Origin: a virus
IMG/VR virus record: IMGVR_UViG_3300037240_000024
Span: 152 to 64,151 of that record
Length of the DNA: 64,000 bases
Strand: one strand, 5' to 3'
In this document: one piece after another, positions 1-64,000 of the stretch
Layout of the letters: each line of letters begins with the position of its first letter
Position numbering within the stretch: position 1 is the stretch's first letter
Notes under the pieces: model-generated
Databases searched by the model: none
Told to the model about the DNA's origin: nothing
Seen by the model: the letters and a program-made list of their open reading frames with translations, nothing else
Made by a program: the position numbers and the translations under genes

Positions 1-226
1 CGTCCCAGACGAGAACGGCGCCAACCCGGACGTCGTATCTCTTATGGAAGAGCTTCTTGGAGACGCACGATCTGGCGCACTAAAAGCTATCGCGCTGTCA
101 GCAATTTACGGCAACGATGACATTTGCACGCGCTCAGCCGCAGACACCGGCTACAGGCATTCTCTTCTGGCGGGGACGGTCTATCTTCAGATAGACCTCG
201 CGGCGGAGAGTAAGGAGATCAAGTGA
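1..226 (+). CDS. hypothetical protein, 5' end runs off the window edge
   Basis: Frame of ORF 44..226 is open back to position 2; ends overlapping the next gene (GTGA). Confidence 0.6.
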   Translation, partial: VPDENGANPDVVSLMEELLGDARSGALKAIALSAIYGNDDICTRSAADTGYRHSLLAGTVYLQIDLAAESKEIK

Positions 227-612
227 TGGCGAAGCACCCCGAGTTCAAAGCGCCGCAGGGCGTTCACGTCAAGACGCCCGACGTCGGGTTGTTCGGCGAA
301 GAGCCGGCGACGGATGAGAGTCCGGCGATCGTCGAACCTCCTTCGACGTCGGTCGAGTGGCTGGAAGTGCCCGACTTCTGTAAAATGCGAGGAAGACCCT
401 ACCCGTTCACCGGGGAGCCGGTCTGGTTGACGCCGGACGGCGCGACGGAATATATCGCGGTGTGGCGCGTGACGCGCGAATATCGCTCCGGGCGTTTCCA
501 GCCGGTCGGTTTCTGGGCGGTTCGCAATGGCGGCGGCCAGAAGATCGACTTTGAGCCGCTCGGCTATCGTCGGTTCGAGGAACCGATTTTCGTTCCGAAG
601 AAACGCGCATGA
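223..612 (+). CDS. hypothetical phage protein
   Basis: 129-aa ORF, RBS GGAG upstream, ATGA overlap with next gene. Confidence 0.7.
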   Translation: MMAKHPEFKAPQGVHVKTPDVGLFGEEPATDESPAIVEPPSTSVEWLEVPDFCKMRGRPYPFTGEPVWLTPDGATEYIAVWRVTREYRSGRFQPVGFWAVRNGGGQKIDFEPLGYRRFEEPIFVPKKRA

Positions 613-1205
613 GTGACGAACCGCAAGTCATCGAAGCGACATGGACCGAGGAGGGTTTCATGCAACCGTCCCGCAAACGCATCACTTTCCAGTGTCCAAT
701 CTGCGAACACATTTGGGCGCAGACCTTCAAGGCCGAGCCGCTCAAAGACCCGCCGTGTCCGAACAAATACTGTGCGGATCGCCGAGCGCTGGTCGATCTC
801 CAGAAGCAGGTCGCCAACCTGACGGCGATGCTGACGTCCGGGCAGGCGCCGGCGCAGATCGGCAACAACATCAAGGTGCAGGCGGTGGACAGGACCGCCG
901 AGATCGTCATGCAGGACCACAAGCTGACGGACCTGCGCGACGGCATTCGGCAGGGCGAGAGCATGGCGCCGAAGCTGCCGGTCCCGATGCAGAACGCCGC
1001 CGATAATTTCTTCTCGGGTGGCGCGGCTGCGCTCGGCACGGGTCAGTCGACGACGCGGTTGCAGAAGCGGATGCAGGCGCTCGGCCAGCGCGCCATCGCA
1101 GGCGGGATGCGTGATATGTCGATTGCACCGAACCAGGTGCTGCCGAAGCAGCGGCCAGCGACGATCCAGGTCGCGAACGACGCCTATCGTGGGAAACGGA
1201 ACTAG
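609..1205 (+). CDS. Zn-ribbon-containing hypothetical protein
   Basis: CPIC...CPNKYC four-Cys motif followed by a coiled coil; lies between terminase and portal. Confidence 0.7.
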   Translation: MSDEPQVIEATWTEEGFMQPSRKRITFQCPICEHIWAQTFKAEPLKDPPCPNKYCADRRALVDLQKQVANLTAMLTSGQAPAQIGNNIKVQAVDRTAEIVMQDHKLTDLRDGIRQGESMAPKLPVPMQNAADNFFSGGAAALGTGQSTTRLQKRMQALGQRAIAGGMRDMSIAPNQVLPKQRPATIQVANDAYRGKRN

Positions 1206-1206
1206 G

Positions 1207-2979
1207 TCACTTCTTCCCGCCGTGAGCCTGAAGCTTAGCCTGCTCGGCCGCTTGCTGCGCCTTGGCCTTCGCGATGTCGCGCCGCGTGACACCCATCTGG
1301 AGCGCCTCGGGATCGGTGACGTCGAGTTCGTCGAGCGCATCGGCCGGCGACATGCCGCCGATCTTGACCAAGTCGAACACCAGTGACTTGTGGTCCTGCG
1401 CGAAGGCGGGCGACGACGAGTGCGAGTTGACCGTCAGCGTCAGGTCATCGGACAGATCGTCGAATCCGAACAGCACCGGGACCATGCCTTCGGCCGGCGG
1501 CACGGCGAACTTCAGCACCTCTTCGTCGCCTTCGACGCCAGCAGCCGACTTCTCGACCCAGGCGCACATCTTCTTGGCGTCGTGGGCTCGCGACATATCG
1601 AGCATGAAGCCGCCGAACGATTCGACGTCGCGCTGCGTCAGCAGCGCCCGATCCTTGAAGCGTGGCGAGAACATTCGCACCAACGCCTCCGCATGATTGG
1701 CTGAGCGCACACCTTTTTCGCCGTGACCCTTCGCGGTCGGCGGAATCCCCATGAGGTCGTCGAACATCCGCTCGTATTCGTGCAGCGAATTCCAGATGTC
1801 TTGCGGGATCGTGACAAGATCGCGTTCGATCTTGGCTTGCGGAGACGACTCCACGTAGTAGCCCGCCGGCTTGTTGAACCGCGACAGCGCCAGTTGGTTG
1901 ACGCCGGTGCCGCCGATGAACTTGGTTGACGGCTCTTCCTCTTTTCTCAGCATTTTGTTGATGCCGACGATCCGGCTATTGATCGCTTCTTGCAGCATCA
2001 TTAGCCGTGCGATCTCGCTCATTCCCCAGAAGTACCACGGCACCGGGTTCGGGCAGAACGTGTTGAACGGATGTACGCCCTTCAGGTGTGGAGCCGACAT
2101 CTTCTTTTCGGTGTCGTAGGCCAGCGCGTTCTGGAGCGAGTAGCGGCCCATCAGGAAGATGTCGTCGCCGATCGTCGAGAAGGTCGTCCAGTCTTCGCGC
2201 TCGTCGTCCCACACCCACAATTCATCCAAATCCATCAGCGAGTGCTCGACCTCGGGCGACATCTCGGGCCGGGGTGACGACATCCAGTCGACGATGCCGC
2301 GCGTCTGCGAGACGCCGCCACCGGCGGCCTGGAGCGGATAGAGCCCGCCGACGACGATGTTCATCGCCGAGCCGCGCGTGTCGTTCAGCCCGCCGGTCGC
2401 CTCCTTGACGTATTTTTTCGACTTCCGAGCCAGTTCCACCTCATCCGGTCGCCCGGCGATCAGCCGCAGGAACTGGTGCTGCGTGATCTGCGTCGTGTGG
2501 ACGAACGCCTCCATGTCGGGATCGAGCTTCGTGTGGTTTTCGCGATAGACGCCGAACTCCGTCGGCGGCACCAGCGTCGGCAGAAAGGCGCCGCGCTTGT
2601 AGAGCATCTTTATGATGCCGATCCCTTCGACCAGCCCCGAGCACACCGCCTGCGAGATCATGGAGTCGGCGTCGCTCTGCCGGCAGTGCTGCCTGATCCT
2701 GGCCGCCGCCGCGCGACCCTTCGCCTCGTTGACGACGTTCGGAATATCAGGATCTCCGATGTGGAAACGCAGCGACACCGGCGAGTAGAGCAGCGATTCC
2801 AGATCGTCGATTGAGGCGAACGTCTTGTTATACATGGCGGGGTTCGACGGGTCGGAACTCCCTGAAGAATAATAGCTTTGGAACAGTTGGCCCCTGTTTG
2901 CCCGATTGTCCCGCGAGGACAGGCATTGGTTCGTCAAGCCTCGGACGAACTGCTTCAAGTCCTTACGGGGTATTCTCAT
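1207..2979 (-). CDS. portal protein
   Basis: About 590 aa; portal-like segments (WGMSEIARLMMLQEAINSRIVGINKMLRK, YERMFDDLMGIPPTAKG, SANHAEAL); next to head genes. Likely start MRIPRK at 2979. Confidence 0.75.
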   Translation of the reverse strand: MRIPRKDLKQFVRGLTNQCLSSRDNRANRGQLFQSYYSSGSSDPSNPAMYNKTFASIDDLESLLYSPVSLRFHIGDPDIPNVVNEAKGRAAAARIRQHCRQSDADSMISQAVCSGLVEGIGIIKMLYKRGAFLPTLVPPTEFGVYRENHTKLDPDMEAFVHTTQITQHQFLRLIAGRPDEVELARKSKKYVKEATGGLNDTRGSAMNIVVGGLYPLQAAGGGVSQTRGIVDWMSSPRPEMSPEVEHSLMDLDELWVWDDEREDWTTFSTIGDDIFLMGRYSLQNALAYDTEKKMSAPHLKGVHPFNTFCPNPVPWYFWGMSEIARLMMLQEAINSRIVGINKMLRKEEEPSTKFIGGTGVNQLALSRFNKPAGYYVESSPQAKIERDLVTIPQDIWNSLHEYERMFDDLMGIPPTAKGHGEKGVRSANHAEALVRMFSPRFKDRALLTQRDVESFGGFMLDMSRAHDAKKMCAWVEKSAAGVEGDEEVLKFAVPPAEGMVPVLFGFDDLSDDLTLTVNSHSSSPAFAQDHKSLVFDLVKIGGMSPADALDELDVTDPEALQMGVTRRDIAKAKAQQAAEQAKLQAHGGKK

Positions 2980-3038
2980 GTCATCCGATCCTATCGAATG
3001 GTTTAGACAGGCGAACGAGCATGTCATCCGATCCTATC
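2977..3038. repeat. 19-bp direct repeat CATGTCATCCGATCCTATC (2977-2995, 3020-3038)
   Basis: Exact copies read from sequence; the first overlaps the portal start codon. Confidence 0.9.
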
Positions 3039-3072
3039 ATATGCTGATCGTTGGGCTTTTTCAAACCCTATA

Positions 3073-3102
3073 TTGACACGTTGTTCTTTTCCAGCGTATT
3101 CG
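3073..3102 (+). promoter_or_regulatory. putative sigma70-like promoter for the head operon
   Basis: TTGACA at 3073-3078; weak -10 (TATTCG) 18 bp downstream. Confidence 0.4.
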
Positions 3103-3155
3103 TAGAAACGTAGGGTTGAGACTAGACTCACCTTCTTCGGAAAAGGAGACTTCCT

Positions 3156-3203
3156 ATGGTTGCTCGTCAGCGCCGCCACAAGGGCCGTAAGGGCCGCAAG
3201 TAA
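3156..3203 (+). CDS. 15-aa Arg/Lys-rich peptide MVARQRRHKGRKGRK
   Basis: Strong RBS AAAAGGAGA 5-6 nt upstream; followed by a terminator; too short for the ORF track. Confidence 0.65.
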   Translation: MVARQRRHKGRKGRK

Positions 3204-3219
3204 GACTTCGGTCTGGAGG

Positions 3220-3246
3220 CCGGGAGCCTTCGGGCTTCCGGTTTTT
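3220..3246 (+). terminator. intrinsic terminator with cUUCGg tetraloop
   Basis: CCGGGAGCC-TTCG-GGCTTCCGG-TTTTT. Confidence 0.8.
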
Positions 3247-3257
3247 CACAAAGGATT

Positions 3258-3665
3258 TTGATGCCGCTTCCGATGCCAGCACCTGGCGGTCAAGGCGCTC
3301 CCCCACCTCCGGGTGGCGGCGGAACCGGACCCGTAACGGCTGGCGGGCCTCTCGCCGGTTCGGCGTCGCAAGGCATGGCGAAGGTGAAGCTGGGACTTGA
3401 GGCGCTTCAGGCGGCTCTCCCGATGATCCCGATGGGGTCGGAACTTCACACCGATCTGATGAAGGCCGTCTCGTCCATCACGAAGCACCTTGGCGATAAG
3501 GGCGGCGAAGGTGGCGGCGGCCAGCAGATTCAGCAGCTTCTCGAAATGCTGCGGAATGCGAAGATGCAAGGCGCTCCCCCGCAAGCCGGCATGATGCCCG
3601 GCGGCGGAGCGGGCGGCGCTCCACCCCCTCCTGGCGCAGGCGCTCCGCCTCCGCCGGCTATGTAG
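3258..3665 (+). CDS. Pro/Gly-rich head-module protein
   Basis: Poly-Pro/Gly termini around a helical core; lies before scaffold and capsid genes. Confidence 0.7.
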   Translation: MMPLPMPAPGGQGAPPPPGGGGTGPVTAGGPLAGSASQGMAKVKLGLEALQAALPMIPMGSELHTDLMKAVSSITKHLGDKGGEGGGGQQIQQLLEMLRNAKMQGAPPQAGMMPGGGAGGAPPPPGAGAPPPPAM

Positions 3666-3674
3666 GAGATCAAG

Positions 3675-3860
3675 ATGTCCAGTCGTTTTCCCAAGGCGTA
3701 CACCGCTGAGGTCAAGAAAGACGAATCGATGATGGTCTACACGACCTTCCCGACGATGGGCATCGGCGCGCGCCCGAGCGGCTTGCCCAAGACCGTCAGC
3801 GACGGCCCGAAAAATATCGAGCACGTCGGCAAGTCCGCTTCCGGCACGGGGAGCAAGTAA
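3675..3860 (+). CDS. small head-module hypothetical protein
   Basis: 61 aa, RBS AGGAG. Confidence 0.65.
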   Translation: MSSRFPKAYTAEVKKDESMMVYTTFPTMGIGARPSGLPKTVSDGPKNIEHVGKSASGTGSK

Positions 3861-3863
3861 ACC

Positions 3864-4439
3864 GTGGCCGAGGCGACAGAAGCTCAGATCCGCGCGCTCG
3901 CGATTCTTGAGGAATCGTGGAACGATCCCGAGTTCGGGACTGCGCTTCAGAAGAAGGTCAAGGCGAAGTTCCCTGACGCCAAGACGAACGAAGACGTCTT
4001 CGCCCCGGTTATCAATCCGCTGCGTGCCGAGAACGCCGCGCTGGCGAAGAAGCTGGAAAAGATCGAGGAAGAGCGTGCCGCCGAGCGCAAGGAGCGCGAA
4101 GAGACGAGCATGAAGCGCTCGCTCGACGAGGCTCTGACCTCCGCGCGCAAGAACTACAATCTGACCGAAGAGGGCTTTGACAAGATGGTCGCCCGCATGA
4201 AGGAAACGGGCAACTATTCCGACGCCGACGCCGCCGCCGCGTGGGTCGCCAGCAAGACGCCGCCCGCGCCGGTCGCCGGGCCTTCGTGGAAGCCGCAGTC
4301 GATGAATCTATTCGGCGCCAAGAAGTTCGACGAGGCCTTTGCCGAACTTCATCGCGATCCGCAGGAATATATGGACAACCAGCTTTCAATTTTCGCATCA
4401 GACCCGGACGCTTACGTCGCTGAAACCTTCGGTCGCTGA
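3864..4439 (+). CDS. putative capsid scaffolding protein
   Basis: Charged coiled coil (LAKKLEKIEEERAAERKERE); immediately upstream of MCP. Confidence 0.55.
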   Translation: MAEATEAQIRALAILEESWNDPEFGTALQKKVKAKFPDAKTNEDVFAPVINPLRAENAALAKKLEKIEEERAAERKEREETSMKRSLDEALTSARKNYNLTEEGFDKMVARMKETGNYSDADAAAAWVASKTPPAPVAGPSWKPQSMNLFGAKKFDEAFAELHRDPQEYMDNQLSIFASDPDAYVAETFGR

Positions 4440-4468
4440 GCGCGAACCATGATTAACGGAGCCGTTTG

Positions 4469-5539
4469 ATGGCCTATCCTACCAGCCCGGTTTCGACATT
4501 GACGGGAAGCGGAATCACGCCCGGAGGCGCTCTCGGCGCCCAACTTGCGGCGATCACCCGGCGCGCTTTTTTGCCCTCACTTTTCGTTCAAATTTACCAG
4601 TCGCACCCTCTTTTGTCGCTCTTCATGAGTCAGTCCAAGGCGGCCCGAGGCGGCGTCTCCCAGATCACCGTCCCGGTGCAGGGCTCCAGCTTCGTGGCCT
4701 TCAATTGGGGCTCGTTCACCGGCGACTTTCCGATGCCGACCGATCAGACGGCCATTCAGAACGCTCAGTTCAGCCTCAAGCTCGGCATGGTTCCGATCGG
4801 CTTCTTCGGCATGGAGGCGATTATCCAGTCCTCCGAGGTGGTGATCCCGAAGCTGCGGGCCGTCATGTCCGATGCCGCCGTGGTCATCAAGCAGGCTTTC
4901 GCGCAGTCGCTCTACGCCAATAACGTCGCCAACCCGCAGGCGTGGGATTCGCTGTCGATGGCTTACGACGACGGCACGAACGTCCCGTCCTACGGCGGAA
5001 TCACCAGGACGCCCGGCAGCTTCTGGTCCGGCCAGCTTATCAACAACACCGGCGCGGCGGCGGTCACGCGCGTCGGCATGGCGCAGATCCTGACACGCAT
5101 CCAGGCCGGCGCCGGCGGCGAGGCTCCCGACTATGTCGTGATGAACCCCGCCAACTGGGCGGAACTGATGAGCGATTTCCAGTCGCTCGAAATGTTCATG
5201 ACGCGGCCGAACTCGATCTACAACAAGGACGACGTCGTCAACACGGGCTTCCGCGCCATCCGCGTGCTCGACACACCGATCTTCCCCGACCCGTTCTGCC
5301 CGCTGGGCCAGGCGTTCGCCATCAACAGCCGTTACACCGGCCTCTACATGAGCGAATACGCGCCGATGACCTTCTCCGGCTTCGAGAGCCAGATCGCCGT
5401 CGGCCAGCTCAGCGACGTCGGCGTGCTGATCTCCGCCGCCGATCTCGTCTGCGCCAAGCCTTCGAGCGGCGCGCAGATCACGAACATCACCGGGGCCGCG
5501 TGGCCCAACGTTCCGGGGACTCAACCGGCGGTCCTTTAA
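4469..5539 (+). CDS. major capsid protein
   Basis: About 356 aa; TRRAFLPSLFVQIY...GGVSQITVPVQG...LKLGMVPIGFFGME, recalled as the Bcep22-like MCP family; syntenic position. Confidence 0.8.
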   Translation: MAYPTSPVSTLTGSGITPGGALGAQLAAITRRAFLPSLFVQIYQSHPLLSLFMSQSKAARGGVSQITVPVQGSSFVAFNWGSFTGDFPMPTDQTAIQNAQFSLKLGMVPIGFFGMEAIIQSSEVVIPKLRAVMSDAAVVIKQAFAQSLYANNVANPQAWDSLSMAYDDGTNVPSYGGITRTPGSFWSGQLINNTGAAAVTRVGMAQILTRIQAGAGGEAPDYVVMNPANWAELMSDFQSLEMFMTRPNSIYNKDDVVNTGFRAIRVLDTPIFPDPFCPLGQAFAINSRYTGLYMSEYAPMTFSGFESQIAVGQLSDVGVLISAADLVCAKPSSGAQITNITGAAWPNVPGTQPAVL

Positions 5540-5551
5540 GGAGAATTCGAC

Positions 5552-6658
5552 ATGGCTGGTCTCAGCGGTTTCAGCGGCGTCGGTGTCGCCCTCACTCTCA
5601 AGGGTACACCGAACAACTTCATCGATCTGCCGCCCGGTCAGGTGCAGATGCTGTCGCCGGCCGGCGCGTATATGGTGCGTTGCGGTCTCTACTCTTCGAT
5701 TCAGCAGCTCGACCCGATCAGCGGCATCTGGCGCACGGTCGGCGGCGGCGTGAACGGCGGCGGCGCTGAATTCGTCATGTCGGACGGCGTCAACTATCGC
5801 GTCGCGAACCAGACGGGTTGCGCGGTCGGCGCTCTGCTCACCACGGCGGGTTCGGCCTACACCACTGCGCCGACGGTCACGGCCAGCGCGGGCGGCTCGA
5901 TCTGGAAGGCTTTTGTCGGCGGCGCGGTTTCGACGACCGTCACGATCTCCAACGCCGGCACGGGCTACACCTACCCGCCGATTGTCCAGTTCTCCGCCCC
6001 GGCGGCCGGCACGGGCATCCAGGCGACGGGCTACGCGACACTTTCGGGCTCGACGGTCGCTTCGGTTGTTGTCGTCGATCAGGGCGCCGGCTACGTCACG
6101 GCGCCGACGATCACGATCGTTCCCGATCCGCGCGAAGGCGTCAACGCCGTCTCGCAGGGCTACAACGCGACGGCGGTCTGCGTGCTCACGGGTTCCGGCA
6201 CGATCACGGGTCTCGTCTGCCTCGATCACGGCACGACGCTCACCGCCGTCCCGACGCTGTCCTTCTCGTCCGGCTCGGGCGCTGCGACGGCGATCATGTG
6301 CTGGTCGATCACGGCATTCGCGGTCGGCACGGCCGGCGCGGGTCTGTCCGGCGCCAACGCGGTCATCACCGCGATCGACATCCCGAGCACCACGGCGGCA
6401 GCCTATCTCAATCCGTCGACCCAGTACGGCACGGCGTCCTACAACTGGGGCCTCGTGCGCCAGCGCCCGGCCTATATCGTCGGCACCGTCACGGCCAACG
6501 CGATCACCGTGACCACACCGCGATATATCGACGGCGGCATCTATACGACCGCGCCGGTCGCGATTGTGCTCGCCAACGGTTCGGTCGTCACTACGGCTCC
6601 GGTCGTCACCGTTTCGATGGGCGGCCTGAACGATCGCGCCTACGTGATGCAGCTCTGA
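5552..6658 (+). CDS. virion structural protein (decoration/fibre-like) with GxGYTxxPTV repeats
   Basis: Thr/Gly/Ala-rich beta repeats; paralog of next gene. Confidence 0.7.
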   Translation: MAGLSGFSGVGVALTLKGTPNNFIDLPPGQVQMLSPAGAYMVRCGLYSSIQQLDPISGIWRTVGGGVNGGGAEFVMSDGVNYRVANQTGCAVGALLTTAGSAYTTAPTVTASAGGSIWKAFVGGAVSTTVTISNAGTGYTYPPIVQFSAPAAGTGIQATGYATLSGSTVASVVVVDQGAGYVTAPTITIVPDPREGVNAVSQGYNATAVCVLTGSGTITGLVCLDHGTTLTAVPTLSFSSGSGAATAIMCWSITAFAVGTAGAGLSGANAVITAIDIPSTTAAAYLNPSTQYGTASYNWGLVRQRPAYIVGTVTANAITVTTPRYIDGGIYTTAPVAIVLANGSVVTTAPVVTVSMGGLNDRAYVMQL

Positions 6659-6670
6659 TCGGAGACGACG

Positions 6671-7753
6671 ATGCCGCTCTGGAACACCCGTAGCGCGGGT
6701 TCGCTGTCGGCGACAGCGAACCGCGTCACTCTCGCGCCGGGAGAGACGATGCTGCTCGGCCCCCAGGATGCCGTCTATCAGGTTCATCCAGGTTACTATT
6801 CTTGTGTTCAGTATTTCGACCCCGTCATGCAAGCGTGGACAAAAATTGGCGGCGGTTACGGAAATATTGGCGGCACACAACTGGTTTTCTCGGACGGCGT
6901 CAATTATCGGATCGCCAATCAGACTGGTGCGGCGGTGGGCGCGCTTCTGACCAACGGCGGCACGGGCTACACGTCCCCTCCGACGGTCACGGCTTCGGCG
7001 GGCGGTTCGATCTGGCGAGCGGTTATCGGCGGTGCGGTCTCGACTTCCGTCACGGTTACGAACGCCGGCCTCTCCTACACCTACCCGCCGATGGTGTTGT
7101 TCTCAGCCCCAGCTTTCGGCGGCGTGCAGGCGACGGGCTATGCCACGCTTTCGAGCAACACGGTGTCGACCGTCACGGTCACGAATCAGGGCGCCGGCTA
7201 TTCGCAGCCTCCGACCATCACGTTCGTCAACGACCCTCGCGAGGGTCTGAACAGCATCGCCTACGGCTATAATGCAGCGGCGGTCGCGACGACGACTGGG
7301 GCCGGCACGGTGACGGCGGTTCTTTGCGTCGACCACGGGCAGGGCGGTTTGACGACGCTTCCGACTCTGGCGTTTGCGGGTGGCGGCGGTTCGAGCGCAG
7401 CGGCGACGACGATCATGTGCTGGAGCATCACGGCCTATGCGGTGACGACGGCCGGCACGGGCTGGACGACCGCGCCGTATATCACGGCCTATGACAATTT
7501 TCCCTCGACCGCGCCGGCCTACACAAACTCGTCCACTCAGTCGGGCCTCGTCGCTACGGCGCCAGCACAGATTATCGGCGCTGTGACGGCGGGCGGCATC
7601 ACGGCAACGGGCCAGAATGTTCTCTTCGGTGGCATCTACACCTCGACGCCGACGATCGTCATGCAGACCTCCGGCATTTTGATTACCGCGACCGCCGCGC
7701 TTACCGCGACGATGGGCGGTCAGAACGCCTCGGTCTACATCCAGCAGATCTGA
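6671..7753 (+). CDS. virion structural protein, tandem paralog of 5552..6658
   Basis: Shared SDGVNYR(V/I)ANQTG.AVGALLT...PTVTASAGGSIW. Confidence 0.7.
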   Translation: MPLWNTRSAGSLSATANRVTLAPGETMLLGPQDAVYQVHPGYYSCVQYFDPVMQAWTKIGGGYGNIGGTQLVFSDGVNYRIANQTGAAVGALLTNGGTGYTSPPTVTASAGGSIWRAVIGGAVSTSVTVTNAGLSYTYPPMVLFSAPAFGGVQATGYATLSSNTVSTVTVTNQGAGYSQPPTITFVNDPREGLNSIAYGYNAAAVATTTGAGTVTAVLCVDHGQGGLTTLPTLAFAGGGGSSAAATTIMCWSITAYAVTTAGTGWTTAPYITAYDNFPSTAPAYTNSSTQSGLVATAPAQIIGAVTAGGITATGQNVLFGGIYTSTPTIVMQTSGILITATAALTATMGGQNASVYIQQI

Positions 7754-7778
7754 TCGTATTCTGCGCCTGCGAGTGACG

Positions 7779-7806
7779 CCCGCGCCTATCTGGGCGTGGG
7801 TTTTTC
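7779..7806 (+). terminator. intrinsic terminator
   Basis: CCCGCGCC-TATCTG-GGCGTGGG followed by a T run. Confidence 0.7.
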
Positions 7807-7821
7807 GTATAGGACAGGGTC

Positions 7822-8679
7822 ATGGCTCTTGCGGAATATGTCAACGACTCCTCGATTCTGCTGAACGACCCTAATTTTTCGTTCACGTCGAAGAACCAAC
7901 TTCTCAGATGGATCAACACCGGGCGTGACGAACTCGTCATGCGGACAGGCTGCATCCGCCGGCTCATCACCGGCCAGTCGGCGTTTGGCGCTTCGGCGCA
8001 GCCAGGTTTCGCTATCCCCGGTGGGATGCAGCCTGGGGCCATACCCGACGCCGTTGACAACCAAGGCGCTGCCGGCGGGGCTTTCAGCGACGCCTACAGT
8101 AACGCCTATGCGCAGGCCGGCGGCGCGGCGTCTGGGGCCACAGTCACACTCAATATGCAGACGATCGCAGGTCTCGAACGCTACCCTTACGTCGGGTTTT
8201 TCAACCCCGTGCTTCAGGCGCAGCACGCCGGCTGCGATCGTGTGATCGACACGATAGCGCTCAGCGTGAACTGGGGTGGCGTCAACCGACCGACGCTCGA
8301 CTGGATGCCATGGGATGAATTTCAGGCGTATTGCCGTGCTTACGCGGTGCTCAACACGTCTTTCCCGAGCGTCTGGAGCGTGTTCGGCGACGGCTCGCTT
8401 GGCGAACTGTGGATGTTTCCGATCCCGAGCCAAGCCGGTGACATCGAGGCCGACGTGTTCGCACTACCGAAACCGATCTATGAGAATGATGATTTCGAGG
8501 CGATCCCGCGCGAATTCCGCAAAGGCGTGAAGTTCGTCGCTGCCAAGATGGCGTTTATGTCGTCAGGTCGCTATGCGCAGGCGCAGGAGATGGAGCAGGC
8601 GTTCGCCAGTTCGCTCGGGATCGCGCGCGTCAGTGTGGATCGCGGTAAGACGAAGTCCTACTATCCGACCTTCCCGTAG
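7822..8679 (+). CDS. head-tail adaptor-like protein
   Basis: N-terminal MALAEYVND...LLRWINTGRDEL and C-terminal ...WMFPIP...AIPREFRKGVKFVAAKMAF pattern of head completion proteins. Confidence 0.55.
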   Translation: MALAEYVNDSSILLNDPNFSFTSKNQLLRWINTGRDELVMRTGCIRRLITGQSAFGASAQPGFAIPGGMQPGAIPDAVDNQGAAGGAFSDAYSNAYAQAGGAASGATVTLNMQTIAGLERYPYVGFFNPVLQAQHAGCDRVIDTIALSVNWGGVNRPTLDWMPWDEFQAYCRAYAVLNTSFPSVWSVFGDGSLGELWMFPIPSQAGDIEADVFALPKPIYENDDFEAIPREFRKGVKFVAAKMAFMSSGRYAQAQEMEQAFASSLGIARVSVDRGKTKSYYPTFP

Positions 8680-8686
8680 GTGACGC

Positions 8687-8977
8687 ATGGCTCGCCCGCT
8701 CCACGATGAAATCTGGTCGACGCTCTCCTCGGCGCGCAACATGCTGTCGGGCGTCGATACGTCTCGCCCGTCAATCAACGTCTCGACGCATCAACTGAAG
8801 CTGATCTTGGAGACGTTCATCGCTGTCGCGGATCGGAATGCCAAGGGCGCCGACATCTTCGCCAAGAGCGTCGAGAGCCGCATCGAATCTATCGGCAAGG
8901 CGCAGGCCGAGCATCACGGTGCGTTCGCCAAAGAGCAGGAATACGTCGCCAACAAGATAGCGGCTGAGAACGCCTGA
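8687..8977 (+). CDS. hypothetical protein
   Basis: 96-aa ORF in the operon. Confidence 0.6.
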   Translation: MARPLHDEIWSTLSSARNMLSGVDTSRPSINVSTHQLKLILETFIAVADRNAKGADIFAKSVESRIESIGKAQAEHHGAFAKEQEYVANKIAAENA

Positions 8978-9528
8978 TGGCGAGCCTGTCGAACCCGATG
9001 GCCTATCCGCCGCCTTGGGCCGCTCCGCCTCAACCGGCAGCGACCTCTCAAGCGCCCGTTGTCGCACCGACAGCGGCTGCGCCGACTGCACCCGCTCAAG
9101 CTGCTCCGACGGCGCAAGCTCCGGTCGATCCGGCGCAGCAGGCTTTTCAGCGTAATAGCGCTTGGTTGAAGCCCGGTGAGAACAGTTACAATACGCAGTT
9201 AGACCCGTCGCAAGAATTGGCTTTTCGCGCTTGGGTTCAGAAGAACAAAGTACCTTTTGATTTTCAGCAGAAGCTAAACGACTACGACATGCGAGGGTTC
9301 TACAAAGCGATGGCGTCTGGCGACCCCAGAGCGAAAAATGCCGTGAACCCTAATGATGGTCGGCTGCACTACCCTGACTATTGGAAGACTCCGTACCATA
9401 ACTCGTTCTCCAATGAGAGTCAGTGGGCCGACCCCGCGAAGGCGCCGAGTTGGAATGAGAAGGACCAGTTGGTTCTTCCCGACGGAACTGTTGTGTTCGA
9501 TGAACGCGCTCAAAAAGGAGCGCAGTAA
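8977..9528 (+). CDS. hypothetical virion-associated protein
   Basis: Pro/Ala linker plus NTQL...ELAFRAW...DYDMRGFYK...HYPDYWKTPYH.SFS.ES motif, seen recurrently in phage virion proteins (from memory). Confidence 0.6.
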   Translation: MASLSNPMAYPPPWAAPPQPAATSQAPVVAPTAAAPTAPAQAAPTAQAPVDPAQQAFQRNSAWLKPGENSYNTQLDPSQELAFRAWVQKNKVPFDFQQKLNDYDMRGFYKAMASGDPRAKNAVNPNDGRLHYPDYWKTPYHNSFSNESQWADPAKAPSWNEKDQLVLPDGTVVFDERAQKGAQ

Positions 9529-12335
9529 TGGCCTCTCAGCCTAGAGATATGTCGGCTAAGGCCCAAGAAGCTATGGGGTTGCCCCCAGGGGCTAAATTCT
9601 ATTCGCCCTTCCCGTTCGGCGGCATGAACACGCAGGCGTCGCCGATCGCGATGCCGGACAACGAGTTCACCTGGATCGAGAACTGGCTGCGGCTCGGCGA
9701 CGGCAATATGCGGACGGCGTGGGACGTCGGAGCGCCGTTTTATTTCAACGGCTCCATCGTCAATTATTTCTTCTACACCATAGCGACGACCTACTACTGC
9801 ATCGTGTTCCTGACGAACGGGAACGCCCTCCAGATCAACACGACGACCAACATTGCGACGCCAATCAATCCGGCGTTGAAATTCTATCTGCCGTCGGCGC
9901 CGAAGAACCTTCCCTTCGCGAAGGCGTGGGGCACGCAATATCTTCTGATCTCGAACAACAATACGCCGAACGACTTCTGGGCGTGGGACGGGTCGATCCT
10001 CTATTTCGCCGGCAGCGCCGCGCCGAACAGCGTCAACATTTTGTCGGGCGGTTTCTCCTACACGACGGCTCCGACGCTCGCCGTGTTCGGGGGTGGCGGC
10101 TCGGGGATGCAGATCACGCCCGTCATCTCGGGCGGCCAGATCGTCGAGATGAACATCACGAATCCCGGCTCGGGCTACGAGATTGGCGACGTCGTGCAGA
10201 TCGCTTTCAGCGGTGGAGGATCGGACACGGCTCCGATCCTGACTGCGCAGCTTTCGTCAGGCAGCGTCTCGGGCGCGACGATCACGGCGCCCGGTGCAGG
10301 CTATACGACGGCTACCGTCTCGTTTTCCGGCGGCGGAGGCAGCGGCGCGGCGGCGACGGCCGCCGTCACCTCCGGCTCCGTCACGGCGATCACAATCACA
10401 AGTCCCGGCTTGGGCTATACATCCGCGCCGGTCATTTCGATCAGCGGCGGCGCCGGCGCGGCGGCGGTCGCCGTGCTGGCTCCGTCCGGCGTGGCGAGCG
10501 TGACGGTCGTCAATGGTGGCTCTGGCTTCACGTCGGTTCCGCTCATCACGTTCGTCGGCGGACAAGGCGCGGGAGCCACCGGCATTGCTGTGTTGAGCCC
10601 GACATCCGTCGCTGCGGTGAATATGACGGCGGGAGGGTCTGGTTACACGTCGGCCCCGACTGTTGCTTTCGTAGGCGGCCAGACTGTTTCTGTCCCGACA
10701 GCCGTTGCGACGGTCGGAGCCAACGTGGTCGGGACCGCTGTCACCTCTTACACGGTCGTCAACCCCGGCGCGGGCTATACCTCCGTTCCGACGATCACGG
10801 TGTCTGGTGGCGGAGGGTCCGGCGCGACGGCGATCGCCACGATGAGCGGCGGCGTCATAACAGCCGTCACCCCCATCGCGAACGGAACCGGCTACACAAG
10901 CACACCAGCGGTAGCGGTTTCTGGCGGCGGCAGTGCGGGCGTGGCGGCGACTGCCGTCGCCAACTTAGTTGGCGACCAGGTTGGATCGGTGACGATCACC
11001 AATGCGGGCGGAGAATACACCTCTCCGGTTGAAGTGACGTTTACGGGTGGCGGCGGGATCGGCGCGGGCGCCACGGTGCTGTTTGCGCCGACGTCGATCG
11101 CTCAGGTCGTCGTCTCCAGCACAGGCCAGTATTATACGACGGCTCCGACGGTCGAGGTTTCGGCAGGAGCCAACAAATCCGCCTACGCTACTGTGTCTCT
11201 TATGCCTTACGGTGTCAGCGGCTCGGCGATGGAGACCTATCTGTCTCGGCTGTGGATCGTCGATCCCGCGCCGAGCGTGACGTCGATCGTACCGCCGGGC
11301 GGCGAGTGGCAGGTCTCGGCTCCGGGGTCATTCACCGATTTCGCCACTTCCGACGGCGGCGTGCAGGCGCTCAATACGGATTCGTTTCTTCAGACGCGCT
11401 ACACCAACATCCATCAATCATCCGGCTATCTCTATTTCTTCGGAGACGGGTCGGTCAGCGTCGTCTCGAACGTCTCGACGTCGGGGACGCCTGCCGTCAC
11501 GGCCTACAACTATCAGAACGTCGATCCGCAGGCCGGCGCGGAATGGCGCGACACGCTTCAGGATTTCGGGCGTTCGTCGATCATCGCCAATGCGACTGGC
11601 GTCTACGGTCTCTATGGCGGCACGACGTCGAAGATCAGCCAGAAGCTCGACCAGCTTTTCACGCCGGCCTCGCAAGGCGGTCTGTTCGTGCCGCCGAGCG
11701 CAGGCGGGATCATTCCGACGTCGGCCATCGCGACGATTTTCAACATCAAGCACTATCTGTTGCTGCTGACGCTGCAAGACCCCGATCTCGGCACGAATCG
11801 GAACGTCATGCTGACGTGGAACGAGAAGGACTGGGTTGTCACCTCGCAGTCCGTTCCGATCACGTCGATCTCGACGCAGAAGATAAATTCGACCTATTAC
11901 GCGTTCGGGTCCGACGGGGTGAGCATCTATCCGCTGTTCGCCAAGGCGTCGGTGAAGCTGACGAAACGATTCGACACGAAGCAATATGGCGCGGATCGAA
12001 TGTTCATCCAGAAGCAGGGCAACGCTGTCTGGATGCAGGCGCAGGACAATTCGACGACATCGGCCGGCGTCTCGGGCACATTCACGTTGGTCACTTCGGG
12101 GATCGGTATTCAAAGCTCGTGGAATCCGAGCGGTCAGAGCCTGACGACCTCGACGGTGTTCAACATCCAGCCGGACTTCCCGGCGCCTTACCCGTATTGG
12201 CCGCTGTGGGGGACTTCGACAGGGGCTATCTATTTCGTGACGACGGCGCTGCGGTTCTCGACCACCGCGCCGGATTTCACGCTGGGCAACCTTGTGATAG
12301 GCTACGCCGACAAGGTGGCCTACTTCGGTCAATAG
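9528..12335 (+). CDS. tail tube/stabilisation protein (P22 gp10/T7 gp12-like) with inserted repeat array
   Basis: 935 aa; N-terminal FGGMNT...ENW motif; about 10 GxGYTxxP repeats in the middle; position before GNAT and ejection genes. Confidence 0.6.
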   Translation: MASQPRDMSAKAQEAMGLPPGAKFYSPFPFGGMNTQASPIAMPDNEFTWIENWLRLGDGNMRTAWDVGAPFYFNGSIVNYFFYTIATTYYCIVFLTNGNALQINTTTNIATPINPALKFYLPSAPKNLPFAKAWGTQYLLISNNNTPNDFWAWDGSILYFAGSAAPNSVNILSGGFSYTTAPTLAVFGGGGSGMQITPVISGGQIVEMNITNPGSGYEIGDVVQIAFSGGGSDTAPILTAQLSSGSVSGATITAPGAGYTTATVSFSGGGGSGAAATAAVTSGSVTAITITSPGLGYTSAPVISISGGAGAAAVAVLAPSGVASVTVVNGGSGFTSVPLITFVGGQGAGATGIAVLSPTSVAAVNMTAGGSGYTSAPTVAFVGGQTVSVPTAVATVGANVVGTAVTSYTVVNPGAGYTSVPTITVSGGGGSGATAIATMSGGVITAVTPIANGTGYTSTPAVAVSGGGSAGVAATAVANLVGDQVGSVTITNAGGEYTSPVEVTFTGGGGIGAGATVLFAPTSIAQVVVSSTGQYYTTAPTVEVSAGANKSAYATVSLMPYGVSGSAMETYLSRLWIVDPAPSVTSIVPPGGEWQVSAPGSFTDFATSDGGVQALNTDSFLQTRYTNIHQSSGYLYFFGDGSVSVVSNVSTSGTPAVTAYNYQNVDPQAGAEWRDTLQDFGRSSIIANATGVYGLYGGTTSKISQKLDQLFTPASQGGLFVPPSAGGIIPTSAIATIFNIKHYLLLLTLQDPDLGTNRNVMLTWNEKDWVVTSQSVPITSISTQKINSTYYAFGSDGVSIYPLFAKASVKLTKRFDTKQYGADRMFIQKQGNAVWMQAQDNSTTSAGVSGTFTLVTSGIGIQSSWNPSGQSLTTSTVFNIQPDFPAPYPYWPLWGTSTGAIYFVTTALRFSTTAPDFTLGNLVIGYADKVAYFGQ

Positions 12336-12344
12336 GAGCGGATC

Positions 12345-12575
12345 ATGGCTAGGAAAGACACGAGGCTCGACTTCGAGAAGATGATCGACGCCGGCGAGAA
12401 TCCGAAGGGCTTCACCGCGCAGACCTGCAACGGAACAGCCCACTGGAAGGGCACGGGCTGGAACCGGGATGGGCGTGGTGGCTGGGCTGCCGGTTGCTGG
12501 GGTCCTGGGAGCGAGGAGCAGCTTTCGCCGGATGCGACGCGCCCGAGTGGTCGTTCGAATCGTACGGGCGAATAG
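12345..12575 (+). CDS. hypothetical protein
   Basis: RBS AGGAG; fills gap in the operon. Confidence 0.45.
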   Translation: MARKDTRLDFEKMIDAGENPKGFTAQTCNGTAHWKGTGWNRDGRGGWAAGCWGPGSEEQLSPDATRPSGRSNRTGE

Positions 12576-12916
12576 TGCTCCCGGCGCTCAATAACATCCC
12601 GCACTCTTCGGAGGACTGGGCGCACTGGAGTTGGCATCATCGTGACAGTCACGATCGCATCCGCAAGGCGATCGGGAAAACGCTGAACGTCAGTCTGGGT
12701 GACTATCAGGTGGAGCCGATCAATCCGAACGACCTCACCGACTTCCTCCAGAACAACAGCCAGCTTCACGACGACATGAACTCGGCGCTCGGACTACAAA
12801 GTACGAACCTGCAAGACGCGAACCTTCAGGACGAGCACGAGATGGCGGCGTGGATCAAGAGCCATGCGCAGGAACACTACTACGCGGAAGCGAAATTGGG
12901 AGCCGCCGTTGTCTGA
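12575..12916 (+). CDS. hypothetical virion-module protein
   Basis: GTG start overlapping the previous stop; WAHWSWHHRDSH motif. Confidence 0.6.
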   Translation: MLPALNNIPHSSEDWAHWSWHHRDSHDRIRKAIGKTLNVSLGDYQVEPINPNDLTDFLQNNSQLHDDMNSALGLQSTNLQDANLQDEHEMAAWIKSHAQEHYYAEAKLGAAVV

Positions 12917-13364
12917 GATCGCCTTCGCTATCGAAACCTACGATCAGATCATCGGCGAGATCAAGCCGATGCTGCCCGAGCATTGGTTGGAGTTGGCCGT
13001 TCACAAGGACATTCCGCTCGATCCCGACTATGAGTTCTACGCCAAGGCCAGTGCGGCCGGGCTGTTGACCTTCATGACGGTTCGCAAGGAAGGCGCGCTG
13101 ATCGGCTATGCGATTTGGGTCGTCAAAGCGCACGCGCACTACAAGGCGCACACATGGGCGCTCAATGACATCGTGTGGCTGCACCCTGATCATCGCGGCA
13201 TGAGTACCGGCCGGGCTCTCGTCGCGTTCTGGGAGGCTGAGTTCCGCGCTCGCGGCGTTGCCGTGATCCATGTCGACACCAAAATCTCCACGCCGCAACT
13301 GCTTTATCTTTTGAGGTCTTGCGACTACGATACGACCGGGATGGCGATGGAAAAGAGGCTCTGA
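12909..13364 (+). CDS. GNAT-fold acetyltransferase-like tail assembly protein (T7 gp13/P22 gp14-like)
   Basis: DIVWLHPDHRGMSTGRAL acetyl-CoA binding motif; TTG start. Confidence 0.75.
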   Translation: MSEIAFAIETYDQIIGEIKPMLPEHWLELAVHKDIPLDPDYEFYAKASAAGLLTFMTVRKEGALIGYAIWVVKAHAHYKAHTWALNDIVWLHPDHRGMSTGRALVAFWEAEFRARGVAVIHVDTKISTPQLLYLLRSCDYDTTGMAMEKRL

Positions 13365-14668
13365 TGGGTATCCAGGCGATCCTCGACCCGATTTTGGCGA
13401 GTCTTTCCAGCGCCGGCGCGGCTGCGGGCGGTGCGATCGGCGGTATCGGTGATGCGCTCGGGCTCGGCGGGGCTGCGGCTGGAGCCGGCGCGGCTGCGGC
13501 TGGAGCCGGCGCGGCGGATGCAGGCGCGACGGCGTTGGCCGGCGGCGCGGCCGCGGGCGGCGCGGACGCTGCGACCACGGCGGCGCTCGGCACGATCGGC
13601 GCGCAAAACGTCGCCGAAGCGGGCATTCTTTCCGCCGCCGCGCCCGGCCTCGATGCCACCGCGACGGGCGCGGGTCTATCGGCTACCGACATTGGCGGCT
13701 CCTTTGCGTCGCTTGCCGGCGGCGCGGCGGATGGTCTCGCTGGCGGCGCGGGGGCTGCATCGGCGCTCGGCGGCACGACGCCCGCAGCCACGACAGGCGG
13801 CGCGGCAACAGCCGGCGCAACCGCCACACCCGCAACGGCGGCAGGCGGTTTGACTTCTGCGCCGTCGGCAGGTGCGGCGGGCGGTGTTGGCGGCGCGGCG
13901 GGCGGAGCAGCCCCAGCGTCAGCAGCGAGCGGCGGCGTTTCGGCCGGCGACATCACGGGCGCGGCGGGTAGCGGCGGTATCGGCAGCGACGCCGTAGCGG
14001 GCGGCACGGCGGGGCAAGGCGCGACGACCGCGACTTCGGCGCTCAGCGCGGGCGCTCCCGGCACGGCTGGCGTCACGGCTCCGACAGCGGCGACGGCAGG
14101 CGCTGGTGGCGCGACAACGAGCGCAGGCGGAGGCATCGGCTCAACGCTATCCGGTCTCGGCTCCAAGGCGCTCGCCAATCCCGGCGCGCTCATTGCGGGC
14201 GGCGGTTTGCTGTCGAATCTGCTTCAGGGCGACAAGAAGCCAGCGAATTACGACACGCTGTCCGCGCAGGCCGCCGCCGACTCCGCGCGCGGCGCGCAGC
14301 TTCAGTCCTATCTCACTTCCGGCACTCTGCCGCCCGGCGTGGCTTCGGGCCTCCAGTCGGCGCACCAGGCCGCCGAGGCGACGATCCGGTCCCAGTACGC
14401 CTCGCGCGGCCAGAGCGGCTCGTCGGCCGAGGCGCAGGACTTGTCTAAGCTGTCCGAGACGACAATGGGGCAGGGCGCACAAATCGCCACGCAGTTGCTC
14501 AGCCAGGGCATCAGCGAAAGCCAGTTCTCGTCGCAGCTTTATACGCAACTCATGAACACGTCGATCAATCAGGACAATCAACTGTCCTCGTCAATCGCCA
14601 ACTTTGCCGGCGCGCTGGGCGGCTTCAAGCCCGCCGCTGCGGCGGCCCCGACGACTGCGGCGGTGTAA
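13364..14668 (+). CDS. Ala/Gly-rich DNA ejection (pilot) protein
   Basis: Low-complexity hydrophobic N-terminal half and helical C-terminus; first of three large genes after GNAT. Confidence 0.55.
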   Translation: MGIQAILDPILASLSSAGAAAGGAIGGIGDALGLGGAAAGAGAAAAGAGAADAGATALAGGAAAGGADAATTAALGTIGAQNVAEAGILSAAAPGLDATATGAGLSATDIGGSFASLAGGAADGLAGGAGAASALGGTTPAATTGGAATAGATATPATAAGGLTSAPSAGAAGGVGGAAGGAAPASAASGGVSAGDITGAAGSGGIGSDAVAGGTAGQGATTATSALSAGAPGTAGVTAPTAATAGAGGATTSAGGGIGSTLSGLGSKALANPGALIAGGGLLSNLLQGDKKPANYDTLSAQAAADSARGAQLQSYLTSGTLPPGVASGLQSAHQAAEATIRSQYASRGQSGSSAEAQDLSKLSETTMGQGAQIATQLLSQGISESQFSSQLYTQLMNTSINQDNQLSSSIANFAGALGGFKPAAAAAPTTAAV

Positions 14669-14671
14669 GAC

Positions 14672-16540
14672 ATGGCCGACTTTCCCGGTATCGACGCTCC
14701 GAGCGCGACGAAGGCTCTCACGCCGACGGCGCCTGCCGCCGCGCCCGAGCCGGACAGCAAGCCGAATCTGGGTAACGGCATGTTCGAGCGGATGGTCGGC
14801 AGCATCGGCGCGGGCAATGACGCAGCGAACAAGAAGATCGCCGCGCTTGACGCTTCGACGATGAAGATGTCGCCGCCGAAGCTGGATCTACCGCCGAAAC
14901 CAGAAATGAAGAACACCGACCCGATGGAGGCGTGGGGGTCGATGGCGATGGTGTTTGCCGCCTTGGCCTCGACAAAGGTGCGAAACCACGCCTCGACCGC
15001 CATGAACGCCGCCGCGTCGGCGCTAAAAGGCATTCAAGCGAAGGACAAGGAGACTTTCGACCAGAACTTCAAAGTGTGGGAAGCCGAGTCGAAGAACGCA
15101 CTGGAGATGGCGAATTTTCAGCAGCGATCCTATGACGAACTGCTGAAGAACGTCCAGCACAAGGAAGACCTCGCACGCAGCATGGGTGACGCGCAGGATC
15201 GGGCCACCGAGGCGAAAATCCGCACGTTGTCCAAGGCTCTCGAAGACCCGGCGATGATTTCCGCGCTCGATCACGGTGGACTCCCCGAGGCAACAAATCT
15301 CCAGAACACGCGCGATCGGCAGGCGCTCGAACTGAAAAAATACCAAATCGACACGGGCAAGCTGGCGTCCAAGGCCGGTGAGGCTTTGGCGGCGAACACA
15401 GCCAAGGAATCGTCCGAGTATAAAGAGGCGATGGCGAAGGGCGATACGGTCGCCGCCTACGGCATCTTGGCGACAGCGGCCCCACAGACGTTCGGCAAAA
15501 TGTACGAGGATGCCGTTAAGCATCGAGACGACATGGAGTTCAAGCAGAAGAAGGATGAAGAATCCGCTCAGGGCCAGGCGGCGCAGGCGTTCGACCGCTG
15601 GAAGTCCGAACATCCCGGCGCGTCGTCGGACGAAACTAACCAGGCGCAACTCGACATTCACAAGCAATATGCAGCGAACGGGCGTAGCGTTTATCCGCCG
15701 ATCACGCCGGAGAACAAGCACTTCCTGGCGGAGAAATTGGCAGCCTATCAAATCAAGTCTCCGTCTGACACGGTGCTCGCCAAGAGCTCGGACTGGATCG
15801 ACGCGATGAAGGAGGCTGAGCAGATCAATCCATCTTTCAACGAGGCGAAATACGACCTCGTCAAGAAGGCACGCGAGAAGATCACGACGGGCAAGGACGG
15901 CGACGCCATCGCCTCCTACGTGCGCCTGAACCAGCATCTTCAGTTTTTCAGCGGTCTCGTCAGCAAACTGTCCGACGGTTCTGATCTCAAGGTTCTCGAC
16001 AGGCTGGCGGCGGCGTGGGGGCGTCAGACCGGCAATACGAACGTCACATCCTATGATGCGGCGCTCCAGCTTGTCGGCGATGAAATGGTCAAGGCGGCCA
16101 CCGGCACGGGTGCGGCAGGCGCTCTTGGCGACCGTGAAGAGATCAAGAAGAATTTCGATCCTGGCTTGTCGAAAGAACAGCTTCGCGGCAACATCGACGC
16201 GGTGCGGACACTCGTCGGCGGGGCCATTGTCTCGACGCTCAACAAATACCGTTCGGCGTTGGAGCCGCAGGAACTTCAGGTCATCACAGGCCTGTCGCCG
16301 GAGGATTTGGAGTCCTATCACGTCGATCCGAAGGTTCTTCAACCCACCGTTAAAGGCCCGGTGCATTTTGGCGGGAAGGTCGTCACCGATCCGACAGGTC
16401 CGGCGCCGGTAGAGCAGCCCGCTGCAACCGCATCTGGCGGTGGAGGCTTTGAGCGCAAGGGTGAGTACAACGGCAAGCCCATAGGGGTGAAAGACGGCAA
16501 GTGGGTCTATGAAGACGGCTCTCCCGTCGAAGGCCAGTGA
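14672..16540 (+). CDS. putative internal virion/ejection protein
   Basis: 622 aa, helical and charged; position in the module. Confidence 0.55.
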   Translation: MADFPGIDAPSATKALTPTAPAAAPEPDSKPNLGNGMFERMVGSIGAGNDAANKKIAALDASTMKMSPPKLDLPPKPEMKNTDPMEAWGSMAMVFAALASTKVRNHASTAMNAAASALKGIQAKDKETFDQNFKVWEAESKNALEMANFQQRSYDELLKNVQHKEDLARSMGDAQDRATEAKIRTLSKALEDPAMISALDHGGLPEATNLQNTRDRQALELKKYQIDTGKLASKAGEALAANTAKESSEYKEAMAKGDTVAAYGILATAAPQTFGKMYEDAVKHRDDMEFKQKKDEESAQGQAAQAFDRWKSEHPGASSDETNQAQLDIHKQYAANGRSVYPPITPENKHFLAEKLAAYQIKSPSDTVLAKSSDWIDAMKEAEQINPSFNEAKYDLVKKAREKITTGKDGDAIASYVRLNQHLQFFSGLVSKLSDGSDLKVLDRLAAAWGRQTGNTNVTSYDAALQLVGDEMVKAATGTGAAGALGDREEIKKNFDPGLSKEQLRGNIDAVRTLVGGAIVSTLNKYRSALEPQELQVITGLSPEDLESYHVDPKVLQPTVKGPVHFGGKVVTDPTGPAPVEQPAATASGGGGFERKGEYNGKPIGVKDGKWVYEDGSPVEGQ

Positions 16541-19500
16541 TGCCCGATCCCTTCACCCAGACCGACCCGCTGACGCAGCCGTATCTCGGCGGAACGCCCG
16601 CGCCACAGCCTCCCGCCGCGCCGAAAAGCGTCGTTGGGTCTATGATCGCGCCGGGAGCCCCGAAGCCTCCTGCCGCCACGGCCGCGCCCGCGCAGTCCCC
16701 CGGCCTGCCCGCATCGGCTCCGCAGCCGCAAGCACAGCAGCAGCAGCAGCCCGGTAGCGTCGACCAGTTCATGCAACTTGTCCGCACGCACGAGAGCGGC
16801 GGCAACGATAAGGCATCGTCCGGCGTGGCGAACGGGCGCTATCAGTTCACTCCCGCGACATGGGCGGGCGTGGCGAAGGAGCATCCCGAATTGGGGTTGC
16901 AGCCGCAGGACATTTGGGACGGGGCCAAGCAAGACCTCGCGATGCGCGCGATTAGCAAGGACTACGTCAACGTTCTGACGATGAACGGTATTCAACCGTC
17001 GATGCCGAATATGTTCATGCTGCACTTCCTCGGAACGGGTGGCGGGCCGAAGTTTCTGAAGCAGATGCAGGCTAATCCGAACGCCAACGCAGCGGCGCTA
17101 TTCCCGACCGAGGCACAATACAATCCGACTATTTTTCACGACAAAGGCGGCCAGCCACGCTCGCTTCAGCAGGTTTATGCGCTGATGACGAAGACGTTCG
17201 GCGGGCCGGCGGCGAGCATGGCCGGACCCGCCGCCGGAGAAATGAAGGCCATCGACTCGTTTGACAAGGCGTCGGGGGTTCCGACCGCCGTGCGCGGCTT
17301 CTCGGATCAGATGACTGCGTCCGCTGGCGCGCAGACGTCGCTGGAGGAGGTGAAACTGCCGCCGTTGTTGCCGGGCATGAAACTGGACGTGTCGACGAAA
17401 CTGCCGCCGTTGTTGCCGGGCATGAAGCTCGACTATAACTCCAAGGAGCCGTTGAAGCAGGGCGCTTTCACCGATAAGGACGGCGTTTATCATCCCAGCG
17501 TAGAGGAAAAGAAGCCAGACGCGCCCGCGCCGGAAGTGATCGGCGTCGATCCGACGACCGGGATGCCGGTGTTCGCCGATCCGAAATTGAACGCCGAAGA
17601 GCAGCAGGCCGAGACGGAGACCGCCAAGGGCTTCGCGGCCGGTGTCGCTCAGGACTTTACCGGCCCGGCGTCTCTTTTGCCGAACCCGTTGGGCGGTTAC
17701 GCCGAGAAGGCCAACGAGTATCTGGACAAGACGGGCGATCCGGCGGCGCGCGTCGCGGGAAATATCGCCCCCATGTTGGCTCCTGTCGGAGAAGTGTTCG
17801 GAGGAATCAAGGCCGGTGCAAAAGCGATAGAGGGCGCCACATCGTTCACCCAAGCGATGAAAGCTGCCGCATTGCCGGCGGGCAAAGCAGCCGGGACCGC
17901 CGGGTTGACAGGCGCTTTGGCCTCTAGCTCCAACCCGATCGGCAAGGATGGCGACACGACGATGGGCGAACGCTGGGCTGGTAAAGGGCTTGGCATGGCG
18001 GAGAGCGGGCTGGTCGGCGGACTCCTTGGTGGTGGGATACCGCTTGCCGGCGCTGCTGGAAGCGCACTTATCGGTGAAGGAACTCGTCTCGGACGAATCA
18101 TTTACGGAGCCGCCGGCAAAGAAGCCGACAAGATGGCCGAAGAACTTCGTACCGGCGTCAACGCCAAGACGGGCGAAGCGATCAGCGATCAGGATCGCGC
18201 GGCGCATATCGCTGCATTGGAGCGGTTTGGCGAAAAGGCGAAGCTGGCGAAACACGAAGACGACCTGAAGAAAATCACGGACGCGCAGGCGCAGCTCGCG
18301 GAGCGTGATCAGGTTCGCGCCGCTAAAGGTCGAGATGATCGTCAAGCGACCGATCCGAAAGCCCTCGAAAAGCTGCGTGAGGGCGTCACTGCGCGGGCGC
18401 GCGAGCGCGTGTATCAAGCCGAAAGTCAGGCCAAAGAGGCCGGAGCCACAGCGGAACAGGCCAAGGGCTACGCCGTCGAGCAAGAGCAGAAAGTCTTAGA
18501 GGCTAAGAACGCCGCGCAAGAGATTGCAACAGCGTTCACCAAGAACCCGCAGATGCCGAAAGAGGAATTTGGCGCGCTGGTGCAAAAAGCCGCCGACGAT
18601 CTTGAGACCAAGGCCGAAGAGGCGCGTGAGGCCGCCGCCGATTTCAAAGGCGCCATGAAGTCTGCGCCGCCTGGGCCTGTCGTGAAGAACGATGGGGTCA
18701 TGAAAGCGCTCGACCAAATTGAGGCCAGTAGCGCAGACCGAAGTGTCGAAGCCATCACGAACGAAGTCCGCAAGCAAGTTCAGACTTGGGCGCGCGACGA
18801 AGAGGGCGCATGGCAGATTGTCGATAAAAGCGGTTTGACCGTCGAACGCGCTGATTCGCTTCGCAAAGTTTTGAACACCGCGATGCGAAGTCGGACGATG
18901 GCGGTCGAAGGAGGCTCGGCCGACGCTTCCGCTGCGCAACACCATATTCGAACGGTGCTCAGAGCGTTGGAGGACGCGACTGGCGAGGCGCACCCTCCAT
19001 ATAACGAGGCCGTGAAAGCGTGGCGCGACAATTCGCGCGGGCCGCTAGACGAGTTTTTGCCAAAGGAAGCGCTTGGCAAAATCACCAAGACGCAGGACTT
19101 TTCCGGTCGTTTCGCCATGAACGAAGGCCGGGTCGTCAACGAAATTTTGAACCAGTCGAACGCTGGGTCGGATGCGCTCGCGGTTCTTGCTCGCGATAAT
19201 AAAGAGATCGTCGGCGCGACCGAAAAGTATCTGAATCGCCAACTTTTCGGGTTGGACGGACGGAACGTGCCGACAGTAAAATCCGTGACGTCGTTCATGG
19301 AAAAGAACGAGCCCACGCTGAGGAAATTGGGTCTTTACGGCAAATACGAGGGAATGCGTGACAAACTGGCGAGCGCCGGGGAAACGGTCAAAACAGCCGA
19401 GACCGGAGCGAAGACCGCTAATGACGCGGCTAAAAAAGCCGAAGCCCAGAGAATCGCGCTCGAAGGAATTGCCGGAGATCGCCGATCCGTTCTCGAAAGA

Positions 19501-19992
19501 TCCAAGAAGATTCAGCCGGGCGGCGTGTTTACTCGCCTTGAAGAGGTCAGCCCTAAAGACGTCGCCAAAGGCGCCGACGCCAAAGCTGCTGCCGACGCCG
19601 CGCGATTGAAAGAGAAAGCGGCCGGCCCGAAAGCGGCTAGGGACGAAACGGAAGCCAACATAAAATCTTTGGCTTCCGAGAAAACAAAAGCAGTCACGCA
19701 GAAAAGGGACTTCGAAGAGTTTGAGTCGTCACTCAAGAGCATCGCGCCTCGCGAAGTGCCTGCTCAAGCGCAGTCCGCCGTGGAGGCCCTTCACAAGAAA
19801 GGCTACATCACGAAGATCGAATTGGACGAAGCCAATCAGAAAATTGCAGAAATCAAGCAGAAGTATAAAGAAGCCGACTGGGCCGATAGGATACGCCACA
19901 TGGTTATCTATCCGCTCGCCAGCGGCGCCTTTGGCATGCTGACCGGCTTAAGCGTCCACGAATACATGAGCACAAGAGCGAGGGCGCCATGA
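16540..19992 (+). CDS. large ejection protein with lysozyme/transglycosylase-like domain
   Basis: RTHESGG...ANGRYQFTPATW catalytic-Glu motif near the N-terminus; long helical remainder. Confidence 0.7.
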   Translation: MPDPFTQTDPLTQPYLGGTPAPQPPAAPKSVVGSMIAPGAPKPPAATAAPAQSPGLPASAPQPQAQQQQQPGSVDQFMQLVRTHESGGNDKASSGVANGRYQFTPATWAGVAKEHPELGLQPQDIWDGAKQDLAMRAISKDYVNVLTMNGIQPSMPNMFMLHFLGTGGGPKFLKQMQANPNANAAALFPTEAQYNPTIFHDKGGQPRSLQQVYALMTKTFGGPAASMAGPAAGEMKAIDSFDKASGVPTAVRGFSDQMTASAGAQTSLEEVKLPPLLPGMKLDVSTKLPPLLPGMKLDYNSKEPLKQGAFTDKDGVYHPSVEEKKPDAPAPEVIGVDPTTGMPVFADPKLNAEEQQAETETAKGFAAGVAQDFTGPASLLPNPLGGYAEKANEYLDKTGDPAARVAGNIAPMLAPVGEVFGGIKAGAKAIEGATSFTQAMKAAALPAGKAAGTAGLTGALASSSNPIGKDGDTTMGERWAGKGLGMAESGLVGGLLGGGIPLAGAAGSALIGEGTRLGRIIYGAAGKEADKMAEELRTGVNAKTGEAISDQDRAAHIAALERFGEKAKLAKHEDDLKKITDAQAQLAERDQVRAAKGRDDRQATDPKALEKLREGVTARARERVYQAESQAKEAGATAEQAKGYAVEQEQKVLEAKNAAQEIATAFTKNPQMPKEEFGALVQKAADDLETKAEEAREAAADFKGAMKSAPPGPVVKNDGVMKALDQIEASSADRSVEAITNEVRKQVQTWARDEEGAWQIVDKSGLTVERADSLRKVLNTAMRSRTMAVEGGSADASAAQHHIRTVLRALEDATGEAHPPYNEAVKAWRDNSRGPLDEFLPKEALGKITKTQDFSGRFAMNEGRVVNEILNQSNAGSDALAVLARDNKEIVGATEKYLNRQLFGLDGRNVPTVKSVTSFMEKNEPTLRKLGLYGKYEGMRDKLASAGETVKTAETGAKTANDAAKKAEAQRIALEGIAGDRRSVLERSKKIQPGGVFTRLEEVSPKDVAKGADAKAAADAARLKEKAAGPKAARDETEANIKSLASEKTKAVTQKRDFEEFESSLKSIAPREVPAQAQSAVEALHKKGYITKIELDEANQKIAEIKQKYKEADWADRIRHMVIYPLASGAFGMLTGLSVHEYMSTRARAP

Positions 19993-20309
19993 CCGATCTC
20001 CTCGCAGCCCTAGACACCGCCGTCGCCAAGCTGTTGGAGCAGGCTGGGCTCGGCGAAATAAAGCCCGAGAAGATCGATGCCACGCCAGCCGAGGCCGTCA
20101 AAGCCTTTGACTCGGCGATGGCATACGCCAAAATCAGACCGACCCTGGTTCCGAAAGTGAAAGAGGAGAGCGCCTTTGACGCAATTCAACGAGGATTCCA
20201 CGGGAGCGGTGCGAAGACTGAGCGTCGAGGACGTCCCCCAAAGGACAAGGCCGCGCCCGATCCCATCCTCAACGGAGAGCCCCCCGGCTCCGACCTCTTC
20301 AACGCCTGA
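19989..20309 (+). CDS. hypothetical protein with RRGRPPK motif
   Basis: 106-aa ORF, ATGA overlap. Confidence 0.6.
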   Translation: MTDLLAALDTAVAKLLEQAGLGEIKPEKIDATPAEAVKAFDSAMAYAKIRPTLVPKVKEESAFDAIQRGFHGSGAKTERRGRPPKDKAAPDPILNGEPPGSDLFNA

Positions 20310-20313
20310 TCTC

Positions 20314-20508
20314 GTGGCCGCGTTCAAAGCGCTCGGCTACACGCTCTCGGCGCGCGCCCTGCTTTTGCTGGCGCTTCTGGGAGCGTTCGTGCTGGCGATT
20401 ATGGCGATTATCCAGCAAACCCCCGCGTCCTTGGAGGTTTTGATCGCCTATGCTATCTTCACGGTCATTCCGGTGGCCTACCTCGAAACCCGCCGGAACG
20501 GTCGATAA
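20314..20508 (+). CDS. small two-TM membrane protein (holin-like)
   Basis: Two hydrophobic stretches and basic C-terminus RRNGR; start uncertain. Confidence 0.5.
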   Translation: MAAFKALGYTLSARALLLLALLGAFVLAIMAIIQQTPASLEVLIAYAIFTVIPVAYLETRRNGR

Positions 20509-20544
20509 ACAGGCCACGACCTGACATAAAACCAGGAGTTCGAC

Positions 20545-21186
20545 GTGTACATCCCCGGCACGAAAACACAGACGAACTCCGACCCATTCTATGACGCCTC
20601 GGGCACGATTACGACGGGCGGCACGCCGCAGCTTATCCGGCCGATGGTGCCGAGCTGCTCGCATTTCGTCATTCAGAACCTCTCGTCCGCGAATTCGATG
20701 TACGTTGAGTTTGGATCAGCGCGCGCCACCGCCGCGCTCTCCAGCGGGACGATCTCCGCGATTACTGTGACGAACGGCGGTTTCGGCTTCACCTACCCGC
20801 CCGTCGTGCGCTTCGCCGGTGGCGGTCATGCCGGGAACATGAAGTATCTCGGGCTTAATCAGCCGGGCGGCGACGGGCCGACCTCGACGCAAGTGAAGGG
20901 TCGAACGGCCATCGCGCACGCTGTCCTGACCTCCGGCGTCGTCACTTCGATCGTCATCGACGACCCCGGCGCCGGCTACGTGATCGCGCCCTATGTCTTT
21001 ATCGCCAACACGGGCCTCGACCCTTACGGCTGCGCCAATCCGTTCTTCGGCTCGGCGGTCTCCGGCATTCTGCTCGGCGCCGGCGGCGGCTCCTATTATT
21101 CGAACGGCACAGTCTGCACGACCGACCCCATCTCGATTTATTGCAGCGCCTCGGCGCAACCCTTCACGTTCAAGTGGATGGTCTAA
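20545..21186 (+). CDS. virion structural protein with GxGYxxxP repeats
   Basis: GGFGFTYPP and GAGYVIAP repeats; RBS AGGAG. Confidence 0.65.
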   Translation: MYIPGTKTQTNSDPFYDASGTITTGGTPQLIRPMVPSCSHFVIQNLSSANSMYVEFGSARATAALSSGTISAITVTNGGFGFTYPPVVRFAGGGHAGNMKYLGLNQPGGDGPTSTQVKGRTAIAHAVLTSGVVTSIVIDDPGAGYVIAPYVFIANTGLDPYGCANPFFGSAVSGILLGAGGGSYYSNGTVCTTDPISIYCSASAQPFTFKWMV

Positions 21187-21780
21187 ATGGCTGCTCCGGC
21201 GCTCACCAATTACGCGGACGGCGTCGGCGCGGTAAACGGCGACAACCTCAACACGTTCGTTCAAGGCGGCGTGCTGTTGGCGCAGCTTCAACTTTTCCCC
21301 GGCGCATGGAACGGCCAAGTCGTCTATCTCGGCGGTTACACCTCGACGGGTGACGGCGGTCAAGGTTTTTTCTGGTGGAACTCCACATCCACCGCGACGA
21401 GCAACGGGGTGACGGTCATCGTTCCGTACGGAACGGTCGGCTATGGGGCCTGGCTGCGTCTTAACGACAACTCCGCTGGGGTATCGACGTTTCGGTACGT
21501 CACCGCAGGAACGAGCGACGTAGCGCGTTCAGTGGACTCAACGATCGTTTGGAAATCCACGGTCACGTCGGGCAAAACGGAAGTGCTCCCAGCGGCGAAC
21601 ATCTTGACGGCGGGGACGACGATGACTGTGAAAGACGGGAATTACACGTCGGCGAGCTACCCGATCACGGTGACTTCGACGGCGAGCACGATAGACTCGA
21701 ATCCCTCGGACATAATTCAGCAGAACGGCGCGTCGCGTAGCTATCGCACGGATGGCGTGTCGAATTGGGTGATCGTATGA
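21187..21780 (+). CDS. tail-spike anchor-like protein (no signal peptide)
   Basis: GVGAVNGDNLNTF...GYTSTGDGGQGFFWW N-terminal module of the tail-spike head-binding type; C-terminal TLP...KD...IDS...TDGVSNW fibre-tip-like domain. Confidence 0.6.
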   Translation: MAAPALTNYADGVGAVNGDNLNTFVQGGVLLAQLQLFPGAWNGQVVYLGGYTSTGDGGQGFFWWNSTSTATSNGVTVIVPYGTVGYGAWLRLNDNSAGVSTFRYVTAGTSDVARSVDSTIVWKSTVTSGKTEVLPAANILTAGTTMTVKDGNYTSASYPITVTSTASTIDSNPSDIIQQNGASRSYRTDGVSNWVIV

Positions 21781-23240
21781 AGCCTGTCGCTAAAAATCTT
21801 GCGTTGGCCGCGCTTCTTTTGGCAGGAACATCTCTGTCGTCAATGGATTTCGCTCGCGCGGCGTTCGATCCGCTTGACCCGCAGGCGACGGACAGCATTC
21901 AGATCTCTCCAACATTCTGCCCGTTCGCGCAATTGACGGGCACGATACCGAACGACGCCTGCATTCAGAGCGCCATAAATTACGCTTGCTCCACGGCGAA
22001 CAGCCACACTGGAAACAACGCCGGAACGCTCATATTCACCAGGGCTAACTACTATATCAAATTCGGCGTTAACGTCCCCGCCAGTTGCGCCGGTCTTTAT
22101 TTCAAAGGTCAGGGCGCGGGAAATGGATACACGGCTAACGCCAACACTTACATTTTCTCGGACAATAATTGTACGGGACCCATACTTAATTTCTACTCCG
22201 ACGCCACACAGAATTATGTGTACGGTGGTGGAGTGAGAGACATTGCGTTTTACAACGCCCCCTTCAACGGTCTCCGCGACGGGAGCGTATCTTGCAAATA
22301 CCCGCTTATACAAGCGTCTTATGGCGAGTTCATGAATTTTGAAAACATCTATTCGTGGCTGGCTTATCAGCAAATAAAACTGGTAGGCGGCATCCACAGC
22401 AAGATTGATTTTATGTTCTTGGATCAAGTGCTCCAAGACAGTCCCGGCGCACTCGAATTTATGGGTACAGGCGCTTCTTCAAAGTCTAGCACGGCTCCGC
22501 ACACTCGGCAGGACGCCGTGCTTGTCCGAAAAGTATTCGGTGGCGGATCAGCCACTATCCAAGCCGGGCATAAACTCTTTACCGGAATTTGGTGGCACGC
22601 CTTTAGCGACACGCTGGAGTTACAAGACATCACTTTTGAGAACACAAACAACGTCATCAAGATCGACTGCACGGGTGGCGGCGCCGCTGACATATCGGCG
22701 TGTCCTGCGTTTTTGCAGGCGTTTGACATTCAGGGGGAGGGGGCAGGCGGAAATCTTTTCGACGCTCAGGATTTTCAACATCTGAGCATCACAGACTCCT
22801 ATTTCCATTGTTTTGAAGCCAGTCTCTACGGCGGTTGCAACGACGCCATGTTTTTGAGAAATGGTATTTTCTCTCAAACTTCCGGCGTCCAAATTAAAGG
22901 CGGTCAATTCGATTCGGGTCAACACGCTGGCATAGAGGCCGAAATACAGGGCTTAAATATCTCGGGAGCTTCGCTATTTAACAACAATTTGGGAAATAGC
23001 GGCGGAGCCGACATAGGCGTCAACACGCCAGGGGCGGGACATCTATCCGGTCAAATCAGCATAGCGAATAACTTCTTCTGCCTAAGTTCAGGAAACACGC
23101 TCAGCGAGGTGGCCGTTTTATTTTCTAACGGCTTGGATTACTTGCAAGCCACGCAGAATATGTTTGACGGATGCGGAAGCGGCGTTGTGAACAACTCCGG
23201 CGGAAGCCACGTCACTGTCACCCCGAACGTGGGCCCGTAA
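21777..23240 (+). CDS. pectin-lyase-like beta-helix protein (tail-spike/depolymerase-like) with Sec signal peptide
   Basis: NDACIQSAINYA cap motif then N/G/S-rich beta-helix; N-terminus MKPVAKNLALAALLLAGTSLSSMDFARA. Confidence 0.65.
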   Translation: MKPVAKNLALAALLLAGTSLSSMDFARAAFDPLDPQATDSIQISPTFCPFAQLTGTIPNDACIQSAINYACSTANSHTGNNAGTLIFTRANYYIKFGVNVPASCAGLYFKGQGAGNGYTANANTYIFSDNNCTGPILNFYSDATQNYVYGGGVRDIAFYNAPFNGLRDGSVSCKYPLIQASYGEFMNFENIYSWLAYQQIKLVGGIHSKIDFMFLDQVLQDSPGALEFMGTGASSKSSTAPHTRQDAVLVRKVFGGGSATIQAGHKLFTGIWWHAFSDTLELQDITFENTNNVIKIDCTGGGAADISACPAFLQAFDIQGEGAGGNLFDAQDFQHLSITDSYFHCFEASLYGGCNDAMFLRNGIFSQTSGVQIKGGQFDSGQHAGIEAEIQGLNISGASLFNNNLGNSGGADIGVNTPGAGHLSGQISIANNFFCLSSGNTLSEVAVLFSNGLDYLQATQNMFDGCGSGVVNNSGGSHVTVTPNVGP

Positions 23241-23243
23241 GCC

Positions 23244-23609
23244 ATGGCCAATCCGGCGCCTGCAAATTTTCAGAACGGCGTCGGCGCGGTCAGCGGCGAC
23301 AATCTCAACACGTTCCCGCAGGTGGTTTTCAATCTGGCGCAACTCCGAACTTTCACCGGCGTCGCCAGTTCGGTCGCCTTCGTTCTTGGAGCGGTGGCGC
23401 CGAACGACGGCGGCCAGTCTTTCTATTTCTATCAGTCGAGCGGTTCTTACGTGGACAATGGGACGTCGGTGATCGTTCCGTACTTTTCTTTGACGGGGGC
23501 GTGGATTCAGATCCAATTCTCTCTTAACGGCGCGGCCTACCCGACTTCTAATCCTGGCGCCGGGTCCGGTCTGATTTGGAATAATCAGGGGTTTCTATGC
23601 GTAGCCTAA
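23244..23609 (+). CDS. second tail-spike anchor-like protein, paralog of the 21187..21780 N-terminus
   Basis: GVGAVSGDNLNTF...PNDGGQSFYFY. Confidence 0.6.
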   Translation: MANPAPANFQNGVGAVSGDNLNTFPQVVFNLAQLRTFTGVASSVAFVLGAVAPNDGGQSFYFYQSSGSYVDNGTSVIVPYFSLTGAWIQIQFSLNGAAYPTSNPGAGSGLIWNNQGFLCVA

Positions 23610-25633
23610 AGAACGCCATTCTCTACGCGCCGCTTGTCGTGGTGTTGGCGTCAATCGCGCCGAAACCGGCGCTCGCCGCCGGCTCGACCTATCTGCCGTC
23701 GATTGGCTGCACAGGCTACCCGTACGGCCACACGACCAGTAATCCGATCACCTGCTCCCCGACGATCCCTTCGGGGGATCTGGGGCCGGGGGCGGCGGCG
23801 ACAAATCTTGGCGTAAATCAAGTGTCTCCGACCGAACCGCGATACGGTGGGGTTTGCGACGGCAGCACGGTTGACACGGCGGCTTTCGACGCCGCCATCA
23901 CGGCCTCTACGCTTATTGTCCTTCCGGCCGGTAAAACCTGCCTCGTGGGGAACCTCGTTCTCACCAGTCGGCAGGTTCTGGATTGCAACAATTCCTTGCT
24001 CAACGCCGCGCCCGGCGCGCTGTGGATAGTGAAGAAAACAGGTTTTGCGTCTCAGATCAGAAACTGCCTTTTTAGCGATCCGACTTTGATTACGATGCAG
24101 ACGACGACGCTTTCGTCGGGCGTCGCGTCGGGCGTCAACATCCTCCCTGTCGTGAGCGCGGCGACGTTCCAAGCCAACATGATCGCCACGGTGCAGCTCG
24201 CCAGTGGAGCTTACTGGACGAGCAAGGTTACTTCCGTGAATGTGGGCGGCAATACGATCACTTTGGCGGACCCGATCCCTTGGACCGTGACAGCCATCGC
24301 GGTCGGCAGTGGCGGGACAGGCTGGGGTAGTGACGAAGCGGTGTTGTTGGGTGTGGATGGTGCTCCGACGACGCTAGGTTTGACGACTACAGCAGGGGCG
24401 ATAACGGGTGTGACGATCGATGCTCCGGGGCTCTACCAGTTGAATCCCGGCTCTCCGCTCGCGCCTTTCGATCCAAAAGCACCGGCCGCCTTCGGGGCGA
24501 GCCTCAACGTCACTTATGGCGGCGCGCTTGCCGGCGCGTTTGTGGACGCGGCTTTTGGTGTAGTGACCGACGATCAGGCCAATGGCGGGACGATCGAGAA
24601 CGTCACCATCGGCGAAGCCCCAGTCGGGCTTGAGGTACTTGCCTCGATCGGAACGACTACGGAAGAAAACATCCGGAGTTTTAACGTAAACGCTGCAATC
24701 TTGACCGCTTTTGCCAAATTGTCAGGGGTTAACAACACGGTTTTCGACAAACTTATCGGCACCGGCTTCACGCATCACGCATCGGCTTACGGCGCAACTG
24801 GACTTTATATTGAAGGTGATAGTCGCACCTACGCCAATGGTGGCAATACTTACGATTTTTGGACACTCGGGTTTGAAACCGGGATGTTGGATATGAACGG
24901 CCAGCTAGATCACATTCTGCACGGGATCGTAGATACGAACAGAAACTACGGAATGGTGTGCATCGGCTGTCAGTACACCGATTTCGTACACTTATTCGCT
25001 TCTTTCACCGGGCCAAACGCCATTCCATCTCTTGGTTCTACGGCCGGCAAAGGCATAGGCGCATACTTTGGTAGTGGCGCAGTCAATCCGGCGATTAACG
25101 ATTCAGTCACTAAGCTCACCTCATCTAATAATGTCTCAGACCTGCACTTCGGAGATGGTGCGGGGAGCGTGAAGATCGGCGAGCCGTGGGGGCCATCCAA
25201 GATTATGACCACGCCGAATACCGGGTCGATTTCGCTCTACTCGTCCACGGCGATCGTGGCGTTCTCGACTTTGCAGGTTGGCGGCCTGACGACGCCTCGC
25301 TATTTGGCTCCCGGCAACATCTCTGCGACACAAACAGTGTCGGCGCTCGCCGGGGTTTACGGAATGATTTCCGGTGGCTCGATCAGAAGCTCAATCGCGC
25401 CGGGAGTGGACACATACACGGCCATCATCTACACGAACCAATGGAGTGGAAGCGCCTATCTGGGCTGGAATTCTGTCGGCTCTTGCACCTGGACGAGCAC
25501 AGCGACGGGGTGTAACATCAACAACTCGGGCGTGGTGATCGCGCCACTGGATCAGATCGATCTTGGGTTAGCGACGTCAGGTGCGACGTTTGTCGCTAAT
25601 CAGACGATTACAGCGCAAGTGACGGGGCAGTGA
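23597..25633 (+). CDS. beta-helix tail-spike-like protein with Sec signal peptide
   Basis: GGVCDGSTVDTAAFDAAI pectate_lyase_3-like cap; N-terminus MRSLKNAILYAPLVVVLASIAPKPALA. Confidence 0.65.
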   Translation: MRSLKNAILYAPLVVVLASIAPKPALAAGSTYLPSIGCTGYPYGHTTSNPITCSPTIPSGDLGPGAAATNLGVNQVSPTEPRYGGVCDGSTVDTAAFDAAITASTLIVLPAGKTCLVGNLVLTSRQVLDCNNSLLNAAPGALWIVKKTGFASQIRNCLFSDPTLITMQTTTLSSGVASGVNILPVVSAATFQANMIATVQLASGAYWTSKVTSVNVGGNTITLADPIPWTVTAIAVGSGGTGWGSDEAVLLGVDGAPTTLGLTTTAGAITGVTIDAPGLYQLNPGSPLAPFDPKAPAAFGASLNVTYGGALAGAFVDAAFGVVTDDQANGGTIENVTIGEAPVGLEVLASIGTTTEENIRSFNVNAAILTAFAKLSGVNNTVFDKLIGTGFTHHASAYGATGLYIEGDSRTYANGGNTYDFWTLGFETGMLDMNGQLDHILHGIVDTNRNYGMVCIGCQYTDFVHLFASFTGPNAIPSLGSTAGKGIGAYFGSGAVNPAINDSVTKLTSSNNVSDLHFGDGAGSVKIGEPWGPSKIMTTPNTGSISLYSSTAIVAFSTLQVGGLTTPRYLAPGNISATQTVSALAGVYGMISGGSIRSSIAPGVDTYTAIIYTNQWSGSAYLGWNSVGSCTWTSTATGCNINNSGVVIAPLDQIDLGLATSGATFVANQTITAQVTGQ

Positions 25634-25645
25634 CGGGGCAGTGAC
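25619..25645. repeat. 11-bp tandem duplication GTGACGGGGCA x2 + GTGAC
   Basis: Read directly at the gene junction. Confidence 0.85.
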
Positions 25646-25993
25646 GTGCTGAAATCCGTTTTGATCGTTTTGCTTTTGTCTTGCGCGCCCGCGCAGGCGC
25701 AGTACTTTCCATGCCCCTCCTTCACGGCCGGTTGGGCGGTCAGCGGGCCAGTGCCGATCACGTCGGTCGCCTATGACCAGCAGACGCAGATCCTGTCGGT
25801 CGTCTGGTACGCCACGCAGCCGACGCAGTACTATCCGGTGCCGCTCAGCGTCATGCAGGCGTTTAATGGTTCCCACAATCTTCTCGCCACTTTCAACGCC
25901 TACGTCTCGGGACGCTATCATCCGATCTGGCTTCAGGAGAAGTCGAACTGCCCGGTCCTTCAGGATGGAGGGGGTTACATATGGGTCGACTGA
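25646..25993 (+). CDS. KTSC-domain-like protein with signal peptide
   Basis: ITSVAYDQQTQILSVVW...YYPVP...F...FNAYVSGRY matches the KTSC pattern; N-terminus MLKSVLIVLLLSCAPAQA. Confidence 0.6.
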   Translation: MLKSVLIVLLLSCAPAQAQYFPCPSFTAGWAVSGPVPITSVAYDQQTQILSVVWYATQPTQYYPVPLSVMQAFNGSHNLLATFNAYVSGRYHPIWLQEKSNCPVLQDGGGYIWVD

Positions 25994-28560
25994 GGACGGC
26001 ACTCCTAGCCCTTATGGCCTCCATGGCGCCGGTGTTCGCTCAGCAAGCGCCCAGCACCGTCACGAACATGCCGTTCGCTTCGACGCCGCTCAGCGGGTCG
26101 GAACTGCTTTATCTTGTTCAAAACGGCAACCCGAGAAAAACGACCGTCGGGAGCCTCTCCTTCTCAGCGATCAATAATTTGCTGACGATGCCACAAACAG
26201 TAAGAGGAAACTGGACGTTCACCGTTCCAATAACGGTTGCCGTTCCGCAGGCGCTTACAACGCCGCTGGATGTCACGTCTGGTGGAACCGGAAACGCGAC
26301 TGGCAGTCTATCGGCTCTGATGGCCACGCCAGCTAGAGGCAGCTTAGCGTCTACGTTATCGACGATTCTTGGACGCATCGTCAGTATTGACGACGCCCTT
26401 GGCATTCACGCGAACGGCTTGACCGACGACACGCCTACGGCACAGACCCTCTTGAACGCGGTAGGGGCGAGCGGGGGCGGAACGGTCCTCGTCGGCCCGC
26501 ACCAGTATGCGCTCAACCCGGCGATCATCGCAGGCCAGCAGCCCACGGCGGCCCTGTTCAACACATCGGGTTTCACGCTTCTCATCCCGAACGCCAACAC
26601 GCTTTTTCAGGCCGGAAGCGCGATCACGCTGACAGGTTTCGCGGCACCGCTGGCGCAGCTTAATGGGACTTGGAGCGTCAGTTCGGCGGGATCGAGCAGC
26701 CTTGTCGTCCTTACGGCTTTGACGGGAACGCAGACGCAGACCAGCACGGGGCTCGGGTCGCTCTACTCCGTTCTGTCCATCCCCTCGAACGTGAAACTGG
26801 TCTGTCCGAAGGCGCTCTCCGGTATTCCGCCGTCTGGCATGACCTACGGCCAGTTGCCTTATACCTTCCTGACCTCGGGGTTTGGCACAGTCTCTCCGCA
26901 GCGAAATGCCGGCTTCTACGGCTGCAACGTCGTCAACGCGGCAGTCGCCAATTCAATCATCTCGACGACGACGATCCGGCAGAACATTAATGTCCAGCAG
27001 GCGTTTTTAGGGACGGGTGTTTACGTTGGATCGTCGGACGTTGAATTGCAAGATTTGCTCATCGTCGGACACAGCGTCGGCGTCAATTCGCAAGGTGGCG
27101 CGCGGGGGCGATGGTCGCACCTGAATATCGACGCGACGCAATGTACTAACACGAACAATTCGCACGACATTTCGCATTACCTAGATTTGCACTGCTTTCC
27201 GTTTGCGACGGGCGGAGCCAACCAGTTCGCGTCAGGGGCGATCACTGGCGTTGCCGACAATGGTGCGGGCTTGTGGCGGGTCAGCACGTCTTTCGCATCT
27301 CAGGTCGTCGTCGGCGATACGGTTTATGTTGCGGCGACAGTCGGCGCAGGTTCGGCGAACAATACTTGGACCGTCGCCGCCACGGACGGCGCAACTTATA
27401 TCGACCTCGCCGCCAGTAATTCGGCGGGAACCAGCACTTATACGGGCGCGACGACGAACACGTCCTATTGCCTTGAAGGCATGACCGGGACCGCAGGTAT
27501 AGGCGTCGGCGATAATATCAGCGGGACGAATATCCCCGCCGCCTCCACCGTGACCGCCGTCATTCCCCGGCAGAACGCCGTTTGCATCAGCAACAAGATG
27601 ACGGCGACCGCAGCCGGCGTGGCTATCACGACGACGCCGATTGCCTATTCGACAGGTGGCAACGTCTATCTCGACGCTTCCAAACGCAGCGGATACGGCC
27701 ACTCGTGGACGGATGGAGAAGCTAACGTATGTGTCGATTGCTTCTCCTACGATCACGAGACGGGCTTTTACATTGGAGCACTCGCGTCGTGGACGACGCT
27801 GACGAACATTAAGGTTGATAACTACATCAGCGAGCATGACGTAAACAGCGTCTGCATCCAGATTGATGGATCGTCGGTAGGGACGCTGATTTCGGGGGGC
27901 AGCACGCAGTCCTGCGCGGTCCCGTTGCTGGGAACGTCTACCAACGCCAATCAAGCGCATATCATCACGGGCATGGTGCTAAACGGCCTCGACCGGCGCT
28001 TGGAGTTGGCGACGGGACGGTATGAAATCGGCTTAAATTCCGGCAACTCCCTGCCCAACTTCGTCGGCGATAACGTCGGCTATCTCGGCTACAACATGAA
28101 CGACTTCGGCGCGTCGTGGCAGTTCGCGACCTCCAACGGGCAAACGGCAGTCGAGCCGTTCGGAAATTCGTTCTCGGGAAGCAACGTTTTTCAGGGTCAG
28201 TTCTACCTAAATGGCATCGTCAGCATGGGTGGCAACGGCACGCGCTGCGGCCAATTTAATACATGCGTGGTTTCAACAACTGGCCCTACAGTGGACGCGA
28301 CCGTGAACGTCAGCGCCTGCTCTTCCACACCACAGTCGGGCAATGCCGGTTCGGTCGCATGCAGCAACACAACAACGGCACCTGCAACCTTCCCGTCCAT
28401 CGCGGCAAACGGACAGAAATTCAGCTTCCTGTTTCAAAACGCCGTCACGGTGACGTGGGCGTCAGGCAGCGGAACGGTGGGCGCGGCCTGTCCTGCTTCC
28501 GTGCTGGCGGGGCAGATGGTCAGTGCTGAGGCGTATGGCGGCGTTTGGTACTGTCGATGA
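25981..28560 (+). CDS. beta-helix tail-spike-like protein with Sec signal peptide
   Basis: HANGLTDDTPTAQTLLNAVGASGGGTVLV cap motif; N-terminus MGRLRTALLALMASMAPVFA. Confidence 0.65.
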   Translation: MGRLRTALLALMASMAPVFAQQAPSTVTNMPFASTPLSGSELLYLVQNGNPRKTTVGSLSFSAINNLLTMPQTVRGNWTFTVPITVAVPQALTTPLDVTSGGTGNATGSLSALMATPARGSLASTLSTILGRIVSIDDALGIHANGLTDDTPTAQTLLNAVGASGGGTVLVGPHQYALNPAIIAGQQPTAALFNTSGFTLLIPNANTLFQAGSAITLTGFAAPLAQLNGTWSVSSAGSSSLVVLTALTGTQTQTSTGLGSLYSVLSIPSNVKLVCPKALSGIPPSGMTYGQLPYTFLTSGFGTVSPQRNAGFYGCNVVNAAVANSIISTTTIRQNINVQQAFLGTGVYVGSSDVELQDLLIVGHSVGVNSQGGARGRWSHLNIDATQCTNTNNSHDISHYLDLHCFPFATGGANQFASGAITGVADNGAGLWRVSTSFASQVVVGDTVYVAATVGAGSANNTWTVAATDGATYIDLAASNSAGTSTYTGATTNTSYCLEGMTGTAGIGVGDNISGTNIPAASTVTAVIPRQNAVCISNKMTATAAGVAITTTPIAYSTGGNVYLDASKRSGYGHSWTDGEANVCVDCFSYDHETGFYIGALASWTTLTNIKVDNYISEHDVNSVCIQIDGSSVGTLISGGSTQSCAVPLLGTSTNANQAHIITGMVLNGLDRRLELATGRYEIGLNSGNSLPNFVGDNVGYLGYNMNDFGASWQFATSNGQTAVEPFGNSFSGSNVFQGQFYLNGIVSMGGNGTRCGQFNTCVVSTTGPTVDATVNVSACSSTPQSGNAGSVACSNTTTAPATFPSIAANGQKFSFLFQNAVTVTWASGSGTVGAACPASVLAGQMVSAEAYGGVWYCR

Positions 28561-28571
28561 TTGGAAATTTC

Positions 28572-30308
28572 ATGAAAAACCTACTCGCCTCCACCACCAT
28601 CCTCGCGGCGCTGCTCGGCGTCGGGCCTGCGGCGGCGCAGATCGTGCCGGGTGCGGGTGGCGGAATTACTGTCGGTGCGCCCATCACGGGTACGTGCCCC
28701 AATGGAGACATCATCTACAACTCCAGCGGCCTCCTAGCGTGCCAGGCGGCGGGCGGAGCCGGCACGGTCACAAGTGCGGGCTTGACGTTCACGGGCGGCA
28801 TCCTCTCCGTCGCGGGAAGCCCCATCACGACGTCAGGGACTTTCGCGCTGACCATCGCCGGCACGAGCGGCGGCATTCCCTATTTCAACTCAGCGACGGG
28901 TTGGGCGTCGAGCGCGGCTTTGGCTGCGAACGCTCTTGTCATCGGCGGCGGGGCCGGTGTGGCTCCCGCTACGACTACGACAGGGGCCGGCATCGTTGCG
29001 GCGGTAGCGAACAACATCAACACGGCGAGCGGCCTCCCGAGCGTGAATGGAGCCGTCACGACAGGCGATTGCTTGATGTGGGGTCCGGGCGTGACGGACG
29101 CGGGAACCGCCTGCGCGCCTACGGTCCCTACAACGAATATCGTGCTTTTCAATTATCTGGGAGCATCATCAGCCGCGACTGTGGTTGCAGGCGGAACGGG
29201 CGGCACCAACGGAGCCTGCACGGTCACGGTCTCGGGCGGTACATTTTCGACCGCCGCGCAGTTTAGCGGAACCGTCACGGCCAATGCGTTAGCCGGGGCG
29301 TTAACGCTCGCCACGGCTGGCTCCTACACGGCGCTCCCGAGCAACAGTGCCGCTGTGACTGGATGCGGGTTGACGGGCGCTACCCTCAATGTGGTTTTTG
29401 CCGGCGTCAACCAGACCTATACGCCCACTACAGGGATGAAACTTGTTCGAGTATATGAGTGGGGTCAGGGAGGCGGCGGCGGTTCCGGGAGTATGGAACT
29501 CACTGCTGTGGCTTCAAGCGGTGGAGGTGGAGGTGGAGGTGGCGGTTGTACCTTCTCTGACTATAGCGCCTCGTATGTTGGCGGTTCGGCGACGGTCACA
29601 GTTGGCGGAAGCGCCAACAATGGCGTCGCGCCGACCGCAAACACGACTGCCGGAGGAAACGGCGCTGTTGGTGCTTTGTCGTCATTCGTCAGCGGGTCAT
29701 TCGGCAAAGCTAGCGGCGGCGGTGGCGGGGCTGGCGGGCAGTTGGCGGCTACAGCCAGCGGCGGCGGCGGTGGTTCGGGTTGGGGCGGTGGTGCGAGTTC
29801 CACGTCCGCTGTTGGTGGTACGGGGGGCCTTTCAGCCGGTGGCGGCGGCGGTGGTGTCATTGGCGTCAATGCCTCAGCTGTTGGAGGTGCCGGTGGTGGC
29901 GGCGGAACAACCACGTTAGGCGTCGCTACTAACGGCGGTGTCGGTGTTTGCGGAGGGTCCGGCGGAGGGTCCGGTGGAGGCCTCACGGCGGCTAGCGGTA
30001 CAAACGCAGGTGGTAATGGCGGTACGCAAAATGGCGCTGGCGGCAACGGGACTGTCGGCGGGACAGGTGGCGCGGCCAACACCAGCGGCAACTCGGGTAC
30101 GAACGGACTTGGCTCTGGTCCTATGACGATTGGCGGTACGGGTGGCGGAGGCGGCGGTTCCGGCGCATCAGGGTCAGCGGGCAACGGCGGCAACGGCGGA
30201 TCATGCGGCGGCGGCGGTGGTGGTGGCGGCGATATGGTCAACGGCGGCGTGGCTGGGAACGGCGGCCAAGGCGGGTATGGCTGCGTAGAAATTGAGGAAT
30301 TCTTTTGA
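28572..30308 (+). CDS. glycine-rich tail-fibre-like protein with Sec signal peptide
   Basis: TYTPTTGMKLVRVYEWGQGGGGG...GGQGGYGCVEIEEF glycine-rich domain; N-terminus MKNLLASTTILAALLGVGPAAA. Confidence 0.7.
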   Translation: MKNLLASTTILAALLGVGPAAAQIVPGAGGGITVGAPITGTCPNGDIIYNSSGLLACQAAGGAGTVTSAGLTFTGGILSVAGSPITTSGTFALTIAGTSGGIPYFNSATGWASSAALAANALVIGGGAGVAPATTTTGAGIVAAVANNINTASGLPSVNGAVTTGDCLMWGPGVTDAGTACAPTVPTTNIVLFNYLGASSAATVVAGGTGGTNGACTVTVSGGTFSTAAQFSGTVTANALAGALTLATAGSYTALPSNSAAVTGCGLTGATLNVVFAGVNQTYTPTTGMKLVRVYEWGQGGGGGSGSMELTAVASSGGGGGGGGGCTFSDYSASYVGGSATVTVGGSANNGVAPTANTTAGGNGAVGALSSFVSGSFGKASGGGGGAGGQLAATASGGGGGSGWGGGASSTSAVGGTGGLSAGGGGGGVIGVNASAVGGAGGGGGTTTLGVATNGGVGVCGGSGGGSGGGLTAASGTNAGGNGGTQNGAGGNGTVGGTGGAANTSGNSGTNGLGSGPMTIGGTGGGGGGSGASGSAGNGGNGGSCGGGGGGGGDMVNGGVAGNGGQGGYGCVEIEEFF

Positions 30309-30351
30309 TGGCGAATCGTCGCCCACGCCGATCAATCTGTGAGGTCGTCAA

Positions 30352-31218
30352 ATGACAATCGCAATGCCGCGCGTCCTGCAAACACCGACTTCGGCATACT
30401 CGCCGACGCCGATCTCGCACGACGTTTTCTTCGTCCACATCTCCGAAGGCGAGTCAGCGGGTGGCGTCGCGTGGCTGTGCAGCGGCAAGGTGCAGGCCAG
30501 CGTCCATCTGTTCATGAACGAGGACGGAACGCTGGTTTATCAGCTTGTCCCGCTCAATTTCAAAGCCTGGGCCGAGTGCGCGTTCAATGCTAGAGGTCCG
30601 TCGATGGAAATACCCGGCGTTACCGCTGACGGTATCCCCGATGCGCGCTGGAGGGCGGCGGCGCTGATCGTGGCCCGAGTCTGTCGAGCCTATGCCATCC
30701 CTCCGGTTTGGGCGCGCGGAGGCCAAGGGCGCGGCATTGCGCAACATCATGACCTCGGCGCGGCTGGCGGCGGCCACGTCGATTGCAGTCCGGTCGGATC
30801 GCCCGTGTGGCTCACCTTTATCGGCTACGTCAAAGCGGCCTATGACGCTTTCGGCGACGGCCCCCTGCCACCGTTCGCGTTGCACGGCCTGCCGGGGCCT
30901 TCGGAGGTCGTCGCGCCGCCGTTCGTCCCGCCCGAGCCGAGCCACAATGGCGCGGCTCGCAGCGAGCCGGGCGACGTCATCGCGCACGAGACGAACAGCG
31001 GCTACGCGGCGCACTCGATTGCGGCGTTGCAGGCCGACCTCAACAAGCTCGGCTACACGGATGATGCGGGCAATGAACTCGACATCGACGGCGGCATGGG
31101 CGGCTTGACGACGCAGGCGCTCAAGAAAGCCCAGGCGGCGCTCGGCGTCGGCGTGGACGGGCTGATCGGGCCGGCGTCGTGGGCGGCTATTGAGACGGCG
31201 CTGGCGAAGAAGCCATGA
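30352..31218 (+). CDS. endolysin: N-acetylmuramoyl-L-alanine amidase + peptidoglycan-binding domain
   Basis: FFVHISEG...ASVH...MEI...QHHD...HVDC amidase residues; C-terminal LQADLNKLGY...IDG..G.LT..ALKKAQ...VDG.IGP. Confidence 0.8.
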   Translation: MTIAMPRVLQTPTSAYSPTPISHDVFFVHISEGESAGGVAWLCSGKVQASVHLFMNEDGTLVYQLVPLNFKAWAECAFNARGPSMEIPGVTADGIPDARWRAAALIVARVCRAYAIPPVWARGGQGRGIAQHHDLGAAGGGHVDCSPVGSPVWLTFIGYVKAAYDAFGDGPLPPFALHGLPGPSEVVAPPFVPPEPSHNGAARSEPGDVIAHETNSGYAAHSIAALQADLNKLGYTDDAGNELDIDGGMGGLTTQALKKAQAALGVGVDGLIGPASWAAIETALAKKP

Positions 31219-31316
31219 GAGACATAGCCTACTACGGCCTGATCGTGGCTTGCGTAGGCTTGGCGGTTTTGGGCGTTGTGGCGTATGTTCTCAAGGGAAC
31301 TGGCGACGGAGACTGA
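31215..31316 (+). CDS. 33-aa single-TM peptide
   Basis: MRDIAYYGLIVACVGLAVLGVVAYVLKGTGDGD; ATGA overlap with endolysin. Confidence 0.5.
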   Translation: MRDIAYYGLIVACVGLAVLGVVAYVLKGTGDGD

Positions 31317-31319
31317 TCT

Positions 31320-31604
31320 GTGACTTACCAAGTGGAAAACGACCAGGCTGATGAGATTTGGGACCTGCGCGCCCAACTCAAGACAGCCCAGGACCAGATC
31401 GCCGCGATGACGCTCGCCCGCGATCCTGCGACGGTCGATGGCGTCGTCGCCAATGCGGTGGTCGAGATCGAAGACGCCATCATTCGCGGTTACGATGGGG
31501 TCAGGATCAACGGGAAAATCATCTCGCCATCAGAAGTGCGACGAGACGTGCTAGGCGGGATCGTCAAGCGCGTTGTCCAAGGTGCGCTCAGCGGCGGCAA
31601 CTGA
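31320..31604 (+). CDS. hypothetical protein
   Basis: 94-aa ORF. Confidence 0.55.
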   Translation: MTYQVENDQADEIWDLRAQLKTAQDQIAAMTLARDPATVDGVVANAVVEIEDAIIRGYDGVRINGKIISPSEVRRDVLGGIVKRVVQGALSGGN

Positions 31605-31648
31605 ATCCGAGCGCGGCGGTATCTGCGCAACATGAAAGGTGAACCAAG

Positions 31649-31876
31649 ATGGCATCTGTCGATAGCACTTCCGACGCGCGCACCGTCAACAATACGATGC
31701 GCCACGCCTGCCGCGTCCTATCCGACGCCGAGAAGGCCAATATGCAGGCGATCAAGGACGAGGGGCTGAAGTTCCACGATCTCATCGCCGGCATGGGCAA
31801 CAGCCGCGAAATCGCGCTCGCCAAGACCAAGATCGAAGAGGCCGTCATGTGGGCGGTCAAGCACATCACCGCATAG
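31649..31876 (+). CDS. Acb2/Tad1-like helical hairpin protein (putative cyclic-oligonucleotide sponge)
   Basis: RVLSDAEKANMQAIKDEG...SREIALAKTKIEEAVMWAVKHIT resembles Acb2 as recalled. Confidence 0.6.
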   Translation: MASVDSTSDARTVNNTMRHACRVLSDAEKANMQAIKDEGLKFHDLIAGMGNSREIALAKTKIEEAVMWAVKHITA

Positions 31877-31886
31877 GGAGGCCGGC

Positions 31887-32183
31887 ATGGACCCTCAACT
31901 CAAAAGCACGCTTACCACGATCCTTGCGGCAGTGCTGGGCGGCGCAGGCGTGTGGGCTGTGAAAGTCGGCGTTGTGCCGGTATCGGATCAAGCCAACTTC
32001 GTGAACATGCTTGTCACGGTGGTCATCGGCGGCGCGGGTGCGGTGCTGACGTGGTACAAGGCTCGGCAACTTTCGGCGATTGCGGTCATCGCCGCCGTGA
32101 ACAACACCGACAACGGCCTCAAGGTCGTCGCGGCGAGCGCAGCCAACGCGCCTGTCCGTGTCGAAACCGCGCCACTCAAGTAG
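31887..32183 (+). CDS. putative holin (two TM segments)
   Basis: Two hydrophobic helices; lysis cassette position. Confidence 0.55.
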   Translation: MDPQLKSTLTTILAAVLGGAGVWAVKVGVVPVSDQANFVNMLVTVVIGGAGAVLTWYKARQLSAIAVIAAVNNTDNGLKVVAASAANAPVRVETAPLK

Positions 32184-32192
32184 GGCCGCACG

Positions 32193-32795
32193 ATGATTTC
32201 GCACGCCGCTCTCGCCGAGATCGCCAGCCTCTCCTATCGAGGCCCGCAGTCCCGCATCCTCGCGCTCGGCGTCAGCGTCGATTACGATCCGCGCGGCGAT
32301 GAAATTGTCATCGCTGGTCCCGGCACAAAGGACGCGCTTAACTGGGTCCGCGATCTGGATTTCTGGCCGATCTGGGTTCCTGGCATCGGCCCGATGCACG
32401 GCGGCTTCGCGCGGGCGGCGCTTGAGGTATGGGCCGATTTGTCGCCCAAGCTGCGCACGACGGGCCTAGCCACCTACACCGGGCATAGCATGTGGGCGGC
32501 GGTGGCGGCCGATCTAGCGGCGCTGCATGCGATCCACAGGCCGAAGCAGCCGTTTCGGTTTGTCGGGATAGCGTCGCCCCGCGCAGCGTTCGTCAACCCA
32601 TATTTTGGACGTCTGCTGAAGCGCGGCGTCGAGGCCGTCAACTATGCCCGGCGAAACGACGCCGTGCCGTGGGTTCCGACGCTCCCCTATCATCACGGCT
32701 GCAAAACGATCATGATCGGCCAATCGACGGGTGACGTTATTTCCGACCATGCGTGCGCCCGCTACGTTGCCGATTTGAAAGCCCTCAACCTGTAG
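32193..32795 (+). CDS. class 3 lipase-like alpha/beta hydrolase
   Basis: PGT..ALNW..D, HGGF, YTGHSMWAAVA, ND.VPWVP, DH motifs. Confidence 0.75.
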   Translation: MISHAALAEIASLSYRGPQSRILALGVSVDYDPRGDEIVIAGPGTKDALNWVRDLDFWPIWVPGIGPMHGGFARAALEVWADLSPKLRTTGLATYTGHSMWAAVAADLAALHAIHRPKQPFRFVGIASPRAAFVNPYFGRLLKRGVEAVNYARRNDAVPWVPTLPYHHGCKTIMIGQSTGDVISDHACARYVADLKALNL

Positions 32796-32805
32796 GAGAC
32801 CTCCA

Positions 32806-33189
32806 ATGCGCAAAATCCTCACCATCGCCGCGCTTGCCCTCTCGCTCGCCGGCTGCAATCAGCAGTCCATCAATTCCAGCATCATCCAGACGACGCAGAA
32901 CATCGTGGCGCTCAACAATGCGTTGGTGCAAGTCAACTCAACGATCCTCGACAACGTGATCGCGCAGGCCAAAATCCTGGCGCCCTACCAATGCGGCGCG
33001 TTCGCGCTCGCCAAAACCATCGTCAACAGTTCGACCGCTGCGGCGAAAGTGAACGCCTATCTGGCGAAGAACGTCGCGGCGGGCGTCACGGTCGTTGCGG
33101 TCACGAACATCTGTACGGCGCTAGGCTATGGCCCGTCTGTCACGGCCGCCCCGGCGTCGAGCGTTCCTGCGACTGTGAACGGCAACTGA
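32806..33189 (+). CDS. lipoprotein (o-spanin candidate)
   Basis: Lipobox LAGC after a hydrophobic signal. Confidence 0.65.
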   Translation: MRKILTIAALALSLAGCNQQSINSSIIQTTQNIVALNNALVQVNSTILDNVIAQAKILAPYQCGAFALAKTIVNSSTAAAKVNAYLAKNVAAGVTVVAVTNICTALGYGPSVTAAPASSVPATVNGN

Positions 33190-33200
33190 AGGCTTCTGCC

Positions 33201-33626
33201 ATGTCCTTTAAGACAATCGTCGCATGGGCCGCCAACGGCGCTCTCAAGGCCGTTGGCGGCCAAGCCGGAACAATCGCGGGGGCTCCCATCGGCGACATCA
33301 AAACAGGTGCGGGGGCGCTTATCCTCGTGTTGGGGGACGTCAAGGATAAAAAGATCAACCTCGCGAACGGCGCTACGGCGCTGGCTGCAATCCAGAACCT
33401 GCTTGTGGACGCGGGAGTCGAGCCGAAGATCGTCGAAGAGATGATAATGCTGGCGCTTACGGCCTTCCCTCTCATCATTCAGTTGGACAAGAACCTGGGG
33501 ATGGTCGATCCGCTCAAAGCCGCACCGCGTACTGACGGCCTCCCGATGACGGAAGGCAACTGGTCAGGAACGCCGGAAGAAAACAACGCCGACAACCCGA
33601 GCGGCGAGATTGGCGGGGATGTCTAA
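33201..33626 (+). CDS. hypothetical protein
   Basis: ATG at 33201 within ORF 32991..33626. Confidence 0.55.
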   Translation: MSFKTIVAWAANGALKAVGGQAGTIAGAPIGDIKTGAGALILVLGDVKDKKINLANGATALAAIQNLLVDAGVEPKIVEEMIMLALTAFPLIIQLDKNLGMVDPLKAAPRTDGLPMTEGNWSGTPEENNADNPSGEIGGDV

Positions 33627-33629
33627 AAT

Positions 33630-34010
33630 ATGGCTAACGTCCCTGATTTCGGACCTATTCCCGGCACACTATGGGCACCAACATGGGGAGAGATAACAGG
33701 GAACCTTGCCATACTCATCGCTGCTATTGGGATAGGAATTACGATATGGCAAATTAACCGAGTCAACATCAAAGCGGAGGCACGGTTTGAAGATGCTGTG
33801 CAAGCGGTAAAGGCGCTGACTGTCACATTGGACGGCATAAAGACAGAGTTGTATGAACATAAGCTCGATGTTGCACGGCGCTACGTCGATACTGATTCAC
33901 TCGATAAGATTGAAGCCCGTCTTTTTGACGCATTGCAAATTGTAGCAGCGTCGATTACCAGTTTGCGGGATCGTTTGGACAAGGTTCTCGATGAACGCAA
34001 AAGGGACTAA
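33630..34010 (+). CDS. TM + coiled-coil protein (lysis accessory-like)
   Basis: N-terminal TM LAILIAAIGIGITIW then a heptad-rich helix; AT-richer than flanks. Confidence 0.6.
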   Translation: MANVPDFGPIPGTLWAPTWGEITGNLAILIAAIGIGITIWQINRVNIKAEARFEDAVQAVKALTVTLDGIKTELYEHKLDVARRYVDTDSLDKIEARLFDALQIVAASITSLRDRLDKVLDERKRD

Positions 34011-34202
34011 GTGCTAACAGCTTACGCATTTCTCTGCCTCGTCACCGCCAGCGACTGCGAGCGCGAGGCCCATTTCAAGATGCGGGTCGGCGACGGCAAC
34101 ACGCCGATCTCATGCTTGCAAGACGGCCAGGAAGGCGTCGCGCGGGCTGGGATTGAAGTACCGGACGGCGAGAGGATCGTGGTCAAGTGCCTGAGACGAT
34201 GA
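34011..34202 (+). CDS. small Cys-containing hypothetical protein
   Basis: 63 aa with 4 Cys and a hydrophobic N-terminus. Confidence 0.5.
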   Translation: MLTAYAFLCLVTASDCEREAHFKMRVGDGNTPISCLQDGQEGVARAGIEVPDGERIVVKCLRR

Positions 34203-34343
34203 AGGCGCAGACAACCAAAATCAGCACATTCCCCAACGCGATCCATCCGCAGATTACGTCTCCGTGAAACCACCACGCATAGGCATTGATCGCCAGAAAG
34301 AGATCATTGACGTACATCAAAGTGCGAATTTGCTTCATTATGC

Positions 34344-35270
34344 TCATTTCCTACCCATCTCTCGGATGACATCGGGCTGCGCGTCGGCGATCCGGTTGGT
34401 GCCAAGATCGGCTTGGCGGATCATCTGCGAGCGTCGGATCGAGCGCGCCGCCATGCAAGCCCACGCGAAATCGCCACACGCAACTTCTTTGTCGCCGATG
34501 GCGGCCACCCAAATTTTGCCATGTTTGAAAATGTGAGGCTTGGGGGTCATTCCCCATCTCGCGTATCTGAGGGGTGCTCTGGGCGCGTCATCGTCATCAA
34601 ATGTGCCATTATATGCGTGGGCAATCCCTGCGAACGGCTCCAACGCCTCCCGCGCTTGGGCTAGCTGCTCCAACAGCACGCGTTCGCTGAAACCGAGAAA
34701 TCGCTGCGCTTGGGCTAGTTGGGCGCGGAGAGCGACGAGTTTAGCGTCTCTCAAGTCGATTTCCTTGCACCTATGGTTGCCGCGCTCGTCGCCGTAGCCA
34801 TCGTGACATTGATCCGCTGCGAGTGCTGAATTTTCGCGTTCTGCGTCCTCCAACTGGACGCCGAGGCGCATCGTGTCTGCCTCACGGTTCGCCCAATCCT
34901 GCTCGGCGGATACAGCGCGGGCAACGGCGGCGTCCCGCTCGGTGCGGAGGGCGGCTAGTTCGGATTTGGTTTTCCCAAGTTTATTTCTCAATATGGCAAC
35001 GTTGCAGCGTGCGACTTGAAGCGCCGCATCGTCCAGCGCTCCGTCCCGGATAGCGTTGCGGTCAATCAGTGGGTATATTGCGTCCATTATCTTTCTCGCA
35101 TCTTGCAACGCCTTCTCCCGCGCCTCGCTGGCGCGCTGGTCGCCGTAGGCGCGGAGGGCGGCGGTGGCGTCAGGGTTAGTCAGCACAAAAACAAAATCGG
35201 TTTCATCCGAGTGCTCATATTTGCGATATTCGCGGACCGACTCCACGAGCTTGTCGTCCGGGTTGGTCAT
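34344..35270 (-). CDS. mosaic coiled-coil hypothetical protein
   Basis: 308 aa; ATGA-type overlap with upstream gene. Confidence 0.55.
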   Translation of the reverse strand: MTNPDDKLVESVREYRKYEHSDETDFVFVLTNPDATAALRAYGDQRASEAREKALQDARKIMDAIYPLIDRNAIRDGALDDAALQVARCNVAILRNKLGKTKSELAALRTERDAAVARAVSAEQDWANREADTMRLGVQLEDAERENSALAADQCHDGYGDERGNHRCKEIDLRDAKLVALRAQLAQAQRFLGFSERVLLEQLAQAREALEPFAGIAHAYNGTFDDDDAPRAPLRYARWGMTPKPHIFKHGKIWVAAIGDKEVACGDFAWACMAARSIRRSQMIRQADLGTNRIADAQPDVIREMGRK

Positions 35271-35590
35271 TTCGGCTCCTGCGGTTTGGCGACGGTGAGA
35301 CTCCAGCGGAGGGCTTCGATCTGTCCCTCGATGTACCTGATCTGAAAGCCATCGTTATGTTCTTGGGCGGCAGCCAACCATGAATTGCGCCGCTCGATCT
35401 CCGCTCTGATCTCGTCAGCCGGGCGAACCCCGGGCGGGGTTGATCCTGCGGCGTACCAAACGTGTTCTGCAAGAGCAGCGGCAAGCGTGTATATGCGGTG
35501 CCGATCATCAGCGTATCCGGCAATTTCTCGCTGTCTCTCCAACTCAGCCACGCGGGCTGCGATCTCTGCGGCGGAACGTTTCATAGGCAT
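35267..35590 (-). CDS. hypothetical protein
   Basis: Likely start MPMKRSAAE. Confidence 0.55.
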   Translation of the reverse strand: MPMKRSAAEIAARVAELERQREIAGYADDRHRIYTLAAALAEHVWYAAGSTPPGVRPADEIRAEIERRNSWLAAAQEHNDGFQIRYIEGQIEALRWSLTVAKPQEPK

Positions 35591-35883
35591 TTTCCGTTTG
35601 TCCATTTTACAAATGCAACAATTAAAATAAGGATGAATGGGATAGAGATGACTCCAGACCACACTGCGGAATAGATCAATAGTCCCCGTGGAAAATCTTT
35701 CCACGGCTCAACTAAAGCCCTTTTAAAATCCTCTCTCATCACTTGGCTCCCTGCTGTCCGATCCCATCCGCGAACATCTGCCGGAACGCCTCGACCTCCG
35801 GGTTAGGCGGGGGCTTTCGGATAAACCCCGATGCAATACTCGCCATCGTCAGCCTGCCCATCAATCAAGTGATCGTCACATTT

Positions 35884-36090
35884 CTATTTGCAGTTTCTGC
35901 CAAGAGACATTACACAGTCAGTAAAAAGAAAACATTTCATGCCGGAATCATGCCCCATAATTACCGGATAGGTCATGAGACATGTAAAACCAAGAATTGG
36001 GCCGGTCAAAATGGACCAAGCGAAAAGTATTACAAAACATGCACCCACCGTCAGACCCACTGCCAGAACTAAGTTCTTGAGCATACTCAT
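35884..36090 (-). CDS. small membrane protein
   Basis: Hydrophobic 68-aa ORF. Confidence 0.45.
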   Translation of the reverse strand: MSMLKNLVLAVGLTVGACFVILFAWSILTGPILGFTCLMTYPVIMGHDSGMKCFLFTDCVMSLGRNCK

Positions 36091-36213
36091 CGCCGCCGCT
36101 CCTGCTGTCTCAGTTCATTGGCATATAGTTGCCGAAAGCCTTCATCCTGCGGATCAGCCGCCCCCAGCGCCCGCACAAGCGCCACCGCGAGCGGACAGGC
36201 GACGCGGCGGTTG

Positions 36214-36537
36214 TCAGTTCGTGTCGGCGTTGGGGTCGAAGCGATCGTCGGTCAGCGTCGTATCTGATGGACCCTGTTCGGGTGGCGTCGCCAGGGTTTT
36301 AGCTGGCAGTCCCGCTGGCTTCTCAGGCGCAGGTGGTCCGTTGTGGTACGCATGATCGCGCACCGCCCGCGCGGCCGCGTCCGCAGCGCCGGCCTCGACG
36401 CGCTTCAGAATCGCCTTCTCGGTGATCTCGTGCGTGGCGTTGAGATAAGCCTGCAAGGCGCCGCCCAGCGCCTTCGCTTCGTCGTCCTGAACGGCCGCCA
36501 TCGTGGCGTTGTATTGGATCGTCAGATAGTCTGTCAT
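36214..36537 (-). CDS. hypothetical protein
   Basis: Start MTDYLTIQY with RBS GAGG. Confidence 0.6.
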   Translation of the reverse strand: MTDYLTIQYNATMAAVQDDEAKALGGALQAYLNATHEITEKAILKRVEAGAADAAARAVRDHAYHNGPPAPEKPAGLPAKTLATPPEQGPSDTTLTDDRFDPNADTN

Positions 36538-36736
36538 GTCAGTAGCCTCGCTTCGCTGCGAATCGCGTGCCGATAATGCAGACGATCCCGACAAGTTCAA
36601 AATAGGTGCCGTGAACTGGGTTGGCGGCGCCGATGGCTGTCAGCACCATGCCGGCGACCATCAGCCAGAAAGAAACGTCCTTAACCATCTACCCCTCCTC
36701 GGTGGGCCGCTGCGAGTCGCCCCGCAGCGGCAGATT

Positions 36737-37174
36737 TTAGCGCTTGACCTTCGGGATATTCAGATGGTCATCGGCGAGGCCGTGTTTGATCGCTTCGCCC
36801 TTAACCGCCCAGAATGCGAGAAAAGCGATGAAGCCGACGCCGAGCGACAACCACTCCCAAATCAGCGCGAAAATGCTGGTGAGGTCGGTCGACGTCACGT
36901 TGATGCCGCGCATCTGGACGAAACTGATCGCACAAAACACGACCAGTGCGCCGTTGAAAATCCACTCGAACGGCTTGGTTTGCACGATATCAAGCCCAAT
37001 CGCCGAGCCGATCCACGGCAACGCCGTGAACCCGATCATGAACAGCGTGGCGCCGAACATGAAAGACGAGACGTCGGCCGCGAATCCGGTCGCGACCGTA
37101 TTCGCGATCAGGTGCATGATGGCGACAGGGGCCAGGTAGATGAGCGCCAGTATGCGGTATGCAGAGGTGTTCAT
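36737..37174 (-). CDS. four-TM membrane protein (possible superinfection-exclusion moron)
   Basis: Four hydrophobic helices; RBS GGAGA; function is inference. Confidence 0.6.
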   Translation of the reverse strand: MNTSAYRILALIYLAPVAIMHLIANTVATGFAADVSSFMFGATLFMIGFTALPWIGSAIGLDIVQTKPFEWIFNGALVVFCAISFVQMRGINVTSTDLTSIFALIWEWLSLGVGFIAFLAFWAVKGEAIKHGLADDHLNIPKVKR

Positions 37175-37221
37175 GTGATTTTCTCCGTAGCGTCTAAGGG
37201 TCGACCCGCTTGACACGCCCC

Positions 37222-37272
37222 GTACATACTGTTATCTGAGCCGAAGGTCAAGCGTAAAATAACAGCCTGTTA
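37222..37272. promoter_or_regulatory. two 13-bp operator-like palindromes in a divergent promoter region
   Basis: GTACA-TAC-TGTTA (37222-37234) and TAACA-GCC-TGTTA (37260-37272); TTGACA at 37210. Confidence 0.6.
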
Positions 37273-37280
37273 CGGGTGCC

Positions 37281-37499
37281 ATGACGGATTTCGACTATCA
37301 CAAATTCCTGCGGGACAAATTCGGCGACGTCGATCGTCTGGTCGCGTTTCTGCACACCTACCGGCACGACATCCCACGCGCCACGGTGAACCAGTGGTTC
37401 CGCCGGGCGTCCGTCCCGGCCGATCATTTCGCCACGCTGCTGATGTTGCTGGAGATGGACGTCGGCGGTCCGGTGTCTCTCGTGGAGTATGTGCGATGA
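37281..37499 (+). CDS. Cro-like HTH regulator
   Basis: 72 aa, IPRATVNQWFRRASVP recognition-helix pattern; first gene after the operators. Confidence 0.6.
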   Translation: MTDFDYHKFLRDKFGDVDRLVAFLHTYRHDIPRATVNQWFRRASVPADHFATLLMLLEMDVGGPVSLVEYVR

Positions 37500-37720
37500 C
37501 GAGCCTCTACCTGCGTGCCGACGCTCAACAGAAACGACTTCTCAAAATTATCTCAGGCGCTGTGATCGACGCCGCCAACGGGCATCCCGGCGCCAAGCCG
37601 GATCGGAAATTCGCGCGCAGTGTGGCAAAACGCGCGGTCGGAACAATCTCGGCTTACGAGCCGAGATTGTTGGCGTCGGACGCTTGCGATCCGCCGTCAT
37701 ATGGACGCCGAACAACTTAG
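37496..37720 (+). CDS. hypothetical protein
   Basis: ATGA overlap with the HTH gene. Confidence 0.5.
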   Translation: MTSLYLRADAQQKRLLKIISGAVIDAANGHPGAKPDRKFARSVAKRAVGTISAYEPRLLASDACDPPSYGRRTT

Positions 37721-37922
37721 CGGATCGGTGTTCTCGCCGTGTCAGTATCAGCACGGCGGCGACGGGGCGATCTTAATTGATCGGGTCGCCCCGTTTATCT
37801 CTTCACGGAGTATGTACGGTGATCGTTTTCATTGAGATTTTAGCGATTCTCATTCTTCTGCCTATCGCCGCCGCTTCCGTTTTGCTGACGATATGCTTGG
37901 TGATTATAGCGGTCAGAGGCAA

Positions 37923-38327
37923 ATGATCGAGATTCGCATGGACGGCCAGCCCGTCGGCAAGGGACGCCCGCGCTTCTCTCGCAAGACCGGCACGGTCTAC
38001 ACGCCCGAGAAGACGGCGCGCTACGAAGAGCGTCTCGCCTGGGCGGCGCAGAGCATCATGGCGGGGCGTCCGCTGCTGACGGGGCCGCTTTGGGTCGAGG
38101 TGATCGCATGGATGGAGATTCCCAAATCGAAGCCCAAGGCGTTTCGTGCCGCAGCTCTGGCGAACAGCATCTGGCCGACGACGAAACCGGATGGGGACAA
38201 CATCGCGAAAATGCTTGACGCCATGAACCGCGTCGTGTGGGTCGACGATTCCCAGATCGTCAAGCTCGTTGTCAGCAAGCACTATTCCGAGCGACCCTGT
38301 CTTATCGTGACGGTTCGCGAAAAATAG
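37923..38327 (+). CDS. rusA: RusA-family Holliday junction resolvase
   Basis: PVGKGRPRFS...YTP, TKPDGDNIAK.LDAMN..VW.DDSQIV. Confidence 0.9.
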   Translation: MIEIRMDGQPVGKGRPRFSRKTGTVYTPEKTARYEERLAWAAQSIMAGRPLLTGPLWVEVIAWMEIPKSKPKAFRAAALANSIWPTTKPDGDNIAKMLDAMNRVVWVDDSQIVKLVVSKHYSERPCLIVTVREK

Positions 38328-38329
38328 GC

Positions 38330-38358
38330 TTGACGCTAAAATAACAAAGTGTTATAGC
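38330..38358 (+). promoter_or_regulatory. sigma70-like promoter overlapped by an operator
   Basis: TTGACG-17bp-TATAGC; TAACA-AAG-TGTTA at 38342-38354. Confidence 0.65.
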
Positions 38359-38556
38359 GATCCTGCGAAACGGTCGAAACTGAGAAACGGACGGGCAGGT
38401 AGCCATGAGCAAAGACACGGAAGAAATGTTCGCGCTTATGGGCGCTGCGCTCATGCTTTTAGGCCTCCTGAGTCTGCTGGTCCAAGTTCCCGTGTTTACA
38501 GGCGGCGCTGGGCTTCTCCTTTACGGTGTTTCCGTCGTCGGCGGCTGGTTTCGCAA

Positions 38557-39891
38557 ATGATGACCCCCATGCCGACGCAACTGACGGGCGCCGCGTTCTT
38601 GGCGGCTCGTCCGACGGCGCTGCTGGCCGACGAGCCGCGCGTCGGGAAAACAGGCGCTGCGCTGCTAGCCGCGCGGACATTTGCAGGCATTGAAATGGGT
38701 CGGAAAGGACTTCTTTTTAGAGTTCTGATCGTAACGACATCGTCAGGCCGTGCAGTGTGGTTGCGCGCCGTCAGAGAGTGGATAACAGGCAACCAGCACA
38801 TAGCGTTTAACATTGTATCCTGGGATGACGTAAGACAGCCGAAAGCATACGCAGCGTTGATTGACGCAGAGTTTAATCTCGCCATCCTCGACGAGGACCA
38901 CCGGGCCAAAAATCCCGACACGAAGACTGCGCAAGCCGTCTACGGCAAGTTCAATCAATGGGGCGACCGGATTACGAAGGGCCTCGTTACCGACATTCCG
39001 CGCGTCTGGCACCTGTCGGGAACGCCCTGTCCGCATGATCTCGGCGACATGTGGTGCCGGCTACGCTCTTCGGCGCCGCACCTGCTTCACAACATCGGCG
39101 AGATGCCTGACGTCACCTCCTATGAGTCGTTTCGCAACCGCTACTGCGTGATGCGACCGAAGAAGTTGTCGAACTGGACGACGATCATGGTCGTGATCGG
39201 CGGCAAAAACGAAGCGGAGCTGAAGGCTCGCATTGGTGACTGGATGCTGCGCCGAACACAGAAAGACGTCGGCATCCGACCGCCGGTGCAAGAGCTTATG
39301 CCGCTGATCGTGTCGCCGGCGCAGCGCCGCGAGATTGCCACCGACAAGCAGGCGAGCGAGATCATGGCGGCGATCGAGAGCGGCATGACGCGCGAACTCG
39401 AAATGGACCTCGGGCCCCTGCGGCGGATCACAGGACGGATCAAAGCCGAAGCGATCGTCGTCGCGGCGAAAGAATGGCTGGAGGACAACCCCGGCGACAA
39501 GCTGGTGCTGGCCTACTATCACCGGGAAGTCGGTGACATTCTTCAGGAGAGTCTCGGCTCCGTGCAGTGCTGTCGTGTTGATGGCTCGACTTCGCCGCGT
39601 GCCAGAGAACTTGAGCAGGAGATGTTCGCTCAAAGACCGCCGCTGCGCATCTTCCTTGCGCAGATCGACGCGGCGGGCGAGTCGATTGATCTGAGCGCGG
39701 CGGCGGAACTGTGGTTTGTGGAATCAACGTTTTCTCCGAAATCCATGAAACAGATGGCGGCACGTATTTCGAACGTGAATCAGGTGAAAAATACGTATAT
39801 AAAAGTTGCGTTCATTGAAAATTCAATTGACGACGCGATTCAATCATCGTTAATTCGGTTGTGGTCGTCAATTAAAGAAGTGGTGGCATGA
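38557..39891 (+). CDS. SNF2-family helicase
   Basis: LADEPRVGKT, ILDEDH, LSGTP, GESIDL motifs. Confidence 0.85.
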   Translation: MMTPMPTQLTGAAFLAARPTALLADEPRVGKTGAALLAARTFAGIEMGRKGLLFRVLIVTTSSGRAVWLRAVREWITGNQHIAFNIVSWDDVRQPKAYAALIDAEFNLAILDEDHRAKNPDTKTAQAVYGKFNQWGDRITKGLVTDIPRVWHLSGTPCPHDLGDMWCRLRSSAPHLLHNIGEMPDVTSYESFRNRYCVMRPKKLSNWTTIMVVIGGKNEAELKARIGDWMLRRTQKDVGIRPPVQELMPLIVSPAQRREIATDKQASEIMAAIESGMTRELEMDLGPLRRITGRIKAEAIVVAAKEWLEDNPGDKLVLAYYHREVGDILQESLGSVQCCRVDGSTSPRARELEQEMFAQRPPLRIFLAQIDAAGESIDLSAAAELWFVESTFSPKSMKQMAARISNVNQVKNTYIKVAFIENSIDDAIQSSLIRLWSSIKEVVA

Positions 39892-40400
39892 GAAAATCTT
39901 TACCAATTGAAGAACTTCACCGACTGTTCGTGTGCGACGCGAAAGTGGGACGTTTGTGGTGGAAGTACCGGGACGACGTTAACCCCACGTGGAACATACG
40001 GTGGGCCGGTAAAGAAGCAGGCGGTCCTATTCGCGGCTATTGGCAGGTTATCATTCATTACAAGAATTATAGGAGACACAGAATCATATGGGCGATGCAC
40101 TATGGGTTTTGGCCGAAGAACGGCCTGGATCATAGAAAGGGGACCGGCGAAGGAGATGGAATTGCCAATTTGCGAGAGGCCAGTCAGCCAGAAAATACCA
40201 GAAATGTAAAAATCCATCACGACAACGGTTCAGGTCTTAAAGGGGTGTGCTGGCACAAAGCGATGAAAAAGTGGCACGCCCAATTGATGTTCGACGGCAT
40301 CCGCGTCTTATCCGAATTCTCAACTTGTCCTGCCGCAGCATCCTTCGTCTATCAGATCGCAGCCGACAAGCACTTCGGCGAATTTGCGAGATTCGCGTGA
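39888..40400 (+). CDS. HNH homing endonuclease with AP2-like C-terminus
   Basis: HRIIWAMHYG.WP...LDH.....NLREA; SGLKGVCWHK..KW.AQ. Confidence 0.8.
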   Translation: MRKSLPIEELHRLFVCDAKVGRLWWKYRDDVNPTWNIRWAGKEAGGPIRGYWQVIIHYKNYRRHRIIWAMHYGFWPKNGLDHRKGTGEGDGIANLREASQPENTRNVKIHHDNGSGLKGVCWHKAMKKWHAQLMFDGIRVLSEFSTCPAAASFVYQIAADKHFGEFARFA

Positions 40401-40594
40401 CGCCCGAAGCCGTCCCAGCCGTGGCGATGCTGATCGTGTTCGTACTTGTCATCGTTGTGGCGATAATCACAACCTCGACGTAGGAGGCCGTATGAGACTC
40501 ACGCTCTTCGCCCGCGCCGTGCTGGCGACTTTCATCGCGGACGCGCTGATCGCGTACGCGACCTACGAATACCTGTTCTAACCGGAGAAACGAA

Positions 40595-41725
40595 GTGGCG
40601 AAAATTCACATTGAAATCGATACGATTGCGGGCGACAATCTGGACGACGTATTCGGAGAATTCGGTTTCTTCCGACGCGACAACCCGGAAGTCCAACGCG
40701 ACGATCAGCACAAGTTCTACCCGAATCCCGACGCTCAACGGCGCCTTATGGAAGCCGCAGCGGCCGGTCAACGCGCTCGGGACGTGCCACCGACGCCTGC
40801 CGCGCCCGGCACAGGCTATACGGAAGAGACGAAGCCGCAGATCGTGAACATCACCAGCGGCGCCCCGCTCGGCCCCTACGACGGCGAGCGCAAGCGCGGT
40901 GAGGCGCTGCCGCCAGGCCGTCGCCGGACCAACGCGCAGATCGAAAGCGACAAGCTTTACTTCGACCAGGAGCACAACAAGGAATCGAATGGCGCCGCTG
41001 CGCTCGCCGCAATGGACAAGGGCGTTCACGGCCAGCACGAGATGAAGATCGAAGGCGTCGACATTGACCACTCTGGTAGCGCGGCGAGCTTCACGATCTC
41101 GTCGGGCGCTGAACGCGTCAATCTCGAAGATAAAATCAACGCTCAAGATCTCAGCGAGCGCGCCCAGGACGCCGCCGACGAGGCTGCGGAGATCGCCGCG
41201 TTCGCCAACGTGAAAGGCGCCGGCGAGCCGACGCTGGAGGATCTGCGGGCTGTTGCGGCGGCCTACGCCCACAAGTTCGGCATCAAGAACCAGATCACCG
41301 ACATGCGCCGCATTCTGGGCTGCGCGATCATCGATGTGCCGAAGGACGAAATCGCCGCCGCCATCGCGCGGGTTCAGGCTGCGCTGGCGGCGACGAACAT
41401 CGATGAGCATCTCGCTAAGACGAGCGAGCCCGAGAAGCCTGCCGCGCCGCGCACGGCGACCAAAGACGAACTCGTGCAGGCGATGCTAGCGTACGGCAAG
41501 AAGTACGACGGCTCAATCAAGCCCGACGAAATGATCTTCACCAAGGAAGATCTGCCCAAGGTGTTCGGTCAGGTCTTCGGCGCCGGCGTGACGGGGCTGG
41601 GGTCGATGCCCGGCGCGGTCGGCAACGATTTCAGCAAGATCACGCCCGAGAATTTCGGCAGAGTCGTTGCTGCGGTCGAGCAGGCGACGACGGCGAATCC
41701 GTTCAAGCGGGAGGTGCGGAAATGA
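40595..41725 (+). CDS. hypothetical replication-module protein
   Basis: 376 aa upstream of the DUF2800 nuclease. Confidence 0.65.
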   Translation: MAKIHIEIDTIAGDNLDDVFGEFGFFRRDNPEVQRDDQHKFYPNPDAQRRLMEAAAAGQRARDVPPTPAAPGTGYTEETKPQIVNITSGAPLGPYDGERKRGEALPPGRRRTNAQIESDKLYFDQEHNKESNGAAALAAMDKGVHGQHEMKIEGVDIDHSGSAASFTISSGAERVNLEDKINAQDLSERAQDAADEAAEIAAFANVKGAGEPTLEDLRAVAAAYAHKFGIKNQITDMRRILGCAIIDVPKDEIAAAIARVQAALAATNIDEHLAKTSEPEKPAAPRTATKDELVQAMLAYGKKYDGSIKPDEMIFTKEDLPKVFGQVFGAGVTGLGSMPGAVGNDFSKITPENFGRVVAAVEQATTANPFKREVRK

Positions 41726-41879
41726 GGTGGCTCATTCAAGGCGCTGTCTGCCTAGCGTGCTTTGCACTGTGGGACATAGTGAAGCTTCCACGCGGCGAAT
41801 CCTATTTCACCTTTCTTGAAGCGTATCGCATCTCGATCGTCGCTTTTGCCTCGCAGGGTATCGTCTACCCGTGGTTCGC

Positions 41880-43208
41880 ATGAGCGCCGCCCCGCACAGT
41901 GACCGAGCCCACGCGCAATGGAGCGCGTCGGCCACCAGTCGAAATTGCCACTGTCCCGGCGCCATCGCCATGTCCTCGCTGTGCGAAGACGTCGAGCGCG
42001 AGGTGGCGGCATGGGGCACGGCGTGTCACCAGATCTCGGAGCGTGTGCTACGAAGCGACGATCCGAGCCTCGACGCCTCTCGTTTCATTGGCATGATCGA
42101 AAAGTCCGGCAAATTCGAGTTCGTCGTCGACGAGGAAATGGCGAACTGCTCTCAGGTCTACATCGAATATTGCTACGAACGCGTGAACAGATACAACGAG
42201 GAAACTGGCGAGATGCCGGTTTCGTGGATCGAGCACAAGCTAAGCCTCGCTTCGCTCGATCCGCCGCTCGAAGCCGGCGGCACCGGGGATTTCATCATCT
42301 GGTTTCCGAAGTGGAAGCTGCTGGAGGTGATCGATTTGAAGGGTGGTCGCGGCGTCACGGTTGACGTCGTCGGCAATCCGCAAGGCCGTTCGTACGCGAT
42401 AGGCGCAATTCTGTCGCTGCCGGGTCTCGACGTCGAACGCGTCATGGTGACGATCGTGCAGCCGCGCGTCGGCGACGGTCTGCCGAAGTCGGACGAGTTC
42501 CACGTGGCTGATCTTTACGATTGGACGCACGATCTGCTCAAACACATGTGGGAAGCAAAAGAGGCGCTTGAGGCGTTCTCAGTGATCGGCGGTACGAAGA
42601 ACACTGTTCTGTTTGAACAATGGGCCGAAGACTGGCTGAACCCCGGTCAATGCACCTTCTGCACCGCCAAGCCGATTTGCCCGGCGCTGCGGAAGAAAGC
42701 CTTGGCGGCGATGCCGGAACTGGCGCGGAAATGGCACGAGGACGTGACGTTGGAAACCGTGCCGACGTTGAGCAATCTAGCGAAGTTGGGGTCTGCCGAA
42801 GAACTCGGCCACGACCTCGACGGCTTCGATGAGCTTGAAGGATGGATCAAGGCTCGGCGGGCTTACGCGCACGCCCAGGCCGAGTGTGGCGAGCCGCCGA
42901 CGGGCTACGGGCTGGTCGACAAGATCGGCAACCGGGCTTGGAAGGAAAACGAGACGCGAACCTGGATGCTGTTGCACGAGAAGCTCGAAATGGGCTTCGA
43001 GGACGCGTACTCGGCTCGCGAACTGAAGTCCGTCGCTCAGATCGAAAAGGTGCTGGGCAAGCGCAAAGGCGAACTGGCGGCGCTTGAAGGAACTCTCTGG
43101 GAGAAACCCGTTCGCGGTTCCAACTTGGTTCGACTTGATAAAACAAGTCGAGCGCCAGCGAAAACACTGGCTGAGCGGTTCAACGAAACGGTCGAAACGG
43201 AGAAATGA
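41880..43208 (+). CDS. DUF2800 Cas4-like PD-(D/E)XK exonuclease
   Basis: HAQWSAS...CPG, GTACH, GGTGDF...VIDLKGG, CTFC.AK..CP. Confidence 0.85.
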   Translation: MSAAPHSDRAHAQWSASATSRNCHCPGAIAMSSLCEDVEREVAAWGTACHQISERVLRSDDPSLDASRFIGMIEKSGKFEFVVDEEMANCSQVYIEYCYERVNRYNEETGEMPVSWIEHKLSLASLDPPLEAGGTGDFIIWFPKWKLLEVIDLKGGRGVTVDVVGNPQGRSYAIGAILSLPGLDVERVMVTIVQPRVGDGLPKSDEFHVADLYDWTHDLLKHMWEAKEALEAFSVIGGTKNTVLFEQWAEDWLNPGQCTFCTAKPICPALRKKALAAMPELARKWHEDVTLETVPTLSNLAKLGSAEELGHDLDGFDELEGWIKARRAYAHAQAECGEPPTGYGLVDKIGNRAWKENETRTWMLLHEKLEMGFEDAYSARELKSVAQIEKVLGKRKGELAALEGTLWEKPVRGSNLVRLDKTSRAPAKTLAERFNETVETEK

Positions 43209-43211
43209 GAA

Positions 43212-43838
43212 ATGGCAAACGCAAGAGCCGAAGACTTCAAGACCGATCTGTGCCGGCTGTCCTACGCGCAATCGCTCTACAAGGCGCGCGCGAACGAAGG
43301 CGGCGGGGCGCCGAAGTTCGGCTGCACGCTGATCTTCCCGAAAGCGTCTCGTGCGGCGCTGGAGAAGATCGTCGCCAAGGTCATCACCGAGCAGTGGGGG
43401 CCGAGCGGCATTGAGCGCGCCGGGAAGGGTCTCATCAAATCGCCGTTCCTGGCTGGCGACGGCAAGGAGGCGCATTCCAAGAAGACCGGCGAACTTCACG
43501 CGGGGCTCGGCCCTGAAGTGTTCTTCATCCGCCCGACGGCCAACGAGGATCGACCGCCGCGTGTCTGGTGGAAAGACCCGAACAAGCAGGAGACCGAGGA
43601 CGCTGTCTACTCCGGCTGCATGGGCAAGGCGATCCTGAACGCCTTCGCGTGGAGCGCCGCCAGCGGCGACGGCGTGTCGTTCGGCATCCTGGGCTTCCAG
43701 AAGCTTCAGGAAGGCGAGCGACTCGGCGGCAGCGGCGGCGTCGACACGGACAAGTGGAACGAGACCATCGCCGACGAAGGCCCGGCGCCCGAAGCGACGA
43801 AGGGTGGCGGCGGCGCTTCTTCACTTTTTGGCGACTAA
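43212..43838 (+). CDS. DUF2815 single-stranded DNA-binding protein
   Basis: RLSYA...PKFGCTLIFPK, VYSGC, GVSFGILGFQKLQEGERLGG, acidic tail. Confidence 0.85.
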   Translation: MANARAEDFKTDLCRLSYAQSLYKARANEGGGAPKFGCTLIFPKASRAALEKIVAKVITEQWGPSGIERAGKGLIKSPFLAGDGKEAHSKKTGELHAGLGPEVFFIRPTANEDRPPRVWWKDPNKQETEDAVYSGCMGKAILNAFAWSAASGDGVSFGILGFQKLQEGERLGGSGGVDTDKWNETIADEGPAPEATKGGGGASSLFGD

Positions 43839-44024
43839 GACGACACAGCGCCGCGCCAATCCCGGCGCGGCGTACTGGGGAGGCGAGCATGGAACCGTGC
43901 AAGCATTGCGGCTCAACCGAAGAGGCTGTTTGTTGGTGGTTTGAGAGCCACGACGATTTAGAAGCGCCTTGCGGAGCCGAGTCTGGCGACGAAGACAAAT
44001 TTAACGATCAAGGCGAGGACGAGC

Positions 44025-44282
44025 GTGGCTAAGAAATCTGCCGAGATCGGCGACAACAGCAACGGCCAGCTACTGGCCTTCATTGAGCGCATCGAACGGC
44101 TCAACGAGGAGAAAAAGTCGCTCGGCGAGGACATCAAGGAGGTGTTTGCCGAAGCCAAAAGTAGCGGCTACGATCCCAAGATCATGCGCAAGGCGCTGGC
44201 GATTCGTAAGCTGGACAAAGACGCGTACGCTGAGCAGGAAGCGTTGCTCGACACCTACCTAAAAGCGCTCGGAGTCTACTGA
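44025..44282 (+). CDS. gapR: GapR/DUF2312-family nucleoid-associated protein
   Basis: [17 protein letters not shown]...[20 protein letters not shown]...LDTYLKALG. Confidence 0.9.
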
Positions 44283-44428
44283 TGCACTATTTTATCGTCT
44301 CGGTCGCAGTCGGACTCTTGCTTGGCGCACTCGATTTCTCGGTGTGCTGGGCTACTGGCGTCAACGACCCTATCACCAACGGAATTGTGTTCGGCTTCGG
44401 GGTCTTCGGCGGTAGGGGGTTACGCTGA
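44282..44428 (+). CDS. 48-aa membrane peptide
   Basis: Overlapping start/stop with both neighbours; hydrophobic. Confidence 0.45.
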   Translation: MHYFIVSVAVGLLLGALDFSVCWATGVNDPITNGIVFGFGVFGGRGLR

Positions 44429-44679
44429 TGCTACTTGAACCGATCCTCACCTTCAACCACTTGTTCGTCGAGGCCAAGCAGCGTGGCTTCCAGATGGAGC
44501 GGTTGTGCGAAGACGATTACGGCTTCTGGTTCTGCACATGGCGCAAGGGCGGACAATTCTTCGGCCCCGTCTCACCGCGCCGCCAGCCGTTCATCGCCGC
44601 GCACGACGCCTTCATGACGGCGTTCGCTATCGATGAGATGGTCAAAGAGGAAGAAACCTCCAGCGATCTGTTCGGGTGA
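44428..44679 (+). CDS. hypothetical protein ending DLFG, paralog of 45062..45277
   Basis: GF...WFCTWR motif shared. Confidence 0.6.
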   Translation: MLLEPILTFNHLFVEAKQRGFQMERLCEDDYGFWFCTWRKGGQFFGPVSPRRQPFIAAHDAFMTAFAIDEMVKEEETSSDLFG

Positions 44680-45065
44680 GCGCGATGACGCTGGAACAGG
44701 CTAAAGACCAGATCGCCGAACTGGAGGAGCGTATTCGTCAACTCATCGACGAGCGCGGCGACAATGAACGGTTCTCTGCCGGTCTGGCTTTGCCGAAAAG
44801 GCTCTCCATGCTCGCCGGCATGTTTACGAAGAGACGTCTTGTCACGCACGAGCAAATCATCAACTGCTTCTACGGGGGCTACTTCGACTCCGAGCCTAGA
44901 AAACCGGAAGATGTAATAGCGGTTACGGTGGCGCGTCTTCGTCGTAAACTATCCGACTATGAGATCAAAATACGTTCGCGGTACACGATAGGGTACGAAA
45001 TCAGCGAAGCCGATCAGATGAAGCTGCGGGCGCTTGTGACGACGATGCGGCGGGACGGAGAATGA
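44676..45065 (+). CDS. OmpR/CtrA-type winged-helix DNA-binding protein lacking a receiver domain
   Basis: VTHEQI...YGG...EP...VIAVTVARLRRKL...IRSRYTIGYEI matches Trans_reg_C; N-terminal coiled coil. Confidence 0.75.
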   Translation: MSAMTLEQAKDQIAELEERIRQLIDERGDNERFSAGLALPKRLSMLAGMFTKRRLVTHEQIINCFYGGYFDSEPRKPEDVIAVTVARLRRKLSDYEIKIRSRYTIGYEISEADQMKLRALVTTMRRDGE

Positions 45066-45277
45066 CATGGGACGGCGTCTTCGCGCTGGCGGCGGCCAAC
45101 GGCTTCGAACTCGTCTACCTGAAGCAGGACAGGGGCAGCGATTTCTTCCGATGCATCTGGCGTAACGCAGACGGCAAGCGGTCTCGTGAAATCTTGAGCA
45201 CGGTTGCGTTCAACGCTCTTGAAGGGGCGCTGGAAGAGGCGATGGGCGTGGTTAGGGTAGACGACTTATTCGGCTAA
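45062..45277 (+). CDS. hypothetical protein ending DLFG
   Basis: GFEL...FFRCIWR motif. Confidence 0.6.
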   Translation: MTWDGVFALAAANGFELVYLKQDRGSDFFRCIWRNADGKRSREILSTVAFNALEGALEEAMGVVRVDDLFG

Positions 45278-45287
45278 TGGAGAGATT

Positions 45288-45623
45288 ATGACTCGCGCCC
45301 CGCTATTCAACCGCCGCGCCGGCCAGTCGTTCGAGATCGAGCACTTCGACCCGCTGGCCGGGCCGCAGGGCATGGCGCTGCGGTTCCACATCACGATCGG
45401 CGAGTACAAGGACGGCAAGCCTGGCGAGGTGTTCATCACGGCGCTGGGCAAAGCCGGGCGCGGTTCGATGTTGGAGGCGTTCGCGCGAGACGCCGGGGTG
45501 CTGATCTCTCTCGCGATCCAGTACGGCGCTCCACTGGAAACACAGCGTCGCGCCATCACGCGCGACGCGCAGAACCGGCCATTGACGTTCGTTGGCGCCG
45601 TGCTCGATGCGATGGAGGGGTGA
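45288..45623 (+). CDS. standalone TSCPD/NrdJ C-terminal-like domain protein
   Basis: Y.DGKPGEVFI...K.G...GVLISLAIQYGAPLE. Confidence 0.7.
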   Translation: MTRAPLFNRRAGQSFEIEHFDPLAGPQGMALRFHITIGEYKDGKPGEVFITALGKAGRGSMLEAFARDAGVLISLAIQYGAPLETQRRAITRDAQNRPLTFVGAVLDAMEG

Positions 45624-46324
45624 TGTCTCGATATTTCTGGGCCGCCGAGGAGATCGCAACGCTGTTGCGGCTCAAGGAAGAGGGCCTCTCCAATCAGGAG
45701 ATCGGCGAGCGGTTGAGCGTGACGGACCAGGCCGTGAAAAACAAACTGAAGAAGATGCGGCACGCGCCGCCCAAGCCGTCCGACACGTTCTGGACGCCGG
45801 AGCGCCTCTCGAACCTACGGGTTGGCGTTGAAAACAGGCTGAGCGCGGCCGACATTGCGGCGCTGCTGGGCTGCACACGCAACGCCGTGCGAGGCAAGAT
45901 GGAACGGCTGGGGTTGTGCGTTCCGTCGCTACGACAGAAACGAAATACGATTGCCTATCAGCTGCCGGGCAGACCTCCGTTTGACGCACGTACTATGGAG
46001 GTGTGGGACTCGAACCCGATGTATGCACAATGCGATCACGACGTCAATTTGGTCGAACTAGAATATCGCAGTGCGCGAGACACTGCGGCTAAAGTGCTGT
46101 TCGACGAACCTGAGACGGAAACCGAAGCGCCGCCGGATGGCGTTCCGATCTGGGCTCTGCGAGCAAATCACTGCCGAGCCATTCTCAACGACACGATGGA
46201 CACGGAGGCTCTGCGCTATTGCGGCGGCCAGACCGTCAAAGGCGGCCCATGGTGCAAGACGCATCATGCGAGGTACTGCACGCCAATCCCGGCGCGCGTG
46301 AAGGTGGTTGGGAGGTATCGGTGA
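45620..46324 (+). CDS. gcrA: GcrA-like cell-cycle regulator with extra N-terminal HTH
   Basis: WTPER...SAADIAALLGCTRNAVRGK..RLGL and C-terminal CR...YCG.......WC..H...YC. Confidence 0.75.
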   Translation: MMSRYFWAAEEIATLLRLKEEGLSNQEIGERLSVTDQAVKNKLKKMRHAPPKPSDTFWTPERLSNLRVGVENRLSAADIAALLGCTRNAVRGKMERLGLCVPSLRQKRNTIAYQLPGRPPFDARTMEVWDSNPMYAQCDHDVNLVELEYRSARDTAAKVLFDEPETETEAPPDGVPIWALRANHCRAILNDTMDTEALRYCGGQTVKGGPWCKTHHARYCTPIPARVKVVGRYR

Positions 46325-46536
46325 TGGGTGAGAAGATGTCCGACACGGCTAAGAAGCTGTTTAATGACGTTCGTAATATGGAACGCCGATACGAACATAT
46401 TACAAGACTGGCGAGAGAGTACGAGACGGCTAGATATAAGGAAGAGAGCAGATTTCACTGGTTTGAGTTCTTAACTGGCGTGGTAGTTGGTGTAGCCTGT
46501 GCAGCCATAGCGGTAGCTATTGTTCATATCCTATGA
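46324..46536 (+). CDS. small protein with C-terminal TM
   Basis: MGEKMSD...; hydrophobic tail. Confidence 0.45.
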   Translation: MGEKMSDTAKKLFNDVRNMERRYEHITRLAREYETARYKEESRFHWFEFLTGVVVGVACAAIAVAIVHIL

Positions 46537-48803
46537 GCCTCTATTTCGATTATGAAACCCGGTCAGAAATCAACATCAACCAGCGGGGCGCCTACGTCTA
46601 CGCGCAGCACCCCTCGACCGACGCGCTGCTGGCGTCGTTCAAGTTGAAAGTCCCGGTCGGCTTCACGGTCGCCGACGCCAAGCAGTCGAAAGCCTGCGGA
46701 GCCGCCGTGGCGTGGTTGCTGGCCGGCGGGACGTTCAACACGATCTGCCGCTGGAAACGCGGCGAGCCCTGCCCGCCGTATCTGCGCGCCTACATCGAGG
46801 CGGGCGGCGAGATCTGCGCGCATAACAGTTCCTTCGAGAGGCTCATATTTTGGTTCGTCATGGTTCCGCGCTACGGCTGGCCCAAGCCGGCGATGGAGCA
46901 ATTTCGCTGCACCGCTGTCACCGCAGCGGCCATGTCGCTGCCGCGCGATCTGGAGCGTCTCGGCGATGCGTTGGACCTCAAGATCAAGAAGGACAAGCGC
47001 GGCAAGGACTTGATGAAAATCCATTCGATCCCGGTCGGCTTCGACGCCAATGGGGCGGCGATCTGGCATCCACTGGTGGACGATCCCGTCTCAATGGACG
47101 CTTATCACGACTATTGCGACTTCGACGTCTTATCCGAGGAAGAGGCCGGTGAGCGGCTCATTCCATTGTCCGATTCCGAGATGCGCGTCTATTGGATGAA
47201 CGAGCGGATCAACGACAAGGGTTTGCGGATCGACGTCACCTCTGCCCGCGCGGCGCTGAAGCTGATCGCCAAGGCCAAAGACAAAATCAACGAGGAATTG
47301 GCCGTCGTCACTGGCGACGCGGTCACAGCGGTTACGCAGGCGGCGCGGCTGAAGGTGTGGTGTGCAACCCAAGGCGTCGCGATGCCTTCGATGGATAAGG
47401 ATGACGTCGATGAGCAACTACACTCTGACAATGGGCTGCCAACTCGTGTTCGAGCCGCCCTTCAGCTTAGGGCCGAAGGAGCTAAACCTTCTGTCGATAA
47501 AATTGGCGCAATGCTTAGCCGCGTTTCTGGGACCGGAAGAGCGCACGGCGTCTATCTGCATCACGGGGCTGGACAGACAGGGCGCTTCTCTTCTCGTGGC
47601 GTTCAAGCCCATAATATGCCCAAGTACCGAAAAATCTTCGAAGACGCGCACCTCAACCAAGAAACTCTCTTCCAAGCGATCCGCACCGAAGACCCGCAAA
47701 CCCTGATCGACTGGTACGGCGCCGAACTCGGTCGCCCGCTGCATCTTCTCTCCGACGCGGTGCGCGGCTTCATCTGGGCGGCGCCGGGGCACGAATTTCT
47801 CGTCGCGGACTATTCGTCGATCGAGGGTCGATTGGCGGCGTGGTTCGCCGGTGAGGAGTGGTTGCTTCAGGCGTTTAGCGCGTTGGACCGGGGAGTCGGA
47901 CATGGCATCTATGAGATCAACGCTGCTGGGATTTACGGCATCCCTGTGGAGAGCGTCACGAAGGTGCAACGAGGAACAGGAAAGGTCGCAGTTTTATCTT
48001 GTCAGTATCAAACCGGAGTCGGTGGGATCAAGAAGTTCGCCCGTCAAAATAAGATTGCGCTTGCCGGGATCTACGGTCCACTTTGGGCCGCTGCCGACAT
48101 GGATGTTCGTCAATACGCGGACAAGCGTTTCGCCGAACGCGTCAAGCAGCACGACCCAAATACCTCTGCGCTTGGTCGAGAAGGATGGATCGCCGCTGAG
48201 CTTATAAAGGTCGGCTGGCGATCCAAACACCCGATGATCGTCACCATGTGGAAGGCGCTGGAAGAAGCTGCGATCAACGCAACGAATAATCCCGGTCAGA
48301 AGTTCGTCGTGTCACGACCGGGCGGCCCCTTCGACAGGCTCAGGAGCGCCGCTTGCACATATCTGGTACGCCACGGCTGGCTATGGTGTCTGCTGCCGTC
48401 CGGTCGCGCGCTGGCGTACGGAGCGCCGAAAATGCAGGAGGTCGAAGCGCCTTGGGCCGACAAGACGCTGGAGGAGGCCCGACGTGAGAAGAAGAATTCA
48501 CTCACCGTGCGTGGCGTCGATCAGAACGAGAAGTGGACACGGTTCCCAGTCTATGGCGGATCGCTGTTCAACAATCTGGTGCAGGGCACGGCGCGCGACA
48601 TCCTCGTCCACGGCTTGCAGCAAACAGAGGAGCGCTACGGCACACCCTCGCTGCACACGCACGACGAGATTGGCGTCGAGGTTCGCCGGGGCTCTGCGGA
48701 CGTGAAAGAGTACGAGTCGCTTCTGTCGCGGCTCCCCGATTGGTGCGGCGAATTGCCGATGGCGTCGAAAGCGTTTCTGAGCAAACGCTACAAAAAGGAC
48801 TGA
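46533..48803 (+). CDS. polA: family A DNA polymerase
   Basis: Exo FDYET / AHNSSFER / YCDFDV; motif A ADYSSIEGR; motif B R..GKVAVL..QY; motif C HTHDE. Confidence 0.92.
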   Translation: MSLYFDYETRSEININQRGAYVYAQHPSTDALLASFKLKVPVGFTVADAKQSKACGAAVAWLLAGGTFNTICRWKRGEPCPPYLRAYIEAGGEICAHNSSFERLIFWFVMVPRYGWPKPAMEQFRCTAVTAAAMSLPRDLERLGDALDLKIKKDKRGKDLMKIHSIPVGFDANGAAIWHPLVDDPVSMDAYHDYCDFDVLSEEEAGERLIPLSDSEMRVYWMNERINDKGLRIDVTSARAALKLIAKAKDKINEELAVVTGDAVTAVTQAARLKVWCATQGVAMPSMDKDDVDEQLHSDNGLPTRVRAALQLRAEGAKPSVDKIGAMLSRVSGTGRAHGVYLHHGAGQTGRFSSRGVQAHNMPKYRKIFEDAHLNQETLFQAIRTEDPQTLIDWYGAELGRPLHLLSDAVRGFIWAAPGHEFLVADYSSIEGRLAAWFAGEEWLLQAFSALDRGVGHGIYEINAAGIYGIPVESVTKVQRGTGKVAVLSCQYQTGVGGIKKFARQNKIALAGIYGPLWAAADMDVRQYADKRFAERVKQHDPNTSALGREGWIAAELIKVGWRSKHPMIVTMWKALEEAAINATNNPGQKFVVSRPGGPFDRLRSAACTYLVRHGWLWCLLPSGRALAYGAPKMQEVEAPWADKTLEEARREKKNSLTVRGVDQNEKWTRFPVYGGSLFNNLVQGTARDILVHGLQQTEERYGTPSLHTHDEIGVEVRRGSADVKEYESLLSRLPDWCGELPMASKAFLSKRYKKD

Positions 48804-48807
48804 CGAA

Positions 48808-49014
48808 ATGACCGAAGATGAATTCAAAGCCTTGCTCGCTGAAGCGACCGCACGCTTCGACGCGCTCACGCCGGAACAGCAAGACGCTCACCGGGAAGAA
48901 CAACGCCGCTCCTGGGTGCGTGGCGAGATGGCGCTGTCGGCTCTCGTGAAGAAGCGTATCGAGCCGGACGGGTCTGTGGTCTATGAGGATTACGCTTCGT
49001 ACTGTTTCGATTGA
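48808..49014 (+). CDS. hypothetical protein
   Basis: 68-aa ORF. Confidence 0.6.
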   Translation: MTEDEFKALLAEATARFDALTPEQQDAHREEQRRSWVRGEMALSALVKKRIEPDGSVVYEDYASYCFD

Positions 49015-49026
49015 AGGAGCAATCAA

Positions 49027-49326
49027 ATGTTGGAGCCTAGAGCTGGCGATCTGGTTCGTCTGAAGCCAGTGAGAATCGATAGGATAAGTGTGTGCGACGG
49101 CGCGGTTCGCACGACATTCGGCGCTTCTTTCCCAATCGAATTGGTCGAAGAAATCCTGCCACGTCCGCTCGCCGTCGGCGATATCGTTCGGTACTACGAC
49201 TCGTCGATCACGTTTCCTGAAATAAGGATTCTCGCCATCGACGGAGATGTTGCCTGGATCAAGTGGGCTTCCGGAGATCGCAGCGTGGCTCTTCTGAGCG
49301 TCTTACGGCGCATCGACGAGTCTTGA
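49027..49326 (+). CDS. hypothetical protein (two SH3/KOW-like halves)
   Basis: GDLVRL ... GDIVRY repeats; RBS AAGGAG. Confidence 0.6.
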   Translation: MLEPRAGDLVRLKPVRIDRISVCDGAVRTTFGASFPIELVEEILPRPLAVGDIVRYYDSSITFPEIRILAIDGDVAWIKWASGDRSVALLSVLRRIDES

Positions 49327-49356
49327 CGAACTACAAGATGTGAGCGCACAAAGTAA

Positions 49357-49391
49357 CACCCGCCACGCTGGGCTGCGTGGCGGGTGATTTT
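49357..49391 (+). terminator. intrinsic terminator
   Basis: CACCCGCCACGC-TGGGCT-GCGTGGCGGGTG then ATTTT. Confidence 0.7.
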
Positions 49392-49482
49392 GTCTGGTGT
49401 GGAAGCCGGACGCTTACGGTGTGACCCGAGGACTTCTCATGCCTAGAACAGAATTGCGCTGTGGTCAACTGCCGGTGCGCTC

Positions 49483-51516
49483 GTGAACGCGCACATACCA
49501 GTTCCGAACGATCCGTGGGCTTGGATATGGCAGCTCGGCTATCGGAGCATCGTTCCCATAACTCCCGGTCAAAAATCGCCCGGCGTTCTCACACCGGATG
49601 GGTGGATCGGTTTCAGGGGGTGGCAAACCTCACGCCCTAGCGAAAGCGACGTGGACCGTTATCGAGAATGGGGCGCCGGCGTCGGCATCAGGTGTGAAGA
49701 CGGTCTACTCGCCATCGATGTCGACACGATGGATGAACGCCTGTCCGTAGAGATCGAGACAGAAATAACAGCGAGACTCGGCGTTTTGCCGCAACGAATC
49801 GGTAGAGCGCCTAAGAAACTGTATCTATTGCGAACATCGTCGGATTACGCGCACGCAAAAATAAAATTCGACGGCGGCGAAATTGACATTAGAACTTACG
49901 GGCAGTTTGTCGCTTCCGGCATCCACCCCGACACCGGCATGGCGTATCAGTGGGTTCGGCCGCTGCTTCCACGAAAAGACCTGCCGCACTTCGACCCCGC
50001 GACATTGGAGGGGGTGTGGTTCGCGCTGAAGGCGATACTACCCAACGCCCGCCTCGCGAGCTTGCCGACGCTCGTGCGCGACCCCGTAGACCCGGCGACG
50101 CTGCGCGGAACGGGCGGACGAGTGCGACGCGCTCTGGAATTTATTCCAAACGACTATGACCGCGACACTTACATAAATGTGCTGACCGCCGTTAAAGGCG
50201 CTTTGCCCGACGATCTTGAAGACGGGTGGGATCTGGTCTGGCCGTGGTGCGAATCGTGGCGTGGGCCGAATGGCGAGGAGAACGACCGAGACGTGGTGCG
50301 ACGCGATTTCGACTCGCTGAAACCGATAGCGTTGGGGATCGGCTATCTGGAGATGCTGGCGGATAAACGGTCAGGCGGTGTGGCGATCGCCGAAAGAAAC
50401 CATGAGCCGATCATACCACCGCCGCCCCCTCTACATTTCTCCGAGCCTGCGACGTGCTTCGATGGTCTGCCGATCCCCTCTCAAGCATGGCTGGCGCCCG
50501 ACCTTATTCCAGCGCGCAACGTGACGCTGTTTTACGGCGACGGCGGGACAGGAAAAAGTCTGTCGGCGCTGCAACTGGCGTTCTCGGTCGCGACGGGCGT
50601 GCCGTGGCTGGGCGTTCCCGTGACGCGCGGGCGGGCGCTGTTCATCTCTGCGGAAGATGAGCGCGATGAGATTCATAGGCGGTTAGCAGCGATTGCAGCC
50701 GGCTCGGGATACGGTCTGGACGAACTCGGCGACCTCTATGTTCGCTCCCTGAGCGGCCAGAACGCCCTTCTCGCCGAGCCCGACATCAAGACGACCCTCC
50801 TCAAGACAACAGCGCTGTACGCCACGATCCGCACCGAGATCTTGCGTCTACGGCCGGCGCTGATCGTGCTCGACACACTGGCTGACATGTTCGGTGGCGA
50901 CGAGGTGAAACGTGTCCATGCGCGCCAGTTCATCCAGTTTCTACAGAGTTATGTCGTAGACGTGGATTTCGAGTTATCCGTAGTTCTGCTCGGGCAGCCG
51001 TCCGTCAGCGGCATGAACTCCGGTAGCGGAACGAGCGGTTCGACGGCATGGTCGAACTCAGTTCGGTCGCGGCTTTACCTAGAAAGAAGATATGTGGAGC
51101 GCGCTGAGAAGCGGATCGAGACCGACACCGACATTCGCGTGCTGACCACCAAGAAGGCCAATAGGACGAAGCTCGGCGGCGAAATCGTCATGCGGTGGGC
51201 GAACGGACGGTTTGTGGTCGATGCGGCCTCCAGCGCCGTGCAGGAGACCGCAGACGACGCCGCCGATGAGACGGTGTTCCTCGCGCTACTCGCGCAATTC
51301 ACCAAAACGGGACGCAATGTCAGCCACAATGTCGCCGCTCCGAGCTACGCACCGAAGCAATTTCTGACGACAAAGGCCGGTTCCGATCTCGGAAAGGCGC
51401 GTTTGGCGTCGGCGATGGCCCGTCTTTTTGAACGTCACGAGATCAAAGTGGAGATCTACGGAGCGCCTTCCAAGGGCTATAATCGGATTATAGGTGTAAG
51501 CAGGGAGGGATTATAA
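49483..51516 (+). CDS. primase-polymerase / PriCT / RepA-type (AAA_25) helicase fusion
   Basis: N-terminal GVGI...AIDVD prim-pol; DYDRDTYINVLTAVK PriCT-like; YGDGGTGKS Walker A, IVLDT Walker B, SGSTAWSNSVR. Confidence 0.88.
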   Translation: MNAHIPVPNDPWAWIWQLGYRSIVPITPGQKSPGVLTPDGWIGFRGWQTSRPSESDVDRYREWGAGVGIRCEDGLLAIDVDTMDERLSVEIETEITARLGVLPQRIGRAPKKLYLLRTSSDYAHAKIKFDGGEIDIRTYGQFVASGIHPDTGMAYQWVRPLLPRKDLPHFDPATLEGVWFALKAILPNARLASLPTLVRDPVDPATLRGTGGRVRRALEFIPNDYDRDTYINVLTAVKGALPDDLEDGWDLVWPWCESWRGPNGEENDRDVVRRDFDSLKPIALGIGYLEMLADKRSGGVAIAERNHEPIIPPPPPLHFSEPATCFDGLPIPSQAWLAPDLIPARNVTLFYGDGGTGKSLSALQLAFSVATGVPWLGVPVTRGRALFISAEDERDEIHRRLAAIAAGSGYGLDELGDLYVRSLSGQNALLAEPDIKTTLLKTTALYATIRTEILRLRPALIVLDTLADMFGGDEVKRVHARQFIQFLQSYVVDVDFELSVVLLGQPSVSGMNSGSGTSGSTAWSNSVRSRLYLERRYVERAEKRIETDTDIRVLTTKKANRTKLGGEIVMRWANGRFVVDAASSAVQETADDAADETVFLALLAQFTKTGRNVSHNVAAPSYAPKQFLTTKAGSDLGKARLASAMARLFERHEIKVEIYGAPSKGYNRIIGVSREGL

Positions 51517-51640
51517 ATTATAAATAGCCTGCTTACCCCTGCTTACCCCCTACCTGCTTACCCCTGCTAACCCCCTGCGGAGCCTGCTAACCCCCTGTGC
51601 TGCCTACCCCCCTATAACCCCCGCCTGGGTAGGCAGGCAG
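51496..51640. repeat. iteron-like CCTGCT(T/A)ACCCC array, probable replication origin
   Basis: Five near-exact copies at 51528-51595, a degenerate copy at 51598, inverted copies at 51496 and 51627, AT patch 51510-51527. Confidence 0.65.
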
Positions 51641-51739
51641 GGCAGGCCCTCGCCTTCGGGGCTTGCCCGCCTACCGAGGGGTTTTGCGATTATAACAGTC
51701 TGTTATGAAATTACGCACTCCAACGAAAAGGAACGTACT

Positions 51740-51958
51740 GTGTTTGTGGAATATGCCGAGCATGAGTGGGTTGACATCTCCGACGCCTATCGGCTGGAAT
51801 TTTATTTCACGGAGGGTGGCAATCCCGGTTTGAAGGTTTGGCGTCGCGACGCTGATCCGAAGAAACCGGAGCGCTATCTGTTCGAGGGGCCGGGATGGGC
51901 GGATTACGTCAAACTGGTCATCCGTAGCGCGGCCACTAAAGCGGCTGGAGAGCCTTGA
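51740..51958 (+). CDS. hypothetical protein
   Basis: RBS AAGGA; operator at 51693 upstream. Confidence 0.55.
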   Translation: MFVEYAEHEWVDISDAYRLEFYFTEGGNPGLKVWRRDADPKKPERYLFEGPGWADYVKLVIRSAATKAAGEP

Positions 51959-52021
51959 ACGTGACAACGCCCGCCGAGAGCGTCGGCGGGCGTCCTGGGG
52001 CTTCTCTGTGGCGGGAAACGC

Positions 52022-52249
52022 CTATTGGGTGACGGGTAGATACTCGACCTCGATCGAAAATGGCCCCGACCAGTTCTGAACCCAAAGCGGGGCGTGTTCC
52101 GAGCGCGCCAGTTCATTCGATTCGTAGGTGAACGATTCGACGCCTGGCGGCACGTCCTCGTCGACCCAAACCGTATCGCCTTGCGGGTCGACGCTGATCG
52201 CATAATCGTTGAGCCACGCTTGGGCGTCGAATGTGATCCGGGCTTTCAT
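52022..52249 (-). CDS. hypothetical acidic protein
   Basis: 75 aa, RBS AAAGGA. Confidence 0.6.
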   Translation of the reverse strand: MKARITFDAQAWLNDYAISVDPQGDTVWVDEDVPPGVESFTYESNELARSEHAPLWVQNWSGPFSIEVEYLPVTQ

Positions 52250-52379
52250 TTTCGCATCCTTTCAACGTAGAACAGAGCCAAGACATACGCCGCGACGCAC
52301 GCCGCGACGTATCCTTCGACCAGAACGCGCTTCGCGCGTTCTTTGCTCAGGACGAGCGACAGGATTTTGCGGAGTCTCG

Positions 52380-53018
52380 TCATTTCGGATTGTCAGAAAA
52401 TTCGGCGAGGCGCCCGAAAGTCTGTGCGGTGACGCGCTTGTACTCCGCATAGGCCGGCGCGCAGACGCGCTTGTACTCCGCAGAGGCCGACGCGCAGACG
52501 CGCTTGTACTCCGCATAGGCCGGCGCGCAGACGCGCTTGTACTCCGCAGAGGCCGGCGCGCAGACGCGCTTGTACTCCGCATAGGCCGGCGCGCAGACGC
52601 GCTCGTACTCCGCAGAGGCCGACGCGCAGACGCGCTCGTACTCCGCAGAGGCCGGCGCGCAGACGCGCTTGTACTCCGCAGAGGCCGGCGCGCAGACGCG
52701 CTTGTACTCCGCAGAGGCCGGCGCGCAGACGCGCTTGTACTCCGCATAGGCCGGCGCGCAGACGCGCTTGTACTCCGCATAGGCCGACGCGCAGACGCGC
52801 TCGTACTCCGCAGAGGCCGACGCGCAGACGCGCTCGTACTCCGCAGAGGCCGACGCGCTCAAAAGGTTTTGTGCCGCCCACTTCCAGTCGAATTTGTCGG
52901 CGACACCGGCGCAAATGGCTTCCGTCACTTCGGCGCCATTTGGAAATAGTTCTTTGAATAGCGCGACCTGCGAAGAGCAAGCCTGTTTACGCTTGAGAAG
53001 CGCAGCGGTGATTTTCAT
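52380..53018 (-). CDS. 11-aa tandem-repeat protein (13 units of A[S/P]A[S/Y]AEY[E/K]RVC)
   Basis: Non-repetitive N-terminus MKITAALLKRKQAC; RBS GGAG. Confidence 0.75.
   Translation of the reverse strand: MKITAALLKRKQACSSQVALFKELFPNGAEVTEAICAGVADKFDWKWAAQNLLSASASAEYERVCASASAEYERVCASAYAEYKRVCAPAYAEYKRVCAPASAEYKRVCAPASAEYKRVCAPASAEYERVCASASAEYERVCAPAYAEYKRVCAPASAEYKRVCAPAYAEYKRVCASASAEYKRVCAPAYAEYKRVTAQTFGRLAEFSDNPK
52428..52856. repeat. 33-bp tandem repeat, 13 units
   Basis: Read directly; varies at three single-nucleotide positions. Confidence 0.95.
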
Positions 53019-53023
53019 ATTTG

Positions 53024-53209
53024 TCACTCCGTCATCATGCGCTTGAGCGCGCGGGCTTTGCGGATCTCCGCCGCCATGTCGGCGACGTAAGCGGCTTCCA
53101 GGTCGATTCGCTTCGACTTGTGGGCCTGGGAGAGCGCAGCGCCGTAGCGTCGGCGCGCGATGGCGTGCGCGTCGGATGCGCGGCGATAGTCGTCTGTGGC
53201 GTTGAGCAT
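53024..53209 (-). CDS. hypothetical protein
   Basis: 61 aa, RBS AGGGAG. Confidence 0.55.
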   Translation of the reverse strand: MLNATDDYRRASDAHAIARRRYGAALSQAHKSKRIDLEAAYVADMAAEIRKARALKRMMTE

Positions 53210-53212
53210 GGC

Positions 53213-53617
53213 TCAGGCTCCCTTGCGAGGCGTGCGGCGCTTGGGTTTGATTGCTTCGTGATAGGCGTTCCGGTTATCGACGGCGATCTTGCGCCACGAC
53301 TCGACTTCGGCTTGTAGGTCGGCGATTCGTTGCGCGACGCCGCCAGCATCGTCGAGGCTGTTCAGCTCGGCGAGCCATTTCTCGTTTTCGGTTTCAAGTG
53401 TTTCTATTCGCGATTGTAGCGCTTCGATTTCTTTCGCCTGTTCGGCCTCAAACTCCCGGCGCCACTCGGCGTTTTCGGCTTCTGCCTTGGCGGGATCGCA
53501 CTCTTCGATTTCTTCGATGGCGTCGAAACGAAAGATGCTGAAATCGGGCGCGACGATACGCGCGAACGGGCGACACTCATATTCGATTTCGTCGCCGATG
53601 ATTCGGAAGTTGCTCAT
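53213..53617 (-). CDS. acidic coiled-coil protein
   Basis: 134 aa, RBS GAGGAG. Confidence 0.6.
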   Translation of the reverse strand: MSNFRIIGDEIEYECRPFARIVAPDFSIFRFDAIEEIEECDPAKAEAENAEWRREFEAEQAKEIEALQSRIETLETENEKWLAELNSLDDAGGVAQRIADLQAEVESWRKIAVDNRNAYHEAIKPKRRTPRKGA

Positions 53618-53838
53618 ATCCGCTGCTCCTCTTCGGCGAGATAGATGATCTGAACAACGTCATCCGGTCCTGGCAGCAGGCCGCGCGAATGTTTTAGCAG
53701 TGCGTCGATTGACATTGCGGTAGTGTATCCGCCGAACGTGTCGATCTCCGATCCGTCGTCGCGTAACGCGACGAGAAGCCATGCGGCGTGATTGCCTTTG
53801 CAACGACGTATGCGATGTGTGTATTTCGTCCCGGTCAT
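53614..53838 (-). CDS. hypothetical protein
   Basis: Start MTGTKY preceded by GGAGCAACGAAC. Confidence 0.6.
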   Translation of the reverse strand: MTGTKYTHRIRRCKGNHAAWLLVALRDDGSEIDTFGGYTTAMSIDALLKHSRGLLPGPDDVVQIIYLAEEEQRI

Positions 53839-54017
53839 GTTCGTTGCTCCGATCAGGTTTTGAGTGTGGAGGCGATCAGGTCGTGAGCGGTGCGTAGTTT
53901 CGCCGCACGTATCGTTTCGCCATCGCGGATCGCCCATTCGAGCAAGAGCGCGACCCGCTCCAGCGCCATGTCGATCAGACCGTTTGTTGTTTCGGCGTTC
54001 ATGTTCGTTGATCCAAG

Positions 54018-54317
54018 TTAGAAAGGAAGGTCGGCGCCGAAGCGGTAGTCGTCGCCGAATAAGGCGCGAAAGCACGACGCGGGGCCGCTACATGACCAGC
54101 GGACGTTGCGATAATCCCAGATGGCGCATTGCGCGCGGTCTGCGACAAAGAGCCATTCGTGATTGATCTTGCCATCGCTGCAATCAGCGCGATCCGGCGT
54201 AAAGCCAAGCACGACGGAAATATGCTCAACGGTCAGACGTGAGGATAATCGGCCTTCACGCCCGCGTCGGCGTATCTCGTTATTTTGTAGGATGTTCATT
54301 CCAGAGTCGGAAATCAT
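54018..54317 (-). CDS. hypothetical protein
   Basis: Preceded by the ACGAAC motif. Confidence 0.55.
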   Translation of the reverse strand: MISDSGMNILQNNEIRRRGREGRLSSRLTVEHISVVLGFTPDRADCSDGKINHEWLFVADRAQCAIWDYRNVRWSCSGPASCFRALFGDDYRFGADLPF

Positions 54318-54384
54318 GTTCGTTGATCCAGATCAGAGAATGAAGAGGGAGGAGGGGTGCAAAGGGTTATGTGGCCCGATGAGG

Positions 54385-54945
54385 TCAGGCGTAGTGAATC
54401 CAGCCGCGCGAGATGTACGGATTTGCCTCACTGAATTTATTCGCGGGGTTGCTCAACAGATCGCCGAGCACGCCGATAAATTTGGCGTCAGGCGCTTTGG
54501 CGTCTTCGCCCGGTTTGACGTATTCGCGCGTGTCGGCGCCTCGATAAACGTCAAGCGCCAGAACATCCCGGTCCCAGAAGCCGACGCCGTGTCCTTGACG
54601 TGTAAACCAGAAATCGCGCCCAGCCTGTTCATCGTCATAGTCGATTCCAGCTTCGGCGATTGAGTCGAGCCATTGGCGCACGAAACAACCGTCTGGCATT
54701 ATGTGGCCGACGAAATCTGAGCATTCGCGCTTGATGTCGGCGACGGCGGCGCGCGTCAGGCGTTCGACTCCCGCATCGTTGAAAGAGTTCTCGTTTTTGT
54801 CGTCGCCGCAATCGCCGTTGGTGAAAAACATCGCTTCGACATAGCCGCGCGCGAACGTGTCGAGAGAATAAAAAGCGTGCAGCTTTCTCTTGTAATGTCC
54901 TTGCGATCCAGGTCCGCCCGACTCGTTAAGAATGAATTGTGGCAT
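54385..54945 (-). CDS. conserved phage early protein (AGRDFWFTRQGHGVGFWDR family)
   Basis: Motif recalled from many phage hypothetical proteins; RBS GAGGAG. Confidence 0.65.
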   Translation of the reverse strand: MPQFILNESGGPGSQGHYKRKLHAFYSLDTFARGYVEAMFFTNGDCGDDKNENSFNDAGVERLTRAAVADIKRECSDFVGHIMPDGCFVRQWLDSIAEAGIDYDDEQAGRDFWFTRQGHGVGFWDRDVLALDVYRGADTREYVKPGEDAKAPDAKFIGVLGDLLSNPANKFSEANPYISRGWIHYA

Positions 54946-55161
54946 AGTTGATTCTCCTCATTTGAAGCGAAGGCGCTTCGCACATGCGGGACTCGCCCGC
55001 ATGATCACTGCGTCTTGCTCAGAGAATGAAAGGCGCGAGCACAAGCCCGACCGCGAAGGCGACGCCGAGATACGCCAGACCAAGCGCCAGGCCGATGACG
55101 TCGAAACGCTGCGACGGCGCGTCAGGTTGAGTGAAGGGGAGGCGGGACATTGGCGATCTCC

Positions 55162-55575
55162 TCAACGGAAATAAAACGTTTCACCGCTGAACTCGGCGGT
55201 TGAATAGTCGCTCTTGAGTTCGTCGGCCGCGGCTTCCCAGTCGATGTGGTTATTGGGCCATTTAGCGTCTCGGCTTATCGCGCCAATGTCGTCGGCGAGT
55301 TCGCGGGCGTAATCCTCAAAGTACGATTCGCGAATGAGCGTGATGGGATACCAATCGCCACGCCATTGTTCGTCGCCGCCTGCGCCTTTGAGTTCGCTGA
55401 GCAAGTCTTCCAGCCCGGTGAGTTCTGCGCGCAGGTCCATGATTTCAACGGGCGACGTTTCGCGGTCCTCGCTTTCTTCGTGCGTTTCGATCTGCGCGGT
55501 GATTTCCTCAAAGCGCGCGATAACGTCGCGAACGTCGATTGTGTCGTCAGTGTGAGAAAATTCGCGATTGCTCAT
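55162..55575 (-). CDS. ArdA-like acidic antirestriction protein (C-terminal domain-like)
   Basis: Highly acidic; FEDYARELADD...HIDWEAAADELKSDY...YFR resembles the ArdA C-terminus. Confidence 0.5.
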   Translation of the reverse strand: MSNREFSHTDDTIDVRDVIARFEEITAQIETHEESEDRETSPVEIMDLRAELTGLEDLLSELKGAGGDEQWRGDWYPITLIRESYFEDYARELADDIGAISRDAKWPNNHIDWEAAADELKSDYSTAEFSGETFYFR

Positions 55576-55953
55576 GTTCGTATCTCCCATTTCAGCGTCT
55601 CAATTGATCGCCGCATATGCCGACGGCTTGTGACGGCGCGTCGGCATAAACTGCGATTAGATCGCGGCGGGCGCATCCCAGAGAGTGATTAGCTTGTCAT
55701 CTCCTGTGAGATGAACCGCGCGAAGATGGCCGAGTCGGATATGAGCGCCGAACGCCTTGGCGTGCATGTCGCGCGCTTTGTTGATCGCTTGTTCGGCGGT
55801 TTCAAATATTAGGTTGAGCGGGACGCCAAAGTCAGACCAGATGACGGCGTAAAGGTCAGATTTGGCGATCATGTTCGTATCTCCTATTCAGCGTCTCAAT
55901 TGATCGCCGCATATGCCGACGGCTTGTGACGGCGCGTCGGCATAAACTGCGAT
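55573..55953. repeat. 84-85-bp near-identical intergenic direct repeats (55573-55657, 55870-55953)
   Basis: Identical apart from one short indel/substitution near the RBS; each contains a ~19-bp imperfect stem. Confidence 0.92.
55657..55872 (-). CDS. hypothetical protein (between the two repeats)
   Basis: 71 aa. Confidence 0.65.
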   Translation of the reverse strand: MIAKSDLYAVIWSDFGVPLNLIFETAEQAINKARDMHAKAFGAHIRLGHLRAVHLTGDDKLITLWDAPAAI

Positions 55954-56192
55954 CAAGCGTAACGGGCGTTCAGGTCGGAAGCCGCATAGTTCCCGGTGAC
56001 TTGCGCATAATTCTCGCGAGCCTCTTTCAAAGTCTTCGCGGCGTTTGTGCTGCAAAGATAAACGTCGAACTGCGAACCGTGACGCTTCGCGAAAATGTCG
56101 ATTTTGCGATAGGTATTGAAGCCGACTCGCGGCTCGCGTTGCGGCTTCATGAAGCCTTGCTTGAGCAAGTCCGCGTAGCGTTCAGTCGCCAT
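55953..56192 (-). CDS. hypothetical protein
   Basis: 79 aa; RBS GGAG from the repeat. Confidence 0.65.
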   Translation of the reverse strand: MATERYADLLKQGFMKPQREPRVGFNTYRKIDIFAKRHGSQFDVYLCSTNAAKTLKEARENYAQVTGNYAASDLNARYA

Positions 56193-56272
56193 GTTCGTAT
56201 CTCCTATTCAGCGACCAACCTTGGTGCTTTGTGACGCTGGCGACGCGCGCCAGCGTTGCAAAACGTCAGGCT

Positions 56273-56470
56273 TTAACGCTTGCACTCGCGAACATGGCGC
56301 AAGGCTTTGTGGAGTTGTTGAGCGCGCCACATGTCGTCACGCGCGGTTTCGGGCGCATCGGATTCGCGAGCATGTTGCGCGTCGGCTTCGGCGTAACCGA
56401 TAAGCGATTCAATGCGCGTCGCGACCATTTCGACAATTTGATTCGTATTATCGACTGTCTTGCAAGTCAT
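56273..56470 (-). CDS. hypothetical protein, first gene of the leftward early operon
   Basis: 65 aa; RBS GAGGAG. Confidence 0.6.
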   Translation of the reverse strand: MTCKTVDNTNQIVEMVATRIESLIGYAEADAQHARESDAPETARDDMWRAQQLHKALRHVRECKR

Positions 56471-56497
56471 CGCTTCGTTCTCCTCTTGCCTGTTCCG

Positions 56498-56525
56498 ACT
56501 GTACGCTTTGGCGAAACTTTGTCAA
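56498..56525 (-). promoter_or_regulatory. sigma70-like leftward early promoter
   Basis: TTGACA-16bp-TACAGT on the minus strand. Confidence 0.5.
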
Positions 56526-56611
56526 TAAGATTTAGACCTTTTTGGCGATTTATTTTCGTCGTGGTCTGCTAAAATAACATCTTGTCACGATAAATCAGAG
56601 AGTTAGACGAC

Positions 56612-57079
56612 ATGGCGAAACGGAAGATTCCGCCTATGCCGGTCGAGTTTTTCGCCACGCATCCCCAAATCATCGGCCTAAACACTGCCGCGCTTGGTAC
56701 GCTCTGGCGCTTGCTGCTGCATTTCTGGATGACGGATTGCGCGCCGCTTCCCGATACGGACTATGCGCTTTTCCTGCTGTCCAGGTCGCACAAGCCGACG
56801 TGGGCGAGTTACAAAGCAGAGATTCGCGAGATTTTGGCGGACGTCACGCCCGATCTGGCCGAAGCGTTGGCGCTCTATCGCAAGCGATCCTCTATTCTAG
56901 GCCATCTTGGCGATAGAGGTAACTCGACGCAAAGGTCGCGCCGAGTGAAGGCGGGTCAGAATGTTGAGTCCTCAACGTCGGAGATTTATACGCCTCGCCA
57001 GGCCGAACGGAATCGCGCTCCGGCGCCGGTCGCGCACGTAAAGCAAAGCGGTTCGGGGTTCGTCGAGAAGCCGAGGTAG
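56612..57079 (+). CDS. YdaU/DUF1376-like protein
   Basis: MPVEFF..H...GLNTAALGTLWRLLLHFW....PLPD.D..L pattern. Confidence 0.6.
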   Translation: MAKRKIPPMPVEFFATHPQIIGLNTAALGTLWRLLLHFWMTDCAPLPDTDYALFLLSRSHKPTWASYKAEIREILADVTPDLAEALALYRKRSSILGHLGDRGNSTQRSRRVKAGQNVESSTSEIYTPRQAERNRAPAPVAHVKQSGSGFVEKPR

Positions 57080-57488
57080 CATCGAATAACAGGCTGTACG
57101 ATCTTCGCTTGGTTAGCCTATGCGGCGGAAGTCTTATTTCTCGCAAGAAACCGTCCAGCCGCTGCGCCTCTACGCCAGCTTGCAGCCTCGCCAGGCGAGC
57201 CAATCAAGCCATTTCGACCCACTATATGTAGTGACGTCTTGTTACCGTCAAAAAGGAGTACCTTTGTGACGATGCTAAGCCGTTGATACATATAGGCTTA
57301 GCGGCTCGTCGCCTGGCGCTGGCACGGCGCGGTTTCGGCGAGGCGATGGGGTTCGGGGCCTACGACTGGAAGGGGCTCGGCTTTCTGCGCCCCGTAGAAA
57401 TGACCGCCGTACATCTTGTTATCCGCCCTGAAAGCCTATAAGGTGTCCCACAGCCCAGCAAAACCGGGCCTTAGCGGGAGATACGGCT

Positions 57489-57752
57489 ATGCTGAGCGGA
57501 CGTATTCAGAATGCTACGCGGACTCTTGGCGCTCCCCTAGACTGGGACAGCGAACGAGACGGCGCTTGTGTTGGCCTGACGGTTCGAGATGAGCAAACTA
57601 CCGCCGGGCCGACGATGTTCTCAGCATGGTTTCCGACGCCGGCCGAGGTGGCGCGGATCGTGGAGGGAGCGCCAATCTATCTCGGCATTCTCGGCACGGT
57701 ACATCCGCCTGTCGTTATGAGCGTCGGCCCCAGACCGGGCTACGAAGGCTGA
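57489..57752 (+). CDS. hypothetical protein
   Basis: TRTLGAPLDWD...SAWFPTPAE...GAPIYL...HPPV motif; RBS GGGAG. Confidence 0.65.
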   Translation: MLSGRIQNATRTLGAPLDWDSERDGACVGLTVRDEQTTAGPTMFSAWFPTPAEVARIVEGAPIYLGILGTVHPPVVMSVGPRPGYEG

Positions 57753-57858
57753 CCGGGAACCTCCCCCGCTCCGACGGCTTGACGCCGAGCGGCGCCGGGG
57801 CTATTCGAGAGGTCCGTGGGCTTCCCTGGTGGGTTGACATGGAAGCATCTAGCCCGAC

Positions 57859-57916
57859 GCTCATACGGCTGACGAGCTGCTGAAATGCAGCGAAACGTGA
57901 AAACGTCCCGTGGAGC
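57859..57916 (+). ncRNA. type I hammerhead ribozyme
   Basis: Core CTGACGA (57869-75); stem II GCTGC/GCAGC with loop TGAAAT; GAAA; stem III ACGT/ACGT with GAAA loop; GTC cleavage triplet (57905-07); stem I GCTCATACGG/CCGTGGAGC with one bulge. Confidence 0.88.
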
Positions 57917-57957
57917 CTCCCAAGTTGGGGAATAACTGGAGGCCTAGGCCCGCCGCT

Positions 57958-57999
57958 GAAAACGCCGTCCCGCATCGCACCGGGGCGGCGTTTTCGTTT
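57958..57999 (+). terminator. 14-bp hairpin, probable (bidirectional) terminator
   Basis: GAAAACGCCGTCCC-10nt-GGGGCGGCGTTTTC then GTTT. Confidence 0.7.
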
Positions 58000-58052
58000 G
58001 ACGGCGCTCCAAAAGCATGTCATCTGATCGGATGGTGTCAACGGAGGATGCG

Positions 58053-58397
58053 ATGAATTACGTCGATCTCACCCATTTCGAAAATACGTTTCGCGATCTC
58101 GACACGGCGCAGGGCGTTGCGCTGTCCGACTGGGCCAAGCCATCCAGTGTCGAAGTCAAGTTCACCAACGGCGGAACGAAGCAGCGGCACATCCCAATCG
58201 TCGATCACGAAGCTACCGCCAATTTCCGGCTCGGTGTGATCGAGGCGCTTCAGATTGAGAATGGCCGGCTGCGCGCCGATCTGAAGACAGCGGCCAATCT
58301 CTATTTTGGTCTGATCCAGGAGGCTGAGCCGATTCCGACGCCTGGTGAGGTGCTGGCGAAGGTGTTATCCTCCGACGATTACTGGACAGGAGCGTGA
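58053..58397 (+). CDS. hypothetical protein
   Basis: RBS GGAGGA; start MNYVDL. Confidence 0.6.
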   Translation: MNYVDLTHFENTFRDLDTAQGVALSDWAKPSSVEVKFTNGGTKQRHIPIVDHEATANFRLGVIEALQIENGRLRADLKTAANLYFGLIQEAEPIPTPGEVLAKVLSSDDYWTGA

Positions 58398-58398
58398 G

Positions 58399-58644
58399 AT
58401 GTTGAAGATTGCCGCAACGTTTTTGCTCTTCGCGACTGCGGTTAGAGCGGACGTAGTCGATCTGAACGATTTTCTCTCGCCGGGTTACAAGCCTGGCGAC
58501 GACGTCTCTATTCCGTTGCAGAAAGCGATCGACTCGGCGTGCGCAGCGACGCCGCTCGATCCGGTCGTGCTGCTTTCTTACGGCGTGGTGAACATAAAAG
58601 AAAGCATACACGGTACGTGCGGTGTAACGCTGCAAATTCGATAG
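58399..58644 (+). CDS. small signal-peptide protein resembling the N-terminal cap of a pectate-lyase-like beta-helix
   Basis: MLKIAATFLLFATAVRA then ...GDDVSIPLQKAIDSACA...VVLLSYGVVNI. Confidence 0.55.
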   Translation: MLKIAATFLLFATAVRADVVDLNDFLSPGYKPGDDVSIPLQKAIDSACAATPLDPVVLLSYGVVNIKESIHGTCGVTLQIR

Positions 58645-58774
58645 GAGCGTGAGATGGCCGAAGCGGCTATGTTCGTCACGCTCATCGCGCTGATCTCCTA
58701 TTGCGCCTATCTGGATCGGCGTGAGCATCCGAAGCCGAAGCCGGCGAAGGAACGGAAGTTTCGATCTTTCTGAT

Positions 58775-58826
58775 TGACTTTTCCGTCAAAATGCTTTAGA
58801 CCTTTCTGATAAATGGAGGGTCTAAA
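58775..58826. promoter_or_regulatory. res-like site: two inverted repeats upstream of the recombinase
   Basis: TTGAC-6-GTCAA (58775-58790) and TTTAGACC-16-GGTCTAAA (58795-58826), ending at the ATG. Confidence 0.55.
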
Positions 58827-59381
58827 ATGCGCTACGGCTACGCTCGTGTCTCCACCCAGGACCAGAGCCTTGAGATCCAAATCGCCGATCTGACGAAGGC
58901 CGGCTGCGGCGACATCAGGTCCGAGAAGGTCAGCGGCGGCTCGATTCATAATCGCGATGAGTTCGTCAAGCTTCTCTGGGATTTGAAGCGCGGCGACGAA
59001 TTGTGGGTCGTGCGTATCGACCGATTCGCTCGTAGCCTCGCCGATCTCGCGGTGACGGTGCGCGATCTGACGAAGCGCGGCGTGGTTCTCAAAGCCACGC
59101 AGCAGCCCATCGACACCACGACCGCTTCGGGGAATGCGTTCCTTGGGATGCTCGGGGTGTTCGCCGAGTTCGAGCGCAGCCTTACGGCCGAGCGCCAGGC
59201 CGTCGGAATCGCGGCGGCTCACGCGGCGGGCAAGTACGAGAAATGCGGCCGACCGTGCGTGACGGGTCATATCGACAAGCAGGAGGTGAAGGCGATGCTG
59301 GAGCGGGACGGCCGGGTGAAGACGGCCAAACATTACCGGCTGTCGGAGAGCGCGATTTACAGACTGGCGAGGGCGGCGTGA
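58827..59381 (+). CDS. small serine recombinase (resolvase/invertase family)
   Basis: MRYGYARVSTQDQ, GD.L.V.RIDRFARS, FAEFER, C-terminal HTH. Confidence 0.92.
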   Translation: MRYGYARVSTQDQSLEIQIADLTKAGCGDIRSEKVSGGSIHNRDEFVKLLWDLKRGDELWVVRIDRFARSLADLAVTVRDLTKRGVVLKATQQPIDTTTASGNAFLGMLGVFAEFERSLTAERQAVGIAAAHAAGKYEKCGRPCVTGHIDKQEVKAMLERDGRVKTAKHYRLSESAIYRLARAA

Positions 59382-59644
59382 CCGACGAAGATATTGAATA
59401 CGTCATCAAGATCGTAGCCGACGCGGCTTGGGGTCTTGCATCTCGTGAGAGCGACGGCGACGGCGACCCAAATCGGAATCTCTGTCTTCGCATTGAGGAC
59501 TTGAGCGACGACCCGGTCGTCAGCAAGAACCTTCTCGCGCACGTCAAGGCGCTACTTGTTCGCGATGAAAAGTCTTCTGACTGGGAGATGCACTTGGATG
59601 CGTGGTTTGCGGAAAGCGCCTTGACACGCCATCCGATCCTATGA
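59378..59644 (+). CDS. hypothetical acidic protein
   Basis: GTGA overlap with the recombinase. Confidence 0.55.
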   Translation: MTDEDIEYVIKIVADAAWGLASRESDGDGDPNRNLCLRIEDLSDDPVVSKNLLAHVKALLVRDEKSSDWEMHLDAWFAESALTRHPIL

Positions 59645-59676
59645 CATGCTGAGCACACAAATCGAGGAGACCCCAG

Positions 59677-59922
59677 ATGGCCGACGATCATGATCTTTTT
59701 GAGGGCGGCGCTGTGGCTGGCCGTCCTGTTGATGCGACTCAGTCCGTCGCCGGAGTTGGGACGGCTGCGAAGGTCTATCCGCCGCCGGTTGCGCAGAACC
59801 AGGACTTCAAGGCCAAGCTGAGAGCGGCGGTCGACGAGCACTTCCCGGCGATGGACGCTGACGGCGTCGAGGCTCATCAGCCGATGCGGGATTTCTGCCT
59901 TAAGGTTATGAGCATCCTGTGA
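59677..59922 (+). CDS. hypothetical protein
   Basis: RBS GAGGAG. Confidence 0.55.
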   Translation: MADDHDLFEGGAVAGRPVDATQSVAGVGTAAKVYPPPVAQNQDFKAKLRAAVDEHFPAMDADGVEAHQPMRDFCLKVMSIL

Positions 59923-59973
59923 CATAACAAGGCGCTCGCCGGGCGTCTCCGGCGTTTTGACCGGAGAACCCGC

Positions 59974-60108
59974 ATGGCGAAGTCCGCGAAGATGATGAAG
60001 GCCAAAGAGGCCAATGACACGAAGGCCAAGGGCAAGGGCGTCGACCCGAAGAAGCCGATGACGAAGAACAACGTCAAAGCCTTGGCGAAGCTCGGCAAGA
60101 AAAAGTAA
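59974..60108 (+). CDS. 44-aa Lys-rich histone-like peptide
   Basis: MAKSAKMMKAKEANDTKAKGKGVDPKKPMTKNNVKALAKLGKKK; RBS GGAG; not in the ORF track. Confidence 0.65.
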   Translation: MAKSAKMMKAKEANDTKAKGKGVDPKKPMTKNNVKALAKLGKKK

Positions 60109-60218
60109 TCCGTCCAGCGACGTTTGCCTCCTCGTACCGTCGCGCGACGTGAGCGCGAGGGCCTTGACGCGCGTACACTCCCTGCGTTGCGGCTTCTCGT
60201 TGATCGGAAGGATGGAAC

Positions 60219-60389
60219 TTGGCCCGCATCTACAAACGAAAGCCGGACGCGCTGGTCGCCAAGCTGACGGTGCCGATGTCCGACGACCTGTTGCACCGGC
60301 TACGCGAACATGCCGTGGCGAAAGCGCAGACGCCGACGGCGGCGGCGCGCGAGATTATCTCCCAGGCGCTGCCGGAGCCGGTGAAATGA
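60219..60389 (+). CDS. ribbon-helix-helix (CopG/Arc-like) regulator
   Basis: KLTVPMSDDLLHRLREHA...TPTAAAREII; TTG start after GGAAGGATGG. Confidence 0.6.
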   Translation: MARIYKRKPDALVAKLTVPMSDDLLHRLREHAVAKAQTPTAAAREIISQALPEPVK

Positions 60390-60679
60390 GCAATCTCGCA
60401 GTTCTTGGCAGCGACGATGTTGAGGTGCTCGTGCACATTCGACGAAACTCCGACAACGTGACACGTATCTGGAAAACGACCGAAAAGCGTTCGTCCATGG
60501 ACTATGATTGGCGAGACGGAAATTGTTCGTGTGACTGCAACCGAGAATTGTTCTTCGAATACGTCGCCGGCGCCAAATACGAAGACGTCGAAACGAAGTG
60601 CGGCGACGGAGCATATTTCGTTCAGATCTTCGACGCTGAAGGAAATATGCTCTACTCGGACGACGAGGCGTTGAAATGA
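60386..60679 (+). CDS. hypothetical protein with CSCDCNR motif
   Basis: 3' part of ORF 60149..60679; start MSNLAV. Confidence 0.55.
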   Translation: MSNLAVLGSDDVEVLVHIRRNSDNVTRIWKTTEKRSSMDYDWRDGNCSCDCNRELFFEYVAGAKYEDVETKCGDGAYFVQIFDAEGNMLYSDDEALK

Positions 60680-60945
60680 GCAATCTCGGAATGCGGATCA
60701 AGGGCGATGTGTTCGAGGTCGGCTTCGAGGCGGAGACCCGCGAGGAATTCGATTCGTTCGTCGAGCGCCTTCAGATGGTTGCGGCGACGATCTGGCGGAG
60801 CCAGCACGAGCCCGAGCCGGAAAGAGACGATCAAGCCGTCGCGCGCATCCACGCGGCCGAGGTCGCAGCCACCAAGAAGGCCAGCATGACGAAGTTCGAG
60901 AAGCAGGCCGTCAAGGACTGGCGCGAGGATCAGGGGCTGCGCTGA
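60676..60945 (+). CDS. hypothetical protein
   Basis: 89 aa, ATGA overlap. Confidence 0.55.
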   Translation: MSNLGMRIKGDVFEVGFEAETREEFDSFVERLQMVAATIWRSQHEPEPERDDQAVARIHAAEVAATKKASMTKFEKQAVKDWREDQGLR

Positions 60946-61178
60946 TGTCGAACGGACACACCGTTTTTACCAACGAGGACAGCACCGGCGTCGCGTCTGA
61001 AGACAAGTCTATAAATGTCGCGTTGCTGGTGTTTCAGCTTACGGGCGACACGTTAAACGTGCGTGTGGACCTTCGTCGCGGAAGATTTGATGGTCTTGTC
61101 TATCTGACGGCGGTCGAGGCGATGAAGATCGCGAAGGAGCTTCGCCGGCTCGCCATCGCGGCGTTTGAGGCAAGCTGA
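60945..61178 (+). CDS. hypothetical protein
   Basis: 77 aa, TGATG overlap. Confidence 0.5.
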   Translation: MSNGHTVFTNEDSTGVASEDKSINVALLVFQLTGDTLNVRVDLRRGRFDGLVYLTAVEAMKIAKELRRLAIAAFEAS

Positions 61179-61498
61179 TGTCTGAACTTCTCATCCCACG
61201 CCGTCGTTTTTTGCAAGGCATGGCGACTTTGTTTGTCGCCCCGGCGATCATCAAGGCGTCGTCGCTGATGCCGGTGAAATCTTGGCGTGAAGTTTGGCTC
61301 TGGCCGGTGCCGCCGGACGGTCGCAGCGTGACGTTTTTCGGTGGTCGTGTTTGGTGGCTGCACGATTCGGACTGTTCAGGTATGTTCTATTCCGAAGTCG
61401 GGGATTGGTTATCGCATCCTCAAGCGGCGCAGATTGAGATGCGCCCGTTCGTATTGAAAGATACTTTTACAAGAACCGATCATGCGGTTGCAGGCTGA
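61178..61498 (+). CDS. hypothetical protein with twin-arginine-like N-terminus
   Basis: RRRFLQGMATLFVAPAIIKASSLMPVK. Confidence 0.55.
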   Translation: MSELLIPRRRFLQGMATLFVAPAIIKASSLMPVKSWREVWLWPVPPDGRSVTFFGGRVWWLHDSDCSGMFYSEVGDWLSHPQAAQIEMRPFVLKDTFTRTDHAVAG

Positions 61499-63378
61499 TG
61501 GCCCTCAAGGCGTCGAAGTGGCTGAAGGCGTTCGAGACTTTCGCGGCTGATCTCAGGATCAAGTCGAAGGAAGAAGTCTCGATCGATCAGCACGGCGTTC
61601 CGCTCAGCATCTGGGTCAGCCAGCGCCGGTTCCTGGAGGAGATAGGCAACGGCCTCGATAGCGGCATCCACAGCTTCAACATTCTCAAGAGCCGACAGCT
61701 CGGCGTCACGACCCTGTCGGTCGCGCTGGTGGACGTGTTCTGGCCGGCCATGCACCCCGGCATCATCGGCTGTCTCGTCACCGACACCGAGAAGAATCGC
61801 GAACTCAACCGCGCGATGATCGAGGGTTACATCAACTCGTTCCCCGATGGTTATTTCGGCGGGAAATTCTCGATCACCCGGTCGAACCGGCAGATGCTCC
61901 AGTTTAGCAACGGATCTCGGCTCGATCTGCTGGTGGCCGGCACGAAGAAGAAAGCGATCGCCTGGGGTGAAGGTCAGGGCTACGCCTTCGCCCATCTCAC
62001 GGAATTGGCCTCCTACGGTGACGTTGAGGGCTTGAAGTCTCTTGAAGAAGGCTTCGCTCAGTCCAATCCGCATCGGCTGTTCGTGCGTGAATCCACGGCG
62101 AAAGGCTACAACCATTGGCGAGCCCGCTGGGTCGCCGGCAAGAACTCGCTCACCGAGCGCAGCTTCTTCATCGGTTGGTGGAGCGGCGACAAGAACCGGA
62201 TCGAGCGCAAGGACGCGCGCTTCAACCAGTTCGGTCTCTACCCGCCGAACCCCGAAGAGAAGGGCAAGATCGAACTGGTGCGGCAGGCGTACGGCTGGAA
62301 GATCACGCCCGAGCAGCTTGCGTGGCATCGCTGGAAGCGCACCGACGCCGGCGCCGAGCAGGGTCTGCTCGATCAGAATCAGCCGTGGGACGAACAGGAA
62401 GCGTTCGTCATGTCCGGCTACAGCTTCTTCCAGACGCGCGTCATCGACAGCGACTTGAAGGCGCTGCTGGACGATCCGCCGATCTTCAAGGGTTATCGCT
62501 ATCAGGTCGACGGCGATTTCTACAGCTTCAAGATGATGGCTCTGGACCCGGAGATCGACAGTGTCGATGACGTCGAACTCAAGGTTTGGGAAGAGCCTGT
62601 GGACGGAGCCAAATATGCGATTGGTTTTGATCCAGCCTACGGGCGAAATGAGCATAAGGATGGAAGCGCCATTGTCGTGCTACGGTGCTTTGCTGATCGC
62701 GTTGTGCAGGTTGCAGAATATAGGTCGTCTGAGGTTGAGGCTCGACACGCCGCCTGGGTGGCTTTCCATATCTGCGCCGCTTACCGAGACTGCATGATAA
62801 ACGTCGAACTGACCGGGCCGGGGCGGCTCGTGATGGCTGAGTTCGATCATCTCCGTCAGCTTCTCGGCGCCGAGATGAACGTCGCGCGCACCGAGCAGCG
62901 CGGTTGGCAGGACGCAGCGGCCAACGCGCGCTGGTTCCTGCACCACAGGGAAGACTCGTTCGGCTCCGGCTTTGCGGCGAATTACGAAACGACGTGGCGC
63001 TACAAGCAGGAAATGCTTTACAAGCTGAAAGGCTCGTACGTCAGCCGCGAACTCGACATCCGTTCGATGGCGCTGCTGAACGAGATGAAAAATGTCGTGG
63101 TCGACAACGACGACATCGGAGCACCTGAGTCCACCGACGAGGACAAGAAGGACGATCGTGTCTTCGCGCTCGGTCTCGCCAATCTCGCATGGATGTCGTG
63201 GATCAGAAAAGAGATGATCTCGCAGGGGCTGACCTATGACACGGTCATGGCGGCCGAGCGTGGCGACACCGAACTGGCGACGCACGGGCTCAATAGCCTG
63301 GTGTATCGTTTTCTCGCTCGGGCTGACGAGCCGATCGAGAAAGAACCGACGTGGCGCGAACTTCAAGGTCTGGAATAG
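61498..63378 (+). CDS. terL: terminase large subunit
   Basis: LKSRQLGVTT Walker A, HLTELASY Walker B, RESTAKG, FDPAYG and DDRVFAL nuclease motifs. Confidence 0.9.
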   Translation: MALKASKWLKAFETFAADLRIKSKEEVSIDQHGVPLSIWVSQRRFLEEIGNGLDSGIHSFNILKSRQLGVTTLSVALVDVFWPAMHPGIIGCLVTDTEKNRELNRAMIEGYINSFPDGYFGGKFSITRSNRQMLQFSNGSRLDLLVAGTKKKAIAWGEGQGYAFAHLTELASYGDVEGLKSLEEGFAQSNPHRLFVRESTAKGYNHWRARWVAGKNSLTERSFFIGWWSGDKNRIERKDARFNQFGLYPPNPEEKGKIELVRQAYGWKITPEQLAWHRWKRTDAGAEQGLLDQNQPWDEQEAFVMSGYSFFQTRVIDSDLKALLDDPPIFKGYRYQVDGDFYSFKMMALDPEIDSVDDVELKVWEEPVDGAKYAIGFDPAYGRNEHKDGSAIVVLRCFADRVVQVAEYRSSEVEARHAAWVAFHICAAYRDCMINVELTGPGRLVMAEFDHLRQLLGAEMNVARTEQRGWQDAAANARWFLHHREDSFGSGFAANYETTWRYKQEMLYKLKGSYVSRELDIRSMALLNEMKNVVVDNDDIGAPESTDEDKKDDRVFALGLANLAWMSWIRKEMISQGLTYDTVMAAERGDTELATHGLNSLVYRFLARADEPIEKEPTWRELQGLE

Positions 63379-63388
63379 GGAGGGTGAA

Positions 63389-63610
63389 ATGATGGATGAG
63401 ACTGAACGCTTGGCGCGGCTGATGGCGGCGCGCTACGGAGATCCAGACGCGCTGGTTTACAGAGGTGGATTGCAGAGGTTTGAGATTGGTTATGTTTTAC
63501 CGAAACCGAGCGACTCGGGCATTTGTCCTTACTGGCATCGGTTTCTCGGTGCGGCGCAAGTAGCTGTCGAGGACAGGAAGAAGGCCGAAGACATGAAGCG
63601 GGCCGATTGA
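63389..63610 (+). CDS. hypothetical protein
   Basis: RBS GGGAGG. Confidence 0.55.
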   Translation: MMDETERLARLMAARYGDPDALVYRGGLQRFEIGYVLPKPSDSGICPYWHRFLGAAQVAVEDRKKAEDMKRAD

Positions 63611-63738
63611 ACGCAAGATGCAGGGGCTAGAATGATTCGATGGTTCATGTGTCGGTTTCAGCTATGTGGCGGTCACATCGACAGAAATCGTGAAGGCAAG
63701 ATCTGCTGGCGGTGCGCTACGTGCGGTAGAGAGATTAC

Positions 63739-63999
63739 GTGATCCTCACCCTCCCCACTGCTTCGCGTGAGCGCGTCATGCTTCGCATCCAGGAGGCCGA
63801 AGCGAACGCCGGCAAGCGACCGGCGCGCGCCGCGCTGCATCCCGAGGACTATCGTCGGCTGGCGCTGGACATGCGACGCTACGGGTTCTTCCCGAGCAAA
63901 TACTACCCGAAGCCTCTTCAGGTGCTAAACGTGCTGATCGAACAGGCTGGCGCCGATGCGCCGCAGGAAAGAACCGTCCGGTTCGAATGGAGCGAATGA
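63739..63999 (+). CDS. hypothetical protein
   Basis: 86 aa; its stop overlaps an ATG at the window end. Confidence 0.5.
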   Translation: MILTLPTASRERVMLRIQEAEANAGKRPARAALHPEDYRRLALDMRRYGFFPSKYYPKPLQVLNVLIEQAGADAPQERTVRFEWSE

Positions 64000-64000
64000 T

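Follow-up and report, generated by a model that had tools for sequence, protein, structure and literature searches.

The window is the whole 64,000-nucleotide stretch of DNA that was analysed here, and the genome from which it comes is a complete phage genome from peat soil. Between a 1151-aa ejection-type protein and the endolysin lies a block of five genes, A to E, which are co-oriented, partly overlapping members of a late structural operon (all features listed in this and the next paragraph are on the + strand). The block is preceded by a tail-module protein of 213 aa that bears an Ig-like repeat domain of the phrog_460/4406 type (20545..21186); this protein has no leader and shares 70% identity with the protein at the same position in the relative L007. 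Directly downstream is the first of two leaderless putative anchors, the long anc1 (21187..21780; 197 aa, 0 Cys), whose stop is overlapped by the start of A (ATGA). A itself (21777..23240; 487 aa) is a predicted right-handed beta-helix of the tailspike or polysaccharide-enzyme type with 12 invariant Cys. The short anchor anc2 (23244..23609; 121 aa, 1 Cys) overlaps by 13 nt the start of B (23597..25633; 678 aa, 10 Cys), another beta-helix protein of the spike type. These are followed by C (25646..25993; 115 aa, 2 mature Cys), which carries a KTSC domain (PF13619, E 1.4e-7), by the beta-helix spike-type D (25981..28560; 859 aa, 16 Cys), which has its own conserved N-terminal module, and by the fibre-like E (28572..30308; 578 aa, 10 Cys), whose C-terminal half is Gly-rich.

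The endolysin (30352..31218; Amidase_2 and PG_binding_1), also leaderless, marks the end of the block. Further into the lysis block are a holin-like small membrane protein with a hydrophobic N-terminus (31887..32183), for which a family search gave no match, and a lipoprotein with an LAGC lipobox (32806..33189; LPAM_1, E 0.0019), possibly an outer-membrane spanin. The genome encodes GcrA and GapR homologues, and these, together with the lysis-block lipoprotein, point to a two-membrane alphaproteobacterial host.

Predicted folds

The preliminary description had labelled all five products spike- or fibre-like. The label is borne out for A, B and D, which have beta-helix folds, applies weakly to E and fails for C, a KTSC protein of 97 residues once its leader is discounted. 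The AF2 model of A (pLDDT 88, pTM 0.88) is a right-handed beta-helix, which Foldseek matched to the epimerases AlgE6 and AlgE4, the Sf6 tailspike and the RbmB lyase (E about 1e-7 to 1e-6), as well as to the CBA120 and HK620 tailspikes. The ESM Atlas model of B matches pectate-lyase/beta-helix clusters and has a WcaM cluster among its structural neighbours, whilst the Atlas structure of D matches beta-helix clusters with a TM of 0.54. E has a weak match to phrog_863 (E 0.008), and its residues 213-274 form a 60-aa module that shares 60% identity with a segment inserted in two homologues of B (P0022 and P0023); a search for relatives of E found none. From these models A, B and D are predicted to be tailspike-type beta-helix proteins that bind or cut polysaccharide. 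E is, by its sequence, a Gly-rich fibre-like protein and C a putative small KTSC-domain accessory. The best explanation of the block appears to be that A to E encode the outer, host-recognising proteins of the phage.

Leader peptides

All five N-termini have the n/h/c architecture ending in an AxA-type site that had been noted for them. The predicted signal peptides comprise 28 codons in A (21777..21860, cut after ARA), 27 in B (23597..23677, cut after ALA), 18 in C (25646-25699, cut after AQA), 20 in D (25981-26040, cut after VFA) and 22 in E (28572-28637, cut after AAA). Each n-region contains 1-2 Lys/Arg in the first 2-6 residues (5/5), the h-regions consist of 11-16 uncharged residues with a mean Kyte-Doolittle value of 1.8-2.7, and the c-regions contain Pro/Gly. 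The small-x-small cut sites are followed by Ala in A and B and by Gln in C, D and E, never by Pro, and the same cut pattern is found in 66 related leaders. Leader calls were rule-based or made by eye and were complemented by comparative evidence. When all 362 ORFs of at least 60 aa from the six frames of the window were scanned by rule, A to E received the top scores. The only other real-looking gene to be flagged was the lipoprotein, the remaining matches being short or antisense ORFs, and the holin-like gene was flagged too under a looser rule. Five adjacent leader genes among approximately 75 genes are not a chance occurrence. Such a leader is absent from the capsid, Ig-repeat, ejection and anchor proteins, which contain 0-1 Cys over >3400 residues; for the capsid, ejection and anchor proteins this absence had been noted in the preliminary description.

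The called starts, which might have lain downstream of the leaders, are backed by Shine-Dalgarno-like motifs (AGGGG 6 nt upstream of the ATG of B and GGAGGGGG 7 nt upstream of that of D) or by overlap with the upstream gene, and moreover by homologues from independent assemblies. Retention of the leaders in related phages had been proposed as a check, and we find leaders in 10/10 homologues of A, 5/6 of D and 4/4 of B, down to 34-38% identity. These leaders remain N-terminal even ahead of 50-300 extra residues. Conservation also changes sharply at the predicted cut. A and its homologue P0002 are identical at 17/28 leader positions and at 60/60 of the next residues, and D and P0018 at 7/20 and then 53/60, with unrelated bodies beyond. 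The orthologues of C in L012 and L013 have leaders of unrelated sequence, with the same mature start (QYFPCPSF) in L012 and a related one in L013. Gln occupies +1 in 44/66 hand-read leaders compared with 3.0% behind the other AxA motifs of these proteins, a frequency that hand-chosen cut sites may inflate and that becomes 21/44 by an automatic cut rule. Many of the sequences counted are related to each other and the counts are not independent.

Readings of these hydrophobic N-termini other than as export signals, namely as structural or membrane-tethering segments that stay uncleaved or as artefacts of miscalled starts, are very unlikely. The AF2 model of A has no structure at residues 1-36 (pLDDT <50), but this fits every reading of the N-terminus equally. 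The hydrophobic cores are too short for a membrane anchor, the starts are backed as set out above, and AxA, Gln at +1, the conservation boundary and the Cys parity described below all mark the predicted cut. LLSC at residues 10-13 of C was compared with the signal-peptidase-II lipobox pattern [LVI][ASTVI][GAS]C; signal peptidase I is favoured because the L012 and L013 orthologues have no Cys at that place but retain an AxA site with Q or A behind it. Taken together, rules and comparison suggest that the five leaders look like genuine, conserved Sec/signal-peptidase-I signals.

Cysteine content and probable disulfides

The mature proteins A, B, C, D and E contain 12, 10, 2, 16 and 10 Cys, in agreement with the counts given earlier, and C has a third Cys located inside its leader. 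All 12 Cys of A are invariant across 11 sequences, and further Cys in the A and B families are gained and lost pairwise. The mature Cys count is even in 65/66 leader-bearing proteins, and all of the proteins with one leader Cys (15/15) have an odd total. The leader Cys is thus outside the even count, which marks the predicted cut. Moreover, the 25 leader-bearing non-holin genes of five phage loci all have even, non-zero Cys (median 1.84%), compared with a median of 0.29% and random parity in the 64 leaderless genes of the same loci (Mann-Whitney p = 4e-7). An even-Cys bias among exported proteins is a recognised mark of oxidative folding (PMC2823432). Parity, invariance and paired gain and loss together suggest that A to E are disulfide-bonded.

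The further premise of the preliminary description, that disulfides imply passage through the periplasm, is weakened, as 17/21 leaderless beta-helix relatives also have even Cys. Of 64 family representatives with a complete N-terminus, approximately 20 have no leader, and P0014 and one L013 gene are leaderless copies of a module that bears a leader in P0013. Export is therefore unnecessary for the fold or the disulfides, and the latter could form after release. The fold can evidently be made without a leader, since some relatives share the Cys pattern but lack the leader, and this also favours partial export, in which protein that escapes Sec or starts internally would build the virion and the exported part would be free enzyme. 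The leader of D contains in-frame Met codons, and a public gene call places the start of D at Met12. However, internal Met codons are absent from the leaders of B, C and E, the sole strong ribosome-binding site of D precedes Met1, and the leader Cys is excluded from the even count. We consider such a division into two pools decidedly unlikely, and the homologues described next give a further reason, since in them an uncleaved leader would sit ahead of the head-binding domain.

Anchors and proposed virion role

The two anchors share an N-terminal region of ~90 aa (46% identity over residues 1-92). PF27114 (Phage_tail_beta) is a precomputed annotation of the anc1 orthologues in L007 and L013, and anc1 itself has a weak match to the tail fibre family phrog_19929. 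The C-terminal tail of anc2, which contains NPGAGSGLIWNNQGFLCVA, is present in all three anchors that precede a B-type gene (window, L007 and L012) and absent in the L013 anchor, where no B-type gene follows, such that tail and partner co-occur in 4/4 loci. Mature A opens at its beta-helix directly after the leader and has no particle-binding domain. B likewise lacks one of its own and is preceded by anc2.

In P0006, a homologue of A, the leader is directly followed by a domain that matches the head-binding domain of solved tailspikes (7eeq, E 3e-4; 9vyg/9vyh), and P0025, P0041, P0079 and P0090 have the same domain by N-terminal motif. In the cultured phages P4282 and P26218 the protein has no leader and this domain begins at residue 4-5, which means that removal of the leader would restore the usual N-terminus. 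Such homologues indicate that leader-bearing proteins of this kind are virion spikes. Other homologues also sit in tail modules, including those of a P22-like podophage and a myophage baseplate block. Between an 1859-aa protein and the endolysin, L005 has a single gene of spike size, which encodes the leader-bearing protein; the lysis genes there are followed by a protein of 1081 aa with no leader and no assigned role.

These data bear on the suggestion that A to E are exported but never join the particle. As periplasmic or released enzymes and adhesins they would strip capsule, EPS or O-antigen from inside, aiding release and blocking re-adsorption or superinfection, and leaderless proteins would be the real receptor-binding proteins. 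The leaders look genuine, mature A has nothing with which to bind a particle, and exported tailspike-like bacterial enzymes exist (WceF, PMC7949094). Moreover, the 935-aa Ig-repeat protein of the window (9528-12335) is leaderless and could be an alternative fibre; the leader-bearing set may therefore not be the sole receptor-binding set. Nevertheless, anc1 and anc2 would then hold nothing, and the short-anchor tail co-occurs with a B-type partner. The homologues with a head-binding domain of solved type behind the leader, the arrangement in L005, and the conserved N-terminal module of D with its swapped bodies, like those of virion fibres, argue in the same direction. We therefore regard purely free enzymes as unlikely.

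Lambda Lom and T5 Llp are exported proteins encoded next to tail genes. This lends some plausibility to lysogenic conversion, the weakest option in the preliminary description, by which prophage-expressed proteins displayed or secreted by a lysogen would remodel its surface or exclude other phages; a putative repressor regulon has also been proposed in another part of the genome. However, A to E are co-oriented, partly overlapping genes of the late structural operon, a search of the genome for a tyrosine integrase found none, the only recombinase being a 184-aa serine protein of the resolvase/invertase type, and two queries against 185,579 species genomes found no relatives. This option is thus exceedingly improbable. 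Small exclusion or conversion proteins of the Lom/Bor/Llp type, which are outer-membrane proteins or lipoproteins made by a prophage, were rejected as a match given the size of A, B, D and E (487-859 aa) and their beta-helix or fibre-like nature, the late operon and the lack of a tyrosine integrase.

Proposed assembly

We tentatively favour, as a real possibility, a scheme in which the spikes pass into the alphaproteobacterial periplasm, are cleaved and oxidised there, and then dock on particles at lysis. Late in infection A to E would be threaded through SecYEG of the two-membrane host and their leaders cleaved, often exposing Gln. They would fold and trimerise in the periplasm, where host Dsb would close 1 to 8 disulfides. 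Meanwhile the capsid, ejection proteins, tail and leaderless anchors, almost free of Cys, would be built in the cytoplasm. Before lysis, the periplasmic enzymes may cut nascent surface polysaccharide such that fewer progeny are lost on cell debris. The two pools would mix once the envelope has been opened by holin and endolysin. A and B would then dock onto anc1 and anc2, and D would do so by means of its N-terminal module. Purified P22 tailspike completes spikeless heads in vitro, and late docking would resemble that reaction. The demand on Sec, hundreds of copies of 50-90 kDa trimer-forming proteins late in infection, counts against export. That the particle is finished outside the cytoplasm, with Sec-exported, signal-peptidase-I-trimmed and disulfide-bonded spikes docking at or after holin action onto leaderless anchors already mounted, and that the anchor/spike gene pairs are the genetic trace of this, is possible if somewhat doubtful.

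Comparison with known systems

Podovirus tailspikes (Xanthomonas phage PBR31, 7eeq; 9vyg/9vyh; Sf6, 2vbm; P22 gp9) have in common with these proteins the beta-helix body and the tail-module position, and homologues of A (P0006 and, by motif, P0025, P0041, P0079 and P0090) share their head-binding domain. However, they have no leader and are taken to fold in the cytoplasm, whereas A to E have a leader and many paired Cys, and the putative anchoring part of A and of B is encoded apart, in a gene with no leader. Filamentous phage pIII and pVIII are virion proteins with cleavable signal peptides that use the Sec route and form periplasmic disulfides (for background, see PMC4823517). Those phages are put together at the membrane and leave the cell by extrusion rather than lysis, whilst this phage is tailed, has a lytic cassette and must fill its heads in the cytoplasm. 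The mosaic adhesive trimer (MAT) fibres of Bdellovibrio bacteriovorus also have a signal peptide, a conserved N-terminal domain and mosaic phage-like modules (Caulton et al. 2024, PMC10769870). In these too the signal peptide is directly followed by the conserved domain and then by spike or fibre modules, some with disulfides, but they are chromosomal and displayed by a predatory bacterium, whereas A to E lie between ejection and lysis genes in a complete phage genome.

Pantoea stewartii WceF is an exported trimeric tailspike-like beta-helix that acts on the cell's own polysaccharide (PMC7949094), and periplasmic beta-helix proteins of the WcaM type from EPS clusters are likewise comparable, a WcaM cluster being structurally near B. 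WceF differs in having a Tat signal and in being a bacterial EPS-cluster gene, whilst A to E are phage structural-operon genes. An enzyme of that type was rejected, as the five leaders contain no twin-arginine motif and the record is a complete phage genome. Sec leaders predicted by SignalP, several with Gln at +1, have been reported for Porphyromonas phages (Matrishin et al. 2023, PMC10367356). Those are on capsid, spanin and unknown genes and were read as envelope modifiers; tail fibres have 0 occurrences in that paper.

Our literature search found no description of a tailed phage with exported, late-docking spikes. Textbook tailed-phage assembly is wholly cytoplasmic, with the tailspike as the standard model of a beta-helix trimer that folds in that compartment. 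A leader, an even Cys count and Gln at +1 together make up a simple signature for which any cultured relative can be examined. If the proposed scheme is true of a sizeable group of environmental phages, expression of such depolymerases for biotechnology would require periplasmic or oxidising conditions, and the spike enzymes could attack the producing cell's own polysaccharide before release. Moreover, lysis would be the moment that decides how infectious a burst is. Virion completion would then hinge on host Sec, signal peptidase and Dsb, which would be new host factors and possible routes to resistance.

Candidate signal peptides in the tail-appendage block

The five adjacent tail-appendage genes A (21777-23240), B (23597-25633), C (25646-25993), D (25981-28560) and E (28572-30308) encode N-termini with a common layout: 1-2 basic residues precede an uncharged hydrophobic core 11-16 residues long, which is followed by a stretch with Pro/Gly and then by a small-x-small site. 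In a rule-based scan of 362 ORFs of at least 60 aa these five rank top, and the only other real-looking gene to be flagged is that of the lipoprotein at 32806. The run of five neighbouring leader-bearing genes in the preliminary description is thus borne out, as is the lack of leaders on the upstream structural proteins (9528-12335, 13319-14668, 14672-16540, 16537-19992 and the two anchor proteins preceding A and B), which have 0-1 Cys in >3400 residues. The leader feature of A-E is real and non-random.

It is very unlikely that these N-termini are non-signal sequences or that the starts are wrong. The B and D starts have AGGGG and GGAGGGGG 6 and 7 nt upstream, respectively, and each overlaps its upstream gene by 13 nt. 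The A start overlaps the stop of the gene before it (ATGA), and that of E has a weak motif only. The ESM Atlas gene call places the D start at Met12, dropping most of the leader (25981-26040); Met12 lacks a suitably spaced ribosome-binding site. Leaders of the D type may be hidden by automatic annotation. We also observed an 11-nt unit (GTGACGGGGCA) in 2.5 tandem copies at 25619-25646, running across the B stop as far as the GTG codon at which C begins. The two genes share a reading frame with one TGA and four codons between them, and gain or loss of units would alter B-C spacing only.

All five products had been called spike- or fibre-like. This stands for the beta-helix proteins A, B and D but not for C, a small protein whose match in family searches is the KTSC domain. 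The predicted fold of A (pLDDT 88) is disordered over residues 1-36 and forms a right-handed beta-helix from residue 40, the closest solved structures being AlgE6/AlgE4 epimerase modules, the Sf6 tailspike and the polysaccharide lyase RbmB. ESM Atlas models of B and D match beta-helix/pectate-lyase clusters. E contains fibre-like repeats, and its C-terminal half is rich in Gly; its single-sequence fold reached pLDDT 32, and no fold or match was obtained. Pfam, PHROG and PDB sequence searches with A, B, D and E gave nothing useful beyond weak tail-fibre PHROGs. Separately, residues 213-274 of E (29208-29393) are ~60% identical to an insert in the B homologues P0022 and P0023 that is absent from B, and this shared 60-residue module points to module shuffling between leader-bearing proteins.

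Cysteine parity and marks of a predicted cleavage site

Recounting Cys in the mature parts of A-E, behind the predicted cut, returned exactly the numbers first reported (12, 10, 2, 16 and 10). None of the 12 Cys of A varies among 11 sequences, and in all three families extra Cys are gained or lost pairwise with the same presence pattern. The mature count is even in 65/66 leader-bearing proteins, and where a single Cys lies inside the leader the total is odd (15/15), placing the leader Cys outside pairing. Across five phage loci scored by an automatic rule, 25/25 leader-bearing non-holin genes have even, non-zero Cys (median 1.84%), compared with 64 leaderless genes of which 29 are without Cys, 15 even and 20 odd (median 0.29%; Mann-Whitney p = 4e-7). 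A bias towards even Cys counts is accepted as a mark of exported proteins that fold oxidatively (PMC2823432). Even counts are also found in 17/21 A-family members without a leader, and therefore disulfides alone are no proof of periplasmic folding.

For A and D, conservation begins exactly at the predicted cut. A and its homologue P0002 are identical at 17/28 leader positions and at 60/60 of the next 60 residues; for D and P0018 the values are 7/20 and then 53/60. C orthologues in the related phage loci L012 and L013 have unrelated leaders, and a mature start that is identical in L012 and related in L013. Moreover, Gln is the first mature residue (+1) behind 44/66 leaders read by eye, a count that site choice may inflate, and behind 21/44 by the automatic rule; after AxA elsewhere in the same proteins it makes up 3.0%. 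In Bacteroidetes, signal-peptidase-I substrates are documented to favour Gln at +1 (PMC5837995), and the preference has been noted on Porphyromonas phage genes (PMC10367356).

Gain and loss of leaders in homologues

The preliminary description had asked whether homologues keep their leaders, and most do: 10/10 for A, 5/6 for D and 4/4 for B. The A homologues are non-identical, reaching down to 38% identity, and their leaders differ in sequence with the same architecture, persisting even with 50-300 extra residues between leader and beta-helix. P0014, the exception among D homologues, is truly leaderless because it starts 3 nt after the preceding gene, and its N-terminus has a second copy in L013. 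This leaderless N-terminus, MTTPNDVQNQINAVPW... (L013 6201-7535, P0014), matches the mature N-terminus of the leader-bearing P0013, such that closely related phages have the same spike module in a leader-bearing and a leaderless form. An exhaustive profile search of 1.84 billion proteins yielded only 79 representatives of the A family; ~44 of the 64 that are N-terminally complete have a leader and ~20 do not, indicating that leaders were gained and lost within one family.

Another related locus, L008, has ten leader-bearing genes in a row (6884-18304). They lie behind a Hydrolase_2 internal protein, all have even mature Cys, and in the first of them the leader is followed by the N-terminal domain that P0004/P0005 have.

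Probable virion membership and the anchor genes

The strongest pointer to a probable virion role for leader-bearing proteins comes from the homologue P0006, whose domain directly behind the leader matches 7eeq (E 3e-4), a tailspike head-binding domain of solved structure, as well as the tail spike in 9vyg/9vyh. In cultured phages Ralstonia P4282 and Rhodoferax P26218 the P0006-type domain begins at residue 4-5 of a leaderless protein, and thus removal of the predicted leader would restore the usual N-terminus. Homologues are encoded in a P22-like podophage, within its tail module, and in a myophage, behind the baseplate wedge genes. At L005 no spike-sized gene other than that of the leader-bearing protein lies between the gene of a 1859-aa protein and that of the endolysin; the lysis genes there are followed by a leaderless protein of 1081 aa. 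It seems unlikely that A-E are exported as free enzymes without ever becoming part of the virion, and a division into two pools appears somewhat less likely again.

The leaderless anchor genes anc1 (21187-21780) and anc2 (23244-23609) precede A and B, and their products share the first 90 residues at 46% identity. Anchor orthologues carry a Phage_tail_beta mark (PF27114) from precomputed matches only, this family being missing from the Pfam copies searched. The anc2-type C-terminal tail (..WNNxGFxCVA) occurs in the three loci with a B-type gene after the anchor (the window, L007 and L012), and the L013 anchor has neither the tail nor a B-type gene behind it. Such co-variation is of the kind expected of a docking pair, which anc2 and B may form. 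D brings a conserved N-terminal module of its own, placed after the leader; in P0018 and in the genes of L012 and L013 this module is joined to unrelated bodies. A complex prediction with three copies each of anc2 and B residues 28-190 scored 0.00, run without controls, and is evidence for neither side. An anchor-spike fusion by -1 frameshift was rejected, as the slippery heptamer is absent at the anc2-B junction, the only one scanned, and in every homologue the leader sits at the N-terminus.

An Ig-like repeat domain (phrog_701/460 type) is common to the leaderless structural proteins at 9528-12335, 5552-6658, 6671-7753 and 20545-21186. The first of these, of 935 aa with at least 5 repeat copies and a single Cys, could be a cytoplasm-made head or tail fibre.

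Genome and host

The source record, an IMG/VR virus of 64,293 bases rated complete by CheckV, is almost wholly covered by the window. The phage has an Mx8-like major capsid protein, a terminase-like gene (61498-63378) and its own DNA polymerase and primase-helicase, and near-identical DNA is present in metagenomes of peat and permafrost, 16 studies in all. Homologues of GapR (44025-44282, E 6e-32) and GcrA (45620-46324, E 5e-18) suggest an alphaproteobacterial host, for which two membranes would be expected. A Bacteroidota host, the "Q-rule" phylum (PMC5837995) raised by Gln at +1, was rejected in view of the 60% G+C and the GcrA/GapR genes.

We found no relatives of A, D or E in 50,697 cultured-phage records, nor of B, D, E or the anchors in a pattern scan of IMG/VR. 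Neither A nor the anchors had relatives in one-genome-per-species contigs, nor the anchors in JGI metagenome contigs, and hence no prophage points to the host.

No tyrosine integrase was found in the phage genome. The sole recombinase is a small serine enzyme of resolvase/invertase size (58827-59381, 184 aa; Resolvase domain E 6e-38), and no inverted repeats bracketing the spike block, as for inversion by a serine recombinase, were found. Display of the leader-bearing proteins by a lysogen is hence a highly improbable explanation of the leaders. Phage-encoded DsbA or S26 signal peptidase was not found either.

The lysis block comprises an Amidase_2/PG_binding_1 endolysin, a holin-like protein, a Lipase_3 esterase and a lipoprotein. 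The class 3 lipase/esterase gene (32193-32795; Pfam Lipase_3 E 1.8e-8, phrog_21992 E 3e-21) is flanked by the holin-like and lipoprotein genes, and its product may be a lysis enzyme against the outer membrane.

Proposed export and docking

Taken together, the sequence signatures, folds and comparative patterns lead us to propose, tentatively, that the leader-bearing proteins would be exported and their leaders cleaved off, that disulfides would form by periplasmic oxidation, and that the exported proteins would dock on particles at lysis. Translocation, cleavage, the site of disulfide formation and the time of docking are what we infer here; the original reading is supported in part. The main weaknesses of the export-and-dock reading include the leaderless relatives, the possible leaderless fibre at 9528-12335 and an anc2-B complex prediction that speaks for neither side.

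The literature searched yielded no account of spikes with Sec leaders in tailed phages, and a 2026 preprint gives the P22 tailspike without one as the usual expectation. The nearest described cases are Bdellovibrio MAT fibres, the Tat-exported WceF, filamentous-phage coat proteins and the signal-peptide genes of Porphyromonas phages (PMC10367356). To these the window adds pairs in which a cytoplasmic anchor and its leader-bearing spike are split between two genes, a Cys-parity statistic with the leader Cys excluded, a conservation boundary at the cut, Gln at +1 and an offset match to a solved head-binding domain. The leader feature of A-E is best filed with the tailspikes, with export and docking at lysis as its candidate explanation. 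The spike module without a leader in L013/P0014 and with one in P0013 provides a natural comparison pair.

Follow-up and report, generated by a model that had tools for sequence, protein, structure and literature searches.

Separately encoded adaptors and leader-bearing spikes as a candidate anchor-and-branch receptor-binding system in an uncultured soil phage

Introduction

Klebsiella phages of the KP32 type form anchor-and-branch receptor-binding complexes, as CBA120 and G7C do. In the branched complexes of CBA120 (TSP1-4) and G7C (gp66/gp63.1), one protein is fixed to the tail and the other spikes dock to it by their N-termini (PMC8825819). A further domain of these complexes, the XD1 fold, is regarded by the authors of TSP4 as a spacer or glycan binder and not as a docking site (PMC8825819).

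The window analysed here, a stretch of 64,000 nucleotides, comes from an uncultured soil phage whose IMG/VR record of 64,293 bp is complete. A GcrA-type regulator makes Alphaproteobacteria the probable hosts of its group. Its receptor-binding region holds two short genes without leaders, here called adaptors, each followed by a gene for a larger leader-bearing protein (Table 1). The reading that we favour, at a probability of roughly 0.55, is a receptor-binding system of the anchor-and-branch kind whose anchor and spike are encoded separately, with a Sec leader on the spike alone.

Two candidate adaptor-spike gene pairs

The region follows a 213-aa tail protein that has weak PHROG matches to virion structural repeats and whose orthologues lie directly 5' of module- or leader-bearing genes (L003-L007, L028, L029). 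The leaderless endolysin gene further downstream marks the end of the late block. In the cultured-phage collection, the adaptor-spike region matched nothing at the DNA or protein level; the closest relative of the capsid reaches no more than 36% identity, and a scan of genome contigs for prophage copies found none.

Table 1. Features of the receptor-binding region and its neighbourhood, in window positions
Feature	Coordinates	Strand	Remarks
213-aa tail protein, conserved	20545..21186	+	precedes receptor-binding cassette in all relatives
Adaptor 1, 197 aa, without leader	21187..21780	+	PF27114 in own protein cluster
Leader-bearing protein 1, 487 aa	21777..23240	+	n-h-c regions, ARA/A site
Predicted signal peptide of the 487-aa protein, residues 1-28	21777-21860		mature part has 12 Cys
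Adaptor 2, 121 aa, without leader	23244..23609	+	family-profile match E 5e-38
Last 19 residues of adaptor 2 (103-121)	23550-23606		adaptor side of predicted pair 2 interface
Leader-bearing spike 2, 678 aa	23597..25633	+	leader, docking peptide, beta-helix-like body
Predicted signal peptide of the 678-aa spike, residues 1-27	23597-23677		mature part has 10 Cys
Conserved mature peptide of the 678-aa spike, ~30 residues	23678-23767		putative docking segment
Leader-bearing KTSC protein, 115 aa	25646-25993	+	context; signal-peptide features; mature Cys = 2
Leader-bearing protein, 859 aa	25981-28560	+	context; signal-peptide features; mature Cys = 16
Leader-bearing Gly-rich protein, 578 aa	28572-30308	+	context; signal-peptide features; mature Cys = 10
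Leaderless endolysin, Amidase_2 + PG_binding_1	30352..31218	+	context; Pfam E 9e-10 and 2.5e-9

The first-pass annotation had described two anchor genes with a common N-terminal module, each overlapping a leader-bearing gene, and both observations are borne out. BLASTP aligns residues 1-92 of the 197-aa and 121-aa proteins, including the motifs quoted for the module, with 42 of 92 identities (46%, E 2e-21). The first pair overlaps by 4 nt (ATGA, start ATG 21777) and the second by 13 nt (start ATG 23597), each downstream start being preceded by a Shine-Dalgarno-like purine run. Both downstream products have leader features: a positive n-region, a hydrophobic core of 10-15 residues and an A-x-A site.

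The module corresponds to Pfam PF27114 (Phage_tail_beta), which has a precomputed match on the cluster of the 197-aa protein and on all 26 relatives, with a share of 84% in the ESM Atlas cluster. The 121-aa protein is matched by the profile built here from PF27114 relatives, and the phage's own genome holds exactly two copies of the module. The family profile retrieves 6560 representatives of clusters; among the best 150, 35 have at most 250 aa. About three quarters of the module relatives are continuous spikes, the fused forms carrying PF12708 or Peptidase_S74, and about one quarter are short proteins resembling the adaptors; module-only proteins of 91-136 aa with a tail gene next are also known. 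Homologues that are always fused would have pointed to an assembly error. Because stand-alone short forms are instead common and conserved, the split is no such error.

The reading of the module as a spike head holds in part. Its homology to the N-terminal part of continuous tail spikes is evident from the PF12708 and Peptidase_S74 relatives, a match of the module profile to PDB entry 6c72 (E 1.6e-6) and structural Z scores of 10-11. In solved spikes, however, this fold is not the particle-binding head: it follows the part that binds the particle and precedes the beta-helix.

Adaptor 1 (AF2 model, pLDDT 87.8) comprises a conserved N-terminal peptide (residues 1-25), the Phage_tail_beta module (26-95) and a beta-sandwich of XD1/T4 gp9 type (96-197). 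Residues 26-94 resemble Fri1 gp49 206-272 (Z 10.9) and CBA120 TSP2 265-330 (Z 10.8), while residues 96-197 resemble CBA120 TSP4 74-175 (Z 13.4, rmsd 1.9 Å, 97 residues). Among the fold matches listed for adaptor 1, only this XD1/gp9-like domain was matched, with none to XD2 or XD3, the T4 gp10-like domains that serve for docking in CBA120/G7C-type anchors. Adaptor 2 consists of the module and a C-terminal tail of 29 residues, a putative docking tail whose motif is also kept in P0004 and P0005.

The downstream genes had been called beta-helix proteins. For the 678-aa spike the call stands at the level of its ESM Atlas model, in which a beta-helix-like body begins at about residue 83 and matches Pect-lyase/Beta_helix clusters (TM by row 0.5-0.7), and of one pectate-lyase start motif in common with the fused relative P0019 (E 2e-4). 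For the 487-aa protein the call comes down to language-model similarity (ESM Atlas feature matches of 0.96-0.97 to NosD/Pect-lyase/Beta_helix clusters); its single-sequence fold has pLDDT 34, and a scan of viral contigs found no relative. Neither spike matched Pfam, PHROGs, NCBIfam or, by phmmer, PDB sequences. A likeness of the 578-aa Gly-rich protein to the Gly-rich bodies of P0012 and P0024 was also considered, gave no significant BLASTP match and was dropped.

Predicted leaders and docking

Leaders were called by our own rule-based scan and inspection by eye in 33 curated proteins of the phage group. Features of Sec export and signal peptidase I cleavage (a positive n-region, an h-region of 7-15 residues and small residues at −3 and −1) are present in all five leader-bearing window proteins and 28 relatives. 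The cysteine counts of the mature parts are even in 28 of these proteins, odd in four and zero in one (binomial p 1e-5), as against 77 even and 97 odd among other ORFs (Fisher p 3e-6 for the two sets), and cysteine density is doubled in the leader-bearing proteins. Leaderless fused spikes lean the same way, with even counts in 17 of 25. In the L120 orthologue of the 487-aa protein, aligned by eye, 18 of 28 leader residues are identical, and the mature N-terminus is unchanged over the ~47 residues compared. Leader drift, a fixed mature start and even cysteine counts are indirect pointers to Sec export and cleavage. An incomplete literature search found no paper on phage spikes or fibres that carry signal peptides, which is weak evidence that spikes with export signals are undescribed.

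Modelling of an anchor trimer with its downstream protein, proposed in the first-pass annotation, succeeded for pair 2 under controls. The predicted complex scores 0.76, against 0.03 for the best of three controls; 58 of 80 solved complexes attain the score mark applied, as do 2 of 110 mismatched pairs, and the input here, trimers with a shallow alignment (4 partner rows), is unlike the set on which the tool was calibrated. The runs share at least 97% of their contacts, and partner pLDDT is at least 64. In the predicted interface, residues 1-8 of the mature spike rest on adaptor residues 103-121, and mature residues 20 and 23 also take part. This interface comprises exactly the two segments that co-vary between genomes. 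The model supports binding of spike 2 by adaptor 2 without demonstrating it. Metagenomes scanned for the docking peptide gave 20 pattern matches, none of them confirmed.

Judging from their sequences, adaptor-spike cassettes are exchanged among phages. At least three types of adaptor C-terminus are each paired with a single mature N-terminal peptide, which is carried by varied spike bodies; in types A, B and E, the bodies joined to the one peptide differ in length. The order of cassettes, written as adaptor type and spike length, is D+487 then A+678 in the window, D+487 then E+739 in L120, and A+677 then E+403 in L028. The four type A bodies, of 454-958 aa, have only the mature N-terminal peptide in common, with 47-68% identity in mature residues 1-30 and 25-28% elsewhere. 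The earlier suggestion of a modular adaptor system gains substance, in that adaptor and leader-bearing spike travel jointly in cassettes whose ends co-vary. Part of this co-variation could simply stem from the linkage of neighbouring DNA.

Pair 1 likely has the same anchor-spike arrangement as pair 2, although its case is weaker. Pair 1 is not obligate, for in one relative the gene of the 121-aa type comes straight after that of the 197-aa type and a 487-aa gene is missing between them. Nor is an adaptor a general requirement, because several leader-bearing proteins have none upstream (L003, L006, L007 and the window genes starting at 25981 and 28572).

Alternative explanations and proposed assembly

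The leader-bearing proteins may instead be free exported enzymes that never enter the particle, with the short proteins serving as mini-fibres or tail decorations. An example of such enzymes would be depolymerases that strip the receptor of their own host, with a block of superinfection or release of progeny as the outcome. Export signals and paired cysteines suit periplasmic enzymes, the bacterial tailspike-like WceF is exported and has the same sandwich fold (PMC7949094), and glycan binders occur among the relatives of the XD1 fold seen in adaptor 1 (PMC8825819). The leader-bearing genes without an adaptor and the module-only proteins before a tail gene point the same way. This explanation nevertheless leaves both tail-attachment modules without a spike-sized receptor-binding protein, the 121-aa protein offering only 29 residues beyond the module. 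It also leaves aside that the adaptor tail co-varies with the mature spike N-terminus and is predicted to bind it, and that leader-bearing proteins of Cellulophaga phage phi10:1 are annotated as structural and detected in particles by MS/MS. We consider it unlikely, at about one chance in five.

Somewhat less probable still is that the leaders go unused in infection, the adaptor capturing its spike co-translationally for assembly in the cytoplasm and the leader being retained or serving surplus protein. The overlapping genes imply tight translational coupling, assembly would follow the textbook cytoplasmic route, and leaderless pairs of the same architecture exist (213-aa adaptors followed by 550-667-aa proteins with one common N-terminus). 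Against this, the leaders drift in sequence yet retain all features of a cleavable signal, the even counts and doubled density of cysteines point to oxidative folding, and the predicted interface consists of the very first mature residues, beside the cleavage site. That the split is an artefact, or that programmed frameshifting yields one continuous spike, was rejected as highly improbable: each downstream frame is −1 with respect to its adaptor, but neither junction has a slippery heptamer, a fusion would place a signal peptide mid-protein, and the same split recurs in independent assemblies from several studies.

In the anchor-and-branch reading, both adaptors would sit on the tail through their N-terminal ~95 residues, that is, the 25-residue peptide and Phage_tail_beta. 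The same N-terminus is found on the continuous spikes of relatives. Translation of each spike would be coupled to its adaptor gene. Sec would then export the spikes, which would lose their leaders and, once outside the cytoplasm, form disulfide bonds as they fold. In pair 2, leader removal would expose the conserved N-terminal peptide of ~30 residues, by which the spike trimer could dock on the 19-residue C-terminal end of the adaptor trimer.

Tailed-phage virions are assembled in the cytoplasm, so exported parts would need a hypothetical late joining step. Adaptor and spike would be made in two compartments and joined later, and particle-bound adaptors would meet spikes only at lysis, through an inner membrane opened by the holin. 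The full scheme is tentative, and we hold it with distinctly less confidence than the anchor-and-branch arrangement itself: assembly in two compartments gated by signal peptidase, in which particles come out of cytoplasmic assembly with adaptors only, spikes folded and disulfide-bonded in the periplasm can dock solely by the N-terminus that cleavage frees, when the holin breaches the membrane, and the pairs act as exchangeable host-range cassettes.

If spikes do mature outside the cytoplasm and join late, they would be an exception to the wholly cytoplasmic building of tailed phages, and one widespread among soil phages. The split between leaderless adaptor and leader-bearing spike offers a concrete joint, formed by a 19-residue tail and a new N-terminus of 8-30 residues, and the pairs would define small, portable host-range cassettes. 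The split would also account for the failure of annotation pipelines to see the receptor-binding proteins of these phages, Pfam, PHROGs and NCBIfam being empty for the spikes.

Comparison with described systems

The sandwich of the adaptors is the one that precedes the beta-helix in Fri1 gp49 (6c72), CBA120 TSP2 (6w4q) and Klebsiella Depo32. The module superposes on solved continuous spikes with Z 9-11, rmsd 1.6-1.9 Å and 25-32% identity over ~65 residues, and most Phage_tail_beta relatives are continuous as well. The three spikes have an additional particle-binding domain N-terminal to the sandwich, whereas the adaptors have only ~25 residues there, and the spike body of this phage is a separate gene.

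Leader-bearing structural proteins have a precedent in the cultured Cellulophaga phage phi10:1 (KC821618), which belongs to another phage family and infects a host of another phylum. Its tail-end proteins gp091-gp094 have classical leaders and are annotated in the record as structural from particle MS/MS; we found no paper that discusses these leaders, and neither a docking peptide nor a leaderless adaptor is known from this phage. The Pantoea stewartii glycanase WceF is likewise a trimeric tailspike-like protein with an export signal (PMC7949094), and its neck domain (168-230) resembles the module fold (Z 9.8). It differs in being one polypeptide with a Tat signal and a cellular enzyme, not a phage part.

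The closest comparison is with the branched complexes of CBA120 and G7C. The anchors here are tiny, stand-alone and without an enzymatic body, the predicted docking site of pair 2 is a 19-residue tail, and the spikes proposed to dock bear Sec leaders, a feature not known from the described systems. Like CBA120 TSP4, adaptor 1 includes an XD1/T4 gp9 fold as its C-terminal domain. CBA120 and G7C keep their docking ends constant and exchange the spike bodies, a pattern also seen here at the putative docking ends of types A, B and E.

Genomic Setting and Proposed Assembly

The window represents almost the entire 64,293-bp IMG/VR virus record, which is rated 100% complete. Among its genes are those for an HK97-type capsid protein, a terminase, a family A polymerase, a primase-helicase and a GcrA-type regulator, the last of which points to an alphaproteobacterial host. 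DNA and protein searches against cultured phages returned no close relative; the top capsid match has 36% identity. The adaptor and spike genes belong to the late block and are flanked by a conserved tail protein and an endolysin (see the table). A repeated domain of ~70 residues recurs in four virion genes and matches the giant "virion structural protein" PHROGs phrog_701 and phrog_460.

We propose, at a probability of roughly 55%, that leaderless adaptors sit on the tail, while the spikes would be exported by Sec and disulfide-bonded, dock on the adaptors through their new N-termini and, we infer, join them as the holin breaches the inner membrane.

Coordinates, fold matches and cassette orders. 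In square brackets: adaptor C-terminus type (A, B, D, E) and length (aa) of the next leader-bearing protein. L numbers denote related loci, save L117, which is Cellulophaga phage phi10:1.
Feature	Location	Details
Conserved tail protein	window 20545-21186	213 aa
Adaptor 1	window 21187-21780 (+)	197 aa, type D
487-aa protein	window 21777-23240	leader-bearing
Adaptor 2	window 23244-23609 (+)	121 aa, type A
678-aa spike	window 23597-25633	leader-bearing
Apparent second pair	window 25646-25993 and 25981-28560; L029 3804-6037; L003 7460-9930	KTSC protein and large partner
578-aa protein	window 28572-30308	leader-bearing
Endolysin	window 30352-31218
Genes with ~70-residue repeat	window 5552-6658, 6671-7753, 9528-12335, 20545-21186	virion genes
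Sandwich, Fri1 gp49	206-272 (adaptor 1 residues 26-94)	Z 10.9
Sandwich, CBA120 TSP2	265-330 (adaptor 1 residues 26-94)	Z 10.8, 32% identity
Sandwich, bacterial WceF	168-230 (adaptor 1 residues 26-94)	Z 9.8
Cassette order	window	[D + 487] [A + 678]
Cassette order	L120	[D + 487] [E + 739]
Cassette order	L028	[A + 677] [E + 403]
Cassette order	L029	[A + 454], then fused spike
Cassettes	L005, L038, L109	[B + 393 / 714 / 352]
Leaderless adaptor/partner loci	L040, L044, L046, L052, L053, L055, L056	~5001-7600 in each
phi10:1 gp091-gp094 and next gene gp095	KC821618 41847-47391 (L117)	gp091-gp094 leader-bearing

The Adaptors

The two short genes share an N-terminal module, as the first-pass annotation described: their first 92 residues are 46% identical (E 2e-21), and the genome has no third copy. 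Adaptor 1 and 26 of 26 sequence relatives are Pfam PF27114 (Phage_tail_beta) by the labels of the protein collection, the family being missing from the local Pfam copy. A 34-member module profile retrieved 6560 cluster representatives at E <= 0.001. Among the best 150 of these, 35 are at most 250 aa long and the others 270-3055 aa, with the module at residue 1 in nearly all; fused relatives run on into pectate-lyase-type or Peptidase_S74 domains.

The earlier view of this module as the virion-binding head of a tail spike was right about homology and wrong about the part. The profile matches the solved tailspike 6c72 (E 1.6e-6), and in an AlphaFold2 model of adaptor 1 (pLDDT 87.8), used for fold matching, residues 26-94 fold into a small sandwich that recurs in a number of solved proteins, Depo32 and AM24 as well as those tabulated. 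The WceF authors' term for it is the neck domain (PMC7949094). Its place in these solved proteins is after the particle-binding N-terminal part and before the beta-helix, so the module is not itself the known virion-binding head. Since only ~25 residues, conserved and modelled with low confidence, precede it in this phage group, the tail-binding element probably lies within the adaptor's ~95 N-terminal residues.

Beyond the module, adaptor 1 residues 96-197 are an XD1 fold in the model, superposing on CBA120 TSP4 74-175 (Z 13.4, rmsd 1.9 Å over 97 residues), with T4 gp9, CpaA and StcE as further matches. Docking sites in anchor-type tailspikes are XD2 and XD3; XD1 flanked by other domains is a spacer, and some of its relatives bind glycans (PMC8825819). 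The domain is terminal in adaptor 1, which leaves its distal face free, and is a putative docking platform. Adaptor 2 has only 29 residues beyond the module, a tail common to two more short adaptors, P0004 and P0005.

Pairing of Adaptors and Spikes

Adaptor-plus-spike units are reshuffled as cassettes among related contigs, with one mature N-terminal peptide (after predicted cleavage) per adaptor tail type. Across four type A bodies of 454-958 aa, identity is 47-68% in mature residues 1-30, 22-48% in the leader and 25-28% elsewhere; co-inheritance of neighbouring DNA may account for part of this co-variation.

The complex of an adaptor 2 trimer with a trimer of mature residues 1-73 of the 678-aa protein was predicted with a score of 0.76, against 0.03 for the best of three controls. 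Among solved complexes 58 of 80 attain that mark, and among mismatched pairs 2 of 110; both counts are only a rough guide here because custom alignments and trimers were used. Contact agreement between runs was at least 97% and partner pLDDT at least 64. The predicted interface, between adaptor residues 103-121 and mature residues 1-8, 20 and 23, coincides with the two co-varying segments. The prediction supports, but does not prove, that adaptor 2 binds the mature N-terminus of the 678-aa protein.

The leading alternative, that the spikes act as free enzymes after export and do not join the particle at any stage, seems to us improbable, at about one chance in five. It would suit some leader-bearing proteins, which have no adaptor and come after the tail gene or a KTSC protein. 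Pair 1 is not obligate: in one relative a D-type adaptor is directly followed by an A-type adaptor. The predicted interface of pair 2 speaks for docking.

Leaders and Probable Export

Leaders (predicted Sec signal peptides) had been claimed for both downstream genes, and in fact each of the five genes lying between 21777 and 30308 encodes a product that starts with a positive n-region, followed by a hydrophobic core of 10-15 residues and an A-x-A-type site. A rule-based search of long ORFs on the window's plus strand flagged four of these genes, the 115-aa KTSC protein falling below its length cut-off; the sole extra flag was an internal-start artefact. The beta-helix fold attributed to both downstream proteins has moderate support for the 678-aa protein and weak support for the 487-aa protein.

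Tail-block proteins bear leaders in at least 15 related contigs. In the L120 orthologue of the 487-aa protein, 18 of 28 leader residues are identical (aligned by eye from printed sequences), and the mature N-terminus is unchanged across the ~47 residues printed. Of 33 curated leader-bearing proteins, 28 have an even number of mature cysteines, 4 an odd number and 1 none (binomial p 1e-5), compared with 77 even and 97 odd counts among other ORFs of the same loci (Fisher p 3e-6), although leaderless fused spikes also have even counts in 17 of 25. Cysteines are about twice as dense in the leader-bearing proteins as in these fused spikes (1.44% vs 0.79%). Leader drift ahead of a fixed mature start, even cysteine counts and doubled density suggest that export is real.

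Across the leader-bearing proteins of the window and related loci, the predicted mature chain starts with glutamine in 21 of 33 cases. This recalls the Gln-at-+1 rule of Bacteroidota, yet the phage has alphaproteobacterial-type regulators.

Cytoplasmic assembly with unused leaders is somewhat less probable still than free enzymes. Pairs without leaders do exist: at least seven related contigs have 213-aa module-bearing adaptors ending VGQLYRNGSVVQVRV ahead of 550-667-aa proteins that all begin MSIPRNLALFAENITSGG. Adaptor plus partner is thus the ground plan and the leader an addition, one whose drift and cysteine pattern favour use.

In what looks like a second conserved pair, a small leader-bearing KTSC-domain protein (~115 aa, two mature cysteines) overlaps and always precedes a large leader-bearing protein, whose mature N-terminus, QQ.PSTVT.MPFASTPL.GSELLY.VQ.G, is kept on bodies of 633-859 aa. 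Judged by their leaders, both would be exported. The C-terminal half of the leader-bearing 578-aa protein is a long Gly-rich stretch ending ...CVEIEEFF; BLASTP gave no significant match to the similarly Gly-rich bodies of the fused relatives P0012 and P0024, possibly owing to low complexity.

The Split Genes

The gene overlaps noted earlier are present, as an ATGA overlap at 21777 and a 13-nt overlap at 23597, with a Shine-Dalgarno-like run upstream of both starts. That the split is an artefact or a programmed frameshift is very improbable: the slippery heptamer is absent at both junctions, and stand-alone short forms recur in independent assemblies, so that the split is not an error and homologues are not always fused.

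Comparison with Known Systems

Anchor-and-branch systems are well described (PMC8825819). Leader-bearing branches are reported in none of them, whereas here the branches carry leaders, and our literature search found no description of such leaders on phage fibres or spikes. Classical leaders are present on gp091-gp094 of Cellulophaga phage phi10:1, and its record annotates all four as structural on the basis of particle MS/MS, so at least one cultured phage has leader-bearing tail-end proteins on record as components of its particles. The adjoining gp095, a pectate lyase, starts with a hydrophobic leader-like segment. This locus adds to that picture a leaderless adaptor, a predicted docking peptide that forms the start of the mature spike, and the exchange of cassettes.

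Follow-up and report, generated by a model that had tools for sequence, protein, structure and literature searches.

Hammerhead ribozymes have been known in bacteria and phages since 2011, and to our knowledge almost none of them has been assigned a job. The phage DNA analyzed here, a window of 64,000 nucleotides, raises the question in a particular form: the original prediction placed a canonical type I hammerhead in a control region, and it may be asked both whether such a ribozyme is genuine and whether it stands alone. Direct reading of the sequence between 57869 and 57907 finds every catalytic-core nucleotide where it was predicted to be, together with three pairing stems and a UGAAAU loop II, arranged as follows.

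57864-57912, + strand: type I hammerhead ribozyme (from the sequence, a descriptor match and family statistics)
57864-57868 with 57908-57912, + strand: stem I, 5 bp, an open stem with G57868-C57908 paired
57869-57875, + strand: core CUGACGA, read from the sequence
57876-57880 with 57887-57891, + strand: stem II, 5 bp, including G10.1-C11.1 (G57876-C57891)
57881-57886, + strand: loop II, UGAAAU
57892-57895, + strand: core GAAA
57895-57898 with 57903-57906, + strand: stem III, 4 bp with a GAAA tetraloop, including A15.1-U16.1 (A57895-U57906)
57907, + strand: C17, the H17 position, not G
57907/57908, + strand: predicted self-cleavage site, C17/C1.1, from the hammerhead rule and the fixed position in the family

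The window copy carries the full conserved core (C3 U4 G5 A6 N7 G8 A9, G12 A13 A14 and an H17 other than G), and its three helices leave positions 10.1-11.1, 15.1-16.1 and 1.1-2.1 all paired and stem I open. A type I descriptor matches the whole 64-kb window only once, at this very site. When windows were dinucleotide-shuffled, 4 of 300 gave a match at lax settings, and none of the 300 had stems reaching 5, 5 and 4 bp. The hammerhead is identical among population variants of the phage, as seen in population contigs, and identical copies are present in other peat samples. A search for RNA runs containing the phage returned none; scans of IMG/VR for the exact stem II and stem III sequences of the window copy gave no match.

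The Infernal search with Rfam hammerhead models, proposed as a check on the original prediction, did not bear it out. At gathering thresholds neither a hammerhead model nor any other Rfam model matched the window. With E values up to 10 allowed over 57750-58050, the best hammerhead model was HH9 (22.3 bits against a gathering score of 52, local E 0.0026), accompanied only by terminator look-alikes. These sub-threshold scores reflect a limit of family-specific models and not an absent core feature. Since no Rfam model reached its threshold, proof of the hammerhead rests on comparative evidence.

That evidence comes from relatives found by a hammerhead-based pattern scan of IMG/VR, which share an extension on the 3′ side of the ribozyme. 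A pattern drawn from the 3′ extension alone occurred in 109 IMG/VR stretches against about 0.4 expected, the expectation having been estimated by us (4^-19 for each of about 1.2e11 positions, an assumed collection size), and the 3′ core pattern was also found in 18 genome contigs. A hammerhead core adjoined the 3′ extension in 74 of 94 distinct matches. The family now comprises at least 80 distinct phage copies, in phages whose hosts belong to eight or more bacterial phyla, with a full element (117 bits) in the cultured Arthrobacter phage Constance (MH834605.1, 42743-42887). What these copies share is a larger RNA that in most of them holds a hammerhead in one of its loops, with the following parts in the window.

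57815-57956, + strand: whole element, scaffold plus hammerhead insert, 142 nt (covariance model R1)
57815-57819, + strand: CGUGG, the motif with which the element begins at its 5′ end (invariant columns G2-G6 of alignment A2)
57820-57825 with 57841-57846, + strand: hairpin A, whose loop contains the 5′ strand of helix B and a conserved UGACA (57835-57839)
57828-57833 with 57949-57954, + strand: helix B, which crosses hairpin A to form pseudoknot 1
57847-57852, + strand: AUCUAG (family consensus CAUCURG), invariant columns in A2
57853-57858 with 57924-57929, + strand: helix C, closing the loop that contains the hammerhead
57912-57939, + strand: 3′ core, found by pattern search, reading GGAG, three variable nucleotides, CCC, one variable, AG, five variable and GAAUAACUGG
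57915-57920 with 57938-57943, + strand: helix D, which crosses helix C to form pseudoknot 2

All four helices form in the window, and their strands follow one another in the order A5′, B5′, A3′, C5′, insert, D5′, C3′, D3′, B3′. The covariance model R1, trained on 30 relatives and not on the window, gave one full-length match at 57815-57956 with 132.3 bits and an E of 8.2e-36. The 3′ core pattern likewise occurs once in the window, where 0.02 occurrences would be expected with three mismatches allowed. The invariant motifs CGUGG, CAUCURG, CGYGGAG, CCCNAG and GAAUAACUGG are all present; the window copy departs from the family in two small ways, with G at 57859 where A is usual, and GC in place of AC after helix B. 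Two wobbles, U57830-G57952 in helix B and G57856-U57926 in helix C, are workable on the + strand only. Folding of the whole element gave a z of -1.6, a stability not clearly greater than that of shuffles, from nearest-neighbor folding that models neither pseudoknots nor a hammerhead core. Without its insert the scaffold is about 105 nt long, with about 40 invariant nucleotides.

Across the aligned sequences, scaffold helices A-D and hammerhead stems I-III covary. For the scaffold, 96.4% of cells are paired, compared with 70.2% in shuffles (0 of 500 reached the observed value) and 38-47% in controls with slid partners, and compensatory changes occur in 21 of 29 pairs, in a count that also took in stem I of the hammerhead. 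Hairpin A is 100% paired in A2 with compensatory changes in five of its six pairs, and over the 80 copies it is 99% paired against 68% when shuffled. Helix B shows such changes in all six pairs (95% paired against 44% shuffled), and helix C, 100% paired in A2, in five of six. Helix D is also 100% paired in A2, covaries at all three of its variable positions, and is 99.8% paired against 78% shuffled. A further candidate, helix E (AUCUAG at 57847-57852 with CUAGG at 57944-57948; UCURG/CUAGR in the family), was rejected, its 88.5% pairing being close to the 87.6% of shuffles and its covariation support absent. The element has no match to any Rfam 15 family and is absent from RefSeq annotation. 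Rfam searches of the loci of ten and then five relatives returned only tRNAs and noise, leaving the scaffold unmatched and the hammerheads sub-threshold, and a search of the literature found no earlier account of an RNA linked to a hammerhead in tRNA arrays or in the late leaders of lambdoid phages.

Within this family, the hammerhead module is optional and, judged from the alignments, always occupies the same loop with the same predicted cut position. The core lies at that loop in 63 of 80 distinct copies; the remaining 17 show in its place a short linker or a plain hairpin, or else a core that has decayed (in three). In all 29 strictly canonical members the predicted cut falls exactly 4 nt 5′ of GGAG, and the cleavage after 57907 put forward in the original prediction coincides with this fixed position. 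The A15.1-U16.1 pair is present in 63 of 63 hammerhead-bearing copies. At H17 these copies have C in 43, A in 19, U in one and G in none, and the 2.1-1.1 pair is CG (29), GC (25), AU (6) or UG (3) and is never unpaired. Stem III is 98.8% paired with four to six pair types, and positions 10.2 and 10.3 of stem II show four to five. With core and stems conserved and covarying across dozens of phage relatives, the type I identity proposed at the outset is upheld: 57864-57912 is a genuine, evolutionarily conserved hammerhead of type I topology, predicted to cut itself.

Two parts of the original prediction fare less well. The bulged stem I that was thought suited to a tertiary contact relied on distal pairing of GCUC (57859-57862) with GAGC (57913-57916), which relatives do not keep and which takes up nucleotides of helix D and of the conserved GGAG in the larger element. 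The UGAAAU loop II belongs to one subfamily, and the sequence of loop II is highly variable family-wide; with the bulged stem I also unconserved, no contact between stem I and loop II can be named. Nor is the ribozyme free-standing in a control region: it is an insert, which some members of the family lack, within one loop of the 142-nt double-pseudoknot RNA at 57815-57956. The 17 of 80 copies that have no hammerhead, and the decayed cores among them, indicate that cutting is not essential to the scaffold.

These same observations lend something to an account in which the hammerhead is conserved without useful cutting in vivo, either as a three-way-junction structural insert or as a selfish passenger in a tolerant loop. 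The helix-C loop can do without an insert, or accommodate a plain hairpin or a decayed hammerhead instead, no conserved contact of loop II with stem I can be named, and the 10.1-11.1 pair is non-standard in half of the 63 copies (UU in 16, AA in 15). An alternative fold also competes with stem III, the minimum-energy fold of the 58 nt favoring a GACG/CGUC pairing in its place, although nearest-neighbor folding handles neither a hammerhead core nor pseudoknots. Against this, the window copy has a fully canonical core that includes G10.1-C11.1, and in vitro cleavage is known for prophage hammerheads of the same kind (PMC3088659). Moreover, across the 63 copies G never occurs at H17, and the stems change in sequence around catalytic nucleotides that do not, a pattern expected for selection on catalysis and not on shape alone. 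A hammerhead kept without useful cutting is unlikely.

What the scaffold might do is best approached through its genomic setting, which in the window includes three further features.

57489-57752, + strand: upstream gene for an 87-aa protein (33 homologues, 43-70% identity)
57957-57999, + strand: intrinsic terminator, a hairpin at 57957-57996 with a U-rich tail, at most 2 nt past the element
58827-59381: resolvase-type serine recombinase gene, about 0.9 kb downstream of the hammerhead

The placement originally described, between a gene and a strong terminator, is borne out by the homologues of the upstream gene and by the hairpin (-36.1 kcal/mol, z -5.44, a stability equaled by 0 of 200 shuffles), and the element probably lies in the 3′ untranslated region of the 87-aa gene. 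A terminase gene lies at 61498, with the element 3.5 kb upstream on the same strand. The recombinase is found where it was predicted, but any association with it is not conserved: relatives have no constant protein-gene neighbor, and clustering of ORFs within 3 kb of 110 loci gave no protein common to more than 15 of them. Homologues of the 87-aa gene lie in other phage contexts with no element or hammerhead, and none was seen in the loci fetched from terminase-related phages, most of whose contigs are too short upstream; the element is patchy and mobile. A downstream 114-aa ORF has near-identical copies only, and BLAST of 57000-59400 against named phages gave no match.

Elsewhere in the family, the element often fills the slot of a tRNA gene in phage tRNA arrays, with neighboring tRNAs 1-2 nt upstream and 3-5 nt downstream; in five arrays it starts 1-2 nt after a tRNA. 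All 180 of the 180 tRNAs in member loci are on the strand of the element. Of 80 copies, 21 are enclosed by a flanking stem 12 bp or more in length, compared with 0.5% in controls; the window has no tRNA genes and no flanking stem around the element. Lambdoid copies have the Q antiterminator/tR′ on one side of the element and the holin gene on the other, and in Constance it precedes an HNH endonuclease gene near the genome end. Short spurious ORFs have been called over the element, such as gp68 of Constance, and are accounted for by the RNA.

Such positions could be read as those of a cis-acting leader of late or packaging operons, for example one that lets polymerase read through an adjacent terminator, with the hammerhead tuning or switching off the leader and no free-standing stable RNA being made. 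In the window, the element does sit directly before a strong terminator and an operon leading to the terminase gene, and the lambdoid and Constance copies are similarly placed before a holin and an endonuclease gene. Many copies, by contrast, sit packed like tRNAs within tRNA arrays, where there is neither a terminator nor a protein gene for them to control, and in lambdoid phages the terminator is upstream of the element. The long stems flanking a quarter or more of the copies suggest excision. On balance, a leader function of this kind is quite unlikely.

It has also to be considered that the element acts as DNA, a recombination or attachment site for the serine recombinase or for tRNA-targeting integrases, in which the helices would be inverted repeats. 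The resolvase-type gene 0.9 kb downstream would suit this, as would the copies that adjoin tRNA genes, which are common integration targets. The helix sequences vary freely with complementarity retained, however, and G-U pairs are common where the mirror C-A combination is absent (17:0 in helix A, 8:0 in helix C and 2:0 in helix D, 27:0 in total), which argues for an RNA made from one strand. Neither the recombinase nor any other protein is a constant neighbor, the arrays hold the element between intact tRNA genes on their strand, and the element carries a ribozyme. A role as DNA is very improbable. Finally, it is barely conceivable that GC-rich intergenic DNA here matches the hammerhead consensus by accident: the sub-threshold Rfam scores and a lax descriptor rate of about 1.3% of shuffled windows, which makes chance matches inevitable in a scan of very many windows, are answered by the absence of shuffles of the same quality (0 of 300), and the reading is refuted, unless the alignments are artefactual, by the family pattern counts, the recurrence of the same core in the same loop of 63 of 80 relatives, the covarying stems and the R1 score (E 8e-36).

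Comparison with described RNAs shows both likenesses and differences. Perreault et al. (2011, PMC3088659) reported hundreds of bacterial hammerheads, many of them in prophages, where they flank genes or short gene blocks, and the element's ribozyme resembles phage and prophage type I hammerheads (Rfam clan CL00010) in its core, three-helix junction, open stem I, predicted cut after H17 and location in intergenic phage DNA. Unlike those, its stem I grows from a loop of a larger double-pseudoknot RNA and the ribozyme is optional. Many members also differ in having U-U or A-A at 10.1-11.1, along with the sub-threshold Rfam scores; the search rules of that study rejected a mispair next to the core (PMC3088659). 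Theta ribozymes (Kienbeck et al. 2024, PMC10879173) are HDV-like, with a cut site adjoining a tRNA 3′ end, and are likewise small pseudoknotted phage RNAs packed against tRNA genes of the same strand. Here, in contrast, the only recognizable catalytic module is the optional hammerhead, predicted to cut in mid-element and not at a tRNA end, and the host range is much wider. An HDV-like or theta identity was rejected, as there is no HDV-family Rfam match over 57750-58050 or in the relatives' loci and, by inspection, the helix order misfits a nested P1-P2-P3-P1.1-P4 scheme.

Another comparison is with GOLLD and ROOL, structured RNAs with no assigned function that often occur in prophages near tRNA genes (Weinberg et al. 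2017, PMC5737381). With several phyla, pseudoknots and many invariant nucleotides, the element is "biochemically sophisticated" in the sense of that study (PMC5737381). At about 105 nt when the insert is not counted, it is smaller than GOLLD and ROOL, which measure roughly 600-800 nt, and it has no sequence or model match to them. Twister is closer in form, being also a small RNA with two pseudoknots. Twister ribozymes are known to occur near hammerheads, and a stretch of rice twister resembles CCCAAG followed by a stem strand and GAAUAACUGGAGG. A twister identity was nevertheless rejected: no twister model matched at E values up to 10 in the window region, in five relatives or, with RF03160, in the whole genome, and the strand order of the element cannot be mapped onto the P1-P2-P4/T1-T2 strand scheme. 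Mapping the scaffold by eye onto HDV-like folds, T-loops or mimicry of a tRNA acceptor produced nothing convincing.

The explanation that we favor, and regard as probable, is a type I hammerhead nested in the helix-C loop of a conserved double-pseudoknot phage RNA at 57815-57956, with the scaffold as the probable working unit and the hammerhead as an add-on. The element would be co-transcribed with the 87-aa gene, ending at the terminator at 57957-57999, and the cut at C57907/C57908 would follow once the 3′ strand of stem I had emerged. Cleavage would leave the upstream RNA with a 2′,3′-cyclic phosphate end and yield a piece of about 92 nt with a 5′-OH start, carrying the 3′ core, helix D and the terminator hairpin. 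As helices B and C (12 bp) and stem I could keep the pieces together, the product is likely a nicked two-piece scaffold and not two free fragments.

The target of the scaffold is probably something that all bacteria share. The scaffold has the appearance of a discrete stable RNA, excised in the manner of a tRNA by tRNA-processing enzymes in the arrays and by way of the long flanking stem elsewhere, while the add-on hammerhead would either open one loop or separate the RNA from the upstream message. More tentatively, the scaffold may be an undescribed functional RNA class, a tRNA-like gene of phages of many phyla, that is either catalytic (for instance in processing neighboring tRNAs or late transcripts) or binds a universal component such as tRNA 3′ ends, RNase P, the ribosome or RNA polymerase; the hammerhead could then be a maturation module that nicks the loop and frees the CGYGGAG strand. 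We hold this fuller proposal to be possible, at somewhat less than even confidence.

For phage biology, the finding gives a ribozyme a fixed address, one loop of a larger conserved RNA with one fixed predicted cut bond, in an element that phage genomes handle like a tRNA gene. Cultured carriers exist in Arthrobacter phage Constance and in lambdoid prophages of E. coli, and the purpose of a phage hammerhead becomes a concrete question: what role the scaffold plays, and what effect nicking its loop would have.

A hammerhead had been predicted at 57859-57916 on the + strand of the window, and on reading the sequence every element of its core was found in place:

57864-57868 with 57908-57912 (+), stem I, 5 bp, distal end open
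57869-57875 (+), CUGACGA core
57876-57880 with 57887-57891 (+), stem II, 5 bp, closing pair G10.1-C11.1, loop UGAAAU
57892-57895 (+), GAAA
57895-57898 with 57903-57906 (+), stem III, 4 bp, first pair A15.1-U16.1, capped by a GAAA tetraloop
57907 (+), C17

With stem I open at its distal end, the topology is that of a type I hammerhead. A custom-written hammerhead descriptor, scanned over both strands of the 64-kb window, gave a single match, at this site; among dinucleotide-preserving shuffles of the window (n = 300), 4/300 held any match under lax settings and 0/300 held one with stems of at least 5, 5 and 4 bp. A weak type III hammerhead-like match with stems of 3, 3 and 6 bp, located at the 3' end of the terminase gene (63304-63394, +), appeared only with the laxest descriptor settings and is probably due to chance. 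The Rfam search proposed with the original prediction returned no Rfam 15 family at gathering score across the whole window, the best local match being Hammerhead_HH9, whose 22.3 bits fall short of its threshold of 52. Since the Rfam score was below threshold, and since chance matches arise at about 1% per window in large scans, comparison with relatives was needed.

The downstream ORF had no homologues other than near-identical copies, and in these the hammerhead region was 100% identical. No hammerhead was found after homologues of the upstream gene, which occur in unrelated phage contexts, nor, in the DNA available, in phages related through terminase. An IMG/VR pattern constrained solely by the hammerhead core, a stem II of 5 bp and its UGAAAU loop recovered many phage hammerheads, a subset of which carried the same long conserved 3' extension as the window, together with a 5' flank covarying with that extension. 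A second IMG/VR pattern described the extension only (GGAG, three free bases, CCC, one free base, AG, five free bases, GAATAACTGG) and included no hammerhead bases; it retrieved 109 stretches, compared with about 0.4 expected by chance on our own estimate, and occurred once in the window. A CUGANGA core lay just upstream of the extension in 74 of 94 distinct copies. R1, a covariance model trained on 30 relatives that did not include the window, gave one full-length match in the window, at 57815-57956 (+), with 132.3 bits and an E value of 8e-36.

The architecture of this element was parsed from 80 distinct, well-anchored copies, and runs in the order CGUGG, hairpin A, CAUCURG, the 5' strand of helix C, an optional insert, CGYGGAG, the 5' strand of helix D, CC-N-A, the 3' strand of helix C, GAAUAACU, the 3' strand of helix D, CUAGR and the 3' strand of helix B. 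The loop of hairpin A holds the 5' strand of helix B and a conserved UGACA, and the first base of the helix C 3' strand is the G of the CCCNAG motif. Because B crosses A and D crosses C, the scaffold contains two pseudoknots. The helices map to the window as follows, with percentages paired across the 80 copies, which are biased upward for A and B because their 5' strands were found by best-complement search; helix D is fixed in position and helix C is anchored by an adjacent conserved motif:

57820-57825 with 57841-57846 (+), helix A, 99% paired, 68% with partners shuffled
57828-57833 with 57949-57954 (+), helix B, 95% paired, 44% with partners shuffled
57853-57858 with 57924-57929 (+), helix C, 99.8% paired, 77% with partners shuffled
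57915-57920 with 57938-57943 (+), helix D, 99.8% paired, 78% with partners shuffled

A distal, bulged continuation of stem I (GCUC with GAGC and a bulged A), also predicted, did not survive this comparison: it is absent in relatives and overlaps both helix D and the invariant GGAG. We read stem I as 5 bp running directly into the scaffold junction.

Pairs were also counted in a MAFFT alignment of 31 copies with helices A-D and stem I supplied. Standard pairs filled 96.4% of cells, compared with 70.2% when partners were shuffled (0/500 shuffles reached the observed value) and 38-47% when partners were slid by 1-3 columns, and both-sided changes were seen in 21 of the 29 pairs. G-U wobbles in helices A, C and D stood at 27 to 0 against their mirror, C-A; this frequency of G-U and absence of C-A identify the + strand as the functional RNA strand, as do U57830-G57952 and G57856-U57926 in the window itself. 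Inserts vary between 6 and 188 nt in length, without triplet periodicity. Two ORFs, 57715-58041 (-, 108 aa) and 57626-57883 (+, 85 aa), overlap the RNA element and terminator, but are probably not genes. Antisense ORFs over the element do cluster between loci, for the sole reason that the nucleotide sequence is conserved, and coding by 57715-58041 is ruled out by the covariation and the aperiodic insert lengths. One related locus, L090, repeats the element's 3' half near its contig end (13389-13416), truncated on the 5' side and identical to the full copy at 8571 on the same contig; a terminal repeat or a scar of recombination could explain it.

The hammerhead lies at the insert site, between the helix C 5' strand and CGYGGAG, where the 80 copies sort as follows:

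Contents of the insert site
29/80, strictly canonical hammerhead
34/80, CUGANGA core in which 10.1-11.1 is not a standard pair or stem II is very short
9/80, other insert, namely plain hairpins and three visibly decayed hammerheads (loci L155, L157 and L166)
8/80, linker of 10 nt or less

The predicted cut falls exactly 4 nt before GGAG in 29/29 canonical copies. Across the 63 core-bearing copies, counted at positions anchored on the core and GGAG with little alignment freedom, A15.1-U16.1 is present in 63/63, 15.2-16.2 is C-G in 60 and U-A in 3, and five to six pair types, with mispairs nearly absent, occur at 15.3 and 15.4. H17 is C in 43, A in 19, U in 1 and G in none, and the 2.1-1.1 pair is CG in 29, GC in 25, AU in 6 and UG in 3, and is never unpaired. 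Read from sequence, these pair and H17 counts are the signature of selection for a working hammerhead, and the window's example is among the most canonical of the family. We regard a genuine self-cleaving hammerhead, nested in a scaffold RNA, as the likely reading, and hold any specific role for the scaffold or the cut with much lower confidence. That the hammerhead is a non-cutting structural or selfish insert is unlikely, set against those counts; the 10.1-11.1 pair does vary widely (GC 26, GU 3, AU 1, UU 16, AA 15, CA 2), and since hammerheads of similar type that share this loop II stand free in other phages as well, the module appears to move between contexts. A widespread variant in AT-rich phages, likewise free-standing and outside the scaffold, has CUGAUGA followed by UUAGC-UGAAAU-GCUAU, with U-U at 10.1-11.1 (loci L029, L036, L040, L041, L044, L052, L060 and others), and several contigs carry two or three hammerheads (e.g., L098, L044, L077 and L029).

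The window covers almost the whole of an IMG/VR phage genome (64.3 kb, rated complete), from a phage present in peat and permafrost metagenomes. Population contigs keep the hammerhead unchanged, and the sole difference within the element in one strain is C to A at 57944. A related-strain contig from sequencing run X6 has 57808-57963 (156 nt, the whole element) swapped for 110 other letters, a replacement known by length alone and of the size of an insert-free scaffold. The predicted setting of the hammerhead, between a gene and a strong terminator with a serine recombinase nearby downstream, was confirmed:

57489-57752, upstream gene (87 aa), 33 homologues at 43-70% identity
57957-57999, intrinsic terminator, -36 kcal/mol, z -5.4
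58827-59381, resolvase-type serine recombinase

The element starts 62 nt past the upstream stop codon and ends 2 nt before the terminator, and the genes downstream all lie on the + strand, via the resolvase to the terminase gene at 61498. Homologues of the 87-aa protein (loci L017-L024) adjoin tail, portal/Mu-F and capsid-decoration genes in quite different phages, and its gene looks like a mobile small gene of a small family. The GC-rich hairpin region between its stop codon and the element (57756-57815) is no stabler than shuffles (z -0.8). No tRNA genes were found in the window's phage, and no flanking stem around its copy.

Among relatives, no constant protein neighbour of the element was found. 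tRNA genes occur in 23/79 loci, with 180/180 of those tRNAs on the element's strand; five arrays have CGUGG 1-2 nt after the end of the tRNA in front, and five have the next tRNA starting 3-5 nt past helix B. In phage tRNA arrays, the element occupies a tRNA slot (tRNA-like packing at L148, L159, L208, L153, L207, L154 and L195). Outside arrays, a flanking stem pairs bases just 5' of CGUGG with bases a few nucleotides 3' of helix B. It reaches at least 9 bp around 32/80 copies (8% in controls), at least 12 bp around 21/80 (0.5% in controls) and as much as 13-14 bp in the 14 nt of upstream flank covered, with long stems at L165, L149, L158, L178, L180, L183, L211, L146, L166 and L221. Such stems are typical of excision sites for double-strand-specific RNases and, by analogy, the flanking stem looks like one.

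The cultured Arthrobacter phage Constance carries a full copy (117 bits) with a canonical hammerhead, shortly before an HNH endonuclease gene near its genome end. Its element (L260:1501-1645) is overlapped in its 5' half by gp68 (L260:1460-1570; MH834605.1 42702-42812), a 36-codon 'hypothetical protein' that was probably called as a gene in error. A search of genomes taken one per species found the exact 3' motif in 18 contigs, from Alpha- and Gammaproteobacteria, Actinobacteria, Chloroflexi, Bacteroidota, Firmicutes, Planctomycetes, Patescibacteria and Bdellovibrionota. A lambdoid-type copy used as query matched at least in part 745 E. coli RefSeq records, 10 of which hold at least 80% of it, and no annotated feature lay under the match among the matches listed. 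In the lambdoid subgroup, the element follows the Q antiterminator and tR' and precedes holin and Rz, a position that a cis-acting late-leader element might occupy. Placed beside the tRNA arrays, this role for the scaffold seems quite improbable; it would in any case be compatible with a working hammerhead. That the element is a DNA site is very hard to credit beside its compensatory changes and strand-specific wobbles, and a chance match to the hammerhead is the least credible reading of all.

The data establish the parts, their conservation and the strand. In the proposed mechanism, the upstream gene and element would be transcribed together, and the hammerhead would fold first and cut between C57907 and C57908 once the 3' strand of stem I had been made. 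The 5' product would end in a cyclic phosphate, and the 3' product, of about 92 nt, would run from a 5'-OH to the terminator; helices B and C could hold both halves as a nicked RNA. Insert-free copies also conserve the invariant CGYG, which is the stem I 3' strand. Since such copies exist and keep this motif, the cut would be an accessory step rather than the scaffold's function, and could serve, for instance, in maturation, in releasing the RNA from the upstream message or in changing its conformation.

Hammerheads of phages and prophages are an established kind (PMC3088659), of which the window's ribozyme is a new member. Its nesting in the scaffold, and the scaffold itself, are absent from Rfam 15 and RefSeq annotation, and no description of either was found in the literature searched. 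The scaffold matched no Rfam family (window region and five relatives to E of 10, ten relatives to E of 1), and a direct search with twister-P1 gave no match. The closest counterparts by context are the HDV-like theta ribozymes (PMC10879173), which adjoin phage tRNAs, and the GOLLD and ROOL RNAs. No test here makes any of them relatives. Weinberg et al. (2017) took occurrence in several phyla, pseudoknots and many invariant nucleotides as criteria for a demanding biochemical task (PMC5737381). By these criteria, the scaffold RNA would be expected to carry out such a task.
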